DNA from: an uncultured Fidelibacterota bacterium
GTDB lineage: Bacteria > Fidelibacterota > Marinisomatia > Marinisomatales > Marinisomataceae
Length of the DNA stretch: 64,000 nt
Direction: 5' to 3'
Assembly: GCA_902629855.1 (NCBI GenBank)
Contig: CACOSI010000001.1
Location: forward strand, 91,846 to 155,845
Of the stretch, positions 1-64,000 are shown in pieces (position 1 is the first letter of the stretch; the number at the start of each line of letters is the position of its first letter). A model generated the notes under the pieces. That model saw nothing but the letters and a program-made list of their open reading frames with translations. It was not told where the DNA came from and made no database searches. The translations under genes were made by a program, and so were the position numbers.

Positions 1-542
1 AATATATGTCTTGTTTTATAAAGAGTAGGAAAATCGGGTAGGCTGTCTTTATAAACATTAAAAAAATCTATAACATCTCCTCGAGAAACGGAAATATTTG
101 ATGTTAAAGAAGACGTGTATTTTTCTGCTAAAAGCTTACCTCTCATATCATCCCTATAAGATCTTTTGAACTCAGATATTTTTTTACCTAAAGCAAGCTC
201 TGCCTGTTCTTTTCCTCCTGTTTGAAGAATAATATTTTCAACTTGTTTATCCAGAGACCTATCTACATCTTTATCTAAAACCTCAACTGAATCGATTTCA
301 GCCATTTCAATTATTAAAAGCTGTTCTATCATGCTTTCTAATGATTGGTTTAATATATTATTATAAAGAGTTGGATTTTTGGTTGGGTTAATGTTTTGTT
401 GTGCAGCAATAGCATTAGCGGCCAAAACTACATCGCTCAATAAAACAATTTTATCCTCGACAACAGAAGCAACTCTGTCCAAAACAACCTTTTCCTGTGT
501 AAAGGCCAACCCTATGGTTAATATAAGTGTAAATAATTTCAT
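1..542 (-). CDS. SurA-like periplasmic chaperone/PPIase, N-terminal part (3' end runs off the window)
   Basis: I translated the minus strand from the ATG at 542-540: MKLFTLILTIGLAFTQEKVVLDRVASVVEDKIVLLSDVVLAANAIAAQQN... It stays open to position 1. It has a signal peptide followed by the DRV-AVV--I--S opening typical of SurA N-terminal domains. It is absent from the ORF track because there is no stop in the window. Its ATG overlaps the mnmG stop (ATGA). Confidence 0.6.
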   Translation of the reverse strand, partial: MKLFTLILTIGLAFTQEKVVLDRVASVVEDKIVLLSDVVLAANAIAAQQNINPTKNPTLYNNILNQSLESMIEQLLIIEMAEIDSVEVLDKDVDRSLDKQVENIILQTGGKEQAELALGKKISEFKRSYRDDMRGKLLAEKYTSSLTSNISVSRGDVIDFFNVYKDSLPDFPTLYKTRHI

Positions 543-2434
543 TTTTTTTGTTTCACGTGAAACGAACGCTTTAAATATACTAATAAAATAGATATATCTG
601 ATGGTCTTATTCCATCAATTCTACCAGCCTGACCAATTGTTTGGGGGCGTATTTTTTTAAATTTTTCTCTACTTTCATTTGAAAGGCTTTTTATTATATC
701 ATAATCAAAATTATTAGGTATTATTTTCTCTTCATATACTGCTATTTTATCAATTTCATCTTGTTGTCTATTAATATAACCACTGTATTTAATAATTGTT
801 TCAGCCTCAAACATTATTTCATCAATAAAATTATTTTGTGTAATTGTTTTTGGGACATTTAATATTTTTTGTTCAACATTTTTAATAAAAAATGTAGGCC
901 TTTTTATTAACGAGGATATTTTGATAGACTCTTTTATCGAGGACTCACCCATTTTTTTTAAAGTTTTGTTAATCTGTTTTGGTTTTATGCTTGTTTTTTC
1001 TAAAAGATCAACAACATCTTTGGTATGTTGAATTTTTTTAGCTAATGTATCAATTGTTTTTTTGTTTAGAAGGTTAAAATCTTCCGAATATTGTAACAAC
1101 CTTTGATCTGCATTTGAAGATCTCAGCTGTAGTCTATATTCAGCTCTTGATGTAAACATCCTATAAGGTTCATTTGTATCTTTTAAAATCAGATCATCTA
1201 TTAAAACACCCATATATGCGTCACTCCTCTTTAAAATCAAAGGATTTTTATTTTTCACATACATTGATGAATTTATTCCAGCCAAAAGACCTTGAGCAGA
1301 AGCTTCTTCATACCCAGAAGTTCCATTTATTTGCCCAGCTAAAAACAAACCATTAATTTCTTTACTTTCAAGGGTGTTTTTTAGTTGAGAGGGAAAGAAA
1401 AAATCATATTCAATTGCATATCCTGGTCTTATAAACTCAACATTTTCAAGCCCCTTCACGGTTTGAAGACACTTTAATTGAACATCCTCAGAAAGGCTTG
1501 TTGAAAACCCATTAACATAAATTTGTTCCGAATTACTCCACTCAGGTTCAAGCTGTAAAACATGTGAGGGGTTTTTACTAAATTTATAAACCTTATCTTC
1601 TATAGAAGGACAATATCTAGGCCCCGTGGACTTAACATTGCCTGAATACATTGCAGAGGATGAAAGGTTTTCTAAAATTAAAGAATGAGTTTTTTCATTT
1701 GTTCTAAAAGAGTAACAGGGTTCGTCTTTTGGATTAAAGCGTGCGGTTCTATATGAAAGAGGTTTGGGGTTTTTATCCCCATATCCAGCTTCTCCAACAC
1801 CCCAATCAACAGTATTTTTCTTAATACGAGGAGGAGTGCCGGTTTTAAGCCTTCCAGAAGAAAAACCCAAAGAAATTAAACACTCAGTAATACCCTCTGA
1901 TCTTTCTTCACCGTACCTCCCAGCCTTAATTTGCTCTTCACCTATATGAATGAGACCATTTAGAAAGGTTCCACAGGTTAAAACCACAGAGCTGCACGGA
2001 ATTTTGGTGTTGTCTCTAAGAAAAACACCGCAAATAGTGTTGTTTTTTATGTCCACAGAGACAACCTCTCCACCTAAAACCCTTAAAGAGGAGTTTTTAA
2101 TGTATTCTTGAACAACTGACTCATATTTTAGCTTATCTATTTGTGATCTAGGAGACCAAACCGAACGACCTTTTGACTTATTTAATGTTTTACTTTGAAG
2201 TGTACATTGGTCTGCAAAAAAACCCATAACACCACCCAAAACATCTACCTCTTTCACCATTTGCCCTTTAGCTAAACCCCCAATTGCTGGATTACAAGAG
2301 GTTCTACCAACCGACTTTTCATCCATAGAAACAAGAAGGGTTTTTAAACCAAGGTTTACAGCAGCTAAAGATGCTTCCACACCTGCGTGTCCTCCGCCAA
2401 CAACAACGAGATCATATTTATTATGTGGTTTCAC
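539..2434 (-). CDS. mnmG: tRNA uridine 5-carboxymethylaminomethyl modification enzyme MnmG (GidA)
   Basis: 631-aa ORF with the FAD fold YDLVVVGGGHAGVEAS at the N-terminus and full-length MnmG-like sequence. It lies directly downstream of mnmE. The start is GTG at 2434-2432. Confidence 0.95.
   Translation of the reverse strand: MKPHNKYDLVVVGGGHAGVEASLAAVNLGLKTLLVSMDEKSVGRTSCNPAIGGLAKGQMVKEVDVLGGVMGFFADQCTLQSKTLNKSKGRSVWSPRSQIDKLKYESVVQEYIKNSSLRVLGGEVVSVDIKNNTICGVFLRDNTKIPCSSVVLTCGTFLNGLIHIGEEQIKAGRYGEERSEGITECLISLGFSSGRLKTGTPPRIKKNTVDWGVGEAGYGDKNPKPLSYRTARFNPKDEPCYSFRTNEKTHSLILENLSSSAMYSGNVKSTGPRYCPSIEDKVYKFSKNPSHVLQLEPEWSNSEQIYVNGFSTSLSEDVQLKCLQTVKGLENVEFIRPGYAIEYDFFFPSQLKNTLESKEINGLFLAGQINGTSGYEEASAQGLLAGINSSMYVKNKNPLILKRSDAYMGVLIDDLILKDTNEPYRMFTSRAEYRLQLRSSNADQRLLQYSEDFNLLNKKTIDTLAKKIQHTKDVVDLLEKTSIKPKQINKTLKKMGESSIKESIKISSLIKRPTFFIKNVEQKILNVPKTITQNNFIDEIMFEAETIIKYSGYINRQQDEIDKIAVYEEKIIPNNFDYDIIKSLSNESREKFKKIRPQTIGQAGRIDGIRPSDISILLVYLKRSFHVKQKK
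550..563. repeat. 14-bp perfect palindrome GTTTCACGTGAAAC, copy 1 (3' end of mnmG, 8 nt upstream of the surA-like ATG)
   Basis: Read directly from the sequence: g550 tttcacgtga aac563. It is identical to 2428-2441. Confidence 0.9.
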
Positions 2435-2441
2435 GTGAAAC
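2428..2441. repeat. 14-bp perfect palindrome GTTTCACGTGAAAC, copy 2 (spans the mnmE stop and the mnmG GTG start)
   Basis: Read directly from the sequence: g2428 tt tcacgtgaaa c2441. It contains the last base of the mnmE TAG and the mnmG GTG start codon. Confidence 0.9.
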
Positions 2442-3724
2442 TACTTACCCACACAAAAAGAGGAAAAAACGACATCAAGAACATCATCTTTTGTTGTTTT
2501 TTCGGTTAACATGTCTAAAAAAGATATAGTTTGAGAAAGTTCTTCTGCAACAAGCTCTAAAGAAAGGTCTGTGGAAAGATGCTTTCTTGCGTTTTCTAAA
2601 GATTTTTTTGCCTTCAAAACAAGGTGTAGCTGTCTAAGTGTTGTTATTTGAGCTTCTGTACCCGATTTTGACACAGCTAAAGCAGACGAAATTTTTTTAT
2701 TTAACCCCTCAACGTTTTTTCCATTTTTTGCAGATATAGAAATGTCATACTCTCCAGAAGGGGGGCCAAGGTCTATTTTATTGAAAACATATATATGGTT
2801 TTTTTTGGGTTTTTTGGGCTTTTCTTCAAGACATATAACAACATCAGCGACAACCAGCTCTTCTTTAGATTTTTTAATACCAACTTTTTCAACAGGGTCT
2901 TTTGAGTCCCTAATTCCAGCAGTGTCTTTTAGGTTTATTGGAATACTATCAATTAAAATATCTTTTTCGACCACATCACGGGTGGTTCCAGGTATTTCTG
3001 TAACAATAGCTCTATTAGAACCAACCATTCTATTAAACAAGGTGGACTTTCCAGCATTTGGCGGCCCAGATATAACCACCGATGCACCAGAAACTAAAAA
3101 TGAAGATGATTTAAAGCTTTTTGCAATGTATTCAATTTTTTTGTGAACTCTTTTAACTAAAGAAAGAGAATCCTTAACGAGGTTTGGCTGGAGATCCTCC
3201 TCTGAAATGTCAAGGTTAAACTCAATGTTTGCCAAACAGGAAAGAATAGAGGCCTTAATCTTTTTAATTCTTTTTGAAACGCCGCCACCAAGGTTTTTAA
3301 TGCCAAGCTTTACACCTTCAACAGATTTAGCATGTATTATATCAGAGACAGCCTCTGCCTCAGAAATATCCAGCTTTCCGTTTAAAAAAGCTGTTTTGGT
3401 AAATTCGCCAGGCTCAGCAAGAGTGCATCCATATGAGCAACAAATCTCTAAAATCTTAGAAATAATAACGGGGTTTCCATGACAAGAAATCTCAACCATG
3501 TTTTCACCAGTATATGTTTTGGGTGAAAGATATGCGGTGGCGACTATTTCGTCAAAAACATCGCCCTTTTTATCATAAACCTTATATTTTTTTGATACAG
3601 CATGCACAGGCTTGGCGTTTGTTTTAGTAATTTTTTTAAAAACATCAAAAGAATTTTTTCCCGACAAACGAACAACAGCTATACCGCTTGTGCCTAATGG
3701 CGTTGAGCATGCAACAAAAGGCAT
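2441..3724 (-). CDS. mnmE: tRNA modification GTPase MnmE (TrmE)
   Basis: 427-aa ORF with the P-loop GPPNAGKSTLFN, DTAGIR, and the characteristic C-terminal FCVGK tetrapeptide region. Confidence 0.95.
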   Translation of the reverse strand: MPFVACSTPLGTSGIAVVRLSGKNSFDVFKKITKTNAKPVHAVSKKYKVYDKKGDVFDEIVATAYLSPKTYTGENMVEISCHGNPVIISKILEICCSYGCTLAEPGEFTKTAFLNGKLDISEAEAVSDIIHAKSVEGVKLGIKNLGGGVSKRIKKIKASILSCLANIEFNLDISEEDLQPNLVKDSLSLVKRVHKKIEYIAKSFKSSSFLVSGASVVISGPPNAGKSTLFNRMVGSNRAIVTEIPGTTRDVVEKDILIDSIPINLKDTAGIRDSKDPVEKVGIKKSKEELVVADVVICLEEKPKKPKKNHIYVFNKIDLGPPSGEYDISISAKNGKNVEGLNKKISSALAVSKSGTEAQITTLRQLHLVLKAKKSLENARKHLSTDLSLELVAEELSQTISFLDMLTEKTTKDDVLDVVFSSFCVGK

Positions 3725-3728
3725 TGGT

Positions 3729-5381
3729 TTATTTTTGTTTAGGTTCGTTGTTAATTATTTTTTGCTGCGCTATTTGCATTAGGTTAAAGCAAAAATAGTA
3801 AAGATTGAGACCAGAAGGGAAAGAGTAAAAGAGGAAAAACATCATCCCAGGAAACATATACTTCATCATTTGCTGAGTAGCTTCCTGTGCGGGGTCACCG
3901 CCAGCCGGTTGAGAGGCCGTGCTCATCTTCATTGTATAATACATTGATATAGACATTAAAAACGGAAGTATGTTTACGGGTATGGGGCCAACATAAAACA
4001 AAGTATCTGCTGCTGACAGATCATTAATCCAGAGCAAAAAGGACTCACCCCTAAACTCAATAGTATTTCTAAAGACAAGAAAAACTGCCATCAACACAGG
4101 CATTTGAATCAACAGGGGCAAACAACCAGCAAGAGGGTTTATTTTGTTTTGTTGGAACAGAGCTGCAATTTTTTGCTGCTGAAGGGTAGGGTTGTTTTTA
4201 TATTTTGTTTTTATTCTGTTAAGCTCAGGAGATATTTCTTGCATTTTTTTTGAAGACCTCAGCTGTTTTGCCATCAACGGATAAGTTACCAGCTTGATTA
4301 GAATAGCAAAAAGAACAACAACTACACCATAGTTTGGAACTAATCCATGTAAAAAAATCATTATTGTATAAACAAGCCACGAAACGGAGGAGAGCCATTG
4401 CCACCCAAGAATTTTCTTTTCTAAACCAACCCCCAGAGAACTAACAGCCGAATAGTCGAGAGGGCCAAAAAATAAGTCTGTTTTTTCAAAGTTAATATCT
4501 TGAACAACACCAAGGTCGACACCAACTCTTTTGTTTGTAGAATATTTTGTTATTTCAACTAGATCTGATTTTTGTGGAACAAAGAAAATGCCAAAATATT
4601 TTGTTCTATAACCTACAAACTCAGATTGACCAACATATTGCTTGCTATCTCTTTCGATGTCCAAAGACGATCCGCCAAAAAGACCTGCGGAGCCCACCCT
4701 ATAAGAATCTATACTTCCAGCCTGACTTATAAGCCCCTCCATAAACATTGCATCTTGAGATCCTTCTGTTTGTGGCAAACCGCCAACCCAAGATATAGTG
4801 TATTTTTGATCTAAGGTAAGGTCTTTTATTTCCCTTAAAGAGGTTTCTACTGTTACCACATAAGAGTTGTGATTAAAAATAAGTTTTTTAGTAACTCTTT
4901 TTCCTAAAACTGTTTTTTGGTATAGCAAAGAGGTTGAAGGGTTTTCCTCAGAAAGCGTGTGCTTTTCAGGGCCGGAGTAAACCCAACCCTTGTCCAAAAC
5001 CACAACGTCGCCCGACTGGTCTATGAAGCTGATAACCAAATTTTCTTCGTTAGACCTATCAACAAGATTAAGAGATGCCTCAGATTTTTTTAGGTGGTCT
5101 TTTATCTCAAAAGAAACAATTGATCCTCCCCCAAGAGAGCTAACTTTGGCGCTATATAAACCACCGCTCACGGTTGTTTCAACAACCTCTATGTTTACGT
5201 TGGGAGAGACATCCTTTTTAGCAGATTCCCCAGAGTATTTTTCAATAACATCTTCAACAACAACCGTTTCGTTGGTTGCTTTTTCTTGCGGCTTGCTCGG
5301 AGAAAGAAGCTCAAGGTATGTGGGCCAAAGAAGAAGTATTAGCCCGATTAAAAGAAAGCCTATAAGTGTTTTACGATCCAT
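3729..5381 (-). CDS. yidC: membrane protein insertase YidC
   Basis: 550-aa ORF with an N-terminal TM, a large periplasmic domain, and the C-terminal multi-TM 60-kDa insertase core (…QEISPELNRIKTKYKNNP…INPLAGCLPLLIQMPVLMAVF…). It sits in the canonical rpmH/yidC/mnmE neighbourhood. Confidence 0.93.
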   Translation of the reverse strand: MDRKTLIGFLLIGLILLLWPTYLELLSPSKPQEKATNETVVVEDVIEKYSGESAKKDVSPNVNIEVVETTVSGGLYSAKVSSLGGGSIVSFEIKDHLKKSEASLNLVDRSNEENLVISFIDQSGDVVVLDKGWVYSGPEKHTLSEENPSTSLLYQKTVLGKRVTKKLIFNHNSYVVTVETSLREIKDLTLDQKYTISWVGGLPQTEGSQDAMFMEGLISQAGSIDSYRVGSAGLFGGSSLDIERDSKQYVGQSEFVGYRTKYFGIFFVPQKSDLVEITKYSTNKRVGVDLGVVQDINFEKTDLFFGPLDYSAVSSLGVGLEKKILGWQWLSSVSWLVYTIMIFLHGLVPNYGVVVVLFAILIKLVTYPLMAKQLRSSKKMQEISPELNRIKTKYKNNPTLQQQKIAALFQQNKINPLAGCLPLLIQMPVLMAVFLVFRNTIEFRGESFLLWINDLSAADTLFYVGPIPVNILPFLMSISMYYTMKMSTASQPAGGDPAQEATQQMMKYMFPGMMFFLFYSFPSGLNLYYFCFNLMQIAQQKIINNEPKQK

Positions 5382-5382
5382 T

Positions 5383-5523
5383 TTAAGAAGAAACTGTTAG
5401 GCGCTTGCGACCCTTTTTCTTTCTAGCCGCCAAAACCTTTTTTCCGCCAACAGACGAGTTTCTTTTCATAAAACCGTGCTTGTTTTTTCTTTTCCTGTTG
5501 CTTGGCTGGTAAGTTCTTTTCAT
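5383..5523 (-). CDS. rpmH: 50S ribosomal protein L34
   Basis: I translated 5523->5383: [46 protein letters not shown] (46 aa). This matches the L34 consensus. It is too short for the supplied ORF track. Confidence 0.9.
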
Positions 5524-5661
5524 AATTATATATTGACGAAATATAGCTCTATAAAACTACTTGTAAAACAAATAAAACAGCACAAAAGATTAAAAAAAGC
5601 TAGGTGCAAATAAAAAAAGACAGTAATGTATTTAGCACAAAAAGTGCACATGTTAATAATT

Positions 5662-5670
5662 TGTGGATAA
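5662..5670 (-). promoter_or_regulatory. perfect consensus DnaA box (TTATCCACA on the minus strand), 2 nt upstream of the dnaA ATG
   Basis: The plus strand reads tgtggataa at 5662-5670, the reverse complement of TTATCCACA. It is the only perfect box I found in the 149-nt rpmH-dnaA spacer. Confidence 0.7.
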
Positions 5671-5672
5671 CT

Positions 5673-7013
5673 ATGGAATATAAAAAATTTTGGGAAACTG
5701 CCTCTAAAGACTTGAAAACAAGCCTACCAGCACACGCATATGAGGCGTGGATCGAGACTCTAACACCCGTAGGAATAACAAACAACATACTTATTCTAGA
5801 GGCGCCAAACCAATTCGCATACGATTGGATTATTAATAATTATAACGACATAATATTGAGTGCAATTAAAGAAGTTGACAACAAGGTTCAATTAAAGGTT
5901 TCGATTGCACCCCAGTCAGAACAAAGCATTTCAGCAACCAAGCTTGATGCAAGCGAGCCAACCAAACAAAGCAACCCGGGAAGAAGAAGTAACATTAATC
6001 CCAACAACATGTTTACAAGCTTTATTGAGGGGCCAAACAATGTTTTTGCCAAAAACGCGGCTACAAGAGTAGCAGCATCCCCAGGAGAGGCAGACTTCAA
6101 CCCCCTAATAATTTACGGGGGAGTTGGCCTTGGAAAAACACACCTTTTACACTCAATTGCAAATGCGCTGATAACGGGAAAAAAACAACTTAATGTTGTT
6201 CTTGCGTCATCAGAAAAGTTTACAAACGACTTTATTGCAAGCATTCAAGAAAATAAATCTTTAGACTTTTCTAAGGTTTATAGAAAAGCAGACGTTTTAT
6301 TGATTGATGACATTCAGTTCTTTCAAGGAAAAGAGCAGACACAAGAACAGTTTTTTCACACATTTAACGAACTATATACCGCAGGAAAGCAAATTGTTAT
6401 GACAGCCGACAGGTATCCTGGAGAGATGGTTGGTCTTCAAGATAGGCTCTTGTCTAGATTTGAGTCGGGGCTTCACGCAGACATTCAGCCCCCAGACTTT
6501 GAAACAAGGGTTGCAATATTATCAACTAAAGCGAAGCAGAACAACATACAAATTCCGCCTGAACACCTAGAAAAAATAGCTTCTCATGTAAGAACAAACA
6601 TCAGAGACCTAGAAAGCTGTGTTACAAAAATATTTGCACACGCAACCCTTTCAGGAGAAACAATAAACGACGCTCTGATTGAGTCAATAATTAGGGAAAG
6701 GCTAGGAGACCAGGGATATGGACAAGCCAATATGCAAGATGTGGTGAGTGGTGTTTGTGGAATATTTTCTGTTTCGCAAGAAGAAATAGTTGGATCATCT
6801 AGAAGAAAAAACATAGCAGAGGCAAGACAGGTTGCAGCATACTTAGCAAGAGAGGTTTTAGATATGCCGCTAAGTGAAATTGGTATGCACCTTGGGGGCA
6901 GAGACCACACTACAATTATGCACGCACATAAAAAGGTCTCAGAAATGTTAAAAAAAGACGATAAATTTAGAAGAAGAGTAGATATTATCTATAACGAATT
7001 AAATCTTAGTTAG
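5673..7013 (+). CDS. dnaA: chromosomal replication initiator DnaA
   Basis: AAA+ Walker A GGVGLGKTHLLHSI, Walker B LLIDDIQF, and the C-terminal DNA-binding region …GGRDHTTIMHAHKKV. I chose ATG 5673 (MEYKKFWETASKDL…, typical domain I) over the track's GTG at 5604. Confidence 0.93.
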   Translation: MEYKKFWETASKDLKTSLPAHAYEAWIETLTPVGITNNILILEAPNQFAYDWIINNYNDIILSAIKEVDNKVQLKVSIAPQSEQSISATKLDASEPTKQSNPGRRSNINPNNMFTSFIEGPNNVFAKNAATRVAASPGEADFNPLIIYGGVGLGKTHLLHSIANALITGKKQLNVVLASSEKFTNDFIASIQENKSLDFSKVYRKADVLLIDDIQFFQGKEQTQEQFFHTFNELYTAGKQIVMTADRYPGEMVGLQDRLLSRFESGLHADIQPPDFETRVAILSTKAKQNNIQIPPEHLEKIASHVRTNIRDLESCVTKIFAHATLSGETINDALIESIIRERLGDQGYGQANMQDVVSGVCGIFSVSQEEIVGSSRRKNIAEARQVAAYLAREVLDMPLSEIGMHLGGRDHTTIMHAHKKVSEMLKKDDKFRRRVDIIYNELNLS

Positions 7014-7021
7014 AGGAAATT

Positions 7022-7465
7022 ATGGCAAAAGGAACAGTAAACAAGGTAACATTAATAGGAAGACTCGGACAAGATCCAGAAATAAGGTTTACCGGAGAAG
7101 GAAATGCGGTCGCAAGCTTCAGTGTAGCAACAAACGAGTCCTGGAAAGACAAAGACGGCGTAATGCAAGAAAGAACCGAGTGGACAAAGTGCACAGTTTT
7201 TGGCCCATCAGCAGAAAAGTATATTCAACCCTATGTTAAAAAGGGAACGCTAGTATATGTTGAAGGCTCGCTCAAAACAGACAAGTGGCAAGACAAAGAA
7301 GGAAACGAAAGATATTCAACGGGCGTGGTAGCAAACAACTACGGCGGGGTACAAATTCTGGGGGGCGGAGAATCATCAATGGACACATCCGGCGGAATGA
7401 ACCAAACACCAAAAAAGGAAGAAAACCTTGACCAAACCGTCGAAGATGACGACCTTCCTTTTTAA
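7022..7465 (+). CDS. ssb: single-stranded DNA-binding protein
   Basis: OB-fold N-terminus VNKVTLIGRLGQDPEIRFT, a Gly-rich linker, and the acidic tip DDDLPF. Confidence 0.93.
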   Translation: MAKGTVNKVTLIGRLGQDPEIRFTGEGNAVASFSVATNESWKDKDGVMQERTEWTKCTVFGPSAEKYIQPYVKKGTLVYVEGSLKTDKWQDKEGNERYSTGVVANNYGGVQILGGGESSMDTSGGMNQTPKKEENLDQTVEDDDLPF

Positions 7466-8086
7466 GTGAAGAAGTCTCACCCAAGAAGCAAGACAACAAG
7501 GAGGATTCTTGGCTATTTTGCTTCGTTTCTCTGCTTTCTTCTTACGAGCTTTACTTCGCGAGGCCAAGAAAACCTACCAAAAAAAGGACCTTACATAATT
7601 GCGCCAAACCACATTGATGATGTTGATCCCGTTCCACTAACAGCAGCTATTGGAAAACCAATTACATACCTCATGGCACAAGATCAAGTGGTTCTTCCTT
7701 GGTATAAAGCTTGGGGCCCGTGGTCATATGGAGTTCTCTTGGTAAACCGCTCAAAGATACAATACTCCTCAATGAAAAAAGTTCAAAGTCAAATAAAAGC
7801 TGGAGAGATTGTTTGTATTTTCCCGGAAGGAACAGTGAAGGGAGAGGGGCTAAAAGAGGGAAAAAGGGGCGTAGCTTTTTTTGCAAAGAAAAACGACATC
7901 CCTATAATTCCTGTTGGAATAACAGGAACCCGTGGTATAATAGAAAAAATTCGTAAATTAAAAAAACAAAAGGTACATGTTGAGATAGGCAGGCCGATTT
8001 ATCCAAACCAGGCGAGAGAGCAAAAAGAGCTCACCGAAAAGGTAATGAAAGAAATTAAAAACCTGCTACCAACTGATCACCATTGA
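7466..8086 (+). CDS. 1-acyl-sn-glycerol-3-phosphate acyltransferase-like (PlsC/LPLAT family)
   Basis: HX4D motif (APNHIDDVDP) and the FPEGT motif. The GTG start directly follows the ssb stop, so the start is uncertain. Confidence 0.75.
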   Translation: MKKSHPRSKTTRRILGYFASFLCFLLTSFTSRGQENLPKKGPYIIAPNHIDDVDPVPLTAAIGKPITYLMAQDQVVLPWYKAWGPWSYGVLLVNRSKIQYSSMKKVQSQIKAGEIVCIFPEGTVKGEGLKEGKRGVAFFAKKNDIPIIPVGITGTRGIIEKIRKLKKQKVHVEIGRPIYPNQAREQKELTEKVMKEIKNLLPTDHH

Positions 8087-8096
8087 GAAAAAAATA

Positions 8097-8435
8097 ATGA
8101 CAATAGAAATCATAACGACAATATTAAAAACAGCAATAGCATCAGCACTATTTTTTGTTTGGGTTGTAAGGTATAAAAACATAGTAAGAGAGTTTGAGCA
8201 AGACTTTAATTATCCATCTTGGCTAAGAGATTTAACTGGAATAATAAAGCTAACTTGTGCAGCTCTTCTTTTTTATCCAGAACAACAACTACAAAACATT
8301 GGGCTTTTGGGTATAGTGACACTAATGGTTTTTGCAATACTTACACACATTAGGATTAAAAACACTCTTAGAAAGACAATTCCTGCTGTAGCGCTTATAA
8401 GCCTGTGTTTGCTGCTTTTGTTTTTTAACGGCTAG
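8097..8435 (+). CDS. small 4-helix membrane protein, possibly DoxX-like
   Basis: 112-aa ORF with four hydrophobic segments. The family assignment is recollection only. Confidence 0.4.
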   Translation: MTIEIITTILKTAIASALFFVWVVRYKNIVREFEQDFNYPSWLRDLTGIIKLTCAALLFYPEQQLQNIGLLGIVTLMVFAILTHIRIKNTLRKTIPAVALISLCLLLLFFNG

Positions 8436-9433
8436 TTGTTTACAAAAACGACCTTACCAACAACGCCACGTTTTGCAATTCTTTCAATTGCACCCACAGC
8501 GTCGCGCATAGGTATTATTTCTGTAATGTGCGGGGACAACCTTCCTTTTGATACCATCTCACCAATATCTAACATGTTTTTTGAACTTTGTTCAGGCTCC
8601 TCTTTTTGAAACCTTCCAATAAAGACGCCGGAAACAGAACAGCCTTTTAGAAGCATAAGGTTGGCAGGAAAGCTTGGAATTTTACCAGCAGCAAAACCAA
8701 CAACCAGGTAGGTTCCACCCCACTGTATTGATCTTAAAGCAGGCTCAGAGTAACAGTCTCCAAGGGGGTCATAAATTATAGAAAAACCAGAACCCCCACT
8801 TTTTGACTTTAGTTCTTTAGTGAATGACTTTTGACCATCGACAGACAGCTTTTTTTCTCCATAAATCACAACATCATCCACCCCATACTTTGAACAAACC
8901 AAAGCTTTTTCCTTGCTAGACACAGCTGCTACGACACGCGCACCAAAAGCTTTAGCAATATCAACAGCGGCCAAACCTACACCGCCAGCAGCACCTAAAA
9001 TTAAAACGTTATCCTTGCTTGAGATCTTTGCTCTTTGAACTAGCGCGTGAAAACTGGTACCATAAACCATAAAAACACCACCAGCTATATGGTGGGGAAA
9101 GCTCTCAGGAATTTTGAATGCAAGAGCGGTGGGAACTACAATTTTTTCAGCAAAAGCACCAAAACCTTTAAAGAAAGCCACACTATCTCCAACCATAAAG
9201 TTTTTAACATCTTTTCCAACCGAAGAAACAAGACCAGAACCCTCATGCCCGGGCGAAAAGGGAAGGTTTGGCTTAAACTGATAAAGCCCCCTAACTATAA
9301 GATTGTCGGGATAATTAAGGCCAGCCGCTTTTACATCTATTACAATTTCTTTTGGGCCCGCTACCGGGTCTGGCGCTTCTTCCCAAGATAGATCGGAAAC
9401 AGAAGAAAATGTTTTACACATAATTGCTTTCAT
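8432..9433 (-). CDS. NAD(P)H:quinone oxidoreductase-like, medium-chain dehydrogenase/reductase family
   Basis: 333 aa with GHEGSG in the catalytic domain and the Rossmann motif LGAAGGVGLAAVDIAKAFGARVVA. It is the last gene of the purine gene string. Confidence 0.8.
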   Translation of the reverse strand: MKAIMCKTFSSVSDLSWEEAPDPVAGPKEIVIDVKAAGLNYPDNLIVRGLYQFKPNLPFSPGHEGSGLVSSVGKDVKNFMVGDSVAFFKGFGAFAEKIVVPTALAFKIPESFPHHIAGGVFMVYGTSFHALVQRAKISSKDNVLILGAAGGVGLAAVDIAKAFGARVVAAVSSKEKALVCSKYGVDDVVIYGEKKLSVDGQKSFTKELKSKSGGSGFSIIYDPLGDCYSEPALRSIQWGGTYLVVGFAAGKIPSFPANLMLLKGCSVSGVFIGRFQKEEPEQSSKNMLDIGEMVSKGRLSPHITEIIPMRDAVGAIERIAKRGVVGKVVFVNN

Positions 9434-9438
9434 GTTTT

Positions 9439-10935
9439 TTAGTGTTTAAACACCCTATATCCAGTGAAAACCATAGCAATTTTATTTTTATTGCACTCCT
9501 TTATAACCTCATTGTCTCTTATAGAGCCGCCCGGCTGTAGAACCATAGACACCCCGAACCTTGCCATAGTTTCTATCGAATCTTTAAACGGGAAAAAGGC
9601 GTCGGAGGCGACAACACAACCCTTTGGAATTTCTGTTTTATTAAAAGCAATGTTGGTGGCGTCAACACGGCTTGTTTGGCCACCAGAAATACTAATAATT
9701 TTATTATTTTTTGCAACAACAATAGCGTTTGACTTTGTGTGCTTAACCACCTTCCAGGCAAGAAGAGCAGTTGATGTTTGGAGAGAGGTCGGCTTCTTTT
9801 TTGTAACATAAGCAAGATCACTTTTTCTTAAAACAGAGACATCGCTTTCTTGTCCAAGGCTTCCACCTGCGATGGTTTTGATTGAAAAATGAGGAGGAGA
9901 AAAACGCCCAACTGATAAAACGCGAAGATTTTTCTTTTTTGAAAAAACATCTAAAGCCTTTTTATCAAAAGAGGGAGCTATTATTATTTCGTAAAATGTT
10001 TTATTAAGTTTTTTTGCGAGACCGTAACCACACCTTTTGTTAAGGGCAACGACTCCACCAAAAGCAGAAAGGCTGTCAACATCTAAAGCCTTGCTGTATG
10101 CTTCTTTAAGGTTTTTGCCAACACCAACACCACAAGGCGAGTTGTGTTTCACTATTACACAGGCAGGTTCTTTTTTAAACTCAGCTAAACACATGAGAGC
10201 TGCATCGCCATCAAGATAGTTGTTATAAGAAAGAGCTTTTCCTTGAATTTTTTTTGATTGGGGAAGGCCCCTTGATTCTCCCTTAAAACCAGCAACAAAT
10301 GCTTTTTGGTGAGGGTTTTCACCGTACCTCAACGTTGAGTCGCCCACTTTGTTTTCTGACAATACATCATAAATTTTTGAATCGTACTCTGCACAATGGC
10401 CAAACGCCTTTTTTGAAAGATTAAAGCGCGTGTCGTAAGAAATTCCACCCTCCTTAATTTCTTTTCTAACAACCTTAAAGTCGTTCGGATCAACCACAAC
10501 GCTGACCCATTTGTGATTTTTTGCCGCAGCCCTTATCATGGTTGGTCCACCAATATCAATATTTTCTATTTTTTCTTCAAGAGAAGAGCTTGGATTTTTT
10601 GCAACAGATGAAAAAGGATAAAGGTTGCAGACAACTAAATCAATCCAACCAACTCCATTATTTGACGCCTCCTTTGAGTGTATGTCCCTTTGTCCAAGTA
10701 TGCCGCCAGCAACATATGGGCTTAGCGTTTTAACTCTGCCGTCGAAGATTTCTGGAAACTTTGTAATGGAGGAAATTTTTATAACAGGAATACCCCCAGA
10801 CCTAATCATTTTGGCCGTACCGCCAGTGGCAATGATTTTTACTTTATTTTTATGTAAAAACCTTACAAAAGGAAGCAAGCCGCCTTTGTCTGACACTGAA
10901 ATAAGAGCAGTTTTCGGTAATAAGCTTTCTTTCAT
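9439..10935 (-). CDS. purH: bifunctional AICAR transformylase / IMP cyclohydrolase
   Basis: 498 aa with an MGS-like N-terminus (ALISVSDK…ATGGTAK), an AICARFT domain, and the C-terminus …FTGYRVFKH. Confidence 0.95.
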   Translation of the reverse strand: MKESLLPKTALISVSDKGGLLPFVRFLHKNKVKIIATGGTAKMIRSGGIPVIKISSITKFPEIFDGRVKTLSPYVAGGILGQRDIHSKEASNNGVGWIDLVVCNLYPFSSVAKNPSSSLEEKIENIDIGGPTMIRAAAKNHKWVSVVVDPNDFKVVRKEIKEGGISYDTRFNLSKKAFGHCAEYDSKIYDVLSENKVGDSTLRYGENPHQKAFVAGFKGESRGLPQSKKIQGKALSYNNYLDGDAALMCLAEFKKEPACVIVKHNSPCGVGVGKNLKEAYSKALDVDSLSAFGGVVALNKRCGYGLAKKLNKTFYEIIIAPSFDKKALDVFSKKKNLRVLSVGRFSPPHFSIKTIAGGSLGQESDVSVLRKSDLAYVTKKKPTSLQTSTALLAWKVVKHTKSNAIVVAKNNKIISISGGQTSRVDATNIAFNKTEIPKGCVVASDAFFPFKDSIETMARFGVSMVLQPGGSIRDNEVIKECNKNKIAMVFTGYRVFKH

Positions 10936-11327
10936 TCTATTTCAGGAAGGTCTGGAACGCTTTTGTTCATGAGCTTGTTTCTATAGGCTAAACCAACCAA
11001 AGCTAGCGACAACAGCGCAACCGACGCAGAAAGATATAAAGAATCAATCCCCTTTACATCCTCAAAAGAAATGTGTCTTGCAAGAGCAAACATACCAATG
11101 TAAAGCGGATATCTTACAGGAATTTTTCCTGTTGAAAAAAAGATGTTTACCATCTGCATAATCTCTAAATAAATAAACAACATTAAAACGCTCTCGACCC
11201 TTAGGCCACCTCCCGTGAAAGTGCTGCTTATTTCATTTATACAAAGCATAAGAACCATACCCAGAATTACCAGGTGTAACACCTTTTCTATTGATGAAAT
11301 AAAAGTAAAAAATATATTATTGTTCAT
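10932..11327 (-). CDS. small integral membrane protein, PsiE-like (tentative)
   Basis: 131 aa with four hydrophobic helices. The segment …LFIYLEIMQMV…IPVRYPLYIGMFALARHI… resembles my recollection of phosphate-starvation-inducible PsiE. It overlaps purN (11 nt) and purH (4 nt). Confidence 0.45.
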   Translation of the reverse strand: MNNNIFFTFISSIEKVLHLVILGMVLMLCINEISSTFTGGGLRVESVLMLFIYLEIMQMVNIFFSTGKIPVRYPLYIGMFALARHISFEDVKGIDSLYLSASVALLSLALVGLAYRNKLMNKSVPDLPEIE

Positions 11328-11895
11328 TTTTCCTCCAATTTTTAATTACCTCAACAAAAGCCTCACCTTCGAGCTTTTGAACCCGTTTTTTTAGGGACTC
11401 CACGCTGTCTCCTTCAAAAACAGGGCAAGAACGCTGAAGAAGGATGGGGCCCTCATCAACCTCCGGAGTAACAAGGTGAATGGTACAGCCTGTCTCCGAG
11501 TCTTTATTTAAAAGAACCTGTTCGTGTACCGAGTTGTTCATTCCTCCAGCATACTTTGGAAGCAAAGAAGGATGAACATTAACAACCTTACCCCTCCACT
11601 TATTTACAAAAGAAGATGACAAAATACGCATAAAGCCAATTAACAAAATTAAATCAACTTCTTTTTGTTTTAAAATTTCAGACATTTCTGCATCAAAAAC
11701 ATCACGTTTTTTATCTTTATGTGAAATAAAATGACGATCGATACCAAATTTTTCAGCTTTTTTCAGTATTCCAGACTCGGCATTGTTAGAAATTATGACA
11801 CAGACATTTGCGCTAAGTTTGCCTTCGCGAATTGCACCAACAATTGGAACCAGGTCGGTGCCATTGGTAGAGCCTAAAACAGCAACTCTTATCAT
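11317..11895 (-). CDS. purN: phosphoribosylglycinamide formyltransferase
   Basis: 192 aa with IRVAVLGSTNGTDL and the formyltransferase motif NVHPSLLP. Confidence 0.93.
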   Translation of the reverse strand: MIRVAVLGSTNGTDLVPIVGAIREGKLSANVCVIISNNAESGILKKAEKFGIDRHFISHKDKKRDVFDAEMSEILKQKEVDLILLIGFMRILSSSFVNKWRGKVVNVHPSLLPKYAGGMNNSVHEQVLLNKDSETGCTIHLVTPEVDEGPILLQRSCPVFEGDSVESLKKRVQKLEGEAFVEVIKNWRKNEQ

Positions 11896-13199
11896 CCCAA
11901 GATCTCCTGCATCCTTTTAACCCTAGATTCAATAAGCTCTTCTGTTCCAATGTCCTTGCGGTGAAATAGGTTGCCCGAAACCTCCCTTATACCTTCCTCC
12001 GAAAGTTTTTCAGCCTCTTTTATGTGCTGGCTTTTTCCAACATAAGCAGCGGTGCGAGAGCCCCCAGCCCTTAATTCTTTACCTTCGCTTTTAACAGATG
12101 CAAGATATAGGTTTTTATTATCAACATCACAACCAACCAAAAATCCCTTTTCTGGTTTGTTGGGATATCCCAAGGGAACAGCATACTTACAAACAGTTGA
12201 AAGGCTATCGAATTGCACATCAACACCAGATAAAGACTCGTTCATAATTGATAGACAAATCTCTAAAAAATCAGTTTTTAAAATGCTCAAAACATTCATG
12301 GCCTCAGGGTCGCCAAACCTAGCGTTATATTCAATAACTTTTATGCCCTGTCGGGTTAGCATAAAACCACCATACAAAATACCTACAAAGGGAGTGCCTG
12401 TATTTTTATGGAGCTCTTTAGCAACCAACTCATTTGTTTTTTGTGCTTCGCTGATATGGCTCTCTTTAAGAAACGGCAAACCATGATCTGAAAAAGAGTA
12501 TGTTCCCATTCCACCTGTGTTTGGGCCTCGGTCACCCTCAAAAGCCCTTTTGTGGTCTTGAACAAGGGGCATGTGTTTGCAAGTTTTTCCATCGCAAAAG
12601 CTCATTAAAGAAAACTCTTCACCAACCAACTTTTCTTCAATTAAAAAACTACCACCACCCCGAATAATGTCATTTGCATAATCTAACCCTTCTTCTGGGG
12701 AAGCAAGGTGTTCGCCAGAAATCTTTACACCTTTTCCACCCATGAGGCCATCATATTTAATAACATAGTTTTCGCCAAGCTCATTAATAAAATCAAGCAC
12801 AGAACTTGTATTATGAAACTCTTTTCTTTTGGGGTTTTTGTTTTTATCACAAAGATCGATTATTTTTCTAGCAAAGGCTTTGCTAGTTTCAATTAACGCA
12901 ACCTCTTTTTTGGGACCAACGGAAAAAATTCCAGCAGCATCAAGAGCATTTACCAAGCCCAGGGCAAGAGGGTTTTCTGGCCCAACAATAACTAGGTCAA
13001 TTCTTTTTAAGGAGGCATAACTAACTATTTTTTCTACTTGATCTAATGGTGATATGAAATAATCAACACACAAGCTAGAAACTTGGGGGTTAGAGTCTGG
13101 AGAAACACAAAAAAGCGAATTCTCAATTTTGCTATCAGAAACCTTTCGTGCAATTGCTACTTCTCTTGCGCCTGAGCCAACAATGAGAACATTTTTCAT
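11892..13199 (-). CDS. purD: phosphoribosylamine-glycine ligase
   Basis: 435 aa with an ATP-grasp GARS sequence (…DRGPNTGGMG…). Confidence 0.93.
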   Translation of the reverse strand: MKNVLIVGSGAREVAIARKVSDSKIENSLFCVSPDSNPQVSSLCVDYFISPLDQVEKIVSYASLKRIDLVIVGPENPLALGLVNALDAAGIFSVGPKKEVALIETSKAFARKIIDLCDKNKNPKRKEFHNTSSVLDFINELGENYVIKYDGLMGGKGVKISGEHLASPEEGLDYANDIIRGGGSFLIEEKLVGEEFSLMSFCDGKTCKHMPLVQDHKRAFEGDRGPNTGGMGTYSFSDHGLPFLKESHISEAQKTNELVAKELHKNTGTPFVGILYGGFMLTRQGIKVIEYNARFGDPEAMNVLSILKTDFLEICLSIMNESLSGVDVQFDSLSTVCKYAVPLGYPNKPEKGFLVGCDVDNKNLYLASVKSEGKELRAGGSRTAAYVGKSQHIKEAEKLSEEGIREVSGNLFHRKDIGTEELIESRVKRMQEILG

Positions 13200-14644
13200 T
13201 CTGAAGAAGGTCTTTTGTTTTCGAGGTTTTTAAGATATTCTTCTGAAATTTTACCAGCTTTATACTCACCGGTAAAGACAGAATCTTCAAAGCTGGTTAT
13301 CTTTGGATTTCCAATATGAGCAGCCATCCTTAGGTCTTCAATATCCTGATAAATAAGTTCGTCAGCGCCCATAAAATTCTTTATTTCATCTACGGTTTTA
13401 CCGTGAGCGATCAACTCTTTGGTGGCAGGCATATCTATTCCGTAAACATTTTGATATCTTACGGGAGGAGCAGCGGAAGCAAAATAAACATTTTTTGCTC
13501 CATTTTTTCTAACCATTTCTATAATTTTTTTTGATGTATTGCCACGAACGATAGAATCATCAACAAGCAAAACATTTTTGTTTTTGAACTCAATCTCTAT
13601 AGGGCTCAACTTATGTGCAACAGACCTTTTTCTAATGCTTTGTCCTGGCATAATAAAGGTTCTACCAATGTACCTGTTTTTAATAAACCCCTCCCTATAT
13701 TTAACGCCCAACTTATAGGCAACCTGCATAGCAGAGGTTCTGCTCGTATCTGGAACAGGAATAACGGCATCAATATTAAGGTGAGAATATTCTTTTAAAA
13801 TTTTTTCCCCTAAATAGTCCCCCATTCGAAGCCTTGACTTGTGCACAGATATAGAATCAATAACAGAGTCTGGTCTTGAGAAATAAACAAATTCGAATAG
13901 GCAGGGGGAGTGATTGATTTTTTTTGAGCATATCTTAGACTCTAAATCCCCACTTTCCGATATTATTATAACCTCCCCAGGAGAAACATCCCTTTCAAAC
14001 TTATATCCCATTGCACTCAAAGCAGAGCTTTCAGATGCAACCATATGAGAGTCACCGCTTTTCCCAACCACCAAGGGCCTAATGCCATTAGAGTCTCTGA
14101 AAGAAACAATTCCAATGCCACCAACAAGCATTGTTACAGCAAACCCACCCTCGCAACGATCATAGACGTTCTTGAGAGCGGCATAAACGTGTTTGTTTTC
14201 GAGCTTATCAAACCCTGTTTTCGAAAGCTCATATGCAATCAGATTCAAAAGTACCTCAGAGTCCGACTGTGTATTGAACTGACAAAAATGTGTATCCAGT
14301 AGAAAAGACCTCATTTCTTCACTGTTTGTAAGCGTACCATTGTGAGCCAAAGAAATGTTAACAGGGTTTGCTGAATAAAAAGGTTGGGCCTCAGAAACGT
14401 CCGAGCAGCCGGCGGTTGGATACCTAACGTGTCCAATGCCTAGGTTGCCCTTAAGCCCCAAAGACTCGTTTGTTTTAAAAACCTCGGTAACCACACCAAG
14501 CTCTTTGTGCATTGAAAGTTTTTTTTGATCCCAAACGGCTATACCCGCGGCATCTTGGCCGCGATGCTGCACCTGGATTAGGGCATCATAAATTTCCCCC
14601 ACAACATCATTCTTGGGGTGATAAAGACCGATAATACCACACAT
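13196..14644 (-). CDS. purF: amidophosphoribosyltransferase
   Basis: Ntn nucleophile MCGIIG and the PRTase motif VLLVDDSIVRGNTS. Confidence 0.95.
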   Translation of the reverse strand: MCGIIGLYHPKNDVVGEIYDALIQVQHRGQDAAGIAVWDQKKLSMHKELGVVTEVFKTNESLGLKGNLGIGHVRYPTAGCSDVSEAQPFYSANPVNISLAHNGTLTNSEEMRSFLLDTHFCQFNTQSDSEVLLNLIAYELSKTGFDKLENKHVYAALKNVYDRCEGGFAVTMLVGGIGIVSFRDSNGIRPLVVGKSGDSHMVASESSALSAMGYKFERDVSPGEVIIISESGDLESKICSKKINHSPCLFEFVYFSRPDSVIDSISVHKSRLRMGDYLGEKILKEYSHLNIDAVIPVPDTSRTSAMQVAYKLGVKYREGFIKNRYIGRTFIMPGQSIRKRSVAHKLSPIEIEFKNKNVLLVDDSIVRGNTSKKIIEMVRKNGAKNVYFASAAPPVRYQNVYGIDMPATKELIAHGKTVDEIKNFMGADELIYQDIEDLRMAAHIGNPKITSFEDSVFTGEYKAGKISEEYLKNLENKRPSSE

Positions 14645-15994
14645 CTATAGGTCTCCTAACAGCATTTCTATTTCGCCTAGATATTTGTCTGGGGACAAAG
14701 ACAAAAGAGCATCTACGTCTTTTTTTGGCAAATCAAGATCACTAACCATAGAACGATAAGAGTTTTGGTCTAATGGTTTTCCGCGAGTAAGTTTTTTAAT
14801 TTTTTCATACGCATCAATATGTCCAGACTTTCTTAAAACCGTTTGAACTGCTTCTGCCAAGACGCTCCAGTTGTTTTGAAGCTCATAAGAGGCTTGTTTT
14901 TTGTTGACAGCTAGCCTTGAAATTCCGTTTGAAAGGTTTTTATATGCAAGTAGAGAGTGAGCAAAACCTACACCAATATTCCTAAACACAGTGCTACCAC
15001 TTAAATCCCTTTGCAGGCGAGACCTGGTAATGCGTGTTGCAAGAAAATTAAAATTATTATTTGCCAGCTCAAGGTTTCCTTCTGCGTTTTCAAAGAAAAT
15101 AGGATTTATTTTATGTGGCATAGTGCTAGAGCCAACTTCACCAACCTTATTTTTTTGAATAAAAATATTTCTACTTATGTAAAGCCACATATCAACAGCA
15201 AAGTCTGTTAAAATATTATTAAGCCTGACGTAAGAATGAAGGTGTTCGGCTAATGAGTCTGCGGGTTCTACCTGAGTAGTAATTGGGTTTTGCACCAAAC
15301 CTAAGGAGCTAATAAATTTTTTAGAAAAAGATCTCCAAGAAAATTGTGGAAAAGCGGCACTGTGAGCAGCATAGGATCCTGTTGCTCCAGATAGTTTGGC
15401 TAAAAAGCGTGCCGAAGAAATTTGAGAGAGCTGTCTTTCCGCCCTAACTAAAAAAACAGCCATTTCTTTTCCAAGCGTAGTTGTTGTCGCCGGCTGTCCG
15501 TGTGTTAAAGAAAGCATAGGAAGAGAGGCATGTTTTTTTGATAGCTTTCTTAGTTCTCCTAATATTTTTTTTATTTCAGGAACCATAACACCATCTCTAG
15601 CCTCTTTAACCATCAAAGAATAAGCGGTATTATTAATATCTTCTGAGGTTAGTCCAAAATGAACAAGAGGAACAAGGTCTTTGCGGTTAATTTCAGCCAA
15701 CCTTTTCGATATAAAGACAACAACAGCGTTTACATCGTGTTTTGTTTTTGCTTCAATCCTTTTTATTTGATTAAAGTCTTTGGGAGAAAAACTTTCAAAA
15801 AGACCAACAAGGAATTCAAGGTCCTTTTTTCTTAAAGGCTTTGTTTTTTTGAAAGACTTGTGATTACAAAGACTTACTAAATATCTAACCTCAACAAGAA
15901 CTCGATAGCGCATGAGTGCCTGCTCTGAAAAATAGTTGTTGAGCTCAGAAACGTTCTTTTTGTATCTCCCGTCAATTGGAGAAATACTGCTCAT
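14645..15994 (-). CDS. purB: adenylosuccinate lyase
   Basis: 449 aa with the fumarate-lyase signature GSSTMPHKINP. Confidence 0.95.
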   Translation of the reverse strand: MSSISPIDGRYKKNVSELNNYFSEQALMRYRVLVEVRYLVSLCNHKSFKKTKPLRKKDLEFLVGLFESFSPKDFNQIKRIEAKTKHDVNAVVVFISKRLAEINRKDLVPLVHFGLTSEDINNTAYSLMVKEARDGVMVPEIKKILGELRKLSKKHASLPMLSLTHGQPATTTTLGKEMAVFLVRAERQLSQISSARFLAKLSGATGSYAAHSAAFPQFSWRSFSKKFISSLGLVQNPITTQVEPADSLAEHLHSYVRLNNILTDFAVDMWLYISRNIFIQKNKVGEVGSSTMPHKINPIFFENAEGNLELANNNFNFLATRITRSRLQRDLSGSTVFRNIGVGFAHSLLAYKNLSNGISRLAVNKKQASYELQNNWSVLAEAVQTVLRKSGHIDAYEKIKKLTRGKPLDQNSYRSMVSDLDLPKKDVDALLSLSPDKYLGEIEMLLGDL

Positions 15995-16386
15995 AATGAA
16001 CCAAGGCTTAATATTCTGTGAACGGCAAGCGCACAGTTTCCAGGATCAAGCACTGTTAAAACAGGTGTTTTGCTAGGCATTTGAAGTGTTGAGTGTATAT
16101 TAATGCTCATATCAACCTTATCTGCAAATGGTGGACATCCAATTGTTGGTTTCTCACTGTTTGCTGCAACAAAGCCAGAAAGAGCGTTAGATCTTCCAGC
16201 TATTGTTACAAAAACAACAGCATCTTCTTTTTTAAAAGAACGTATAATTTCAAGAACCCTCTCTGGGTTTTTGTGAGCTGAGGCGGCGTGTACTTCGTGT
16301 CCAACTCCGAACTCATCTAAGACACTCGTGATTTTGTCTGCGTGGCCCTGGTCAGAAGTAGAGCCCATAATTATAACTGCTTTCAT
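15991..16386 (-). CDS. purE: AIR carboxylase PurE, class II-like (direct CO2-dependent, PAICS-type)
   Basis: 131 aa: IIMGSTSDQGHADKI…SAHKNPERV…VFVTIAGRSNALSGFVAANSEKPTIGCPP…VLDPGNCALAVHRILSL. This tracks the AIRc domain of human PAICS as I recall it (LMGSTSDLGHCEKI…SAHKGPDETL…AVAGRSNGLGP…PVISCPP). It does not match the class I AGGAAHLPG motif. Confidence 0.85.
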   Translation of the reverse strand: MKAVIIMGSTSDQGHADKITSVLDEFGVGHEVHAASAHKNPERVLEIIRSFKKEDAVVFVTIAGRSNALSGFVAANSEKPTIGCPPFADKVDMSINIHSTLQMPSKTPVLTVLDPGNCALAVHRILSLGSL

Positions 16387-17357
16387 AATAGTTCCTTAAT
16401 GTTGTCTGTTATTCTTTGATCAATATTTTTCAAATCTGGAAAAATAAACTTTTCTCCTGTAATAAGCTCATATAGCAATATATATCTAGCAGAGAGCTCT
16501 GCAACTAAATCATCTGGAGCTTCAGGCAATACGTCATCATTATAAGGATCACAGTTTTTAGCAAACCAAAGACGTAAAAATTCTTTATCAATATTTTCTG
16601 GCTCTTCACCGTTTTCAATTCGAGACTTGTAGGAATCAGCAATCCAAAACCTGCTTGAATCCGGGGTATGGATTTCGTCAACAAACTTAATTCGGCCCGA
16701 AGAATCTTTACCAATCTCATATTTTGTGTCTACAAGGATTAAACCATTTTCTTTCGCGGTTTTTTGACCAAAAGCAAACAAATCAAGGCTCATTTTTGCA
16801 GCAAAATCATAATCCTCTTCCGACATGAGACCAAGATCAATAATTTCTTCTCTAGAAACCGGCCTATCATGAATTTTATCTTTTGTGGTCGGCGTAAGCA
16901 TTGCAACATCAAGCCTATCGTTCTTTTTTAAACCCTCAGGAAGCTTGTTCCCGCAATATTCCCTATCTCCTTTATTATAAACTGTCCAAAGCGAAGTGTC
17001 CGTTGTTCCCGTTATGTAACCTCTTACAACAAACTCCACTGGAAAAACTTCACACTTTTCAACAATTGAAACGTTGGGGTCTGGTGTAGATATTAAATGG
17101 TTGGGGAAAAGGTGTTGGGTTTTTTTAAACCACCAAGCACTTACAGAATTTAAAACAGCACCCTTGTATGGAATGGCAGCAAGAACACGGTCAAAGGCGC
17201 TTTGTCTGTCTGTCGAAATCATTACCACTTTGTCATCGAGAAAATACGCGTCCCTTACTTTACCAACTTTTTTATTTGGAGCGCTAATATTGGTATCCTG
17301 AATTGTATTATTCAGGTTTTCGTTAATTTCCTGATAATATTTTTTGTCAATATTCAT
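16383..17357 (-). CDS. purC: SAICAR synthetase, long (yeast Ade1-like) form
   Basis: GKVRDAYFLDDKVVMISTDRQSAFDRV…, VEFVVRGYITG…, LVDTKYEIG…DEIHTPDSSRFW. I chose ATG 17357 (MNIDKKYY…); the track's start at 17384 is a TTG extension. Confidence 0.92.
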   Translation of the reverse strand: MNIDKKYYQEINENLNNTIQDTNISAPNKKVGKVRDAYFLDDKVVMISTDRQSAFDRVLAAIPYKGAVLNSVSAWWFKKTQHLFPNHLISTPDPNVSIVEKCEVFPVEFVVRGYITGTTDTSLWTVYNKGDREYCGNKLPEGLKKNDRLDVAMLTPTTKDKIHDRPVSREEIIDLGLMSEEDYDFAAKMSLDLFAFGQKTAKENGLILVDTKYEIGKDSSGRIKFVDEIHTPDSSRFWIADSYKSRIENGEEPENIDKEFLRLWFAKNCDPYNDDVLPEAPDDLVAELSARYILLYELITGEKFIFPDLKNIDQRITDNIKELL

Positions 17358-18621
17358 GACATACCTGTGAAATAGGGTTAGCAAAAATATGACTATTTAA
17401 AATTAAATCCACGTCTTTTTTTCTTATATCTCCACTAAAATCAATTTCCCAAACAACACCACTCTTTAAAGAAGACAGGTTTTCAAAGCTAAAGCGGGTT
17501 TGAAGCGTTTGCAACAAGCTTTGACCGTGAATATCATCATGGCTTCTTGAAATAAAGTGTTTTTTTGACGATGTCCTTTTTATGTTAGAAACAAATTCCT
17601 TGCTAGGGTTGAAGAGAACATCTGTCTCAAGAACCTTTTTAAGTTCTTTTTCACTAACGCCAATAACTTCGTAGTGAAGATATTTTTTAATCTTTACGTT
17701 GGCTCCAAGCATATTAATGCATTTTTCTACGGACAGAGCCTCGTTATCTGCTATAATAGTAGAAATTAAAACCTCTCTAGAATCTTCTGGTTGTTCAAAT
17801 TTACCAACCTTAATTTTTTTTGATTCAAAGTTTAAGCTTTTATAACTGAGTTTTTCAGAAGAGTTAATATATTTTTTTAGATTTTCAAAAATATAATTAC
17901 CCTCACCATTTATTGTCCTTTCAGGGTGGGGCATCATTGCCATTACATTTCCACTGAGGTTGCTGATTGCGGCAGCGTTATTAAACGATCCGTTTGGGTT
18001 AACAGGAAAGTCTCCAACAACCTCACCGTTTTCTTTACAATACTGATATGTGGTAAGGTTTTTGTTCATCACAAGATCTGACAGGTCTTTGTCAAGCATG
18101 AAACGCCCTTCTGCATGAGCAATTGGAACTCTCAAAATATCACCACCGCTTTTAGTAAAAGCTGAATTGGCCTTCGGGTTTGGTTTAATATAACACCAGG
18201 TATTATAATATCCCGTTCCAACAATATTGTTTTTAACAACCCTTTTATTGTCAGCTAGAGCAATAACAGTGTCGAAATTATTATTGCCCGGAACCATTCC
18301 CGATTCAACTAAAATTTGCGCGCCATTACAAATTCCCAGAACAGGCTTCCCGGTTTGTGCTTGTTTTTTTATTTCATCCATAACCGGTTCTAAAGAAGCA
18401 ATAATACCAGACCTTGATCTATCCTCAAATGAAAAACCACCCAAGATAATGTATCCAGAATATTTTCCCAGATCTTCAGGGTTATCGTTCCAAAAATGGG
18501 GGTGTGGGGTCATTCCACACTTTTTTATCATATTTATGGTTTCGTTTTCTGTGTTTGAACCTGGGAACTGTATGTAAGCAATCGAATTATTCATCATTAA
18601 GGTAAACGAGGTTTTCACCAT
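17347..18621 (-). CDS. purQ: FGAM synthase glutaminase PurQ fused to two C-terminal PurS-like repeats
   Basis: The N-terminal ~255 aa is PurQ (IQFPGSN, nucleophile GICNGAQ, HPER). The C-terminal ~170 aa has two PurS-like units (…DNEALSVEKCINMLG…VLFNPSKEF… and …DDIHGQSLLQTL…IFANPISQVCHEY). The start may instead be Met9/10 (18597/18594). Confidence 0.85.
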   Translation of the reverse strand: MVKTSFTLMMNNSIAYIQFPGSNTENETINMIKKCGMTPHPHFWNDNPEDLGKYSGYIILGGFSFEDRSRSGIIASLEPVMDEIKKQAQTGKPVLGICNGAQILVESGMVPGNNNFDTVIALADNKRVVKNNIVGTGYYNTWCYIKPNPKANSAFTKSGGDILRVPIAHAEGRFMLDKDLSDLVMNKNLTTYQYCKENGEVVGDFPVNPNGSFNNAAAISNLSGNVMAMMPHPERTINGEGNYIFENLKKYINSSEKLSYKSLNFESKKIKVGKFEQPEDSREVLISTIIADNEALSVEKCINMLGANVKIKKYLHYEVIGVSEKELKKVLETDVLFNPSKEFVSNIKRTSSKKHFISRSHDDIHGQSLLQTLQTRFSFENLSSLKSGVVWEIDFSGDIRKKDVDLILNSHIFANPISQVCHEY

Positions 18622-19633
18622 CTTCTTTTACTATTCCAATTTCAGAACAACTATCTGCACCAACCACAGAAATAAGACCGTTTTTTTGTGTTTTATCAAC
18701 AATCAAAACCAAACCAATACCCATATTAAAGGTCTGGTAAAGATCTTTTTTTTCAATTTCTAAATTTTCTAAAAAGAAATCGAAAATTGGGATCTTTTTC
18801 CAGGAGTCTATGTTGATATCAACTGAAAACTGCTTAGGTATAACGCGCGTTATATTGTCAACAAGCCCACCCCCGGTTATATGAGAAATACTTTTTACTT
18901 CGACTCCCGCTTCAACTAATCTTTGAATTAAAGCGCTATAGTTTGTATGAGGGGCTAAAAGAGCCTCCCCAACGGACATGTTGAAGCCAGGTAACTTGTC
19001 ATTGGTTGAAAGATTTAGGGTTTCAAAAATAAGTTTACGAGCAAGCGAATAACCGTTTGTATGAAGACCATTTGAAAAAACACCAATTGCAATATCACCC
19101 TTTTTAACACTTGACCCATCAATAATTTTTTTCCGTTCAACAACCCCTGTTGCAACACCAACCAGGTCATATTCATTCTTTTGGTAAGTACCAGGCATTT
19201 CTGCCGTTTCTCCTCCAACCAAAGCAACACCAAGGCTTTTACATTCACGAGCAACACTTTTTATGATTTCTGAAACAATGTTTTTTTCTAGCGAACTTCC
19301 AGCAACATAATCAAGAAAGGTTAGTGGAATAGCTCCAGTGACCGCAACATCGTTACAACAAGCGCTAACAAGGTCTTGGCCAATAAATTTGAAATTATTC
19401 GCAGCAAAAGCCACAGACATTTTAGTCCCAACACCATCAATACTTTGAACAAGAACAGGATCTTCATAGTCTTCAATGAGCTCCTTTAGGGAGTACATTG
19501 AACCAAAACCACCTATTGAAGACAGAACACGCTCATTGAAGGTTTCTTTAATTTGGGTTTTTGCCAACTCAATAGCATCATCTGCTTTTTTAATATCAAC
19601 CCCAGCATCTTTATAGGTTATGTTTTTTTTCAC
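18587..19633 (-). CDS. purM: AIR synthetase (phosphoribosylformylglycinamidine cyclo-ligase)
   Basis: YKDAGVDIKKADDAIE… N-terminus and AIRS/AIRS_C-like sequence throughout. I set the start to GTG 19633, which is preceded by AGAGGAG about 8 nt upstream. The track's 19666 start is a TTG. Confidence 0.92.
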   Translation of the reverse strand: MKKNITYKDAGVDIKKADDAIELAKTQIKETFNERVLSSIGGFGSMYSLKELIEDYEDPVLVQSIDGVGTKMSVAFAANNFKFIGQDLVSACCNDVAVTGAIPLTFLDYVAGSSLEKNIVSEIIKSVARECKSLGVALVGGETAEMPGTYQKNEYDLVGVATGVVERKKIIDGSSVKKGDIAIGVFSNGLHTNGYSLARKLIFETLNLSTNDKLPGFNMSVGEALLAPHTNYSALIQRLVEAGVEVKSISHITGGGLVDNITRVIPKQFSVDINIDSWKKIPIFDFFLENLEIEKKDLYQTFNMGIGLVLIVDKTQKNGLISVVGADSCSEIGIVKEDGENLVYLNDE

Positions 19634-21956
19634 TATTGAAGCTCCTCTCTTAAGGAATTTTCCCAAACATTTTTGGCAATTTCTACATTAATATTAGCAC
19701 CATTTTCAAAAACAATCACACCCGATTTATTCGTACGCCCTATTTTTTTAAAAGAAGACTGATTTTCTTTCATATGATTCTCAAAGTCATCAATATTTTT
19801 TTCATCAACCTCTACAATTAGTGCTAGATTTTCACTTATAAGTTGTTCGTTAGAAATTTTTTCCACGGAAACTCCAACCATATTTTTGAAACACATCTTA
19901 GAAATCGATGCCATTAAACCCCCCAAACCCACCACGGAGCAAGAGCTTAGTAACCCTCTTTCGTTTGCACCTAAAATTGATTGCAACATTTTATTATAGA
20001 TAGCAGCATCAACCTTTTCAACCGTTGTGTTATTAATATTCAAAACTTTACAAGACAAGCTTCCTCCTATTGAAGAGTGTTGAGCACCAACAAGGTAAAT
20101 AGTAGAAGAGGTGCTTATAAAATTATTATCTAAAACATTTCCTTTATTTACCCTGCCAAAACAGCCCACCATTGGACTTGCGGGAACAGACTTTTCACCA
20201 CTTTGGTTATAAAAACTAACATTTCCCGCAACAATTGGAAGGTTGTTGAGGTTGTCAAAGTGCATTTCATCACACACCTCTCTTATTGCTAAACAACTTT
20301 CTGAAAACTGCCACATTTCTTCAGCTTTTTCAGGATTACCAAAACACAAGCAGTCAGTTATAGCAATCGGGGTAGCACCAACGGAAACGGTTTTGGCACA
20401 ACCCTCTAATACAGAATAATGTGCAACTAAAAATGGATCGATTTTTCCAATAGCTGGATTGTGTGTTAAGGATGCACTAAAACAGGTTTCTTTAATTTCA
20501 CTGGGGAATTTATCTGAATCAAAAGGAGCTACTACACCGGCACACGACATACCCCTTTCTTTTATAACTCTACCTTGAACATTTTTATCATATTTCTCAT
20601 AAATCGGCACCCTAGAAGAAACGTTTTCGTGCCCTAAAATTTTCAACAGCAAACTGCTAAAATTTATATCGATAGGAAGGGGATCGTTGTGAGTTGGTTT
20701 TTTGCTTGGCTTTATAGGTCTATCATATACAAACCCTTCATTTATTTTTTCAATTGGGCCGTCAACCAGTTTTTTACCTTCAAAGAAAACGGTGTAATGA
20801 CGGTCCTTAATAATTTTTCCTACTATGCTTGCTTGCGCACCCACAGATACATTTGGGAAATCAAAGTCTTTATTATAGTGATCTAATATTATATTTGTTA
20901 ATTCGGGAGGACACGCCCACATAAATCTTTCCTGAGTTTCAGAACATAAAATAACGTGTGGATCTAAGTTGGAAATGCTAGTATGAATTTTGTCTACCCA
21001 AACTTCAGCACCAAGACCAGCAGCGTCAGCAAGCTCAATGCTTGCACAGGCAACACCACCTGCACCAAGATCTTTAAAACCAACTTTTTCAATTTGGTTG
21101 TTTTTTTCTAAATACTCAAAAAGAGCATATGTAGATTTTAATATGTGTCTTTCTAGAAAAGCGTTGGGCTCTTGAACCGCACCCTTGTTTTGCTGTTCTT
21201 TTTCTTCTTCAAGCTCGAGAGAAGCAAAGCTTGCTCCACCAAACCCGCTATTATCAGTTGGTTTTCCAACTAAAACTAAATCATATCCAGCAGAATTTTC
21301 TGGGGATCTTGATCGAATAACATTTTTTTCTTTTACAATACCAGCAGTAAGTACGGTAACTAAACAATTATCATTGTAACCCTCATCAAAATATAAATCA
21401 CCACAAATGTTGGGTATTCCTAAAGGGTTTCCATAACCAGCAATTCCAGAAACAACACCGTCATGTATCCACTTGGTTTTATTTCTTTTTATGTCTCCAA
21501 AACGCAGACTGTCACCAATTGCTACAACCTCTGCACCCATACAGCACACATCTCTAACGTTACCACCAACACCAGTGGCGGCACCCTCAAAAGGAACAAT
21601 TTGGCTTGGGTGGTTGTGAGACTCGTGACTTACTACAAGGCCGTATCTATTACCGCCTTTATCAGCTGCCAAACTAACAACACCAGCATCATCTTTAGCG
21701 CCCAAAATTACATTTTCACCGTGCGTTTTAAAATGTTTTATGTGGTTTTTACTGCTTTTATAAGAACTATGTTCAGAACCTTGAATTGAAAAAAGAATCA
21801 ACTCAGTTAGGGTAGCGGGTCTTCCCAAAAAATCAAATTGTATTTTCTTTGCTTCATCTATACTTAATGGGATACTTAGATCTTCAAGAGAACTTTTTAT
21901 TTCTGCATCCGAGCTAGAAGAAATATCAACCGTGTCCCAACTAGCCAATTTTTTCA

Positions 21957-21957
<1 letters not shown>
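19633..21957 (-). CDS. purL: FGAM synthase II (PurL, small type)
   Basis: 774 aa with VVSHESHNHPSQIVPFEGAATGVGGNVRD and duplicated AIRS-like domains. Confidence 0.95.
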
Positions 21958-23252
<1,295 letters not shown>

Positions 23253-23295
23253 TTAATGATAAATTGTAATTTATGACGTGAGAATCATTTACCAA

Positions 23296-24522
23296 ATGAA
23301 TACTTTTAAAATTTTAATATTTATATCAATTTTCAACCTCTTTGGCTGCGCCGCAACAGGCTCGTTGCTGGTTCCATTAGAGTCAATAGAGGCGCCTAGT
23401 GGAAAATATGGCATAGGGACTCAGGTGTATTTTTGGGAAGACAAAGAAAGAGGAGAAGTTTATACAACTGATCCAACGGATTTTAGAGAATTAATGGTTC
23501 AAATCTGGTACCCAGCTAATAAAAATGCAGCATACCAAAAAACACCACATGTTACTTTTCCAGAAAAATCAATTTCCATCATTGCCAAATCAGCTGGACT
23601 GCCAACAAACTTTGGAAAACATGGAATACAGCTAAAATCAAATTCAGTACAAGGCCTATCCCCCGTATCGGATGGAGAGTTTCCATTAATCTTGTTTTCT
23701 CACGGAGATGGAGGGCTATTGACACAGAACACTTCGCAGGTAGAAGAACTGGTCAGCAATGGGTATGTTGTAATTGCGTGTAATCACACATATAATGCAA
23801 GCATCTCTTTTGATAAAAAGGGCGAACCAGTGCTATACAAACAGAATGTAAAGTGGAACGAACAAGCACAATACCATAAGAAGTATTATACCAACAAGCT
23901 GATAAATTACAGATACCAAGACCTTGCGTTTCTTTTAAGCCAACTAAAAAATGATTTTTTGCAAAACGGACAAAAAAATCCCTACAAAGAAATTATTGAC
24001 TTTAATAATGTAGGAGCCATGGGTCACTCAATGGGTGGAGGCACAACCTACGTCGGGATGCTAAAAGACAAAAATATTAAAGCCGGAGTAGCTTTTGACG
24101 GCTGGTTTTACGGCTTACTAGAAAAAGATATATTATCAGATACCAAAAAACCCTTTCTTCATCTTGGTCAAGAACAGTTTTTAGATACCGAAGTTATTGG
24201 AGACATTAATGGTAGCAAATCAGGAAAAGAAAACTTTAAAATCTATAATTCTATGTTAAAAAACAATAAAGAGTCGTACGGTGTTTATATCAAAAACAGC
24301 TTACATTATTCTTATACAGATTTAAAGCTAATTTACGATCCTGACAGGCCATTGGCGCTACCGCTAAAAAGCCTTGGAGAGGTTGACAAAGACTTGGTTG
24401 ATAAGGTTATGGATAAAACAATATTAAATTTCTTTGATTATACTTTAAAAAAGGATCAATTCGACTTTGAAAATTTGAACACATACAATGATCAGGTTAT
24501 CTACAAGACCTACCCAAACTGA
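23296..24522 (+). CDS. secreted alpha/beta-hydrolase lipoprotein, PAF-acetylhydrolase/lipase-like
   Basis: Signal peptide plus lipobox (NLFGC), PLILFSHGDGG, and the nucleophile elbow GHSMGG. I chose ATG 23296 over the upstream GTG at 23278. Confidence 0.6.
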   Translation: MNTFKILIFISIFNLFGCAATGSLLVPLESIEAPSGKYGIGTQVYFWEDKERGEVYTTDPTDFRELMVQIWYPANKNAAYQKTPHVTFPEKSISIIAKSAGLPTNFGKHGIQLKSNSVQGLSPVSDGEFPLILFSHGDGGLLTQNTSQVEELVSNGYVVIACNHTYNASISFDKKGEPVLYKQNVKWNEQAQYHKKYYTNKLINYRYQDLAFLLSQLKNDFLQNGQKNPYKEIIDFNNVGAMGHSMGGGTTYVGMLKDKNIKAGVAFDGWFYGLLEKDILSDTKKPFLHLGQEQFLDTEVIGDINGSKSGKENFKIYNSMLKNNKESYGVYIKNSLHYSYTDLKLIYDPDRPLALPLKSLGEVDKDLVDKVMDKTILNFFDYTLKKDQFDFENLNTYNDQVIYKTYPN

Positions 24523-24626
24523 CAAGAATTTTTTCAAAAACTAGTGCAATCACAAAAAACGCCGAAAATTAAAATACCAAAAAAGTATTGACATCTACGT
24601 AAACTATCATCAATTTAGTTGAAATT

Positions 24627-24659
24627 AGCATTTGAAAGGGTACGGACCCTTCGAGTGCT
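24627..24659 (+). promoter_or_regulatory. imperfect hairpin in the 247-nt spacer upstream of the outer-membrane operon
   Basis: The core is AAGGGT-ACGG-ACCCTT (24636-24651, perfect 6-bp stem, 4-nt loop), flanked by AGCA…TGCT. There is no T-tail and its function is unknown. Confidence 0.35.
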
Positions 24660-24769
24660 TTGTATATATATTGACGATTTACACATATATATAATAGGGT
24701 AAGAAGTAAAATGAAGATAAATAATAAACGAAAATTTGTATATAAAAATACTCATTTGGAGGTAGAATA

Positions 24770-27700
24770 ATGAGAAAACTACGTATGTTAATTGCGCTGG
24801 TTATCCTACCAACGATGATGTTTGCTCAATCAACAACCGCGAAATTGGCGGGTGTGGTTGCAGATGCTGATGGTAATCCATTGGTTGGTGCGAACGTTGT
24901 TGTGGAAGGTTCTAACCTTGGTGCAGCTACCGATGAACTCGGTAGATACTATATTCTTGACGTTCCTGTAGGTAGTTATGATCTAAGAGCCGAGTATATT
25001 GGTTATACTACTGTTGTTGAGTCTGGGGTAAGAACATCAGTTGGTTTTACAACCACTGTTGATTTTAATCTAGATGTTGCAGCTGTAGCAGGTCAGGCAG
25101 TTACAGTAACTAGAGAAAGACCATTAATTAATCCAAATGCAACAAATACAACTCGAGTAGTTGATAAAGAGTTGATTGATGCGTTTGCTGTTAGAGGGGT
25201 TTCAAATATTGTAAACTTACAAACAGGGGTTGTTAATGGATTTTTCCGAGGCAGTAGAAGTGGTGACAGTCGTTACTATGTTGACGGTGTACCTGTTAAA
25301 GACGTCTACAGCGGAGGAAACTTATTAAACGGTAATTCACAAGCAGCACTGCAGGAAGTCTCAGTACAAACTGGTGGGTTCTCTGCTGAATATGGTGGTG
25401 CTAATGGTGGTATCGTTAACATTACAACAAAAACAGGTGGATCAGAGTGGTCATCAAGAGTTGGGGTAATTACCTCGCTTGGTTCTGATGCAAGCACAGA
25501 TCCCGACAAACTATATTCTGATGGATACAACAATGTCAACTTTGACTTTGGTGGTCCAATCAGCGATAATGTAAAAGTATATTTATCTGTAGAAAGTAGA
25601 GAAAAAGGTGGAGACGTATCTTATAGTTACTTCCCACAAATGGATGCAACTGTATTGCAAGATGCAGATGGAAACTTCATTGCACCACCTTCTGACTACT
25701 ACAGTGATGGTACCGATGGACTAGTTTATGGAAATGATGCCAATGGTAATAAAATTGCACATATTGAAGAAGTTGTCAGACAAAAAGATATTTATGACGC
25801 TTCACTAGGTAGCGACACTTTATATGTTGTTTATAGTAATTATAGACGTATGTATGGTCAGCAGCCACAAGATGACAATGAACGTATTACTATTAATGGT
25901 AATATGACCATGGATTTTGGTCCTTTAAGACTAAAACTAGGTACACAAGCATATGATTACGAAGGACATAGTTATAGCTGGAGTAGAGTATATGGTGGAA
26001 CGGACGGTTCATTTATTAATGAAGCTGACTTCTCCATGGGCTACTTAAATGCTAGATATACAATCAGTCCTCTATCATATATTAAAGCTTCACTGTCTCA
26101 GCAAACTTATGAGACAACAAGTGGTAATGAAAATTACTTACATGATATTGAAGCATATGGAAGAAGATCATCTACGTTTGGTGATCCAAATTATTTCAAA
26201 AGAGATAATAACTTCTTTAACCCAATTAGCCCAGATGAATTCTTTGGGGTATCAGGGTATGGAAGTCAAACAACCTCTTACGACACAAGAAAATCAACAA
26301 CTAACACAATTAGTTTTGATTACACGAACCAAATTGGTTACAATGAGTTAAAAATTGGTGGTTCTATTGACAACCATGAAATTACTCGTTATGGTTTAGG
26401 TGCTTCTGGTGTTGCTAGAGCAATCTTCCAAGTAGATAGATTTGGAAACCAAGATGGTGTAGTTACTAACGATGAAATTATTGCTGTAGGAAGTGACCCA
26501 GCTGACTGGAAGTTTATTAACTACAGATCATTATATGTAACAAATCTTGGTTATAACATTTATGGTGATGAGTGGAACGGAACATACAATCAAGATGATC
26601 ATATGTTAGCTCCAGCAGAACCAACACAAACACGTTTTTACGTTCAAGATAAGTTAGAGTTTAAAGACGTTGTTGTTCAACTTGGTGTATCATTCGAAAC
26701 TATTGACACTGGTGCTATGGCTCCAGATTCTGATGGTGACGGTTATGGTGACTCAGACGGTTTCAACAACCTATACTTTAACAGACAGCGTGTTGATAGA
26801 AATGGTGATGGTAACGGTAACTTTGTTTGGAAGAAAGTTAAAAAAGAAACCGCTACACACCCAAGAGTAGGAGTTTCATTCCCAGTATCCGATCGTACAG
26901 TATTCCGTGCGAATTACGGAACACACTGGCAATCAGTTCCTATGTCGTTTTTATACCTTTCAGATTCACAGCTATCTGCTGACATCTTAGCAGGTAATGC
27001 TACTGCATCTGAAAACCCTGCTCTTAAACCAGAGCGTTCAACTCAGTACGAAATTGGTATTGAGCAACGTATTGGAGCTTTTGCTTCATTAAAGGTTGAA
27101 GGGTTTTATAAGGAAAGTAAAGACTATTTAACGCTTGCTAATCGTACAGAAGCGTTCACCAACACTGGTGGTGCAGATACTCAGCAAAACTGGGCGCAAT
27201 ACCAAAATGGTGACGTTATGGTATCTCAAGGATTAACAACAAACTTTGAGATGCGCAGAACTAGAGGTTTATATGCGCAAGCAAACTATACATACTCAGA
27301 AGCTAGAGGTACTGGTTCCTATGGTTCACAGAACTTCTACATTACATGGATTGGTACTGATGATGGTTATCCAAAAGCGATGAACCTATTAGACTATGAC
27401 CAAACTCACACTGCAAATGTAATTCTTGACTGGAGATCACCAGATGCTACTGGTGCTTTAGCAAACACAGGATTTAATGCTGTAATGAGTTTTGGTAGTG
27501 GTACTCGCTATACACCAGCACAAATCTATAGTACAGTTTTTGAGAACAGATGGGAATTCCCAGAAGGTCCAGTAAACTCAGGTACTATGCCTTCATATAC
27601 TAACCTTGACTTAAGAGTTGATAGACAAGTAAGCCTTGGCGGATTAAACGCTAATGTTTATGTATCTGTTTTCAACGCTCTTGATTCAGAACAAGTAAAT

Positions 27701-27895
27701 GATGTTTACCGTGGGACAGGTAACGTAGCCGAAGATGGTTGGGTTGCTACTGAAAGTGGGCAGCAATGGCTTGCCAATAGATTAGCTCAAAACCCTGACG
27801 TTGATGCAGCTGCTATGTATCAGGATAACCTTGCGTTTCCTGCTAGATGGGGTGCTCCAAGAACTGTAAGGGTTGGTTTAAACATTAGTTTTTAA
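24770..27895 (+). CDS. TonB-dependent outer-membrane receptor with N-terminal carboxypeptidase-regulatory-like domain
   Basis: 1041 aa. It has a signal peptide (…MMFAQS), a CarbopepD_reg-like segment (KLAGVVADADGNPLVGANVVVEG…GRYYILDVPVGSYDLRAEYIGY), a plug (…RGSRSGDSRYYVDGVPV…), a long barrel, and the C-terminus …VRVGLNISF. GGAGG SD at 24758-24762. Confidence 0.85.
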   Translation: MRKLRMLIALVILPTMMFAQSTTAKLAGVVADADGNPLVGANVVVEGSNLGAATDELGRYYILDVPVGSYDLRAEYIGYTTVVESGVRTSVGFTTTVDFNLDVAAVAGQAVTVTRERPLINPNATNTTRVVDKELIDAFAVRGVSNIVNLQTGVVNGFFRGSRSGDSRYYVDGVPVKDVYSGGNLLNGNSQAALQEVSVQTGGFSAEYGGANGGIVNITTKTGGSEWSSRVGVITSLGSDASTDPDKLYSDGYNNVNFDFGGPISDNVKVYLSVESREKGGDVSYSYFPQMDATVLQDADGNFIAPPSDYYSDGTDGLVYGNDANGNKIAHIEEVVRQKDIYDASLGSDTLYVVYSNYRRMYGQQPQDDNERITINGNMTMDFGPLRLKLGTQAYDYEGHSYSWSRVYGGTDGSFINEADFSMGYLNARYTISPLSYIKASLSQQTYETTSGNENYLHDIEAYGRRSSTFGDPNYFKRDNNFFNPISPDEFFGVSGYGSQTTSYDTRKSTTNTISFDYTNQIGYNELKIGGSIDNHEITRYGLGASGVARAIFQVDRFGNQDGVVTNDEIIAVGSDPADWKFINYRSLYVTNLGYNIYGDEWNGTYNQDDHMLAPAEPTQTRFYVQDKLEFKDVVVQLGVSFETIDTGAMAPDSDGDGYGDSDGFNNLYFNRQRVDRNGDGNGNFVWKKVKKETATHPRVGVSFPVSDRTVFRANYGTHWQSVPMSFLYLSDSQLSADILAGNATASENPALKPERSTQYEIGIEQRIGAFASLKVEGFYKESKDYLTLANRTEAFTNTGGADTQQNWAQYQNGDVMVSQGLTTNFEMRRTRGLYAQANYTYSEARGTGSYGSQNFYITWIGTDDGYPKAMNLLDYDQTHTANVILDWRSPDATGALANTGFNAVMSFGSGTRYTPAQIYSTVFENRWEFPEGPVNSGTMPSYTNLDLRVDRQVSLGGLNANVYVSVFNALDSEQVNDVYRGTGNVAEDGWVATESGQQWLANRLAQNPDVDAAAMYQDNLAFPARWGAPRTVRVGLNISF

Positions 27896-27916
27896 TAAAA
27901 AGGTAAAGAGGTAAAT

Positions 27917-30900
27917 ATGAAAATCTTAAAAAACATTACCGCTTTCACAATGGTGATGACCTTGCTTCTAGTTTCAGCTGAAGCTAGAGAAACCAAAAAG
28001 GTTTCTAATTTCAGCGGGTCATCCTTTGTTGAATCCAGTGGTACGTTTGATGGTAATCGTATATACGCCGATGTAACCAATAATGGTCTTTTCTTAGACT
28101 ATCACATTTCAGGTGATTCAGCTCTAGAATGGCCTAAGGGTACAGGCGTACACTCTATCTTCCAATCAGCATTATGGATGGGAGCTACAGTGGACGGTAC
28201 CATTAGAACTATCGTTGGTGATTATACACAAGATATGGGTCCAGGTCCTTGGGGCGGAGATCCATTGGCAGCGGTACACAGAATATATAAGGTTAATAAA
28301 AGCATGTTGGATGACCCAGCAGCACATGACGACTTCCAAAACTGGCCTGTAGACTACGGGGCACCATGGGTAGACGTTGATGGTGATGGAGCATGGAATC
28401 CGTTACCAGCTGGTCAAGACCACCCAGAGTTTATTGGTGACCAAGTACTATGGTTTGTTAGTAATGATGGTGACCCAGCTTATAAGCTGAACTTTGGAAC
28501 ATCTCCAATGAATGTTGAGATTCAAACAACCATGTTTGGTTATGACAGAATTGATGCAATTGGAGACATGTTATTTATTAAACAATTAGTTATTAATAAA
28601 GGTGACGATGACCTTGTAGATACATACATGGGGCTATGGTCTGACCCTGACTTAGGAAATGCGGGTGATGACCTTGTTGGATGTAACGTTGAGCTAGGTA
28701 TGGGATATGTCTGGAACGATGGTCCTGACACATACTATGATAACCTAGACATTGGTACACCTGCAGCCGGATATGACTTCTTCCAAGGACCTAAAGTTCC
28801 TTGTGATGACCCAACTGATCCAGTTGAGTGTCCAGCACAGGGTGCAAAGATGTTTGGAACATACTATCCAGGTGAGAAAAACCTTAAAATGTCATCGTTT
28901 GCGTTCTACATTAATGGAGACGCAACTTACACTGACCCTGCTGATGAAACAGAAGGATACTACTATCTTCAAGGTTTAAGAAAAGATGGTAGTCCATATC
29001 CAAATGAAATCGCAGGTGATTTATACGATCAGAAATTCTGCTTCTATGGAGATCCAGCATTAGATCATGGTACTACCAACCCAGTTGATGGTAACTATGC
29101 TTCTGCTGCAGACAGAAGATTCTTGATGAGTGTTGGTCCATTTACTATGGCATCAGGTGACTCACAAGAAGTTGTGTTTGGTATTTTCCACGCAGCAGGT
29201 GGTGACGCATTATCATCAGTAGCTTATTTGTCACAGGTTGACCAATTAGCTCAATCAGCTTATGATAATGATTTTGATCTTCCAGAACCTCCACCAGCAC
29301 CTAATGTAACTGCATCTGCATTTGACAACGAGATTGTTATTATGTGGGATGGTGTTGCAGAAGATTACAATGAAGAAAGTTTCTTTGTTGATGATGCTGG
29401 TAATACTACCAATTACACTTTCCAAGGATACAATGTGTATCAATACGAAACTGCATCTGGTGCAGGAGATATGGCAAGAATAGCTACATATGATATTGTA
29501 GACGGTGTTACAGAGATTATTGATACAGTCTTTGATACCCAATACAATGAGTATATTGCTAGAAGAGTTCAATTCGGATCTGACTCAGGTCTTGCAAGAC
29601 ATGAGGTTGTTAGCCGTGATGCGCTAAATGGTAATAGTAAACTTATTACTAACAGATCATACAACTTTGCTGTAACAGCATACGGTTATAATGAGTTTGG
29701 TGTTCCAAAAACATTCGAAAGTAATCCTAAGCACTTTACAATGAGACCAGAACAGCCAAATACAATGATGATGGGTGACAATTCAGCAGCTCCTGGAGAT
29801 ATTGTAACAGCTGACCATGACGGTCCAGCACAGGGTTATGTTGAAGTAACTATGGTTGACCCAATGTCAATGACCGGTGATGCTTACAGTGTGACATTTG
29901 ACGATGTATTCCCAGATGGAACACCGGGTACAAACTGGACATTAACTAATACTACAACTGGTGAGGTTCTTGAAGCTAACAATCCAGTGATGGGTGGTGT
30001 AAACCAGCTAACAGGTATTAATGTTGGTGTTGGTGGTACTCCAGTATTCGACGGCTTCCAAGTCGCAGTTTACGGACCACAAGAAGACCTTGTTGCTGTT
30101 GAGGAATGGGAACATGGATGGAAAGAAAATGCTGTATTGAGAGATACTTCTGTTTCTTATCTACCTCCAAGTTTAGGTCGTACAGGTTATATTATTGAAA
30201 ACAGAGCAGGTGAAGCATACATGCAGCCTTACAATAGAGACTTCGATAGATTTAACTATTGGGAATCTGATGACGTAGAAATTGACTTTAGTGTTGAAAC
30301 ACTTGGTTGGGACTACTTATCAGAAGCTGTTAATGCATATGTTCCATTTGCGATGTACAGACACAATTTCGGAACTGGTACCAAAGATCCACTATTTGCT
30401 GGATACTGGGAAAGTGACGGAATTGCAGGTTGGTCAAATCCTGGTGACGGTGTAAGATGGTCAGGACCAGTTTACGGTGCACCAGCATGGGAACCAATTT
30501 ACAGTTTTGTATCATGGGGAGGATATGATTACGGATTCCTTAGTGATGCAGATTATATTGCAATTAACAATCTTGCCAACTCAGGTGGTTGTGGATGGGC
30601 GTCCAGTGGATACTGTGACAACGTTACAACATCTGGTGCAGGAATCGGTTATCCATATGTAACAGCTACACTATTTACTGACTACTTAGGTTCAGGCGTT
30701 GTGCCTACCGCAGCTGGTCATGCTTCATGGGGTAGTGGATTTGCAACAGCTAGTTCTGTCGTATTCCGTATGGCTAAACCAATTTCATCTAGAGATACCT
30801 TTACCTTTACTACAGATGGAATTAACATGTTAGCTAACGACTATGATATTGATAGAGTTACTGTATGGCCAAATCCATATTATGGATATAATCCAGAAGA

Positions 30901-31168
30901 AAGAGACGCACTCGATAGACGTGTGATGTTCAGTCACCTTCCAACAGAAGGTCCTGCAACAATTCGTATCTTTGCACTGGATGGAACTTTAGTAAGAACT
31001 ATACACCACAATGATACAGGATCACAGCACACATACTGGGACATGAAGAACAATTTCGAATTACCAGTAGCTAGTGGTATGTATGTGGCACATGTAGAGA
31101 CTAACCACGGGGAGAAAATCCTCAAGTTAGCTGTTATTCAACCAGAACAACGTCTCGACGTTTATTAA
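27917..31168 (+). CDS. large secreted protein of unknown function with FN3-like module and T9SS-type C-terminal sorting domain
   Basis: 1083 aa. It has a signal peptide (MVMTLLLVSAEA), a ~450-aa N-terminal region I cannot assign (it contains DVDGDGAWNP), a Pro-rich linker plus an FN3-like segment (PEPPPAPNVTASAFDNEIVIMWDG…FQGYNVYQYE), and the CTD listed as the next feature. AAGAGG SD. Confidence 0.75.
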   Translation: MKILKNITAFTMVMTLLLVSAEARETKKVSNFSGSSFVESSGTFDGNRIYADVTNNGLFLDYHISGDSALEWPKGTGVHSIFQSALWMGATVDGTIRTIVGDYTQDMGPGPWGGDPLAAVHRIYKVNKSMLDDPAAHDDFQNWPVDYGAPWVDVDGDGAWNPLPAGQDHPEFIGDQVLWFVSNDGDPAYKLNFGTSPMNVEIQTTMFGYDRIDAIGDMLFIKQLVINKGDDDLVDTYMGLWSDPDLGNAGDDLVGCNVELGMGYVWNDGPDTYYDNLDIGTPAAGYDFFQGPKVPCDDPTDPVECPAQGAKMFGTYYPGEKNLKMSSFAFYINGDATYTDPADETEGYYYLQGLRKDGSPYPNEIAGDLYDQKFCFYGDPALDHGTTNPVDGNYASAADRRFLMSVGPFTMASGDSQEVVFGIFHAAGGDALSSVAYLSQVDQLAQSAYDNDFDLPEPPPAPNVTASAFDNEIVIMWDGVAEDYNEESFFVDDAGNTTNYTFQGYNVYQYETASGAGDMARIATYDIVDGVTEIIDTVFDTQYNEYIARRVQFGSDSGLARHEVVSRDALNGNSKLITNRSYNFAVTAYGYNEFGVPKTFESNPKHFTMRPEQPNTMMMGDNSAAPGDIVTADHDGPAQGYVEVTMVDPMSMTGDAYSVTFDDVFPDGTPGTNWTLTNTTTGEVLEANNPVMGGVNQLTGINVGVGGTPVFDGFQVAVYGPQEDLVAVEEWEHGWKENAVLRDTSVSYLPPSLGRTGYIIENRAGEAYMQPYNRDFDRFNYWESDDVEIDFSVETLGWDYLSEAVNAYVPFAMYRHNFGTGTKDPLFAGYWESDGIAGWSNPGDGVRWSGPVYGAPAWEPIYSFVSWGGYDYGFLSDADYIAINNLANSGGCGWASSGYCDNVTTSGAGIGYPYVTATLFTDYLGSGVVPTAAGHASWGSGFATASSVVFRMAKPISSRDTFTFTTDGINMLANDYDIDRVTVWPNPYYGYNPEERDALDRRVMFSHLPTEGPATIRIFALDGTLVRTIHHNDTGSQHTYWDMKNNFELPVASGMYVAHVETNHGEKILKLAVIQPEQRLDVY
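30863..31165 (+). other. C-terminal T9SS type-A / FlgD-Ig-like sorting domain of the 1083-aa protein
   Basis: VWPNPYYGYNPE…ATIRIFALDGTLVRTIHHNDTGSQHTYWDMKNNFELPVASGMYVAHVETNHGEKILKLAVIQ. This follows the (V/Y)PNP … iyD..G..V … WD … sGvY … K pattern of T9SS CTDs. Confidence 0.6.
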
Positions 31169-31186
31169 GGATAAGGAGAATATAAA

Positions 31187-32236
31187 ATGAAAAACACATT
31201 TAAAATCTTCCTTGGATGCGCAGTCTTATTTTCAGCACTAACAGCTGGTACGGTAAGATCACAGGGTACTGCTGGTGCAGCACAGCTTCTGATACCGGTA
31301 GGTGCAGAAACTGTAGCTCTTAGCGGAACAAACGTTGGTACGGTTGCTGGGGTTGAGGCATTATTTACTAATGTCGCAGGTCTAGCAAGAGTAGGCTCTG
31401 GTATACAAGGAACAGTTTCAACCACTGCTTACATTGCTGATATTGATATCATGCATGCAGGTATGGTTGCAGCTATGGGAGAAACAGGTACCTTTGGTAT
31501 GACTATTAAATCTCTTGATTTTGGTGACATACCAAAAACCACTTCATTTGCTCCTGAGGGAGATGGTCAAACATTCTCTCCAAGTTTCTTTACTGCTACT
31601 GCCGGTTTTGCACGAGCTTTCTCAGATCGTGTAAACGTAGGTATAGCTGCGAAGATGGTTTCTGAAACCATTGAGGAAACTTCAGCAACTGGTTTTGCAT
31701 TCGATGTTGGTGTCCAATATCGTTTTCCTAATCAGCCGCTTACCTTTGGTGTAGCGATGAAGAATGTAGGAAGTAGAATGCACTATGACGGTATCAATCT
31801 TGATATGGAAATGGTGCCTGGAGAATCTGAATCAGGTTCTTCATCTGAAGAGTTTAGAATTGTTGCTGACAACTTTGCGTTGCCAACAAGTCTTGATTTA
31901 TCAGCTACTTACTCCCTATTAAATAACTTAGACGTAAGTGCAGTTTTCACTAATCACTCTTACCAAGTAAATACAATGGCACTAGGTGCTAAATATATGC
32001 TTGGTTCAGCTTGGTTTGGAGCAGCAACAACAATGACTGTTGGTGACGATGATCAACCAACAGGCGTTTCTGATGCAGACTGGGATGAGTGGAGTGGCAC
32101 AAACTGGGGTGTTTCCCTAGGTGCTGGTGTATCTGTACCTGTCGGTGACTATATGATGCATGTTTCTTATGCAATGAGAACAGCAAATGAGTACTTTGAT
32201 GATCATAGTACAATGCAAGTCACATTTGATTTCTAA
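31187..32236 (+). CDS. outer-membrane beta-barrel, PorV/PorQ-like (FadL-fold) family
   Basis: 349 aa with a signal peptide. The N-terminal motif GAAQLLIPVGAETVALSGTNVGTVAGVEALFTNVAGLA resembles the PorV-family opening (g..fL.i..gaR..amGga…NPAGLA). It has alternating beta-strand character and a terminal …VTFDF. AAGGAG SD. Confidence 0.55.
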   Translation: MKNTFKIFLGCAVLFSALTAGTVRSQGTAGAAQLLIPVGAETVALSGTNVGTVAGVEALFTNVAGLARVGSGIQGTVSTTAYIADIDIMHAGMVAAMGETGTFGMTIKSLDFGDIPKTTSFAPEGDGQTFSPSFFTATAGFARAFSDRVNVGIAAKMVSETIEETSATGFAFDVGVQYRFPNQPLTFGVAMKNVGSRMHYDGINLDMEMVPGESESGSSSEEFRIVADNFALPTSLDLSATYSLLNNLDVSAVFTNHSYQVNTMALGAKYMLGSAWFGAATTMTVGDDDQPTGVSDADWDEWSGTNWGVSLGAGVSVPVGDYMMHVSYAMRTANEYFDDHSTMQVTFDF

Positions 32237-32272
32237 AACTGTTTCTTAAATAGTTTAGGATTGAGAAAGATG

Positions 32273-32301
32273 AAGGGCTCAGAAATGAGCCCTTTTTCTT
32301 T
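32273..32301 (+). terminator. Rho-independent terminator closing the outer-membrane operon
   Basis: AAGGGCTCA-GAAA-TGAGCCCTT: a perfect 9-bp stem with a GNRA-type loop, followed by TTTCTTT. Confidence 0.85.
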
Positions 32302-32445
32302 ACCTATTATCAGTTTTGTTGATTAATATTTCCCCATGAATAAAGATGACAAAATACTCTTATTAGTTTTATTCTTTGGATTATTTGGTTATCCGATATG
32401 GTGGCTTATTATGTATATAATATTACCGTTATTTAACTAGATATT

Positions 32446-33180
32446 TTATTTAACTTGATTTTCAAAAAGCTGGATAATATTACTGTAGAGTAATTCTTCA
32501 GGTATGTTTTGTCCAAGAAAGTATCTACCCTTGCTATCATCAAAATGTATCTCCCAATGAAGATGAGCACCCCTTTCATTTCTGAGTGCCCCACTAGATG
32601 TTCCAGTGTTTCCAGAAAAGCCAATTATATCTCCCTGAGCAACCCTTGTTCCAGGCTTAACTTCATCTGGTATTGAAGAAAGGTGCGCATATACAGTAAC
32701 TGTTCTAAATTTTTTAGTAATACCATATCCATGATCTATAACAATTGATTTACCTAAAAGTATAAAATTATAAATATCCTCCGGAGTTTTCTTAAGCTTT
32801 TCAGTTGTTAGCAGAAGCTCGTTATATGTATTTATATCAACATCCTCATGTTGATTGTTGCTTCTAATAACAATCCCACCATAAACTGCTTTTATAGGGT
32901 AATTCAAGGGCGAAGAGAAATCAATACCTTCGTGAATTCCATTCCTATATTCCCTGAGCGCGTTTGGTAATAAATTAGTGTACTCCGGTACACCGTATTC
33001 ATCTGTGGGTAAAATAATTTTGTTATCTAGTTCTGAAAAGTGAAGATATGTGTCTTGATCAATATAAAAAATATAACCCTCTCTGCTTGTTTGAGATGTT
33101 TCTAAACTGCTAGTTGGGGCAGCACAAGACGACAGTGTTAGGCTTAAGATTATTATTAAATTCTTATTTTTCATCATCAA
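32446..33180 (-). CDS. M23 family metallopeptidase lipoprotein
   Basis: Lipobox LTLSSC and the M23 motifs HEGIDF and GAHLHWEIH. Confidence 0.8.
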   Translation of the reverse strand: MMMKNKNLIIILSLTLSSCAAPTSSLETSQTSREGYIFYIDQDTYLHFSELDNKIILPTDEYGVPEYTNLLPNALREYRNGIHEGIDFSSPLNYPIKAVYGGIVIRSNNQHEDVDINTYNELLLTTEKLKKTPEDIYNFILLGKSIVIDHGYGITKKFRTVTVYAHLSSIPDEVKPGTRVAQGDIIGFSGNTGTSSGALRNERGAHLHWEIHFDDSKGRYFLGQNIPEELLYSNIIQLFENQVK

Positions 33181-33721
33181 AATTAATTATATAGTTAACA
33201 CTTTTAAATGTAAGGCTTATTTTTTTTAGTTTTTTTTCTTCTTCGTTATACCAAACTTTAATTATATCGCTATTTAAAATAACATTATTGATTCTATTTT
33301 TTCCTTCAAATTCATTTTTTTCGTTTATATCAAATCTGTACAACTTTGTTTCATTGTCTTTTTCTGCTATTTCGTAAAACAAAAATCTTACTTTTACTGC
33401 AAGGTTATCAAGAAGATAAAAATCATCAATCCAAACATCTTCATCAAATTCTAATTCTTTATTTTCAATCATTTTATAGAAAATATTCTCGTCACCAAAA
33501 TTTTGATCATCATATTCAATATCTTCTCCCAGTAAATTAGAACCAAATCCATCTGAGGTCACCTCAATTTCATCACCATCAATTTGTATTGCTATTGATT
33601 GATTTAAAAAGGATGAAAAGAGATCATTTTCTCCAACACCTATTGAAACATTTCTTTTAATTGCCTCTTCTTGGGCAATGATAAAAGAAAAAAACAAGAA
33701 AATATGTAATAGATACTTCAA
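33164..33721 (-). CDS. secreted acidic hypothetical protein
   Basis: 185 aa with a signal peptide (FLFFSFIIAQEE). I recognise no family. It is wedged between mgtE and the M23 peptidase with overlaps. Confidence 0.5.
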   Translation of the reverse strand: MKYLLHIFLFFSFIIAQEEAIKRNVSIGVGENDLFSSFLNQSIAIQIDGDEIEVTSDGFGSNLLGEDIEYDDQNFGDENIFYKMIENKELEFDEDVWIDDFYLLDNLAVKVRFLFYEIAEKDNETKLYRFDINEKNEFEGKNRINNVILNSDIIKVWYNEEEKKLKKISLTFKSVNYIINFDDEK

Positions 33722-35088
33722 TTTAATAGTATTGTTGATGCTATTAAAAAATAAAGCGCTACTCCAATTATATCTATAGCTGTTGTTACAAAAGGACCTG
33801 TAGATATTGCTGGATCAATTTTTAATTTTTGTAATATAATTGGCACGCTGGCACCTACAGCTGTTGCAATTGTCATTGAACAAAAGATGCTTAAACCAAT
33901 AACTATACCTAAATCCTCAAGAGATGATTTTGTGATATATGAAGATGACGCTCCTACTAAAAAACCATAAAATGCACCCAGAATGGCGCCAACAATTATT
34001 TCTTTAAATATTAATGGAAATGTATTCGCCACATCAACCCTTCCTGTTGCTAAACCTCTAACAATTATTGTAGACGATTGTGTGCCAATATTTCCACCAA
34101 TACCAATAATTACAGGAATAAATGCAGCAAGTATTATAATTTGCTCAAGAAGAACATTAAAATATCCAATAATTGCTGCCGCACAAATCCCCCCAAAAAG
34201 GCTTGCTAGTATCCAAGGGGCACGAGATTGAGCATTTTCAAAAGGAGTTTTTAGTAAAATTTCACGATCTTTACCTACACCCGCCATTTGTAGGAAGTCT
34301 TCAGAGGCTTCTTCCCTAATAATATCAACAACATCATCTATCGTTACAATTCCTAAAAATTTATTTTGTCTATTAACAATAGGAAGAGCCAGATAATTAT
34401 ATTGGGCTACTTTTTTCGCAACCTCTTCTTGGTCTGTTTGAGTTGTAGCCGCTTGAATTTCTTTTATCATGATATCTTTTAATTTTTTAGTATTTTTTGA
34501 TGTAACAAGAGTTCTTAAAGAAACAACTCCAACCAGCTTTTCTTTATTATTAAGAACATAAAGATAAAAAATCTTATCATTTTCAGGAAAAGACTGCAGT
34601 TTTTTGATACCTTCTTTGACTGTAATATTTTGATTCAATGTAAAAGTTTCTTTTGTCATAATACTACCAGCACTATCATCAGGATATGACATTATTTCTT
34701 CTACTTCTTCAAGATCTTCTTCTTCAATAATGCTTAAAACATCTTTTTGTTTATCTAAGTCAAACATGCCCGCAATAAAGGCCTGATCATTAGTATCAAG
34801 ATAACGAAAAACTTTAGAGATATTTTTAGCAGACTCAAATTTCAAAACATTTTCAATTATTGAATCGTCAAGCTCCTCCAACAAGCGAGCTTTATGTTTT
34901 GCAGTTGGGCATAAAGTAAAAATTTTTTTTTGTTCGTACTGATTAAGACCTCTCATTATCAGTGCGACATCGGCTTGGTGGGTTTTTCTAAGTATTTTTG
35001 TGAGATTTGTATCAGCTTTTCTTCGAAGCAACCGTTGCATTGTACTTCTAAGCATTGATATTTCGGTTGTGAATATAGCTTTTTTCAT
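33718..35088 (-). CDS. mgtE: magnesium transporter MgtE
   Basis: 456 aa with the MgtE N-domain, a CBS pair, and a TM domain with …IGGNIGTQSSTIIVRGLATG…. Confidence 0.92.
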   Translation of the reverse strand: MKKAIFTTEISMLRSTMQRLLRRKADTNLTKILRKTHQADVALIMRGLNQYEQKKIFTLCPTAKHKARLLEELDDSIIENVLKFESAKNISKVFRYLDTNDQAFIAGMFDLDKQKDVLSIIEEEDLEEVEEIMSYPDDSAGSIMTKETFTLNQNITVKEGIKKLQSFPENDKIFYLYVLNNKEKLVGVVSLRTLVTSKNTKKLKDIMIKEIQAATTQTDQEEVAKKVAQYNYLALPIVNRQNKFLGIVTIDDVVDIIREEASEDFLQMAGVGKDREILLKTPFENAQSRAPWILASLFGGICAAAIIGYFNVLLEQIIILAAFIPVIIGIGGNIGTQSSTIIVRGLATGRVDVANTFPLIFKEIIVGAILGAFYGFLVGASSSYITKSSLEDLGIVIGLSIFCSMTIATAVGASVPIILQKLKIDPAISTGPFVTTAIDIIGVALYFLIASTILLN

Positions 35089-35144
35089 TGTATTGGATTT
35101 TCTATAAATTAACTCTACTTTACAATATATTAAAGGTTAACTAA

Positions 35145-36605
35145 ATGGCTAAACTAACTAAACAAAGCGAAAATTTCTCAAAATGGTATACAGAAGTAAT
35201 TCTTGAGAATGATTTAGCAGACTATGGCCCAGTAAAGGGGACAATGGTTGTTAAGCCTTACGGTTTTGCCCTATGGTCCAATATTAAAAAAATTCTCAAT
35301 AAAATGATTGAGGATAGTGGTCATGAGAATGCATATTTTCCTCTTTTTATACCCAAAAGTTTTTTAGAAAAAGAAGCTAAGCACGTGGAGGGCTTTGCAA
35401 AAGAGTGTGCTGTCGTTACTCATTCAAAGTTAGTTTCAGAGGACGGTAGTTTGTCTGTTGATCCTGAGTCAAAGCTTGAAGAAGAAATAATAGTAAGGCC
35501 TACTTCTGAAACAATAATTTGGCACATGTTTAAAAAATGGATCACTTCTTATAGAGACTTACCCGTTAAGATAAATCAATGGGCAAATGTTGTAAGATGG
35601 GAAATGAGAACCAGGCTTTTTTTAAGAACATCAGAGTTCCTTTGGCAAGAGGGGCATACCGCGCATGCTACTAAAGAAGAAGCTATGGAAGAAACCTTAA
35701 AAATCGTTGAAATTTATAGGTCGCTTTTTGAAGATTATTTGGCTATACCAACAATTATTGGTAGAAAATCTAACCTTGAAAGATTTGCCGGCGCAGATGA
35801 AACCTTTTCAATAGAGACAATGATGAAAGATAAGAAAGCTCTTCAAGCGGGTACTTCCCACTATTTAGGAACAAATTTTGGATCAGCTTTTAATGTCAAA
35901 TTTCAAAATAAAGAGAACAAAGAACTACCTGTCTATGCTACAAGCTGGGGTGTAAGTACTAGAATGATTGGTGCACTTATCATGGTCCATGGCGATGATA
36001 TGGGACTTAGACTTCCTCCTAGAGTTGCACCTATTCAAGTAGTAATTGTTCCAATAAATCCAAAAAATGAAAAGCCTGAGGAGTTTGCATCGTTCATTAA
36101 AAAGGTTGATGAGACTTTAAATAATAATCACGTAAGAACAAAAATTGATATAAGTGAAAATAGTCCTGGATTTAAATTTAATCATTGGGAAAGTAAAGGT
36201 GTTCCTATACGAATTGAGATTGGAATGAAAGAGTTTGGTGAAAATCTTATTACAATCAGTAGAAGAGATATAGGGGATAAAATACAACTTAGTATTGAAG
36301 ATCTAGATACGCTGAATGATATGTTGGAAGACATACAAAATAATATGTTTACTGACGCAAAAGATTTTATGAATCAGAACCTGTTTGAAAGTGATACTTT
36401 TGAAGATTTTCAAAAAAAACTTTCCAAAGATAATTGTTTTATAAAAGCATATTGGGATGGTAGCGATGAAACGGAGCTAAAAATTAAAGAAAAAACAAAA
36501 GCTACCATTCGTTGTATTCTAGAAGATATAGATGATTCTTCTAAGAAATGTATTTTTTCTAAAAATGCTGCTAAACATTTAGTTGTTTTTGCAAAAGCAT
36601 ATTAA
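35145..36605 (+). CDS. proS: prolyl-tRNA synthetase (archaeal/eukaryote-like short type)
   Basis: 486 aa with …WANVVRWEMRTRLFLRTSEFLWQEGHTAHAT… and a C-terminal …AKAY (terminal Tyr typical of this type). Confidence 0.93.
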   Translation: MAKLTKQSENFSKWYTEVILENDLADYGPVKGTMVVKPYGFALWSNIKKILNKMIEDSGHENAYFPLFIPKSFLEKEAKHVEGFAKECAVVTHSKLVSEDGSLSVDPESKLEEEIIVRPTSETIIWHMFKKWITSYRDLPVKINQWANVVRWEMRTRLFLRTSEFLWQEGHTAHATKEEAMEETLKIVEIYRSLFEDYLAIPTIIGRKSNLERFAGADETFSIETMMKDKKALQAGTSHYLGTNFGSAFNVKFQNKENKELPVYATSWGVSTRMIGALIMVHGDDMGLRLPPRVAPIQVVIVPINPKNEKPEEFASFIKKVDETLNNNHVRTKIDISENSPGFKFNHWESKGVPIRIEIGMKEFGENLITISRRDIGDKIQLSIEDLDTLNDMLEDIQNNMFTDAKDFMNQNLFESDTFEDFQKKLSKDNCFIKAYWDGSDETELKIKEKTKATIRCILEDIDDSSKKCIFSKNAAKHLVVFAKAY

Positions 36606-36608
36606 TAA

Positions 36609-37655
36609 ATGAAAAAATTTATATCCTACTTCTCAATCATAGTTCTTCTATATCTTTTTACTTGGCCCATTGGCATAGACCCTGTTGCTTGGAAATCAGA
36701 AAAACCCCCAGAATTTGAAGGTCAATACGAAAAAAACGACATCTTAAAAGACATTAAAATTTTTTGGGAAAATGATGGGCATGAAGGACCAGAAGATGTG
36801 GTTCTTCATAAAAATAAGGTATACGTTGGGTATAGCGACGGAACAATTATGACGACATCAGGTAAATTTTACAACACAAATGGAAGGCCACTTGGAATGG
36901 CTTTTGATAATGAAGATAATTTAATCATCGCTGATGCAAAGCGTGGTTTACTATCTATTAACCCACAAGGTACAGGTAAAGTATTGTCAACAAAATCTGA
37001 TACTGACAACATTCCTTTAAGATTCACTGATGACCTAGACATTGCTAACGATGGAAAGATCTACTTTTCCGATGCCTCATTTAAATATGGATATGGTAAT
37101 GAGCTGAAGGACTTGATGGAGCATAAACCAAACGGAAGATTGTTGGTATATAACCCTGATACAGGAAAAACTTCTACACTTTTGAATGATTTATATTTTG
37201 CAAATGGTGTAGCGATTAGTCCCGATAATACATATTTACTGATTACTGAAACTTTTATTTATAGAGTAAAAAAATATTGGTTAAAGGGTGAAAAAAAAGG
37301 CACATCAGAAATAATTATTGATAACTTACCTGGCCTTCCAGATAATATTTCCTCTGATGGAAAAGATATCTTCTGGCTGGCACTTTTTACTACAAGAAAT
37401 CAATTTATAGAACAAACATCTGATAAACCTTTTCTACGGAAAGTAGCATTAAGACTTCCTTCTATTTTACAGCCCAAACCAAAACACTATTCTTTTGTAC
37501 TAGGTATAAGTGGAAAAGGGGAAGTTATACATAATTTTCAAAATGATAGTAAAGACTCATATGCTCCAATAACAAGCGTAAATCAATATGGAAATGATTT
37601 ATACTTTGGAAGTCTGTCCCATAAAGGCTGGGGGAAAATGAAAGTACCGGAATGA
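36609..37655 (+). CDS. strictosidine synthase-like / SMP-30-type beta-propeller, N-terminally anchored
   Basis: 348 aa with …KIYFSDASFKYG…NGRLLVYNPDTGKTSTLLNDLYFANGVAISPDNTYLLITET…RVKKYWLKG…. Confidence 0.7.
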   Translation: MKKFISYFSIIVLLYLFTWPIGIDPVAWKSEKPPEFEGQYEKNDILKDIKIFWENDGHEGPEDVVLHKNKVYVGYSDGTIMTTSGKFYNTNGRPLGMAFDNEDNLIIADAKRGLLSINPQGTGKVLSTKSDTDNIPLRFTDDLDIANDGKIYFSDASFKYGYGNELKDLMEHKPNGRLLVYNPDTGKTSTLLNDLYFANGVAISPDNTYLLITETFIYRVKKYWLKGEKKGTSEIIIDNLPGLPDNISSDGKDIFWLALFTTRNQFIEQTSDKPFLRKVALRLPSILQPKPKHYSFVLGISGKGEVIHNFQNDSKDSYAPITSVNQYGNDLYFGSLSHKGWGKMKVPE

Positions 37656-38326
37656 AAATATCAACACCAGCTTTTGTACTTAAAACAAGTATTTTTAAAG
37701 AATCTAGTTTAATTGTAAGGCTTTTTACGCGAGAAAAAGGAAAATCCAATTACATTATAAAAGCTGCAATGAGACAAAAATCGCCCAATAAGGCTGTTTA
37801 CCAACAACTTAATGAAATTAAGATTGATTACTCACATTATCCAAAACGCCAGATCCATCCAATATATAGCTCAAAAACTTTAAACGATTGGGGCGGAATA
37901 TGTAAAGATTTAAAAAAAACCGTATTATGCACAACAATGATTGAAATTATTGATAAATCCTTTGATGAAAATATACCAGACAAACAAACATATGATGTAC
38001 TTTCTGCGGTGATGAAATATTTTAACACAAATAACCAAAACTTAAATAATGCATTTTATTATTTTATAATTCATTTTTTAAAAAATAGTGGTTACGATAT
38101 AATTAACGCAAAGGAGCACCCAATTGTCAAAAAATTTACGCAAAGTTATCCCGAAATACCGGAGAACCTAAAGATGATATTTTCTTCAAAATTTATTTTT
38201 TCAAAAGAAGAAAACTTCGAAGTGGATTATGATAAAAAAATAATGTCAAAATTTATTTCGGAAACTATGAATTACCATTTTTCAGATGTAAAATCTTTTT
38301 CTGTTGCTAAAGATATATTTAGTTAA
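37652..38326 (+). CDS. recO: DNA repair protein RecO
   Basis: 224 aa with a typical OB-fold N-terminus (TPAFVLKTSIFKESSLIVRLFTREKGKSNYIIKAA). The sequence is divergent and lacks an obvious zinc finger. Confidence 0.6.
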   Translation: MKISTPAFVLKTSIFKESSLIVRLFTREKGKSNYIIKAAMRQKSPNKAVYQQLNEIKIDYSHYPKRQIHPIYSSKTLNDWGGICKDLKKTVLCTTMIEIIDKSFDENIPDKQTYDVLSAVMKYFNTNNQNLNNAFYYFIIHFLKNSGYDIINAKEHPIVKKFTQSYPEIPENLKMIFSSKFIFSKEENFEVDYDKKIMSKFISETMNYHFSDVKSFSVAKDIFS

Positions 38327-38327
38327 A

Positions 38328-38612
38328 CTATTCTTCAATAACCTTAAAAACTCGTTCACCAGGTTTTACCATTTTAAACTTTTCTCTGGCAATTTTTTCA
38401 ATGTATTTTTCATCAAATTGAAGTTTTTCTTCTTCTTTTTCAAGAAGAGCAATTTGATTTCTTAATTTATTAATTTCATTTTGTATCTCTAGCTTATCAT
38501 TTTTAAGGCTCCATAAACTAATAAGCCCTCTGTCACTAAAAAGTACAAGTATAATACAACCAGACACTATGATAACCATTAAAATATTTGTTAAACTCAG
38601 AAGGTTCTTCAT
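38328..38612 (-). CDS. ftsB: septum formation initiator FtsB/DivIC family
   Basis: 94 aa with an N-terminal TM, a coiled coil, and …IEKIAREKFKMVKPGERVF. It lies immediately downstream of eno, as in many bacteria. Confidence 0.8.
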   Translation of the reverse strand: MKNLLSLTNILMVIIVSGCIILVLFSDRGLISLWSLKNDKLEIQNEINKLRNQIALLEKEEEKLQFDEKYIEKIAREKFKMVKPGERVFKVIEE

Positions 38613-38613
38613 A

Positions 38614-39891
38614 TTATTTTAAAAAATTAAATTCTTTTCCAAAGTGAGGATTTTTAATTTCCTCTTCGATTCTTAATAGTCTATTATATTTCGCTGTTCT
38701 GTCTGATCTACATACTGAACCAGTTTTAATCTGCCCTCCGGCCATTGCAACAGCTAAGTCAGCTATGTAGGTATCTTCAGTTTCGCCAGATCTATGAGAG
38801 ATAATAAAATTGCATCCATTTTCTTTTGCAATATTTATACATTCTATCGTTTCTGAAACAGTACCAATTTGATTTAGCTTAATTAGTATAGAGTTTATTG
38901 CATTTTCTTCAATAGCTTTTCTCAGTTTAATAGGATTTGTAACAGTTAAATCATCACCTACTACTTGTATTTTTGAGCCAAGAGCTTCATTAAGTTTTGA
39001 CCAACCCGCCCAATCATTTTCATCTAAGCCGTCTTCAATTGAAATTATTGGATATTGCCTGACAAGATTTTCATAAAAATTAATCATTCCATCTACGCCA
39101 AGCACATTACCATCAATTTTTAGATTATATTTATTATTTTCATAAAAGCTTGATGCTGCTACATCAAGAGCGAGTGAAATTTCTGTTCCAACCTTATACC
39201 CAGATTTTTCAATAGAATCTAAGAGTATTTCTATAGCTTGATCATTTGACTTTAGCTCAGGGGCAAACCCTCCTTCATCACCAACTGTAGTACCCAATCC
39301 TTTTTGTTTTAAGATAGATTTAAGTTGATGAAAAATTTCCGAACCCATTCTTATTGACTCAGAAAAATTTTTTGCTCCATGAGGGAAAAGCATTATTTCT
39401 TGAATATCAGACCCTTTGTCTGCATGCATACCACCGTTTAAAACATTAATCATTGGTATGGGTAATGTATCAGATTCACCTAAATAATAATAAAGCGGTT
39501 TTTTAAAATACTTTGAAGACAATACTGAGCACGCCATTGAAACACCTAGCGTAGCGTTTGCTCCGTAGTTACTTTTGTTTTCTGTTCCATCACTTTCAAT
39601 AATAATATTATCAATCTTCTTTTGGTTGCTAGCATCTTGTCCAATTAATAAAGATGAAAGTTTATTATTAACATTCGAAATAGCCTTTTTTACACCTTTA
39701 CCATTATAAAAATTAAGATCTTTATCTCTAAGTTCGAGAGCCTCAAATTCTCCTGTTGATGCACCTGAAGGAACAGCTGCTCTACCAATAATATTTTCAG
39801 AGACTACCTCAACTTCAACAGTTGGAAAACCGCGGGAGTCAAGAATTTGACGTGCGTGAATTTTTTCTATTACTGGCGTTTTATTTTTCAC
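38614..39891 (-). CDS. eno: enolase
   Basis: 425 aa with IHARQILDSRGFPTVEVEV and SHRSGETEDTYIADLAV. Confidence 0.97.
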   Translation of the reverse strand: MKNKTPVIEKIHARQILDSRGFPTVEVEVVSENIIGRAAVPSGASTGEFEALELRDKDLNFYNGKGVKKAISNVNNKLSSLLIGQDASNQKKIDNIIIESDGTENKSNYGANATLGVSMACSVLSSKYFKKPLYYYLGESDTLPIPMINVLNGGMHADKGSDIQEIMLFPHGAKNFSESIRMGSEIFHQLKSILKQKGLGTTVGDEGGFAPELKSNDQAIEILLDSIEKSGYKVGTEISLALDVAASSFYENNKYNLKIDGNVLGVDGMINFYENLVRQYPIISIEDGLDENDWAGWSKLNEALGSKIQVVGDDLTVTNPIKLRKAIEENAINSILIKLNQIGTVSETIECINIAKENGCNFIISHRSGETEDTYIADLAVAMAGGQIKTGSVCRSDRTAKYNRLLRIEEEIKNPHFGKEFNFLK

Positions 39892-40006
39892 AAAAAAAGT
39901 TAATGCAAAGAATTATGATATGAAATATTAGATTTTAAATCTCAATTTTTATCTTTTTTTTAAAAAATTGTAAGTTTTTTATTATTGTTTTTGATATCAA
40001 AAAAGG

Positions 40007-40035
40007 TTGATTCATCGAAAAATAGGTTCTATAAT
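40007..40035 (+). promoter_or_regulatory. sigma70-type promoter TTGATT-17 nt-TATAAT
   Basis: The -35 TTGATT is at 40007-40012, the spacer is exactly 17 nt, and the -10 TATAAT is at 40030-40035. The predicted TSS is near 40042. Confidence 0.6.
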
Positions 40036-40102
40036 TATAAAAAAGATGAATTATTGGCAACTTTTTAAAAAATTTAATCATATTGACATGATTAATAATG
40101 GG

Positions 40103-40144
40103 GGCAAAAAACTGAATTTTTGACAAGTTTTTTGCCTTTTTTTT
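40103..40144 (+). terminator. intrinsic terminator/attenuator hairpin upstream of the small-protein genes
   Basis: GGCAAAAAACT (40103-40113) pairs perfectly with AGTTTTTTGCC (40126-40136). The loop is 12 nt, followed by eight T (40137-40144). The stem is AT-rich, so its stability is modest. Confidence 0.6.
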
Positions 40145-40175
40145 AATAGTTATTAACTAATCAAGGAGGAATAAC

Positions 40176-40382
40176 ATGGCTTCATGGGATTCAATGTTAA
40201 GTAATGCGTTAGGTGGATTAACAAGTGTTGTAAAAGCTGCAATTATATTTTTTGTTTTTGCAGGAATACTTTTTGATACACCAGTAGATGCGCTTGGTGG
40301 TATAATGGGTTTTGTAGATACTTTTCTTAATGGTGGATTATCAGGACTTCTAGTGCTGGTTGTCTTCTTATCCTTATTGTAA
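40176..40382 (+). CDS. small glycine-zipper membrane protein, paralog A (unknown function)
   Basis: 68 aa, with AAGGAGG SD 7 nt upstream. It has two hydrophobic segments and the motifs GILFD and GGLSGL, shared with paralog B. Confidence 0.7.
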   Translation: MASWDSMLSNALGGLTSVVKAAIIFFVFAGILFDTPVDALGGIMGFVDTFLNGGLSGLLVLVVFLSLL

Positions 40383-40407
40383 GGTAGAAATAGTATTTAC
40401 TAATTAA

Positions 40408-40433
40408 TAGAGCTCCTCTTTTGAGGAGCTCTA
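40408..40433 (+). other. perfect 11-bp hairpin between the two small-protein genes
   Basis: TAGAGCTCCTC-TTTT-GAGGAGCTCTA. There is no downstream T-run, so it may be a partial terminator, processing site or stabiliser. Confidence 0.7.
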
Positions 40434-40455
40434 AAAGCTCGAAGGAGAAAACACA

Positions 40456-40668
40456 ATGAAAAATGTGATAAAACAAATCAATGATTTCTTAGGCATGACT
40501 ACAGGCCTTTTGATTAATTTGATTGTAGCTGGTACAATTATTGGTATCTTGTATGACGACATATTTGGAGTCATCGCAGGAATTGGTAATGCAGTAAGCA
40601 TGATCGGAGACGGTGGTGTTGCTGGTTTAGTAGCAGTAATGATTGTTGCAATGTGGATGAAAAAATAA
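40456..40668 (+). CDS. small glycine-zipper membrane protein, paralog B (unknown function)
   Basis: 70 aa with AAGGAG SD. An ungapped alignment to paralog A gives about 16 identities, including GIL(F/Y)D and GG(L/V)(S/A)GL. The C-terminus is basic (MWMKK). Confidence 0.7.
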   Translation: MKNVIKQINDFLGMTTGLLINLIVAGTIIGILYDDIFGVIAGIGNAVSMIGDGGVAGLVAVMIVAMWMKK

Positions 40669-40696
40669 AATTACTTACCCCACATTGACTTAAATA

Positions 40697-40723
40697 AAAA
40701 GGGCTCATTTTATGAGCCCTTTT
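40697..40723 (+). terminator. Rho-independent terminator after the small-protein pair
   Basis: AAAAGGGCTCA-TTTTA-TGAGCCCTTTT. Its 9-bp stem core AAGGGCTCA/TGAGCCCTT is identical to that of the terminator at 32273. Confidence 0.8.
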
Positions 40724-40748
40724 ACATTATTTTATAATAATTTCATAG

Positions 40749-41900
40749 ATGAAATCTTCAAAAATAAAAAAATACCTAATTATATTTTTATTATTTTTAT
40801 CTTCAATTTTTGGATTTAACAACCAGGGAATAAAGATCATAAAAAATGATTTAGTTTTAGGATACGTTAAAACCATTGAAAACAACCGTTTAATATCATT
40901 AAATAGTTTTTCTACAGTACTTGGATATAAAAATTTTGTTAATGACAAGACAGAAAAAATAGTTGTAAATATTGGCGGAAATAAAATCAAAGCAACAAAC
41001 GGTATAACTTTTGTTTTGTTTGACGATAAGGTTTACCAATTTCCCAACAAAGTAATTGTTAAAGACAATAACTACTTTATTTCAACTTCATCATTACTAA
41101 AACTAATTAACTCTAATAAATCATCATCTAATTTTTCTTTAAAAGATAATGAAATTGTTATAAGTGAAGTATTAAATAAAAAAACTGAAAGAGTTGATTT
41201 AACGAATGAAAAGAAAAAGTGGAAATTCTCAACAATTGTGATTGATCCAGGACATGGCGGGAAAGATCCTGGGGCAGTTGGATATAGAGGAACTTTGGAG
41301 AAAGATATTGCCCTAGATGTTGCTAAGAGACTAGAAAAAAAAATCTCAAGAAATATGGATGTAAAAACTGTTCTTACAAGAGATGAAGATATTTTTCTAA
41401 AACTTGATGAAAGAAAAAAAATAGCTAACGATAATAACGGAAGTCTTTTTATTAGCATTCATGCAAATGCAGCTTCGGACAGAAGGGCTAGCGGTTTCGA
41501 AACTTTCTTAATTGGTCCAAATAAAAATGAAGCCGCTGTAAGGGTTGCAACAAGGGAAAACGCAGTATTGGAACTTGAAGGTTTTTCTGGAAAAAAGCTT
41601 ACAAATGAAGATTTAATTCAAGCTACTATTGCCCAAAGTGCATTTGCTTCAAAAAGTGAACAATTTGCAGCACTCGTACAAGAGGAAATTGGCAAGAGAG
41701 TTACTAGTCGTAACAGAGGAGTTAAGCAAGCGGGTTTTTATGTATTATGGGGGGCCTCAATGCCAAACGTTTTGGTCGAGTTAGGCTTTATATCAAATCT
41801 TTCTGAGGAAAAAAAATTGAGGAGTTCTCAATATCGCGAAACTTTAGCAACGGCAATTTTCAGGGCAGTTGAAAAATATGAAAAAACTTTGAACCAATGA
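40749..41900 (+). CDS. N-acetylmuramoyl-L-alanine amidase (Amidase_3, AmiC-like)
   Basis: 383 aa with a signal peptide. The catalytic domain has IVIDPGHGGKDPGAVG…EKDIALDVAKRL…LFISIHANA…SGFETF. Confidence 0.88.
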   Translation: MKSSKIKKYLIIFLLFLSSIFGFNNQGIKIIKNDLVLGYVKTIENNRLISLNSFSTVLGYKNFVNDKTEKIVVNIGGNKIKATNGITFVLFDDKVYQFPNKVIVKDNNYFISTSSLLKLINSNKSSSNFSLKDNEIVISEVLNKKTERVDLTNEKKKWKFSTIVIDPGHGGKDPGAVGYRGTLEKDIALDVAKRLEKKISRNMDVKTVLTRDEDIFLKLDERKKIANDNNGSLFISIHANAASDRRASGFETFLIGPNKNEAAVRVATRENAVLELEGFSGKKLTNEDLIQATIAQSAFASKSEQFAALVQEEIGKRVTSRNRGVKQAGFYVLWGASMPNVLVELGFISNLSEEKKLRSSQYRETLATAIFRAVEKYEKTLNQ

Positions 41901-43141
41901 TTAATGACACATTAGAATACTTATATAATCTTCATAATAGAGGTATAAAGTTAGGGTTAGATAACATCGAATCAATTTTAAGTGAATGTAAAAATCCTGA
42001 AAGTAACTTTAAATCAATACATATTGCTGGCACAAATGGCAAAGGATCTACAGCTTCAATACTGGCTAAACTTTTTCAAAATAACTATAAAAAGGTTGGC
42101 CTCTACACCTCTCCCCATCTAATACGATTTAATGAAAGAATAAGAATTAACGGCAAGCCTATATCGAATAAAGAAATAATAAGGTTTACTAGTGAACACA
42201 GAAATTTTATTGATCAAAACTCAATTACTTTTTTTGAAGCAACAACTGCGATGGCTTTTGATTTTTTTTCAAAAAATAAAGTTGATATTGCTGTGATTGA
42301 AACTGGACTAGGTGGAAGATTAGACTCAACAAATGTTCTTAAACCTGAGCATACAATAATTACTGAAATAGACTTTGACCACACTCATCTTTTAGGAGAA
42401 ACAGTTGAAGATATTACAAGAGAAAAATGCGGTATTATTAAGGATAAAACACCAAACATTACAATAAACTCAGAAGAAAAAATTAAAAAAGTTATCAAAA
42501 CCTTTTCTGAAAAAAATAACACAAAAACTGACTTTTTATCTAAAAAAGAAATTAAAAACATAGATCAATCAAAAGATACAATGAAATTTGAATACGGCAA
42601 TCAAACATATAAATTACCACAAAGTGGTTCATATCAAGCTCAAAATGCCATACTTGCGATAAAAACTTATAAGAAAAGTAATATAAATTTTCTCGAAAAA
42701 GATATTCAAAAAGGCCTAGACAATTGGTATTGGCCCGGAAGAATGCAGATTATGAAAAAAAATTTTTTTTACGATGTAGCCCATAATTCATCTGCAGTAA
42801 AGATTTTGGCAAATGATTTAAAGGATATATATAACTGTAAGCCGATCGGTTTGGTTGTCATGAAAAATGATAAAATTAAAAATGATATAGTTAAAATTTT
42901 TAGTGAAGATTTTCATTCTCTCACAATTTCATCAATTGACTCCAAAGATATACTTGATAAAGAAAAAATTAAAAGTATGAAAAGCTTAACACGTTTTGAC
43001 TATAATGAAAATTTAGCAAGAGCTCTATATTCATTAGACCAAATTAAGACAAAAAGACCAAAGGTTGTTTTTGGCAGCCATTATATTGCAAAACAGGTAT
43101 TTAATTATTTTGGTTTTTCCTTTGACAAAGGGATGATATAG
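41897..43141 (+). CDS. folC: folylpolyglutamate synthase / dihydrofolate synthase
   Basis: 414 aa in the Mur-ligase family, with the P-loop HIAGTNGKGST. Confidence 0.88.
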   Translation: MINDTLEYLYNLHNRGIKLGLDNIESILSECKNPESNFKSIHIAGTNGKGSTASILAKLFQNNYKKVGLYTSPHLIRFNERIRINGKPISNKEIIRFTSEHRNFIDQNSITFFEATTAMAFDFFSKNKVDIAVIETGLGGRLDSTNVLKPEHTIITEIDFDHTHLLGETVEDITREKCGIIKDKTPNITINSEEKIKKVIKTFSEKNNTKTDFLSKKEIKNIDQSKDTMKFEYGNQTYKLPQSGSYQAQNAILAIKTYKKSNINFLEKDIQKGLDNWYWPGRMQIMKKNFFYDVAHNSSAVKILANDLKDIYNCKPIGLVVMKNDKIKNDIVKIFSEDFHSLTISSIDSKDILDKEKIKSMKSLTRFDYNENLARALYSLDQIKTKRPKVVFGSHYIAKQVFNYFGFSFDKGMI

Positions 43142-43200
43142 TGTAATTTATATTTCGAGGTGTATTTCCCCCCAAATATTTCACTTAAAAACGAGGAATT

Positions 43201-44487
43201 ATGAAATTGACAGAATTAAAAGAAAAAAAGTTAGCAGACTTAAAAGAAATTGCTAAAACTTTAAAAATAGAAAAATTATCATCAATGTCTAAAGATGATT
43301 TAGTTGATGCTATATCAGCTCATCAAAAATCAGAAGCTAAAATTGATAAAAAAGAGGTTAAAAAACCTGAATCCGGAGCCAGTGAAAAAATGGCTGCAGG
43401 AGTTTTAGAAATTTTACCTGATGGCTATGGTTTTCTTAGAAGTGTAAATGATAATTATTTGCCAGGACCAGAAGATATTTATGTAAGTCCCTCACAAATC
43501 AAAAGATTTAAGTTAAAAACAGGACATTTTGTAAAAGGCTCAACTAGGGCACCAAAATCAAAAGAACGTTTTCATGCACTTTTACAGTTGACTGAGGTCA
43601 ATGGAGTTCACCCTGAAAAAATTAAAGATCAAAGAAAATTTGATAAGTATACGCCATTACACCCTAATGAAAAGTTTAACTTATCAAACACAAGTGATAT
43701 GTCCATGAGAATTATGGATATGGTTTCTCCAATTGGTAAAGGACAGCGTGGATTAATTGTAGCTCAACCTAAAACCGGTAAAACAATTTTAATTTCGAAA
43801 ATTGCAAATGCAATTAGAAGAAATCATCCAAACACTGTCTTATTAATTTTACTTATTGATGAAAGACCAGAAGAAGTAACTGACATGAAAAGAAGCGTTG
43901 ATGCAGAAGTTATTGCTTCAACCTTTGATGAAGGTCCAGAAAGGCATGTCCAGGTTTCAGATATGGCTTTAGCAAAAGCACAGAGGTTAGTTGAGTGCGG
44001 TAAAGACGTAGTAATACTTCTAGATAGTATAACCAGGCTTGGGAGAGCCCACAATGCGGTTATTCCTCACAGTGGTAAGATTTTATCAGGTGGTGTTGAC
44101 TCAAATGCACTCAGAAAGCCTAAAAAGTTTTTCGGAGCAGCCAGAAATACAGAGGAAGGCGGAAGTTTAACCATTATAGCTACTGCTTTAATTGATACAG
44201 GAAGTAAAATGGACGGAGTAATTTTTGAAGAATTTAAAGGTACAGGTAATATGGAGCTAGTACTTGACAGAGAGCTTAGTGATCGTCGAATTTATCCAGC
44301 CTTCAATATTATTAAGTCTGGTACCAGAAAAGAAGAGCTCTTACTATCTGATCAACATTTATCAAGAATGTGGATATTAAGAAAGATGCTTGGAGAGATG
44401 TCGACTGAGCAGGCAATGCAATTTATGATTGATAGAATGAGAAGAACAAAGACTAACCAAGAGTTCTTAGATTTAATGAGCCAGTAA
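43201..44487 (+). CDS. rho: transcription termination factor Rho
   Basis: 428 aa with the Rho N-terminal domain, an RNA-binding OB fold (…[14 protein letters not shown]…), and Walker A AQPKTGKT. Confidence 0.96.
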
Positions 44488-45684
44488 ATGACAAAGCAAT
44501 TTTCTAGCTTAGTTGAAAAAATAAAACCTTCTTTTACCCTTCAAATGACTTCGCGTGCAGCTGAATTAAGGGCTCAAGGTGAAGATGTAATCAACTTTGG
44601 AGTTGGTGAGCCTGACTTTAATACCCCTTCTCATATTATAGAGGCTGGCAAAAAAGCTATGGATGAAGGTTTTACAAAATATACTCCAGGATCTGGTATG
44701 CTTGATCTAAAAGAAGCAATACAAACAAAGGTTGAAAATTTATCAGGAATAAAATATGAAACAGATAATATAATAGTATCAAACGGAGGAAAGCAGTCGT
44801 TGTCAGTTTTATGTCAGGCAATTTTTGACAAAGGTGATAAAGTAGTTATATTTTCCCCATATTGGGTCTCCTTTCCTGAATTTGTTAGAATAGCAGGAGC
44901 AGAGCCAATTTTTGTTGATACCATTGCTCAAAAACAATTTGAACCAGATTTTGAGGATCTAAATAATAAAATTGATAAATCTATAAAAGGCATTATCATT
45001 AATTCTCCAAGCAACCCAACAGGTGGAGTTTGGTCTGACGAAGCAATTAAAAAAACACTAAAAATTGCTAAAGACAATGATTGGCTAGTTATTTCAGATG
45101 AAACTTACGAGGAGCTTGTATATGATAATGATTTTAAAGCCATTGATAGCCTTAATGAAATAAATGCTGAAGTCGTAACTATTAGAAGTATGTCGAAAAC
45201 ATATGCAATGACAGGATGGAGAATTGGATATACAATTGCTAAAAGTAGTATAGTAAAAGCAATGTCAAAAATTCAAGGTCAAACTACTTCATGTCCAAAT
45301 GCAATCGGGCAAAAAGCTTCAATAGCAGCCTTGCTTGGAGATCAGAATCCTGTAAAACATATGAAGGAAAAATTTAGAAATAGAAGACAGGTAATGTTTG
45401 ATGCACTTAATACCATTCCAAATGTAAAGTGCGATATGCCAGGTGGTGCATTTTATATGTTTCCCGACTTTTCATATTACTTAAAAATGAAAAATGAAGA
45501 TGGAAAAATTTTACAAGACACTTTCGACCTTTCTGATTATATTCTCGGCGATGCAAAAGTTGTGACGGTTGCAGGAGATGGTTTCGGAGATGGAAAATAT
45601 TTAAGATTCTCTTTTGCGACAAACACAGAAAATATTGTAAATGGCATAGAAAGAATTAAGAAAAGTTTAGAAAAACTAAAATGA
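44488..45684 (+). CDS. class I pyridoxal-phosphate aminotransferase (aspartate aminotransferase-like)
   Basis: 398 aa with the PLP-lysine region [15 protein letters not shown] and …NSPSNPTG…. Confidence 0.85.
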
Positions 45685-45935
45685 AAAAAAATACACATTC
45701 AGAGGATTATAGACTCGTAGTTTTTGAAGACAGTTCTTGCAACTACTCTTTTTTAACTAGATCTACGGTGAAGACTGATAAAACTATCAAATGGGACGAT
45801 GGTAAAGAGTACCCTCTATTTAAAATAGAAATATCAGACAAGTCACACCCTTACTATACTGGTCAAAGAACTTTAGTTGATACTGCAGGTAGAATTGAGA
45901 AATTTAACCGCAAATACAACAAAAAAGATTCCTAA
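45681..45935 (+). CDS. rpmE2: 50S ribosomal protein L31, type B (no CxxC zinc ribbon)
   Basis: 84 aa with …[17 protein letters not shown]…[25 protein letters not shown]. Confidence 0.85.
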
Positions 45936-45962
45936 CTCTACAATTTTTAATAATTTAATTAA

Positions 45963-47018
45963 ATGGATATCCTATCAAAGGCTAAGAGTATTGTATCTCA
46001 ATATGAAGATATAATGAAACAAATGGTTGATCCTGAGAATGTTTTAAATCAGGAAAAAATAGCTGCTTTAGCAAAAGAAAAAAGTAATTTAGAGGAAACA
46101 TTTGAATTAAGTAAATCTTATGTCTCACTTAAAAAACAACTCCAAGAGCTATCTGAGCTTAAAAATGACAAAGAATATGAGGATTTGGTAAAGGAAGAAT
46201 CTGAAGATTTATTACAAAAAATATTAGAGGTTGAAAATAAATTAACAAAAATTCTTATATCTGATGACCCTAATGACAACAAAAATGCAATTATAGAAAT
46301 AAGAGCTGGCACAGGTGGAGATGAAGCTGGTTTATTTGCATCAGATTTACTAAGGATGTACAGTAGATATGCTGAAAATAATAGTCTCAAAATTAATATG
46401 ATGGATATACACGAAACAGGAGTTGGAGGACTTAAGTCCGCTACTTTTAGCGTGGAAGGACCAAAAGCATATGGAAGATTTAAGTATGAGGGTGGCGTTC
46501 ATAGAGTTCAAAGAATACCCAAAACTGAATCAGGTGGTAGGGTACATACTTCTGCTGCAACTGTAGCAGTTTTACCTGAAGTCGAGACAGCAGAAGTTGA
46601 AATTAATGATTCTGATATTAAAGTAGATACTTATAGAGCTAGCGGTGCTGGGGGACAACACGTGAATAAAACAGAATCAGCTATTAGATTAACTCATATC
46701 CCGAGTGGGTTAGTTGTAACCTGCCAAGATGAAAGTTCTCAGCATAAAAATAAAGCTTCTGCCATGAAAGTTTTAAGAGCTAGGCTTTTTTCATTAGAAC
46801 AGGAAAAATTAAATAAAGATAGAGACGAAATGAGAAAATCTTTGGTTTCTACAGGAGATAGATCAGCTAAAATTAGAACATATAATTTTCCGCAAGGAAG
46901 AATTACAGACCATAGAATTAATTATACCACTCACAAATTACAAGTCACTCTTGAAGGAGATATTGATCATTTACTTGAACAGCTTAAATTAGCTGAGGAT
47001 AGCGCCCAAATCGAATGA
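45963..47018 (+). CDS. prfA: peptide chain release factor 1
   Basis: 351 aa with the GGQ motif (SGAGGQHVNKT) and an RF1-type P-x-T tripeptide region (RIPKTES). Confidence 0.95.
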   Translation: MDILSKAKSIVSQYEDIMKQMVDPENVLNQEKIAALAKEKSNLEETFELSKSYVSLKKQLQELSELKNDKEYEDLVKEESEDLLQKILEVENKLTKILISDDPNDNKNAIIEIRAGTGGDEAGLFASDLLRMYSRYAENNSLKINMMDIHETGVGGLKSATFSVEGPKAYGRFKYEGGVHRVQRIPKTESGGRVHTSAATVAVLPEVETAEVEINDSDIKVDTYRASGAGGQHVNKTESAIRLTHIPSGLVVTCQDESSQHKNKASAMKVLRARLFSLEQEKLNKDRDEMRKSLVSTGDRSAKIRTYNFPQGRITDHRINYTTHKLQVTLEGDIDHLLEQLKLAEDSAQIE

Positions 47019-47031
47019 AATATTAAATAAA

Positions 47032-47868
47032 ATGCTTTTATCAGATTATTTAATTAAAAAACAAGAAAAACTAAAAAAACTAAAGATTTCTGAATATAAA
47101 ATAAAATCTGAAATGATAATTGAAAACGAACTCTCCGTTTCTAAAAAACAAATATACTTTAGCAAAATTTTTCTTTCAGATTATCAACTATCAGCACTTG
47201 ATGAAAATTTTGATAAGCTCGAACTAGATTTCCCTGTACAACATATAATTGAAAAGACCTTTTTTTATGAGTGCGAATTTTTTACACCATCTAAGGTGTT
47301 TATTCCAAGGGCAGAAACAGAAATATTGGTAGATAAGGTTCATGATTATATAGAAAAAAAGAAAAACAAGCTTAAAATTGTTGATTTGTGTACAGGTAGT
47401 GGTTGTATTGTATTGTCGTTGGCTAAAAAAAATCCTGAACATGACTTTATAGGTTTAGATAGTTCAATTGATGCAATTAATGTTTCTAAAATAAATTCAG
47501 AAAAACTTAAAGTTGTAAATGTTAATTTTAAAAAAGAAAATGCATTCGAATATGATTTTAAAAATGTTGATATAATCACTTGTAATCCCCCCTATCTAGC
47601 AATAAATGAAATTGAAACCTTAGAAAATTCTGTAAAAAATCATGACCCACTAGATGCACTGACCGATCATTACGATGGGTTATTATTTTATAAATTTTTA
47701 GTAAACAATTTTGAAAAAATAGTAAATAAAGGCGGCACTATTTTTTTTGAAATACCTTCATCAGATGTAACTAATAAGATTTTTGATATTTTATCTGAAA
47801 ATAATAAAGTTAAATATGAAATTTTCAAAGATTTTGAAGGAAATAATAGAGTAATTAGAATATATTAG
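47032..47868 (+). CDS. prmC: release-factor glutamine N5-methyltransferase
   Basis: 278 aa with the SAM motif VDLCTGSGC and the NPPY motif (ITCNPPYLA). It lies downstream of prfA. Confidence 0.88.
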   Translation: MLLSDYLIKKQEKLKKLKISEYKIKSEMIIENELSVSKKQIYFSKIFLSDYQLSALDENFDKLELDFPVQHIIEKTFFYECEFFTPSKVFIPRAETEILVDKVHDYIEKKKNKLKIVDLCTGSGCIVLSLAKKNPEHDFIGLDSSIDAINVSKINSEKLKVVNVNFKKENAFEYDFKNVDIITCNPPYLAINEIETLENSVKNHDPLDALTDHYDGLLFYKFLVNNFEKIVNKGGTIFFEIPSSDVTNKIFDILSENNKVKYEIFKDFEGNNRVIRIY

Positions 47869-47872
47869 ATGC

Positions 47873-50800
47873 ATGAAAAGCGAATTTATCCATCTCCATA
47901 ACCACTCAGATAATAGCTTATTAGACGGCGCGCAAAATATTCCTTCAGTTTTAGAAACAATTAGTGATTTAGGAATGGATTCTGTAGCTCTTACAGAGCA
48001 TGGAAATTTATTTGGTGCAGTTTCTTTTTACCAAAAAGCTAAAAAGAACAATATTAAACCAATAATTGGATGTGAAGTTTATGTAGCTAAAGGGAGTAGA
48101 TTTGAAAAAGATAAGTCAAGCGGAATGGGGAAATATAATCATCTTGTCTTGATAGCCCAAAACTATACCGGTTATAAAAACTTGATGAAAATTGTAACAC
48201 ATGGTTTTCTAGAAGGTTTTTATTATAAACCAAGAGTAGACACTGAAATTCTGAAAAAATATAATGAAGGAATAATTTGCCTTTCTGCCTGCTTAAAGGG
48301 TTTACTTCCAGAAACACTTCTTTATAATGGTCTAGAAGCAGGAAAATCTGTTGCTGAAGAATATTCGAGCATTTTCCCGGGTAGATATTATATAGAGCTT
48401 CAAAATCACGGCATTCCAGAAGAGATACAAAATATTCAACTTGCAACAAAATTAGCTAAAGAAATGAATTTGCCTATCATTGCTACTAATGATGCTCACT
48501 ATGCAAAAAAAGATCATCACAAAGCACACGATGTGCATATTTGTATCGGAACTGGAAAGCAGTTATCAGACAAAAACCGTCTCAAATATTATGGTAATGA
48601 ATTTTATTTTAAATCACAGGATGAAATGTTTTCATTATTTAAACAATTTCCTCAAGCACTTGAAAATACCAGAGCTTTAACTGATTCTATAGATTTAGAA
48701 ATTCCAATGAATGAGTATCATTTACCTTGGTATACAATACCAGGAGAAAAAGATTCAAAAGATATTGATTCTTACCTTAAAAAACTATGTGAAGCAGGTG
48801 TAAGAAATAAGTTTGAAGAGACTAATGATGAAATAAATGATAGAATTAATTATGAACTTTCCGTTATTAAAAAAATGGGTTTTGCTAGTTATTTTTTAAT
48901 AACAGCTGACTTTGTTCAGTATGCTAAAAAAAATAAAATACCGGTTGGACCTGGCAGAGGATCCGCACCAGGAAGTCTTGTATCATATGCTTTAGGTATA
49001 ACCAATATCAATCCATTAAAACATAACTTGATTTTCGAAAGATTTTTGAATCCCGACAGAATAAGCATGCCAGATATTGATATTGATTTTTGTGTTGAAC
49101 GAAGAGGTCAAGTAATAGACTATTTAAAGAGCATATATGGTGAAGACTCAGTAACACAAATTATTACATTTGGTAAAATGAATGCTAGAGCAGTAATTAG
49201 AGACGTCGGAAGAGTAATGAGCTATTCATATTCAGAGGTTGATAAAATAGCTAAAATGATTCCTGAAGGCCCAAAGGTAACTTTAGATAAAGCATTAAAA
49301 CAAAGCTCAGAATTGAGAGCCATTTCACAAACTAATTATAAAGAACTCATTGATAATGCTAAAATTTTAGAGGGAATGACTAGGCACGCCTCGATTCATG
49401 CAGCTGGTGTTGTTGTTGCACCTGGGGACCTTACAGACTTTGTTCCATTGTATAGATCCTCTCAAGGTGATGTAACAACCCAATACGATATGAAGGAGCT
49501 TGAATCTGTAGGCTTATTAAAAATGGATTTTCTAGGATTAAGAAACTTAACAGTAATAGATAGAACTATTGATTTGATCGAAGAGCGTTTCGGAGAGAAA
49601 ATAGACATTGATAAAATTTCTATGGAAGATCCTAAAGTTTACGAACTTTTTGCTAAAGGCCTTACAGTAGGAATATTTCAATTTGAGTCTGCCGGTATGA
49701 GAGAATTTCTTAAAAAGTTGCAACCTAAAAGCATTGATGGCCTTATAGCTATGAATGCATTATACAGACCAGGACCAATGCAAAATATTGATAAATATAT
49801 AAAAAGATCACACGGCAAGGAAAAAGTTGAATATGTCCACCCATTACTAGAGGAAGCTTTAAAAGAGACATACGGTATTATTGTTTACCAGGAACAAGTA
49901 ATGCAAATCGCAAATATCATAGCTGGATTCACACTATCAGAAGCAGATGAAATGAGGAGAGCAATTGGTAAAAAAATAAGATCTCTAATGGATAAAATGT
50001 CTGATAAATTTGTTAAAGGAGCTGTTAAAAATGGTTTAACTAAAACTAAAGCAGAACAAATTTTTAATTTAATTGATAAGTTTGCCCAATATGGATTTAA
50101 TAAGAGTCATTCTGTTGCATATTCTTACATAGCTTATCAAACAGGCTGGCTTAAAACTCATTACACCGCAGAATTCATGTCAGCAAATTTGACAAGTGAA
50201 ATGAATAATACTAATAAAGTTGTAGTTCTCATTAATGACTGCAGAAAATTAGGTATAAAAGTTAATGCACCAGATATAAATAAGTCTGGAATCAACTTTG
50301 AACCTTTAAGCAACAAAGAAATATCTTTTGGATTAAATGCTGTAAAAAATGTTGGAGTTAAGGCTTTAGAAGAATGTATTAGAGAAAGAAAAAAGAATGG
50401 TAGTTTTAAGTCAATCTTTGATTTTATTTCAAGAGTGGATCAACGTCTCGTTAATAAAAAAGTTTTAGAAAGTCTTATTCTATCTGGTGCTTTTGATAGT
50501 ATTAATTCAAATAGAGCACAACTATTTGAAGCAGTTGATCTAGCGATTAATTATGGTCAGCAGGTACACAAGAAAGACAATAAAGATCAGATTAATCTTT
50601 TTGGTGACCAAGAAGAATTGCTAAAAGTGCCTGAATTACCAAATATTGATGATTGGGAAAATCAAGAAAAATTATCTAAAGAAAAAGAGGTTTTAGGTCT
50701 TTATGTTTCTGGTAACCCACTTTTGAAGTATGCCGATACAATTGAAGATCTTAGCAATTATGATTTTACTGAAAAGAAAATAGTTAAAGAAAACACAATG

Positions 50801-51295
50801 ATAAAAATTGGTGGTGCTGTAACAAACTTCAAATTGCATTATGATAAAAAAAATCAACAAATGGCATTTTTCAACCTAGATTGTCTTGGTGGACAAGCTG
50901 AAGCAATAATATTTCACGACGCTTTTGATAAATATAAAGACATTATTCAGGATAATAACATTGTATTTCTGGTTGGGCACACGTCTTCTCAAAATGATTT
51001 TGCTGATTTAAAAATTATTGTCGATGAAGTTGTTCCTATAAACCATGCAAAAAAAGTGCTAAAACTTAACGAAGTAAATATCAGGCTTCCAAAAAACTCT
51101 TCAAAAGATTTAATGAATGAAGTTGTATCATTAGCCAATGAGAATAAAGGTGAACATTTGTTCGTCGTTTATATTCCGCAGGAAAACGGAGCAGAAAGAA
51201 AGATAGTTTCTAAGAAAATTAAGGTATCTAATAATAATCAATTCTTAATCTTGTTAAGAGATTTATTAGGGGAAACAAACGTTTGGATTGATTAA
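47873..51295 (+). CDS. dnaE: DNA polymerase III alpha subunit
   Basis: 1140 aa with the PHP domain HLHNHSDNSLLDGA, the polymerase core (…PDIDIDF…), and a C-terminal OB fold. Confidence 0.97.
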   Translation: MKSEFIHLHNHSDNSLLDGAQNIPSVLETISDLGMDSVALTEHGNLFGAVSFYQKAKKNNIKPIIGCEVYVAKGSRFEKDKSSGMGKYNHLVLIAQNYTGYKNLMKIVTHGFLEGFYYKPRVDTEILKKYNEGIICLSACLKGLLPETLLYNGLEAGKSVAEEYSSIFPGRYYIELQNHGIPEEIQNIQLATKLAKEMNLPIIATNDAHYAKKDHHKAHDVHICIGTGKQLSDKNRLKYYGNEFYFKSQDEMFSLFKQFPQALENTRALTDSIDLEIPMNEYHLPWYTIPGEKDSKDIDSYLKKLCEAGVRNKFEETNDEINDRINYELSVIKKMGFASYFLITADFVQYAKKNKIPVGPGRGSAPGSLVSYALGITNINPLKHNLIFERFLNPDRISMPDIDIDFCVERRGQVIDYLKSIYGEDSVTQIITFGKMNARAVIRDVGRVMSYSYSEVDKIAKMIPEGPKVTLDKALKQSSELRAISQTNYKELIDNAKILEGMTRHASIHAAGVVVAPGDLTDFVPLYRSSQGDVTTQYDMKELESVGLLKMDFLGLRNLTVIDRTIDLIEERFGEKIDIDKISMEDPKVYELFAKGLTVGIFQFESAGMREFLKKLQPKSIDGLIAMNALYRPGPMQNIDKYIKRSHGKEKVEYVHPLLEEALKETYGIIVYQEQVMQIANIIAGFTLSEADEMRRAIGKKIRSLMDKMSDKFVKGAVKNGLTKTKAEQIFNLIDKFAQYGFNKSHSVAYSYIAYQTGWLKTHYTAEFMSANLTSEMNNTNKVVVLINDCRKLGIKVNAPDINKSGINFEPLSNKEISFGLNAVKNVGVKALEECIRERKKNGSFKSIFDFISRVDQRLVNKKVLESLILSGAFDSINSNRAQLFEAVDLAINYGQQVHKKDNKDQINLFGDQEELLKVPELPNIDDWENQEKLSKEKEVLGLYVSGNPLLKYADTIEDLSNYDFTEKKIVKENTMIKIGGAVTNFKLHYDKKNQQMAFFNLDCLGGQAEAIIFHDAFDKYKDIIQDNNIVFLVGHTSSQNDFADLKIIVDEVVPINHAKKVLKLNEVNIRLPKNSSKDLMNEVVSLANENKGEHLFVVYIPQENGAERKIVSKKIKVSNNNQFLILLRDLLGETNVWID

Positions 51296-51305
51296 ATTAT
51301 GCACT

Positions 51306-51716
51306 ATGAAGATCAACCCACCAATTAGAATTTTGATGGCCAAGCCTGGACTTGACGGGCACGACAGAGGCATTAAAGTTTTAGCAGCTGCTTACAGAGA
51401 TGCTGGCATGGATGTCATATATCTTGGCCTAAGGCAAACTCCTGAAAGTGTTGTGAAAATTGCAATACAAGAAGGTGTAGACGTTATCGCTTTATCAATT
51501 CTATCAGGTGCACACATGACAATTTTTTCCAAGGTAATGGAATTGATAAATAAAAATAAACTTGAGAATGTTTTAGTAACTGGCGGAGGAATTATTCCAG
51601 AAGAAGATAATTTAGAGCTTTCAAAAATTGGAGTTGGGAAGCTATTTGGGCCAGGTACGCCTGTTAAGGATTCTTTAGATTACATAGAAGATTGGGTTTT
51701 AAAAAATAGAAGATGA
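51306..51716 (+). CDS. stand-alone cobalamin-binding domain protein (methylmalonyl-CoA mutase C-terminal-domain type)
   Basis: RILMAKPGLDGHDRGIKVLAAAYRDAGMDVIYLG carries the DxHxxG B12-binding motif. I chose ATG 51306; the track's 51288 start is a TTG. Confidence 0.8.
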   Translation: MKINPPIRILMAKPGLDGHDRGIKVLAAAYRDAGMDVIYLGLRQTPESVVKIAIQEGVDVIALSILSGAHMTIFSKVMELINKNKLENVLVTGGGIIPEEDNLELSKIGVGKLFGPGTPVKDSLDYIEDWVLKNRR

Positions 51717-52123
51717 TTTCGAATATCAATACAGTTTTTGTTAAAGCAGAGAAAGAGTATCTAAAAAAAAACAATAACGAAGCTAAAAAACTTCTTCGTA
51801 GTGTTATCGAGCATGATAACAGTCATTACGGAGCTTATAAAATACTATATAATATCCTTGTTGAAGCTCATTCATCAAAAGCTGAAGAAATTTATAAAGA
51901 ATTAAAAAGATTAAACCCAATTTTTGAAATACAACATAAAAAGATTAATAAAAAAAAGAAGACAGATGTTAAAAAAATAGATCTACATACTATTTCATTA
52001 ATTAAGCTTATGATTAGTCAAGGCAAAAAAAGACAAGCAAAGAAGAGTCTAAAAGATATAATAAAGTTTTCTAAAAACAGTAAAGACATAAATTCTGCTA
52101 AAAAAATTTTAGAAAAATTATAA
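51713..52123 (+). CDS. Lys-rich hypothetical protein, possibly TPR-like
   Basis: 136-aa ORF with an ATGA overlap onto the upstream gene. I recognise no family. Confidence 0.45.
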   Translation: MISNINTVFVKAEKEYLKKNNNEAKKLLRSVIEHDNSHYGAYKILYNILVEAHSSKAEEIYKELKRLNPIFEIQHKKINKKKKTDVKKIDLHTISLIKLMISQGKKRQAKKSLKDIIKFSKNSKDINSAKKILEKL

Positions 52124-52129
52124 GGGGGT

Positions 52130-53221
52130 ATGATGAGTAAAGAATATTTTCAAAGAAGACAAAATAAGCTTAGCGAAGAGCTTTCAAAACATAATTTAGA
52201 CGGAATGTTAGTTACAAACATGATTCATATTAGATATTTATGTGGTTTTACTGGTTCAAGTGCTACACTTCTTATAAATCAGGAGGGTACAACCTTCATC
52301 TCAGACGGTAGGTATGTATTTCAGTCTGAAAAAGAGGTCAAAGGTGCATCAATCTTAATTGATAGCATTTCACATTTTGAAGTAATTAAAAATGAAAATC
52401 TTTTAAAAGACGGGCAAAAAATTGCAATTGATGGGAATAATGTTTCTTATCAAAATTTTATTACAATTAGTAAGGTTTTATCAGGTGTTGAGCTTATAAA
52501 TATGACCAATATTATTGAAACTATGGCAATGCAAAAGGATGAGAAAGAACTAGAGGCCATTAAAACTGCTGTCGAAATTACAGATAGAGCATTTGCAGAG
52601 GTTTTTCCTATGATAAAAATTGGAGTAGAAGAAAAAGTCATAGCTAATCAATTATCTTTTTTATACCGTAAATATGGTGATTCAGACTCAGATGCATTTC
52701 CAGCAATTGTTGGTGCGGGACCCAACTCTGCCAAACCACATCATACACCAACTGATAGAAAAATTGGACCAGGTGAACTCTTAGTAATTGACTCAGGCGC
52801 AAAGTTTGCTGGTTATCATGCAGACATGACAAGATCATTTGCTACAAAAGGTTTTTCAGAAGAGCAAAAATCAATTTATGATATAGTTTTAAAAGCACAA
52901 GTTGATAGCATAAAAGGCATAAAATCTGGGGTAAGTTGTAAATCAATCGATAAGATAGCAAGAGACCACATTGCCAGTGCTGGATATGGTAAGTACTTTG
53001 ATCATGGTTTAGGGCATTCACTAGGTTTAGAGATTCATGAAAATCCACGTTTTAGTAAAGTAAGTACAGACAACCTTGGAACTAATTATGTAATGACAGT
53101 TGAGCCTGGAATATATGTCAAAGATATTGGCGGTGTAAGAATTGAGGATGATGTTATTGTGAAGGAAAATGGCTATGAAGTTTTAAATAAAACACCTAAA
53201 GATTTTCACGTCATATCATAA
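52130..53221 (+). CDS. Xaa-Pro aminopeptidase/dipeptidase (M24B)
   Basis: 363 aa with metal ligands in …DSGAKFAGYHADMTR… and …HGLGHSLGLEIHE…. Confidence 0.88.
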   Translation: MMSKEYFQRRQNKLSEELSKHNLDGMLVTNMIHIRYLCGFTGSSATLLINQEGTTFISDGRYVFQSEKEVKGASILIDSISHFEVIKNENLLKDGQKIAIDGNNVSYQNFITISKVLSGVELINMTNIIETMAMQKDEKELEAIKTAVEITDRAFAEVFPMIKIGVEEKVIANQLSFLYRKYGDSDSDAFPAIVGAGPNSAKPHHTPTDRKIGPGELLVIDSGAKFAGYHADMTRSFATKGFSEEQKSIYDIVLKAQVDSIKGIKSGVSCKSIDKIARDHIASAGYGKYFDHGLGHSLGLEIHENPRFSKVSTDNLGTNYVMTVEPGIYVKDIGGVRIEDDVIVKENGYEVLNKTPKDFHVIS

Positions 53222-53222
53222 A

Positions 53223-57327
<4,105 letters not shown>

Positions 57328-57335
<8 letters not shown>

Positions 57336-58254
57336 AAAATTAGCAATAGAAATAACAAATCTTACTAAATCTTACGAGGATGTAAAAGCCGTTAGAGGAA
57401 TAGATTTGAAAATAAACAAGGGTGAGTTTTATGGATTGCTAGGCCCAAATGGAGCTGGAAAATCAACAACAATTAATTCTATAACAAGCCTAGTAAAACC
57501 ATCAAAAGGAAGTATAAAAATTTTTGATCAGGACATCGAAAAAAATTTCAGATTTGCGCGTTCAAAAATTGGGATCGCTCAGCAGGAAGTTAGTCAAGAC
57601 TGGTTTTTTCCTATGGAAAAATTACTTTATTTTCAAGCAGGTTTTTATGGAGTTAAAAAAACAAAAGCAAAAGATAGAATTGATTATATCTTAAATAAAT
57701 TAGGTTTAGACGAACATAAAAATAAAAAAATGAGGGAACTTTCAGGAGGAATGAAAAGAAGATTACAGATAGCAAAAGCGTTAGTACATGATCCTGAAAT
57801 AATTATTCTTGACGAACCTACTGCTGGTGTAGATGTTGAATTACGTCATGACCTATGGGTTTATCTTCAAGAGCTTCATAAGGATGGGAAAACTATTCTT
57901 TTAACTACTCATTATATTGATGAAGCCGAGTTGTTATGCGAAAGAGTAGGAATAATTGATAATGGAAAATTGATAGTGGAAGATTCAGTAAATAATTTAA
58001 AAAAACTAGTTAATAAATCTTCAATCGTCATTCACTTAAAAGATGATATTACAAGCATAAATTTTTTGAATGATTTCAATCATCATATATCTGAAAAAAA
58101 GGTTTATGTGCAAACTGAATCTCCCAATCTAGATTTACCAAAAATAATTTTAAAATTTTCTGAGGCTTCTGTAAATATTGAAGATGTTCATATTCCTCAA
58201 ACTTCTCTTGAAGACGTTTTTCTAGACTTAACCGGGAGAAAAATCAATGATTAG
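57328..58254 (+). CDS. ABC transporter ATP-binding protein (ABC-2 exporter type)
   Basis: Walker A GPNGAGKST, signature LSGGMKRR, and Walker B IILDEPT. Confidence 0.9.
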
Positions 58255-59011
58255 AAATTGGATTGGTTTTTATACTCTTTCATCAAGAGAAATTATGCGT
58301 TTCTTTTCAGTTTGGAGACAAACAATTATTCCAGGTATAATCACAACTCTTCTCTATATTTTTGTTTTTGGTGTAGCTCTAGAAAATAGGATTTCTGAGA
58401 TAAATGGTGTTTCATACAAAATTTATATCCTACCAGGATTATTAATGATGAATGTAATAACAAATGCGACTGCTAATTCAGCTTCATCAATGCTCCAAAT
58501 GAAATTATTACAGACTCTTCCCGAGCTTTTAATAACACCTCTTTCAAGTTTAGAGCTATCATTATCCTTTATTATAGGTGGAACTGTAAGAGGGTTTGTA
58601 AATGGAGTTCTTATTTTATTAATTTGTTGGATGGCAGGAATGCCTATAATTAATTTGCCATTAACTTTATTATTTATATTTCTAGTATCTTGGTCATTTT
58701 CAAGTTTAGGTTTATTTGTTGGTCAGCTTTCTGATTCATGGGACCAACTGGCCCTGATACAAAACTTTGTTATCACACCTTTCAGTTTTTTGGGTGGAAT
58801 TTTTTATTCAATAAAAATGTTACCAAGCTGGGCAATGACTTTAAGTCAAGTCAACCCCATCTATTATGCAATCTGTGCACTAAGAGAATCAACTTTAGGG
58901 GTGTCAGATACCTCTTTAGTTGTATCTTCAATTTTTTTAATCATCTTTACTTTTGCTACAACAATAATAGCTGTACAACTTATGGCAACAGGTAAAAAAA
59001 TTAGGTTTTAA
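58247..59011 (+). CDS. ABC-2 type transporter permease
   Basis: 254 aa with about 6 TM segments. It overlaps the ATPase gene by 8 nt. Confidence 0.8.
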   Translation: MIRNWIGFYTLSSREIMRFFSVWRQTIIPGIITTLLYIFVFGVALENRISEINGVSYKIYILPGLLMMNVITNATANSASSMLQMKLLQTLPELLITPLSSLELSLSFIIGGTVRGFVNGVLILLICWMAGMPIINLPLTLLFIFLVSWSFSSLGLFVGQLSDSWDQLALIQNFVITPFSFLGGIFYSIKMLPSWAMTLSQVNPIYYAICALRESTLGVSDTSLVVSSIFLIIFTFATTIIAVQLMATGKKIRF

Positions 59012-59039
59012 TTTTGTTTTTATGGAGCTAAAATAAGCA

Positions 59040-60134
59040 ATGCAAAAATCAAAAAAAGCTATCCTATTTTTAGAGGATGGCTTTTTTTTTATCGGTAAAA
59101 GCTTAGGATCTTTAGGAGAAACATCTGGTGAAGTATGTTTCAATACAGGCATGACTGGTTATCAAGAAATTCTTACTGACCCCTCATACGCTAAACAGAT
59201 GATTATAATGTGCAGTCCTCATATTGGTAATTATGGCACAAATATTGAAGATGTCGAATCAGATGAAATTCATGCCACAGGTTTTATTATTAAAAGCGAA
59301 TCAATCTCACCATCAAATTGGAGATCTCAGGAAACTTTAAGTGATTTTTTAACAAAAAATAAAATTGTTGGTATACAAGACATAGATACCAGAGCGTTAA
59401 CAATTCATATCCGTAAAAATGGTGCGATGAGAGGTATTATCTCTACGGAAGACTTTTCAGAACAAAGTTTATTAAGAAAAATACAAGATGTTCCAAAAAT
59501 GGAGGGCCAAGACCTAGCGATAGATGTAACAAGAAACAAAAAAACTATTTTATGTAAAACAAAAAATCCCCTTTTTAAAATCTCTGCAATCGATTTTGGT
59601 ATGAAGAGTAATATATATGAGATTATGTTAGACAATGGTGCTGAAGTGACAATTCATCCTGCTAATGTTAAATCAGATGAAGTACTTTCAGGTAATCCAG
59701 ATGGTATTTTTCTTTCTAACGGTCCGGGAGATCCAGCAGCTATTGACTATGCAATAGAAACAGTCAGAGATTTGATTGGTAAAAAACCAATTTTTGGTAT
59801 ATGTCTTGGGCATCAAATACTAGCATTAGCAATGGGTGCAAAAACTTTTAAAATGAAATTTGGTCATAGGGGTATAAATCAACCTGTTAAAAATTTGAAA
59901 ACATCAAAAATAGAAATTACATCCCAAAATCATGGATTTGCTGTCGACGAAAAATCTTTGCCAGATGAAATAACTGTTACACATAAACATTTAAATGATA
60001 ATACAGTAGCAGGAATAGAATGCAAGAATGCCATGGCATACTCAGTACAATATCACCCTGAATCAAGCCCTGGTCCCCATGATTCCAGATATGTTTTTAA
60101 AAGGTTTTTTGAAATGATGAAAGAAAATGCCTAG
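59040..60134 (+). CDS. carA: carbamoyl-phosphate synthase small (glutaminase) subunit
   Basis: 364 aa with the GATase triad region GICLGHQ … QYHPE. Confidence 0.96.
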
Positions 60135-63100
60135 AAGAGACGACATAGAAACAATTTTAGTTATTGGTGCAGGACCGATTGTAATTGGACAAGGGTGTGA
60201 GTTCGATTATTCAGGAACTCAAGCTATCAAGGCTCTAAAAGAGGAAGGTTATAGAGTTGTTTTAATCAATTCAAATCCTGCTACTATAATGACAGATCCA
60301 CAATTCTCAGATAAAACCTATATTGAACCAATATCTGCAGATTATGTTGAAGAAATCATTATTAAAGAAAGACCTGACGCTATTTTGCCAACAGTTGGTG
60401 GCCAAACTGCACTAAATGTAGCAATGCAATTAGATGAACAAGGTATTTTAAAAAAGCATAATGTTGAACTTATAGGAGCAAAAAGATCTGCAATTGAAAC
60501 TGCTGAGAGCAGAGAAATGTTTAAAGAAGCAATGAAAGATATTGGACTAGACTTGCCTTATGGCTACACAGTCCAGTCCTTAGATGAAGCAAAAAAGTTA
60601 CTTGATAAAATTTCATTACCAGCGATTATTAGGCCATCATTCACTTTAGGTGGATCAGGCGGTTCTGTGGCATATAACGAAAAAGAGTTTGAGTCCTCAG
60701 TTAATAAAGGAATTAAGGAGAGTCCAACTGGCCAAGTCTTAGTAGAAGAATATCTAAATGGGTGGAAAGAATTTGAGCTCGAATTAATAAGAGACATGAA
60801 TGATAATGTCATTATTATATGTTCAATTGAAAATATTGATCCAATGGGAATTCACACCGGAGATTCCATAACAATTGCGCCCGCTATGACATTGACAGAT
60901 AAAGAATTTCAAAATATGCGAAATGCTGCCATCAAATGTATTAGAAAAATAGGGGTTGATACGGGTGGATCGAATGTTCAATTTGCTGTTAATCCTAAAG
61001 ATGGCAGGATGGTCATTATTGAAATGAACCCAAGAGTTAGTCGATCCTCAGCATTAGCTTCAAAAGCAACAGGATTTCCCATTGCTAAAATCGCAGCAAA
61101 ATTAGCTGTTGGCTTTTCTTTAGACGAATTGAAAAATGATATAACTAATCAAACGCTAGCTGCATTTGAACCGACAATAGATTATATAGTGACAAAGCTT
61201 CCTAGGTTTGATTTTGAAAAATTTTCATCTTCTTCTGGAAAACTTGGTGTACAAATGCAGTCAGTTGGAGAAGCCATGGCAATTGGAAGGACATTCCGTG
61301 AGTCATTTCAAAAAGCATTTAGATCTCTAGAATTAAACCTTCCTGGTTTTGAAACTAAAGACCCTAGAGATGAAGATAAAGATATCAAACGTTATAGAGA
61401 GCTTGACATTAAATCTTTGAATGATGGTAGCTCCTTTAGAATGTTGAAAGTTAAAGAAGCAATAAAACAGGAATTTTCAATTGACGAAATAAATAAGAAT
61501 ACAGGGATTGATCCATGGTTCTTAAGAGAAATTGAAGAAATCGTAAATCTTGAAAAATCATTCAAAGATAGCATGAATATATTAGAACTTAAAAAAAATG
61601 GATTCTCTGATTTACAAATTGCTCAACTAAGCAACTCAACAGAATTAGAAGTTAGAAAAAAAAGGATTTCAGATAACATTACACCTGTTTACAAAGTCGT
61701 TGACACTTGTGCTGGTGAGTTCAAAGCTGAAACTCCATACTCTTATTCGACTTATGAATCTTCACATGACATACAACCTCTTGAAGGGAAGAAAATAATT
61801 ATTTTAGGAGGAGGTCCCAATAGGATTGGGCAAGGAATCGAATTTGATTATTGTTGTGTACAGGCAGTCTTTGGCTTAAGAGAAGCTGGTTTCAAATCAA
61901 TTATGGTCAATTGTAACCCTGAAACCGTTTCAACTGATTTCGATTTGGCTGACAGACTATACTTTGAACCTATAACATTTGAAGATATAATGAACATTAT
62001 AGATTTTGAAAAACCAGATGGTGTTTTAGTTCAGTTTGGAGGACAAACTCCTTTAAAAATCGCAAATCAGCTTACTGAAGCTGGTGTCAAAATTTATGGT
62101 ACATCTGCAAACAGTATTAATCTAGCAGAAAACAGAGAAGAGTTTGCTAAAATTATTGACCGTTTAAAAATTAGTACTCCAGAATATTGTATTGCCAAAA
62201 ATTATGATGACATATATAATTTTTCTGAGCAGGCACAGTTTCCTGTACTCGTAAGACCTAGTTTTGTCTTAGGGGGTAGAGCAATGCAGATTGTTTATTC
62301 AAAAGAACAGCTGGTTGATTACGTTTTTCGCTCTGCTGAGGCTACAAATGATCATCCCATTTTGATAGACCAATTTATTGAAAATGCGTATGAATTTGAT
62401 GTTGATGCTTTATGTGACGGTGAAGAGGTTTTCATTGGGGGCATTATGCAACATATTGAAGAAGCGGGTGTTCATTCTGGTGATTCTTCATGTGTAATAC
62501 CACCATATGAGATGAGTGATTTTGTGAAAAAAGATATTGAAGAAACAACTAGGAAGCTTGCTATAGAATTAAAAGTTATTGGTCTTATCAACCTACAATT
62601 TGCAGTAAAAGATGACAAGGTTTATGTGCTAGAGGTAAACCCAAGGTCAAGTAGAACGGTACCATTTGTAAGCAAGTATAGTAATGTACCATTAGCTAAC
62701 ATAGCTGCTCAACTTTCAACTGGGTTTAAAATTAAAGATTTTAATCTTATTGATACTAATTACAAACATGTTGCAGTAAAAAAGGCAGTATTACCATTTA
62801 AAAAATTTAAAGATGAAAAAGTTTTTTTGGGACCTGAGATGAAATCAACTGGTGAAGTAATGGGGATTGATAATATGGCAGGTAATGCATTTTTAAAAGC
62901 TATGAAATCAGATGGATATACAGTACCAGAAAATGGTACAGCTTTTTTATCAGTTAATGATTCAGATAAAAATGGGTTGGTCGAAATAGCTGAAGATTTA
63001 AATAAACTTGGATTTAACTTAATTGCGACAAAGGGAACTTGCCAATACCTTTTGAAAAATAATATTCCTTGTGAAGAAATATTTAAGGTTGGCGAAGGAA

Positions 63101-63321
63101 GGCCCAATATAGTTGACGAAATACTAAATGATAACGTCCAAATTGTCATTAACTCTCCGGAAGGACCACAGTCGAGATTTGATGAAGAAGCTATTGGTAA
63201 AAATTCAGTAATGAAAAATATATTAACCATAACAACAATTGCTGGTGCAAAAGCTGCAATAGATTCAATGAAATTTTTAAATCAGGTAAGCGTAAAAGCT
63301 CTTCAAGAATATTTTGAGTAA
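60127..63321 (+). CDS. carB: carbamoyl-phosphate synthase large subunit
   Basis: 1064 aa with duplicated ATP-grasp halves (…[24 protein letters not shown]… / …[22 protein letters not shown]…) and an MGS-like C-terminus. Confidence 0.97.
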
Positions 63322-64000
63322 CTAATCTTTGTAACTTTCAATATCCGGACAAACACAAAAGAAATTTCTATCACCAAAAGCATTATCAATTCTAGAAACA
63401 TATGGCCAAAATTTATTTTCTTTTACCCAACTTGTCGGGAAAACAGCTTTTTCTTTTGAATACGGATGCAACCATTCTTCACATAGATCTTTGACGGTAT
63501 GTGGTGAATTAACAAGAACATTGTCTTCTTTGGACACCTTTTCTGATTCAATATCTTTTATTTCTTTTCTTATTGATATCATTGCATCACAAAACTTATC
63601 TAGTTCTGACTTTGATTCACTTTCAGTCGGCTCAATCATCAATGTTCCAGGAATTGGCCATGACATTGTTGGAGCATGAAAGCCATAATCAACTAATCTT
63701 TTAGCAATATCCTCATTAGTAATATTGGCAGAGTTTTTAAACTCTCTACAGTCAACAATGAATTCGTGAGCATTTAACCCACTATTACCTTTGTAGAGGA
63801 TTGAGTAGTCATTTTCAAGTCTTTTAGCCATATAATTTGCACTTAAAATTGCAATTTGAGATGCTTTTAATAATCCTTTTGCAGCCATCAACTTCATATA
63901 AATATATGATATTAGTAAAATGCTCGCACTTCCAAATGGGGAAGATGATACAGAGTAGGTATAGTCTTGATCTATAAACTTATGTTTTGGAAGATGCGGT
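63322..64000 (-). CDS. gcvP: glycine dehydrogenase (decarboxylating) C-terminal portion (GcvP or GcvPB); 5' end is outside the window
   Basis: The track shows 63322-63897, but I translated on to 64000 without a stop (…[26 protein letters not shown]…). Also present: …[23 protein letters not shown]…. Confidence 0.88.

Follow-up and report, generated by a model that had tools for sequence, protein, structure and literature searches.

What function is served by an operon in which a TonB-dependent transporter (TBDT), a 1083-aa surface protein of an unnamed family and a PorV/PorQ-family barrel are encoded side by side? The operon, situated in a window of 64,000 nt (the whole stretch of DNA that was analysed), belongs to Marinimicrobia (SAR406), which are abundant in the ocean, and to other non-Bacteroidota phyla of the FCB group. 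The three genes (hereafter the triad) are strongly conserved and have been characterised by nobody so far.

Organisation of the operon

The following elements were located in the window:

24588..24617, + strand: promoter-like element with TTGACA and CAATTT at a spacing of 17 nt (also kept in relatives; consensus match only)
24628..24658, + strand: 12-bp stem-loop in the 5' leader of the mRNA (RNAalifold covariation)
24770..27895, + strand: gene 1, TBDT ORF, 1041 aa
27917..31168, + strand: gene 2, secreted protein with predicted surface display, family unnamed, 1083 aa
31187..32236, + strand: gene 3, PorV/PorQ-family outer-membrane beta-barrel, 349 aa
32272..32301, + strand: intrinsic terminator closing the operon (stem-loop at 32272-32295 and T-rich tail)

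The initial annotation had described three co-oriented genes with gaps of 21 and 18 nt, and both gaps agree to the nucleotide (27896-27916 between genes 1 and 2, 31169-31186 between genes 2 and 3). Strong Shine-Dalgarno (SD) sequences precede genes 1, 2, and 3, namely GGAGG (24758-24762), AAGAGG (27906-27911), and AAGGAG (31173-31178), respectively. Since an SD core of at least 5 nt occurs in just 4 of the 45 other ORFs of the window, such sites were correctly described as rare elsewhere. In relatives, SD sequences of at least 5 nt are retained in 44/57 (gene 1), 34/42 (gene 2), and 34/37 (gene 3) cases. The predicted terminator is present as well, with a stem of 10 bp including 5 GC pairs and a loop of 4 nt followed by the T-rich tail, and in accordance with the earlier description no SusD/RagB gene was matched in the locus or its neighbours.

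Upstream of gene 1, the promoter-like element is conserved in an alignment of the upstream regions of 8 genomes; it was not flagged by a simple sigma-70 scan. The leader hairpin shows compensatory changes in 8 of its 12 pairs (RNAalifold), 92.4% of the cells are paired compared to 31-66% in slid controls, and its covariation score was reached by 0 of 500 shuffles. No Rfam family matched this hairpin, which may represent an mRNA-stabilising or regulatory element.

Gene 1: a TonB-dependent transporter

The product of gene 1 begins with a signal peptide, which is followed by:

aa 26-101 (nt 24845-25072), + strand: CarboxypepD_reg domain (Pfam)
aa ~108-120 (nt 25091-25129), + strand: TonB-box-like V-VT(A/R)ERPLI, conserved in homologues
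aa 125-214, + strand: plug (Pfam)
aa 468-1041, + strand: barrel of the 22-strand type (Pfam) with C-terminal Phe

The Pfam models PF13620, PF07715, and PF00593 matched above their cut-offs, and 59 homologues share conserved TonB box and plug motifs. With 35 bits compared to a cut-off of 368, the SusC/RagA model TIGR04056 was rejected. Judged from these domain scores, gene 1 encodes a TBDT, as had been assumed, and this TBDT does not belong to the SusC family.

Gene 2: a large, predicted surface protein with a T9SS-type tail

Gene 2 is subdivided as follows:

aa 1-23, + strand: Sec signal
aa 41-450 (nt 28037-29266), + strand: conserved beta-sandwich N-domain of ~410 aa
between the N-domain (ends aa 450) and the FN3-like domain (starts aa 463), + strand: Pro-rich linker
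aa 463-610, + strand: FN3-like domain
aa 620-735, + strand: second beta-sandwich
aa 740-975, + strand: variable domain
aa 980-1075 (nt 30854-31141), + strand: T9SS-type CTD with a conserved tail of 8-10 residues

No Pfam model, Por_Secre_tail included, matched the gene 2 product, and the score of its CTD in TIGR04183 (16.4 bits) is under the cut-off of 23. The family is unnamed and very large, with 6851 clusters (50% identity) at E<=1e-3. In the confident AF2 model (pLDDT 88.8, pTM 0.77) the protein is all-beta and multidomain, and an all-beta super-sandwich, FN3/Ig modules, the variable domain, and the T9SS-type CTD follow each other. Foldseek returned partial matches only, i.e., to beta-sandwich and Ig-array proteins and to PorZ/PorU, with PorZ as the top PDB match and an archaeal S-layer protein and macroglobulin-type arrays among the others; these structural matches are weak (TM 0.1-0.2) and uninformative on any ligand. 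Compared to PDB sequences, the family profile matched only the CTDs of PorZ (E 0.002) and PorU (E 0.013), and the CTD is also the segment with the highest conservation in the conservation profile. The model and the CTD matches bear out the initial description of gene 2 as combining a T9SS-type CTD and an FN3-like beta-sandwich in an otherwise unannotated protein. Gene 2 encodes a large, predicted surface protein with a T9SS-type tail, the CTD being type A-like and not type B.

A catalytic domain or ligand-binding site was not recognised in gene 2. The residues D243, G247, D252, D271, P380, D399, and G407 are invariant in the family, and invariant Cys or His residues were not found, which excludes a C25-type sortase. 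PorZ (14 bits in the PorZ equivalog model compared to 260) and PorU (PorU and Peptidase_C25 models without match, no invariant Cys/His) were both rejected as identities of gene 2.

Among the paralogues of gene 2, an M12/M43-like peptidase inserted into an N-domain loop occurs together with a canonical Por_Secre_tail. This metallopeptidase-bearing paralogue is not adjacent to a TBDT gene. Considering this and the paralogues of L036, L049, L055, and L072, which have neither a TBDT nor a barrel neighbour, the N-domain is not obligately linked to a receptor. Within one genome, the CTDs of paralogues are not consistently more alike than the remaining protein.

Gene 3: a PorV-family barrel and putative anchor

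The gene 3 product contains a Sec signal and a C-terminal Phe. Its assignment to the PorV family holds, with 120.7 bits in NCBIfam NF033709 (PorV_fam, cut-off 90); the cut-off of Pfam DUF5723 is passed as well (35 bits, cut-off 26.8). The equivalog models of PorQ (83 bits, cut-off 220) and PorV (44 bits, cut-off 250) were not reached, and PorP/SprF family models gave no match in the Pfam/NCBIfam searches.

In P. gingivalis, the barrel PorQ serves as anchor of PorZ and PorV as that of PorU (PMC5562754); PorZ and PorU are the two T9SS proteins known to retain their CTDs (PMC11285876). Because the barrel scores best as PorQ-like and the CTD of gene 2 matches those of PorZ and PorU, it is the anchor, out of the two roles of shuttle or anchor proposed for gene 3, that gains support. 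By analogy, the barrel most likely anchors the CTD of the gene 2 product. A similar arrangement is given by systems such as SprB-SprF, where the gene of the T9SS cargo reportedly precedes that of a dedicated outer-membrane barrel as its anchor (PMC9143113). In such systems the cargo carries a type B CTD and the anchors are PorP/SprF-like, in contrast to the type A-like CTD and the PorV/PorQ-family barrel of the triad.

Synteny and inheritance

Gene 2 directly follows a TBDT gene in 57 of 62 loci and directly precedes a PorV-like gene in 61 of 65. Considering the loci having both flanks, the full triad occurs in 47 of 51, with median gaps of ~30 nt. The triad is found not only in Marinimicrobia but also in Calditrichota and Ignavibacteria, where the identity decreases to ~27-31%; its synteny is conserved across phyla.

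Two relatives, L044 and L059, do not differ from other relatives in the similarity of their flanks to the window (72-74% nt, 64-81% aa), but in place of genes 1-3 and the promoter/terminator region they carry a version that diverges far more, with 52, 39, and 44-46% aa identity to the window for genes 1, 2, and 3, respectively. The triad is one inherited unit, which was swapped as a whole cassette in these relatives; both this replacement and the cross-phylum synteny agree with the unit that had been presumed. Gene 2 evolves faster than its partners (71-83% compared to 86-91% identity), and several genomes contain multiple divergent triads and paralogues. For SAR406 genomes, as many as 24 Por-CTD proteins were reported (PMC5596340), and Por-CTD proteins co-occur with T9SS genes according to a T9SS review, among whose listed phyla Marinimicrobia are missing (PMC11285876).

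Composition and expression signature

The G+C content of the triad amounts to 39-42%, compared to ~36-38% on the left and ~28-33% on the right. The reported increase is thus right in direction and was overstated in size. GC3 is ordinary (triad 0.26, left 0.30, right 0.21), and the excess resides in codon positions 1 and 2 (GC1 0.52, GC2 0.44), as the three proteins contain much Gly, Ala, Asp, and Thr but little Lys and Ile. Due to this effect of amino-acid composition, the normal GC3, and the syntenic housekeeping genes in the flanks, the foreign origin offered as one explanation is not supported as the cause of the raised G+C.

The preference for GGT noted in comparison to dnaA is real: of the 258 Gly codons in genes 1-3, 65% are GGT, compared to 38-41% elsewhere and only 12% in dnaA. 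Besides GGT, the codons CGT, CCA, TTC, TAC, and ATC are favoured and ATA, AGG, GGC, and CCC avoided, with p from 1e-3 to 1e-14 for the bias compared to neighbouring genes, a choice typical of translational selection. Conservation of the TBDT and of the barrel exceeds that of purA, MgtE, and ProRS. Codon bias, conserved SD sequences, the covarying leader hairpin, and an evolution slower than that of flanking housekeeping genes fit high expression, so that the signature first pointed out from the sequence is genuine and the operon is probably highly expressed. In metatranscriptomes of the DCM, Marinisoma TonB-dependent receptor transcripts are among the abundant functions (PMC13096325), and metaproteomes show Marinimicrobia TBDTs (PMC5776962).

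Function of the triad

The best explanation, with a probability of roughly 0.5, is a three-component outer-membrane nutrient-acquisition operon, which would be independent of SusD and whose surface partner would be held by the PorQ-like barrel. The TBDT would act as energised import channel. The gene 2 product would be exported by Sec and then cross the outer membrane via the type IX pathway through its C-terminal beta-sandwich domain, and its CTD would remain uncut and be held non-covalently by the dedicated barrel (cf. PorZ-PorQ and PorU-PorV in Porphyromonas). Thereby, the ~115-kDa all-beta protein would be tethered on the surface beside the transporter, presumably in physical association with it, where it would capture a macromolecular or oligomeric substrate and pass it on; the Zn-metallopeptidase-bearing paralogues would process substrate instead. 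It is from the conserved operon structure only that we infer this role of a substrate-capturing receptor partner, which the initial annotation had put forward.

In this nutrient-acquisition operon, the gene 2 product would play the part that SusD and surface lipoproteins have in Bacteroidota, or TbpB in Neisseria. SusC/SusD (RagA/RagB) pairs and "utilisomes" of Bacteroidota likewise consist of a CarboxypepD_reg-like TBDT in an operon with surface-exposed partner(s), occur in multiple paralogous loci per genome, and are among the outer-membrane proteins with the highest expression. In contrast, the triad transporter fails the SusC/RagA model, a SusD/RagB homologue is lacking, the partner carries a Sec/SPI signal and a T9SS-type CTD and is thus no lipoprotein, and a PorV-family barrel is added as third gene. 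In case of TbpA/TbpB and HpuA/HpuB, the TBDT has a partner that is transcribed with it, exposed on the surface, antigenically variable, and faster in its evolution, and that captures a large ligand. The triad would resemble these systems in its co-transcribed and faster-evolving surface partner, but theirs is a Slam- or Lol-dependent lipoprotein without barrel anchor or T9SS signal, and the proteins are unrelated to those of the triad in fold and phylum.

Alternatively, though we regard this as unlikely, genes 2 and 3 might provide a general surface coat, i.e., an S-layer-like sheet or adhesin, linked to the TBDT only by co-expression of major outer-membrane proteins. A large all-beta protein with Ig/FN3 arrays, the S-layer and macroglobulin-type Foldseek matches, the high expression signature, and the lack of an identified ligand-binding or catalytic site would suit a coat, as would cassette replacement and fast evolution of gene 2, both of which typically occur in antigens and phage receptors exposed on the surface; in Tannerella, S-layer proteins are secreted by the T9SS. 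However, without functional coupling one can hardly account for a TBDT immediately upstream in 57/62 loci of several phyla, with ~30-nt gaps. The TBDT was swapped along with genes 2 and 3, and the multiple divergent triads and paralogues in several genomes suggest substrate-specific loci rather than one coat protein.

It is quite improbable that genes 2 and 3 belong to the T9SS machinery, as a divergent attachment sub-complex of the PorZ-PorQ/PorU-PorV type for other cargo, with a merely adjacent TBDT. In porU-porV, the gene of a large CTD protein is followed by that of the PorV barrel, an order mirrored by the triad. The best CTD matches (PorZ and PorU) and the best barrel score (PorQ) point in the same direction, and the triad putatively shares with the P. 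gingivalis pairs a large, CTD-keeping secreted protein on a PorV/PorQ-family barrel (PMC5562754). Nevertheless, gene 2 is neither PorZ nor PorU, considering the failing models and the absent catalytic Cys/His, which excludes the sortase, and its pair is situated in an operon with a TBDT, a linkage that is conserved. The many gene 2 paralogues per genome, the variable domain, and the peptidase-inserted versions also argue against machinery: the triad is multi-copy, variable, and apparently highly expressed, whereas the known pairs are low-copy machinery. In P. gingivalis, attachment complexes are far scarcer than T9SS substrates, about 6 per 2000 (PMC5562754), in contrast to the strong expression signature of the triad.

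Finally, an outward TBDT similar to Oar, on which the secretion of PopC depends in Myxococcus (PMC6434023), could export the 1083-aa protein for docking on the barrel without a T9SS translocon, and the triad would then be a self-contained system of secretion and anchoring. Compared by architecture, gene 1 falls in the class of Oar of M. xanthus (N-terminal CarboxypepD_reg, plug and barrel, ~1000-1100 aa), a TBDT likewise connected with what becomes of a secreted protein (PMC6434023); Oar is not known to be encoded beside a CTD protein or PorV-like barrel. In addition, inheritance of the triad is strictly joint, and the T9SS core is only presumed in this streamlined lineage. Yet such export is very improbable, as the mechanism of Oar is itself unresolved, close paralogues of gene 2 carry canonical T9SS CTDs and Por-CTD proteins are many in SAR406 genomes, a folded beta-rich protein of ~115 kDa is an unlikely TBDT passenger, and gene 1 has the TonB box, plug, and barrel that are canonical for importers.

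Operon Structure and Composition

In a reading that we hold tentatively, with a probability of roughly 0.35, Marinimicrobia, Calditrichota, and Ignavibacteria, all FCB bacteria outside the Bacteroidota, would possess a hitherto undescribed tripartite outer-membrane machine composed of a TonB-dependent transporter (TBDT, gene 1), a capture protein of approximately 115 kDa that founds a new fold family (gene 2), and a PorQ-like barrel (gene 3). [quoted passage not shown] The machine would be exchanged as a cassette from lineage to lineage and, in the ocean, rank among the SAR406 envelope components with the highest expression. The three genes and two elements of their upstream region are located as follows:

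24588-24617, forward strand: promoter-like element TTGACA-17-CAATTT, conserved upstream of the operon in relatives
24628-24658, forward strand: 12-bp leader stem-loop at the start of the 5' leader, about 10 nt 3' of the promoter-like element
24770-27895, forward strand: gene 1, TBDT, ORF of 1041 aa
27917-31168, forward strand: gene 2, big surface protein, ORF of 1083 aa
31187-32236, forward strand: gene 3, barrel, ORF of 349 aa

The coordinates of the three ORFs, with spacers of 21 and 18 nt, are in agreement with the initial annotation. The strong Shine-Dalgarno sequences (SDs) described there, GGAGG, AAGAGG, and AAGGAG for genes 1, 2, and 3, respectively, are situated 6-8 nt 5' of each ATG and are indeed rare elsewhere in the window, where just 4 out of 45 other ORFs carry a core of at least 5 nt. 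The closing terminator was likewise recovered as a hairpin at 32272-32295, its 10-bp stem being followed by a T tail. As stated earlier, SusD/RagB is absent: no homologue occurs among the Pfam and NCBIfam matches of genes 2 and 3 and of ten flanking ORFs. The triad thus lacks the adjoining SusD/RagB-family lipoprotein gene by which a SusCD-type PUL is recognized.

The G+C increase ascribed to the locus holds in its direction, but its size had been overstated, with 39-42% in the triad compared to 36-38% on the left and 28-33% on the right. GC3 of the triad is ordinary (0.26) and the surplus is located in the first and second codon positions, a consequence of protein composition, with much Gly, Ala, Asp, and Thr and little Lys and Ile. 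Foreign origin, which had been offered besides high expression, was rejected in view of the ordinary GC3, the position of the G+C surplus, and the flanks of housekeeping genes (purL, purA, MgtE, ProRS, and the dnaA region) that are syntenic in relatives.

Expression Signature and 5' Leader

Compared to neighboring genes, the triad favors GGT, CGT, CCA, TTC, TAC, and ATC and shuns ATA, AGG, GGC, and CCC (p 1e-3 to 1e-14), a codon bias that matches the expectation for translational selection. In relatives, an SD core of at least 5 nt is kept in 44 of 57, 34 of 42, and 34 of 37 cases for genes 1, 2, and 3, respectively. The leader stem-loop displays compensatory changes in 8 of its 12 pairs across 12 relatives, with 92% of cells paired versus 31-66% in slid controls and a covariation score that was reached by none of 500 shuffles. 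It matched no Rfam family. Some abundant OMP mRNAs are stabilized by 5'-terminal hairpins, and by analogy the leader stem-loop may represent an mRNA-stabilizing or regulatory hairpin.

Slow evolution is a usual trait of highly expressed proteins. Considering the ordinary relatives, the TBDT (86-90% aa identity) and the barrel (86-91%) are better conserved than purA, MgtE, and ProRS (72-84%), and gene 2 is found at 71-83%. The triad looks like the principal high-expression outer-membrane uptake device of SAR406. At the deep chlorophyll maximum, transcripts of Marinisoma TonB-dependent receptors belong to the abundant functions (PMC13096325), and TBDTs of Marinimicrobia were detected in Atlantic metaproteomes (PMC5776962), gene 1 being singled out in neither study.

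Conservation and Cassette Replacement

The nearest genomic loci are found in SAGs and MAGs of Marinimicrobia (SAR406, Neomarinimicrobiota, Fidelibacterota), including Marinisoma. For the analysis of synteny, 79 loci were fetched from species-representative genomes, and only loci with enough flank were counted. A TBDT gene is located directly 5' of gene 2 on the same strand in 57 out of 62 loci, a PorV-like gene directly 3' of it in 61 out of 65, and the complete triad, with median gaps of about 30 nt, was observed in 47 out of 51. The triad is kept down to 27-31% identity in MAGs labelled Calditrichaceae/Caldithrix and Ignavibacteria. Some genomes contain more than one triad or additional copies of gene 2. 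The conserved linkage to a TBDT argues against the alternative, which we regard as rather unlikely, that the surface protein is an abundant coat or adhesin and takes no part in transport.

For the triad as a conserved unit, the loci L044 and L059 of two relatives are of particular value. Their flanks (purL, purA, the upstream hydrolase, MgtE, and ProRS) show 64-81% aa identity and are comparable to those of other relatives in their similarity to the window, and the nucleotide identity to the window amounts to 72-74% up to position 24506, resuming at approximately 32495 or 33718. The TBDT, gene 2, and the barrel of both loci share merely 52, 39, and 44-46% aa identity with the window, respectively. 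The replaced stretch (L044:4600-13650 and L059:4520-14800, compared to 24506-33718 of the window) has its break points just outside the operon, with promoter and terminator included. Since the break points bracket the operon, the three genes are inherited and replaced as one cassette. This replacement suggests diversifying selection on the operon, exerted by phages or by substrate range.

The Surface Protein Encoded by Gene 2

Gene 2 matched nothing in Pfam, neither a family model nor a full-length relative was found in Pfam 2025, NCBIfam 2026, and the PDB, and "hypothetical protein" is the sole database name found for its relatives. The family comprises 6851 clusters of 50% identity at E<=1e-3 and 1718 at E<=1e-30 in an exhaustive search of 1.84 billion representatives, and a scan of species-representative genomes yielded 533 matching stretches.

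The N-terminus (MKILKNITAFTMVMTLLLVSAEA/RE) reads as the n-, h-, and c-regions of a Sec signal, and the AF2 model predicts a helix at aa 2-20 over this region. This model, for which 70 diverse homologues were aligned, reached a pLDDT of 88.8 and a pTM of 0.77; an earlier model from 19 close homologues (pLDDT 50) was discarded. In the predicted structure, the signal peptide is followed by a beta-sandwich N-domain of about 410 residues that closes with a long helix. Behind a Pro-rich linker come an FN3-like domain and a further beta-sandwich, then a variable domain (aa ~740-975), and the protein closes with a beta-sandwich at aa ~980-1075 and a short conserved tail. The FN3-like module of the initial annotation is therefore recovered in the model.

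A Foldseek search of the whole model against PDB and BFVD revealed no full-length relative (TM <= 0.2). Partial matches were obtained to the non-catalytic N-terminal super-sandwich of GH94/GH116/GH15-type enzymes and to macroglobulin and FN3 arrays, with PorZ as the top match and PorU matched as well. Among PDB sequences, the family profile matched three chains only, the best two being PorZ (E 0.002) and PorU (E 0.013), each matched in its CTD. The CTD is also the best-conserved segment of gene 2, with 90-94% identity versus 45-86% elsewhere in close homologues, and paralogues that have the N-domain in common score above the cut-off of 27 on PF18962 and PF13860 (33-41 bits). With respect to the T9SS-type CTD that had been assigned to gene 2, the C-terminal beta-sandwich and the matches to the PorZ and PorU CTDs speak in its favor, but the score on TIGR04183 (16.4 bits) remains under the cut-off of 23.

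No catalytic domain is recognizable in gene 2. The invariant residues of the family are D243, G247, D252, D271, P380, D399, and G407, and neither Cys nor His occurs among the invariant or at least 90% conserved columns of 70 diverse homologues. Due to the lack of a conserved Cys or His, gene 2 does not encode a PorU-type cysteine peptidase; furthermore, no match to PorU/Peptidase_C25 was found at E<0.1 in Pfam and NCBIfam. An assignment to PorZ was rejected as well, given 14.1 bits on NF052228 (cut-off 260), where the tail alone aligns, and a TM of 0.10-0.14 in the Foldseek comparison to 5m11. In case of a type B CTD/PorP-SprF pair, neither family is present among the Pfam and NCBIfam matches of genes 2 and 3 at E<0.1.

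In P0140, a metagenome paralogue that was aligned directly, the gene 2-type N-domain is split at the loop of aa ~297-304 by an insertion of approximately 560 aa, which contains an M12/M43-like Zn-metallopeptidase besides cadherin/Big_9 modules. At its C-terminus, P0140 carries a canonical Por_Secre_tail. Three further metagenome paralogues (P0146, P0151, and P0192) resemble gene 2 over its first ~300 aa and carry similar Big_9/cadherin modules, in case of P0146 together with an M43-like match. Given the peptidase insertion of the P0140 kind, the N-domain acts as a scaffold that is able to present an enzyme. In the one genomic context that was retrieved for an insertion-bearing paralogue, no TBDT gene adjoins.

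The last CTD strand of gene 2 is followed by 8-10 residues (aa 1076-1083, 31142-31165) that contain a family-conserved Q...RLD and end in an aromatic residue (…IQPEQRLDVY). In the alignment, the chains of PorZ and PorU stop within 2-3 residues of the strand that matches this last strand. The tail may represent a family-specific contact with the barrel. Compared to the rest of gene 2, the CTDs of paralogues within one genome are closer to each other in the locus L062 and not in the others.

The Barrel and the T9SS

Gene 3 scores 120.7 bits on the PorV/PorQ family model NF033709 (cut-off 90), which substantiates the PorV-like barrel proposed from the sequence. An assignment to the individual orthologues was not obtained, with 83.4 bits on PorQ (NF033711, cut-off 220), 44.2 bits on PorV (NF033710, cut-off 250), and 42.4 bits on PorV2 (cut-off 325). 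The score on the PorQ equivalog is thus higher than that on the PorV equivalog, both being sub-threshold.

None of the core genes SprA/Sov, PorK/L/M/N, PorU, and PorV is located within the 64-kb window, and no SprA-sized ORF is present in the fetched loci, which span just ~19 kb each. SAR406 genomes encode up to 24 Por-CTD proteins (PMC5596340), and CTD proteins were reported to co-occur with T9SS genes (PMC11285876). It is improbable that genes 2 and 3 constitute a divergent attachment sub-complex of the T9SS, considering that gene 2 failed the tests for PorU and PorZ, that the triad or gene 2 occurs in many copies, and that the triad carries a signature of high expression.

The TonB-Dependent Transporter

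According to Pfam, gene 1 is composed of a CarboxypepD_reg N-terminal domain, a plug (PF07715, 26.3 bits, cut-off 23.9), and a 22-strand-type barrel (PF00593, 78.4 bits, cut-off 27), and its C-terminal residue is Phe. A putative TonB box, V-VT(A/R)ERPLI, is situated at aa ~110-120 between the N-terminal extension and the plug and is kept in 59 homologues. On the SusC/RagA model TIGR04056, gene 1 reaches 35.3 bits (cut-off 368.25), with the N-terminal domain alone aligning, and none of the curated TBDT subfamilies of NCBIfam is matched. Judged by these features of its sequence, gene 1 is a TonB-dependent transporter outside the SusC/RagA subfamily. Outward, Oar-like transport is very improbable, since gene 1 displays the canonical features of an importer and Por-CTD proteins are abundant in the lineage.

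Proposed Mechanism and Relation to Known Systems

The surface proteins PorU and PorZ of Porphyromonas retain their CTDs (PMC11285876), with the barrels PorV and PorQ serving as their respective anchors (PMC5562754). For the triad, we presume that the barrel of gene 3 would hold the CTD of gene 2 as a dedicated and stable anchor, since the barrel is PorQ-like, the PorZ/PorU-like CTD is highly conserved, and the barrel gene almost always follows gene 2. Between the roles of shuttle and anchor that the initial annotation had considered, we thus infer the anchor and disfavor the transient shuttle. The logic of a cargo with an adjoining barrel anchor is already known from type B CTDs and from PorQ-PorZ.

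The TBDT would represent one half of a bipartite receptor and the surface-tethered capture protein encoded by gene 2 the other half, because gene 2 immediately follows the gene of a canonical TonB-dependent importer in nearly all genomes and both are swapped together. The bipartite receptor appears to be the most economical reading of the triad, and gene 2 is proposed as a functional analogue of SusD and surface lipoproteins, or of TbpB. As substrates, peptides or proteins, glycans, and muropeptides may all come into consideration. The sole cultured representative of the phylum subsists on exogenous muropeptides (PMC11652737), which makes fragments of peptidoglycan a candidate.

TBDT, T9SS-type CTD, and PorV-family barrel are each of a known kind, and it is their combination and the gene 2 family that are new; in the literature on Marinimicrobia/SAR406 with T9SS or TonB, no description of the triad was found. 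SAR406/Marinimicrobia rank with the most abundant uncultured heterotrophs in dark and low-oxygen ocean waters. The interest of the triad rests on this ecological weight and on the size of the unannotated gene 2 family. If the reading as an uptake machine is true, it provides a SusD-independent alternative to the PUL paradigm of the Bacteroidota, PorV/PorQ-type barrels act as dedicated anchors beyond the secretion machinery, and the triad offers a metaproteomic and metatranscriptomic marker of substrate acquisition by SAR406.

Genomic Neighborhood

The window represents the chromosomal dnaA region, with mnmG, mnmE, and yidC (-) and dnaA (+, 5604-7013) within 539-8086, followed by a purine-biosynthesis block. 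From the position of dnaA, the triad is about 18 kb away. On its 3' side, M23 peptidase, MgtE, ProRS, enolase, rho, RF-1, DnaE, LigA, and CarB are encoded, and due to the housekeeping genes on both sides the triad is embedded in core genes. DnaA boxes are enriched neither near the operon nor anywhere in the window, and as the sign of the local GC skew follows gene orientation, no oriC position is claimed. G+C content and GC3 are higher left of the triad (1-32000, GC3 0.30) than right of it (33000-64000, GC3 0.21), with housekeeping genes on both sides. A chimeric assembly was rejected as an explanation for the fall in G+C at ~33 kb, because the same asymmetry and gene order occur in 13 independent SAGs/MAGs among the related loci L001-L025.

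Directly 5' of the operon, a PAF-acetylhydrolase/PETase-like alpha/beta-hydrolase with a lipoprotein-type signal (FNLFGC) is encoded at 23278-24522 (+). Its position is kept in close relatives, L044 and L059 included, and it may be functionally linked to the operon. The M23 peptidase gene (32446-33180, -) is convergent to the operon and a conserved neighbor in 32 loci. An Amidase_3 gene (40749-41900, +) and a Mur-ligase-like gene (41897-43141, +) are located near the operon as well. ExbB/ExbD as conserved neighbors in the clade of 43-50% identity were rejected, since the respective sequences, as far as they can be judged by reading, resemble unrelated housekeeping proteins (aroQ-like, membrane, RND/MMPL-type, and Cu-ATPase). 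A second conserved pair is found a few kb from the triad in L024 (4306-7875), L026 (14599-18136), L027 (11989-15460), and about 12 more Marinimicrobia loci. Read from the sequence, its members are a protein of 776 aa with the look of a shorter TonB-dependent receptor and a lipoprotein-like protein of ~397 aa with beta-helix-like repeats.
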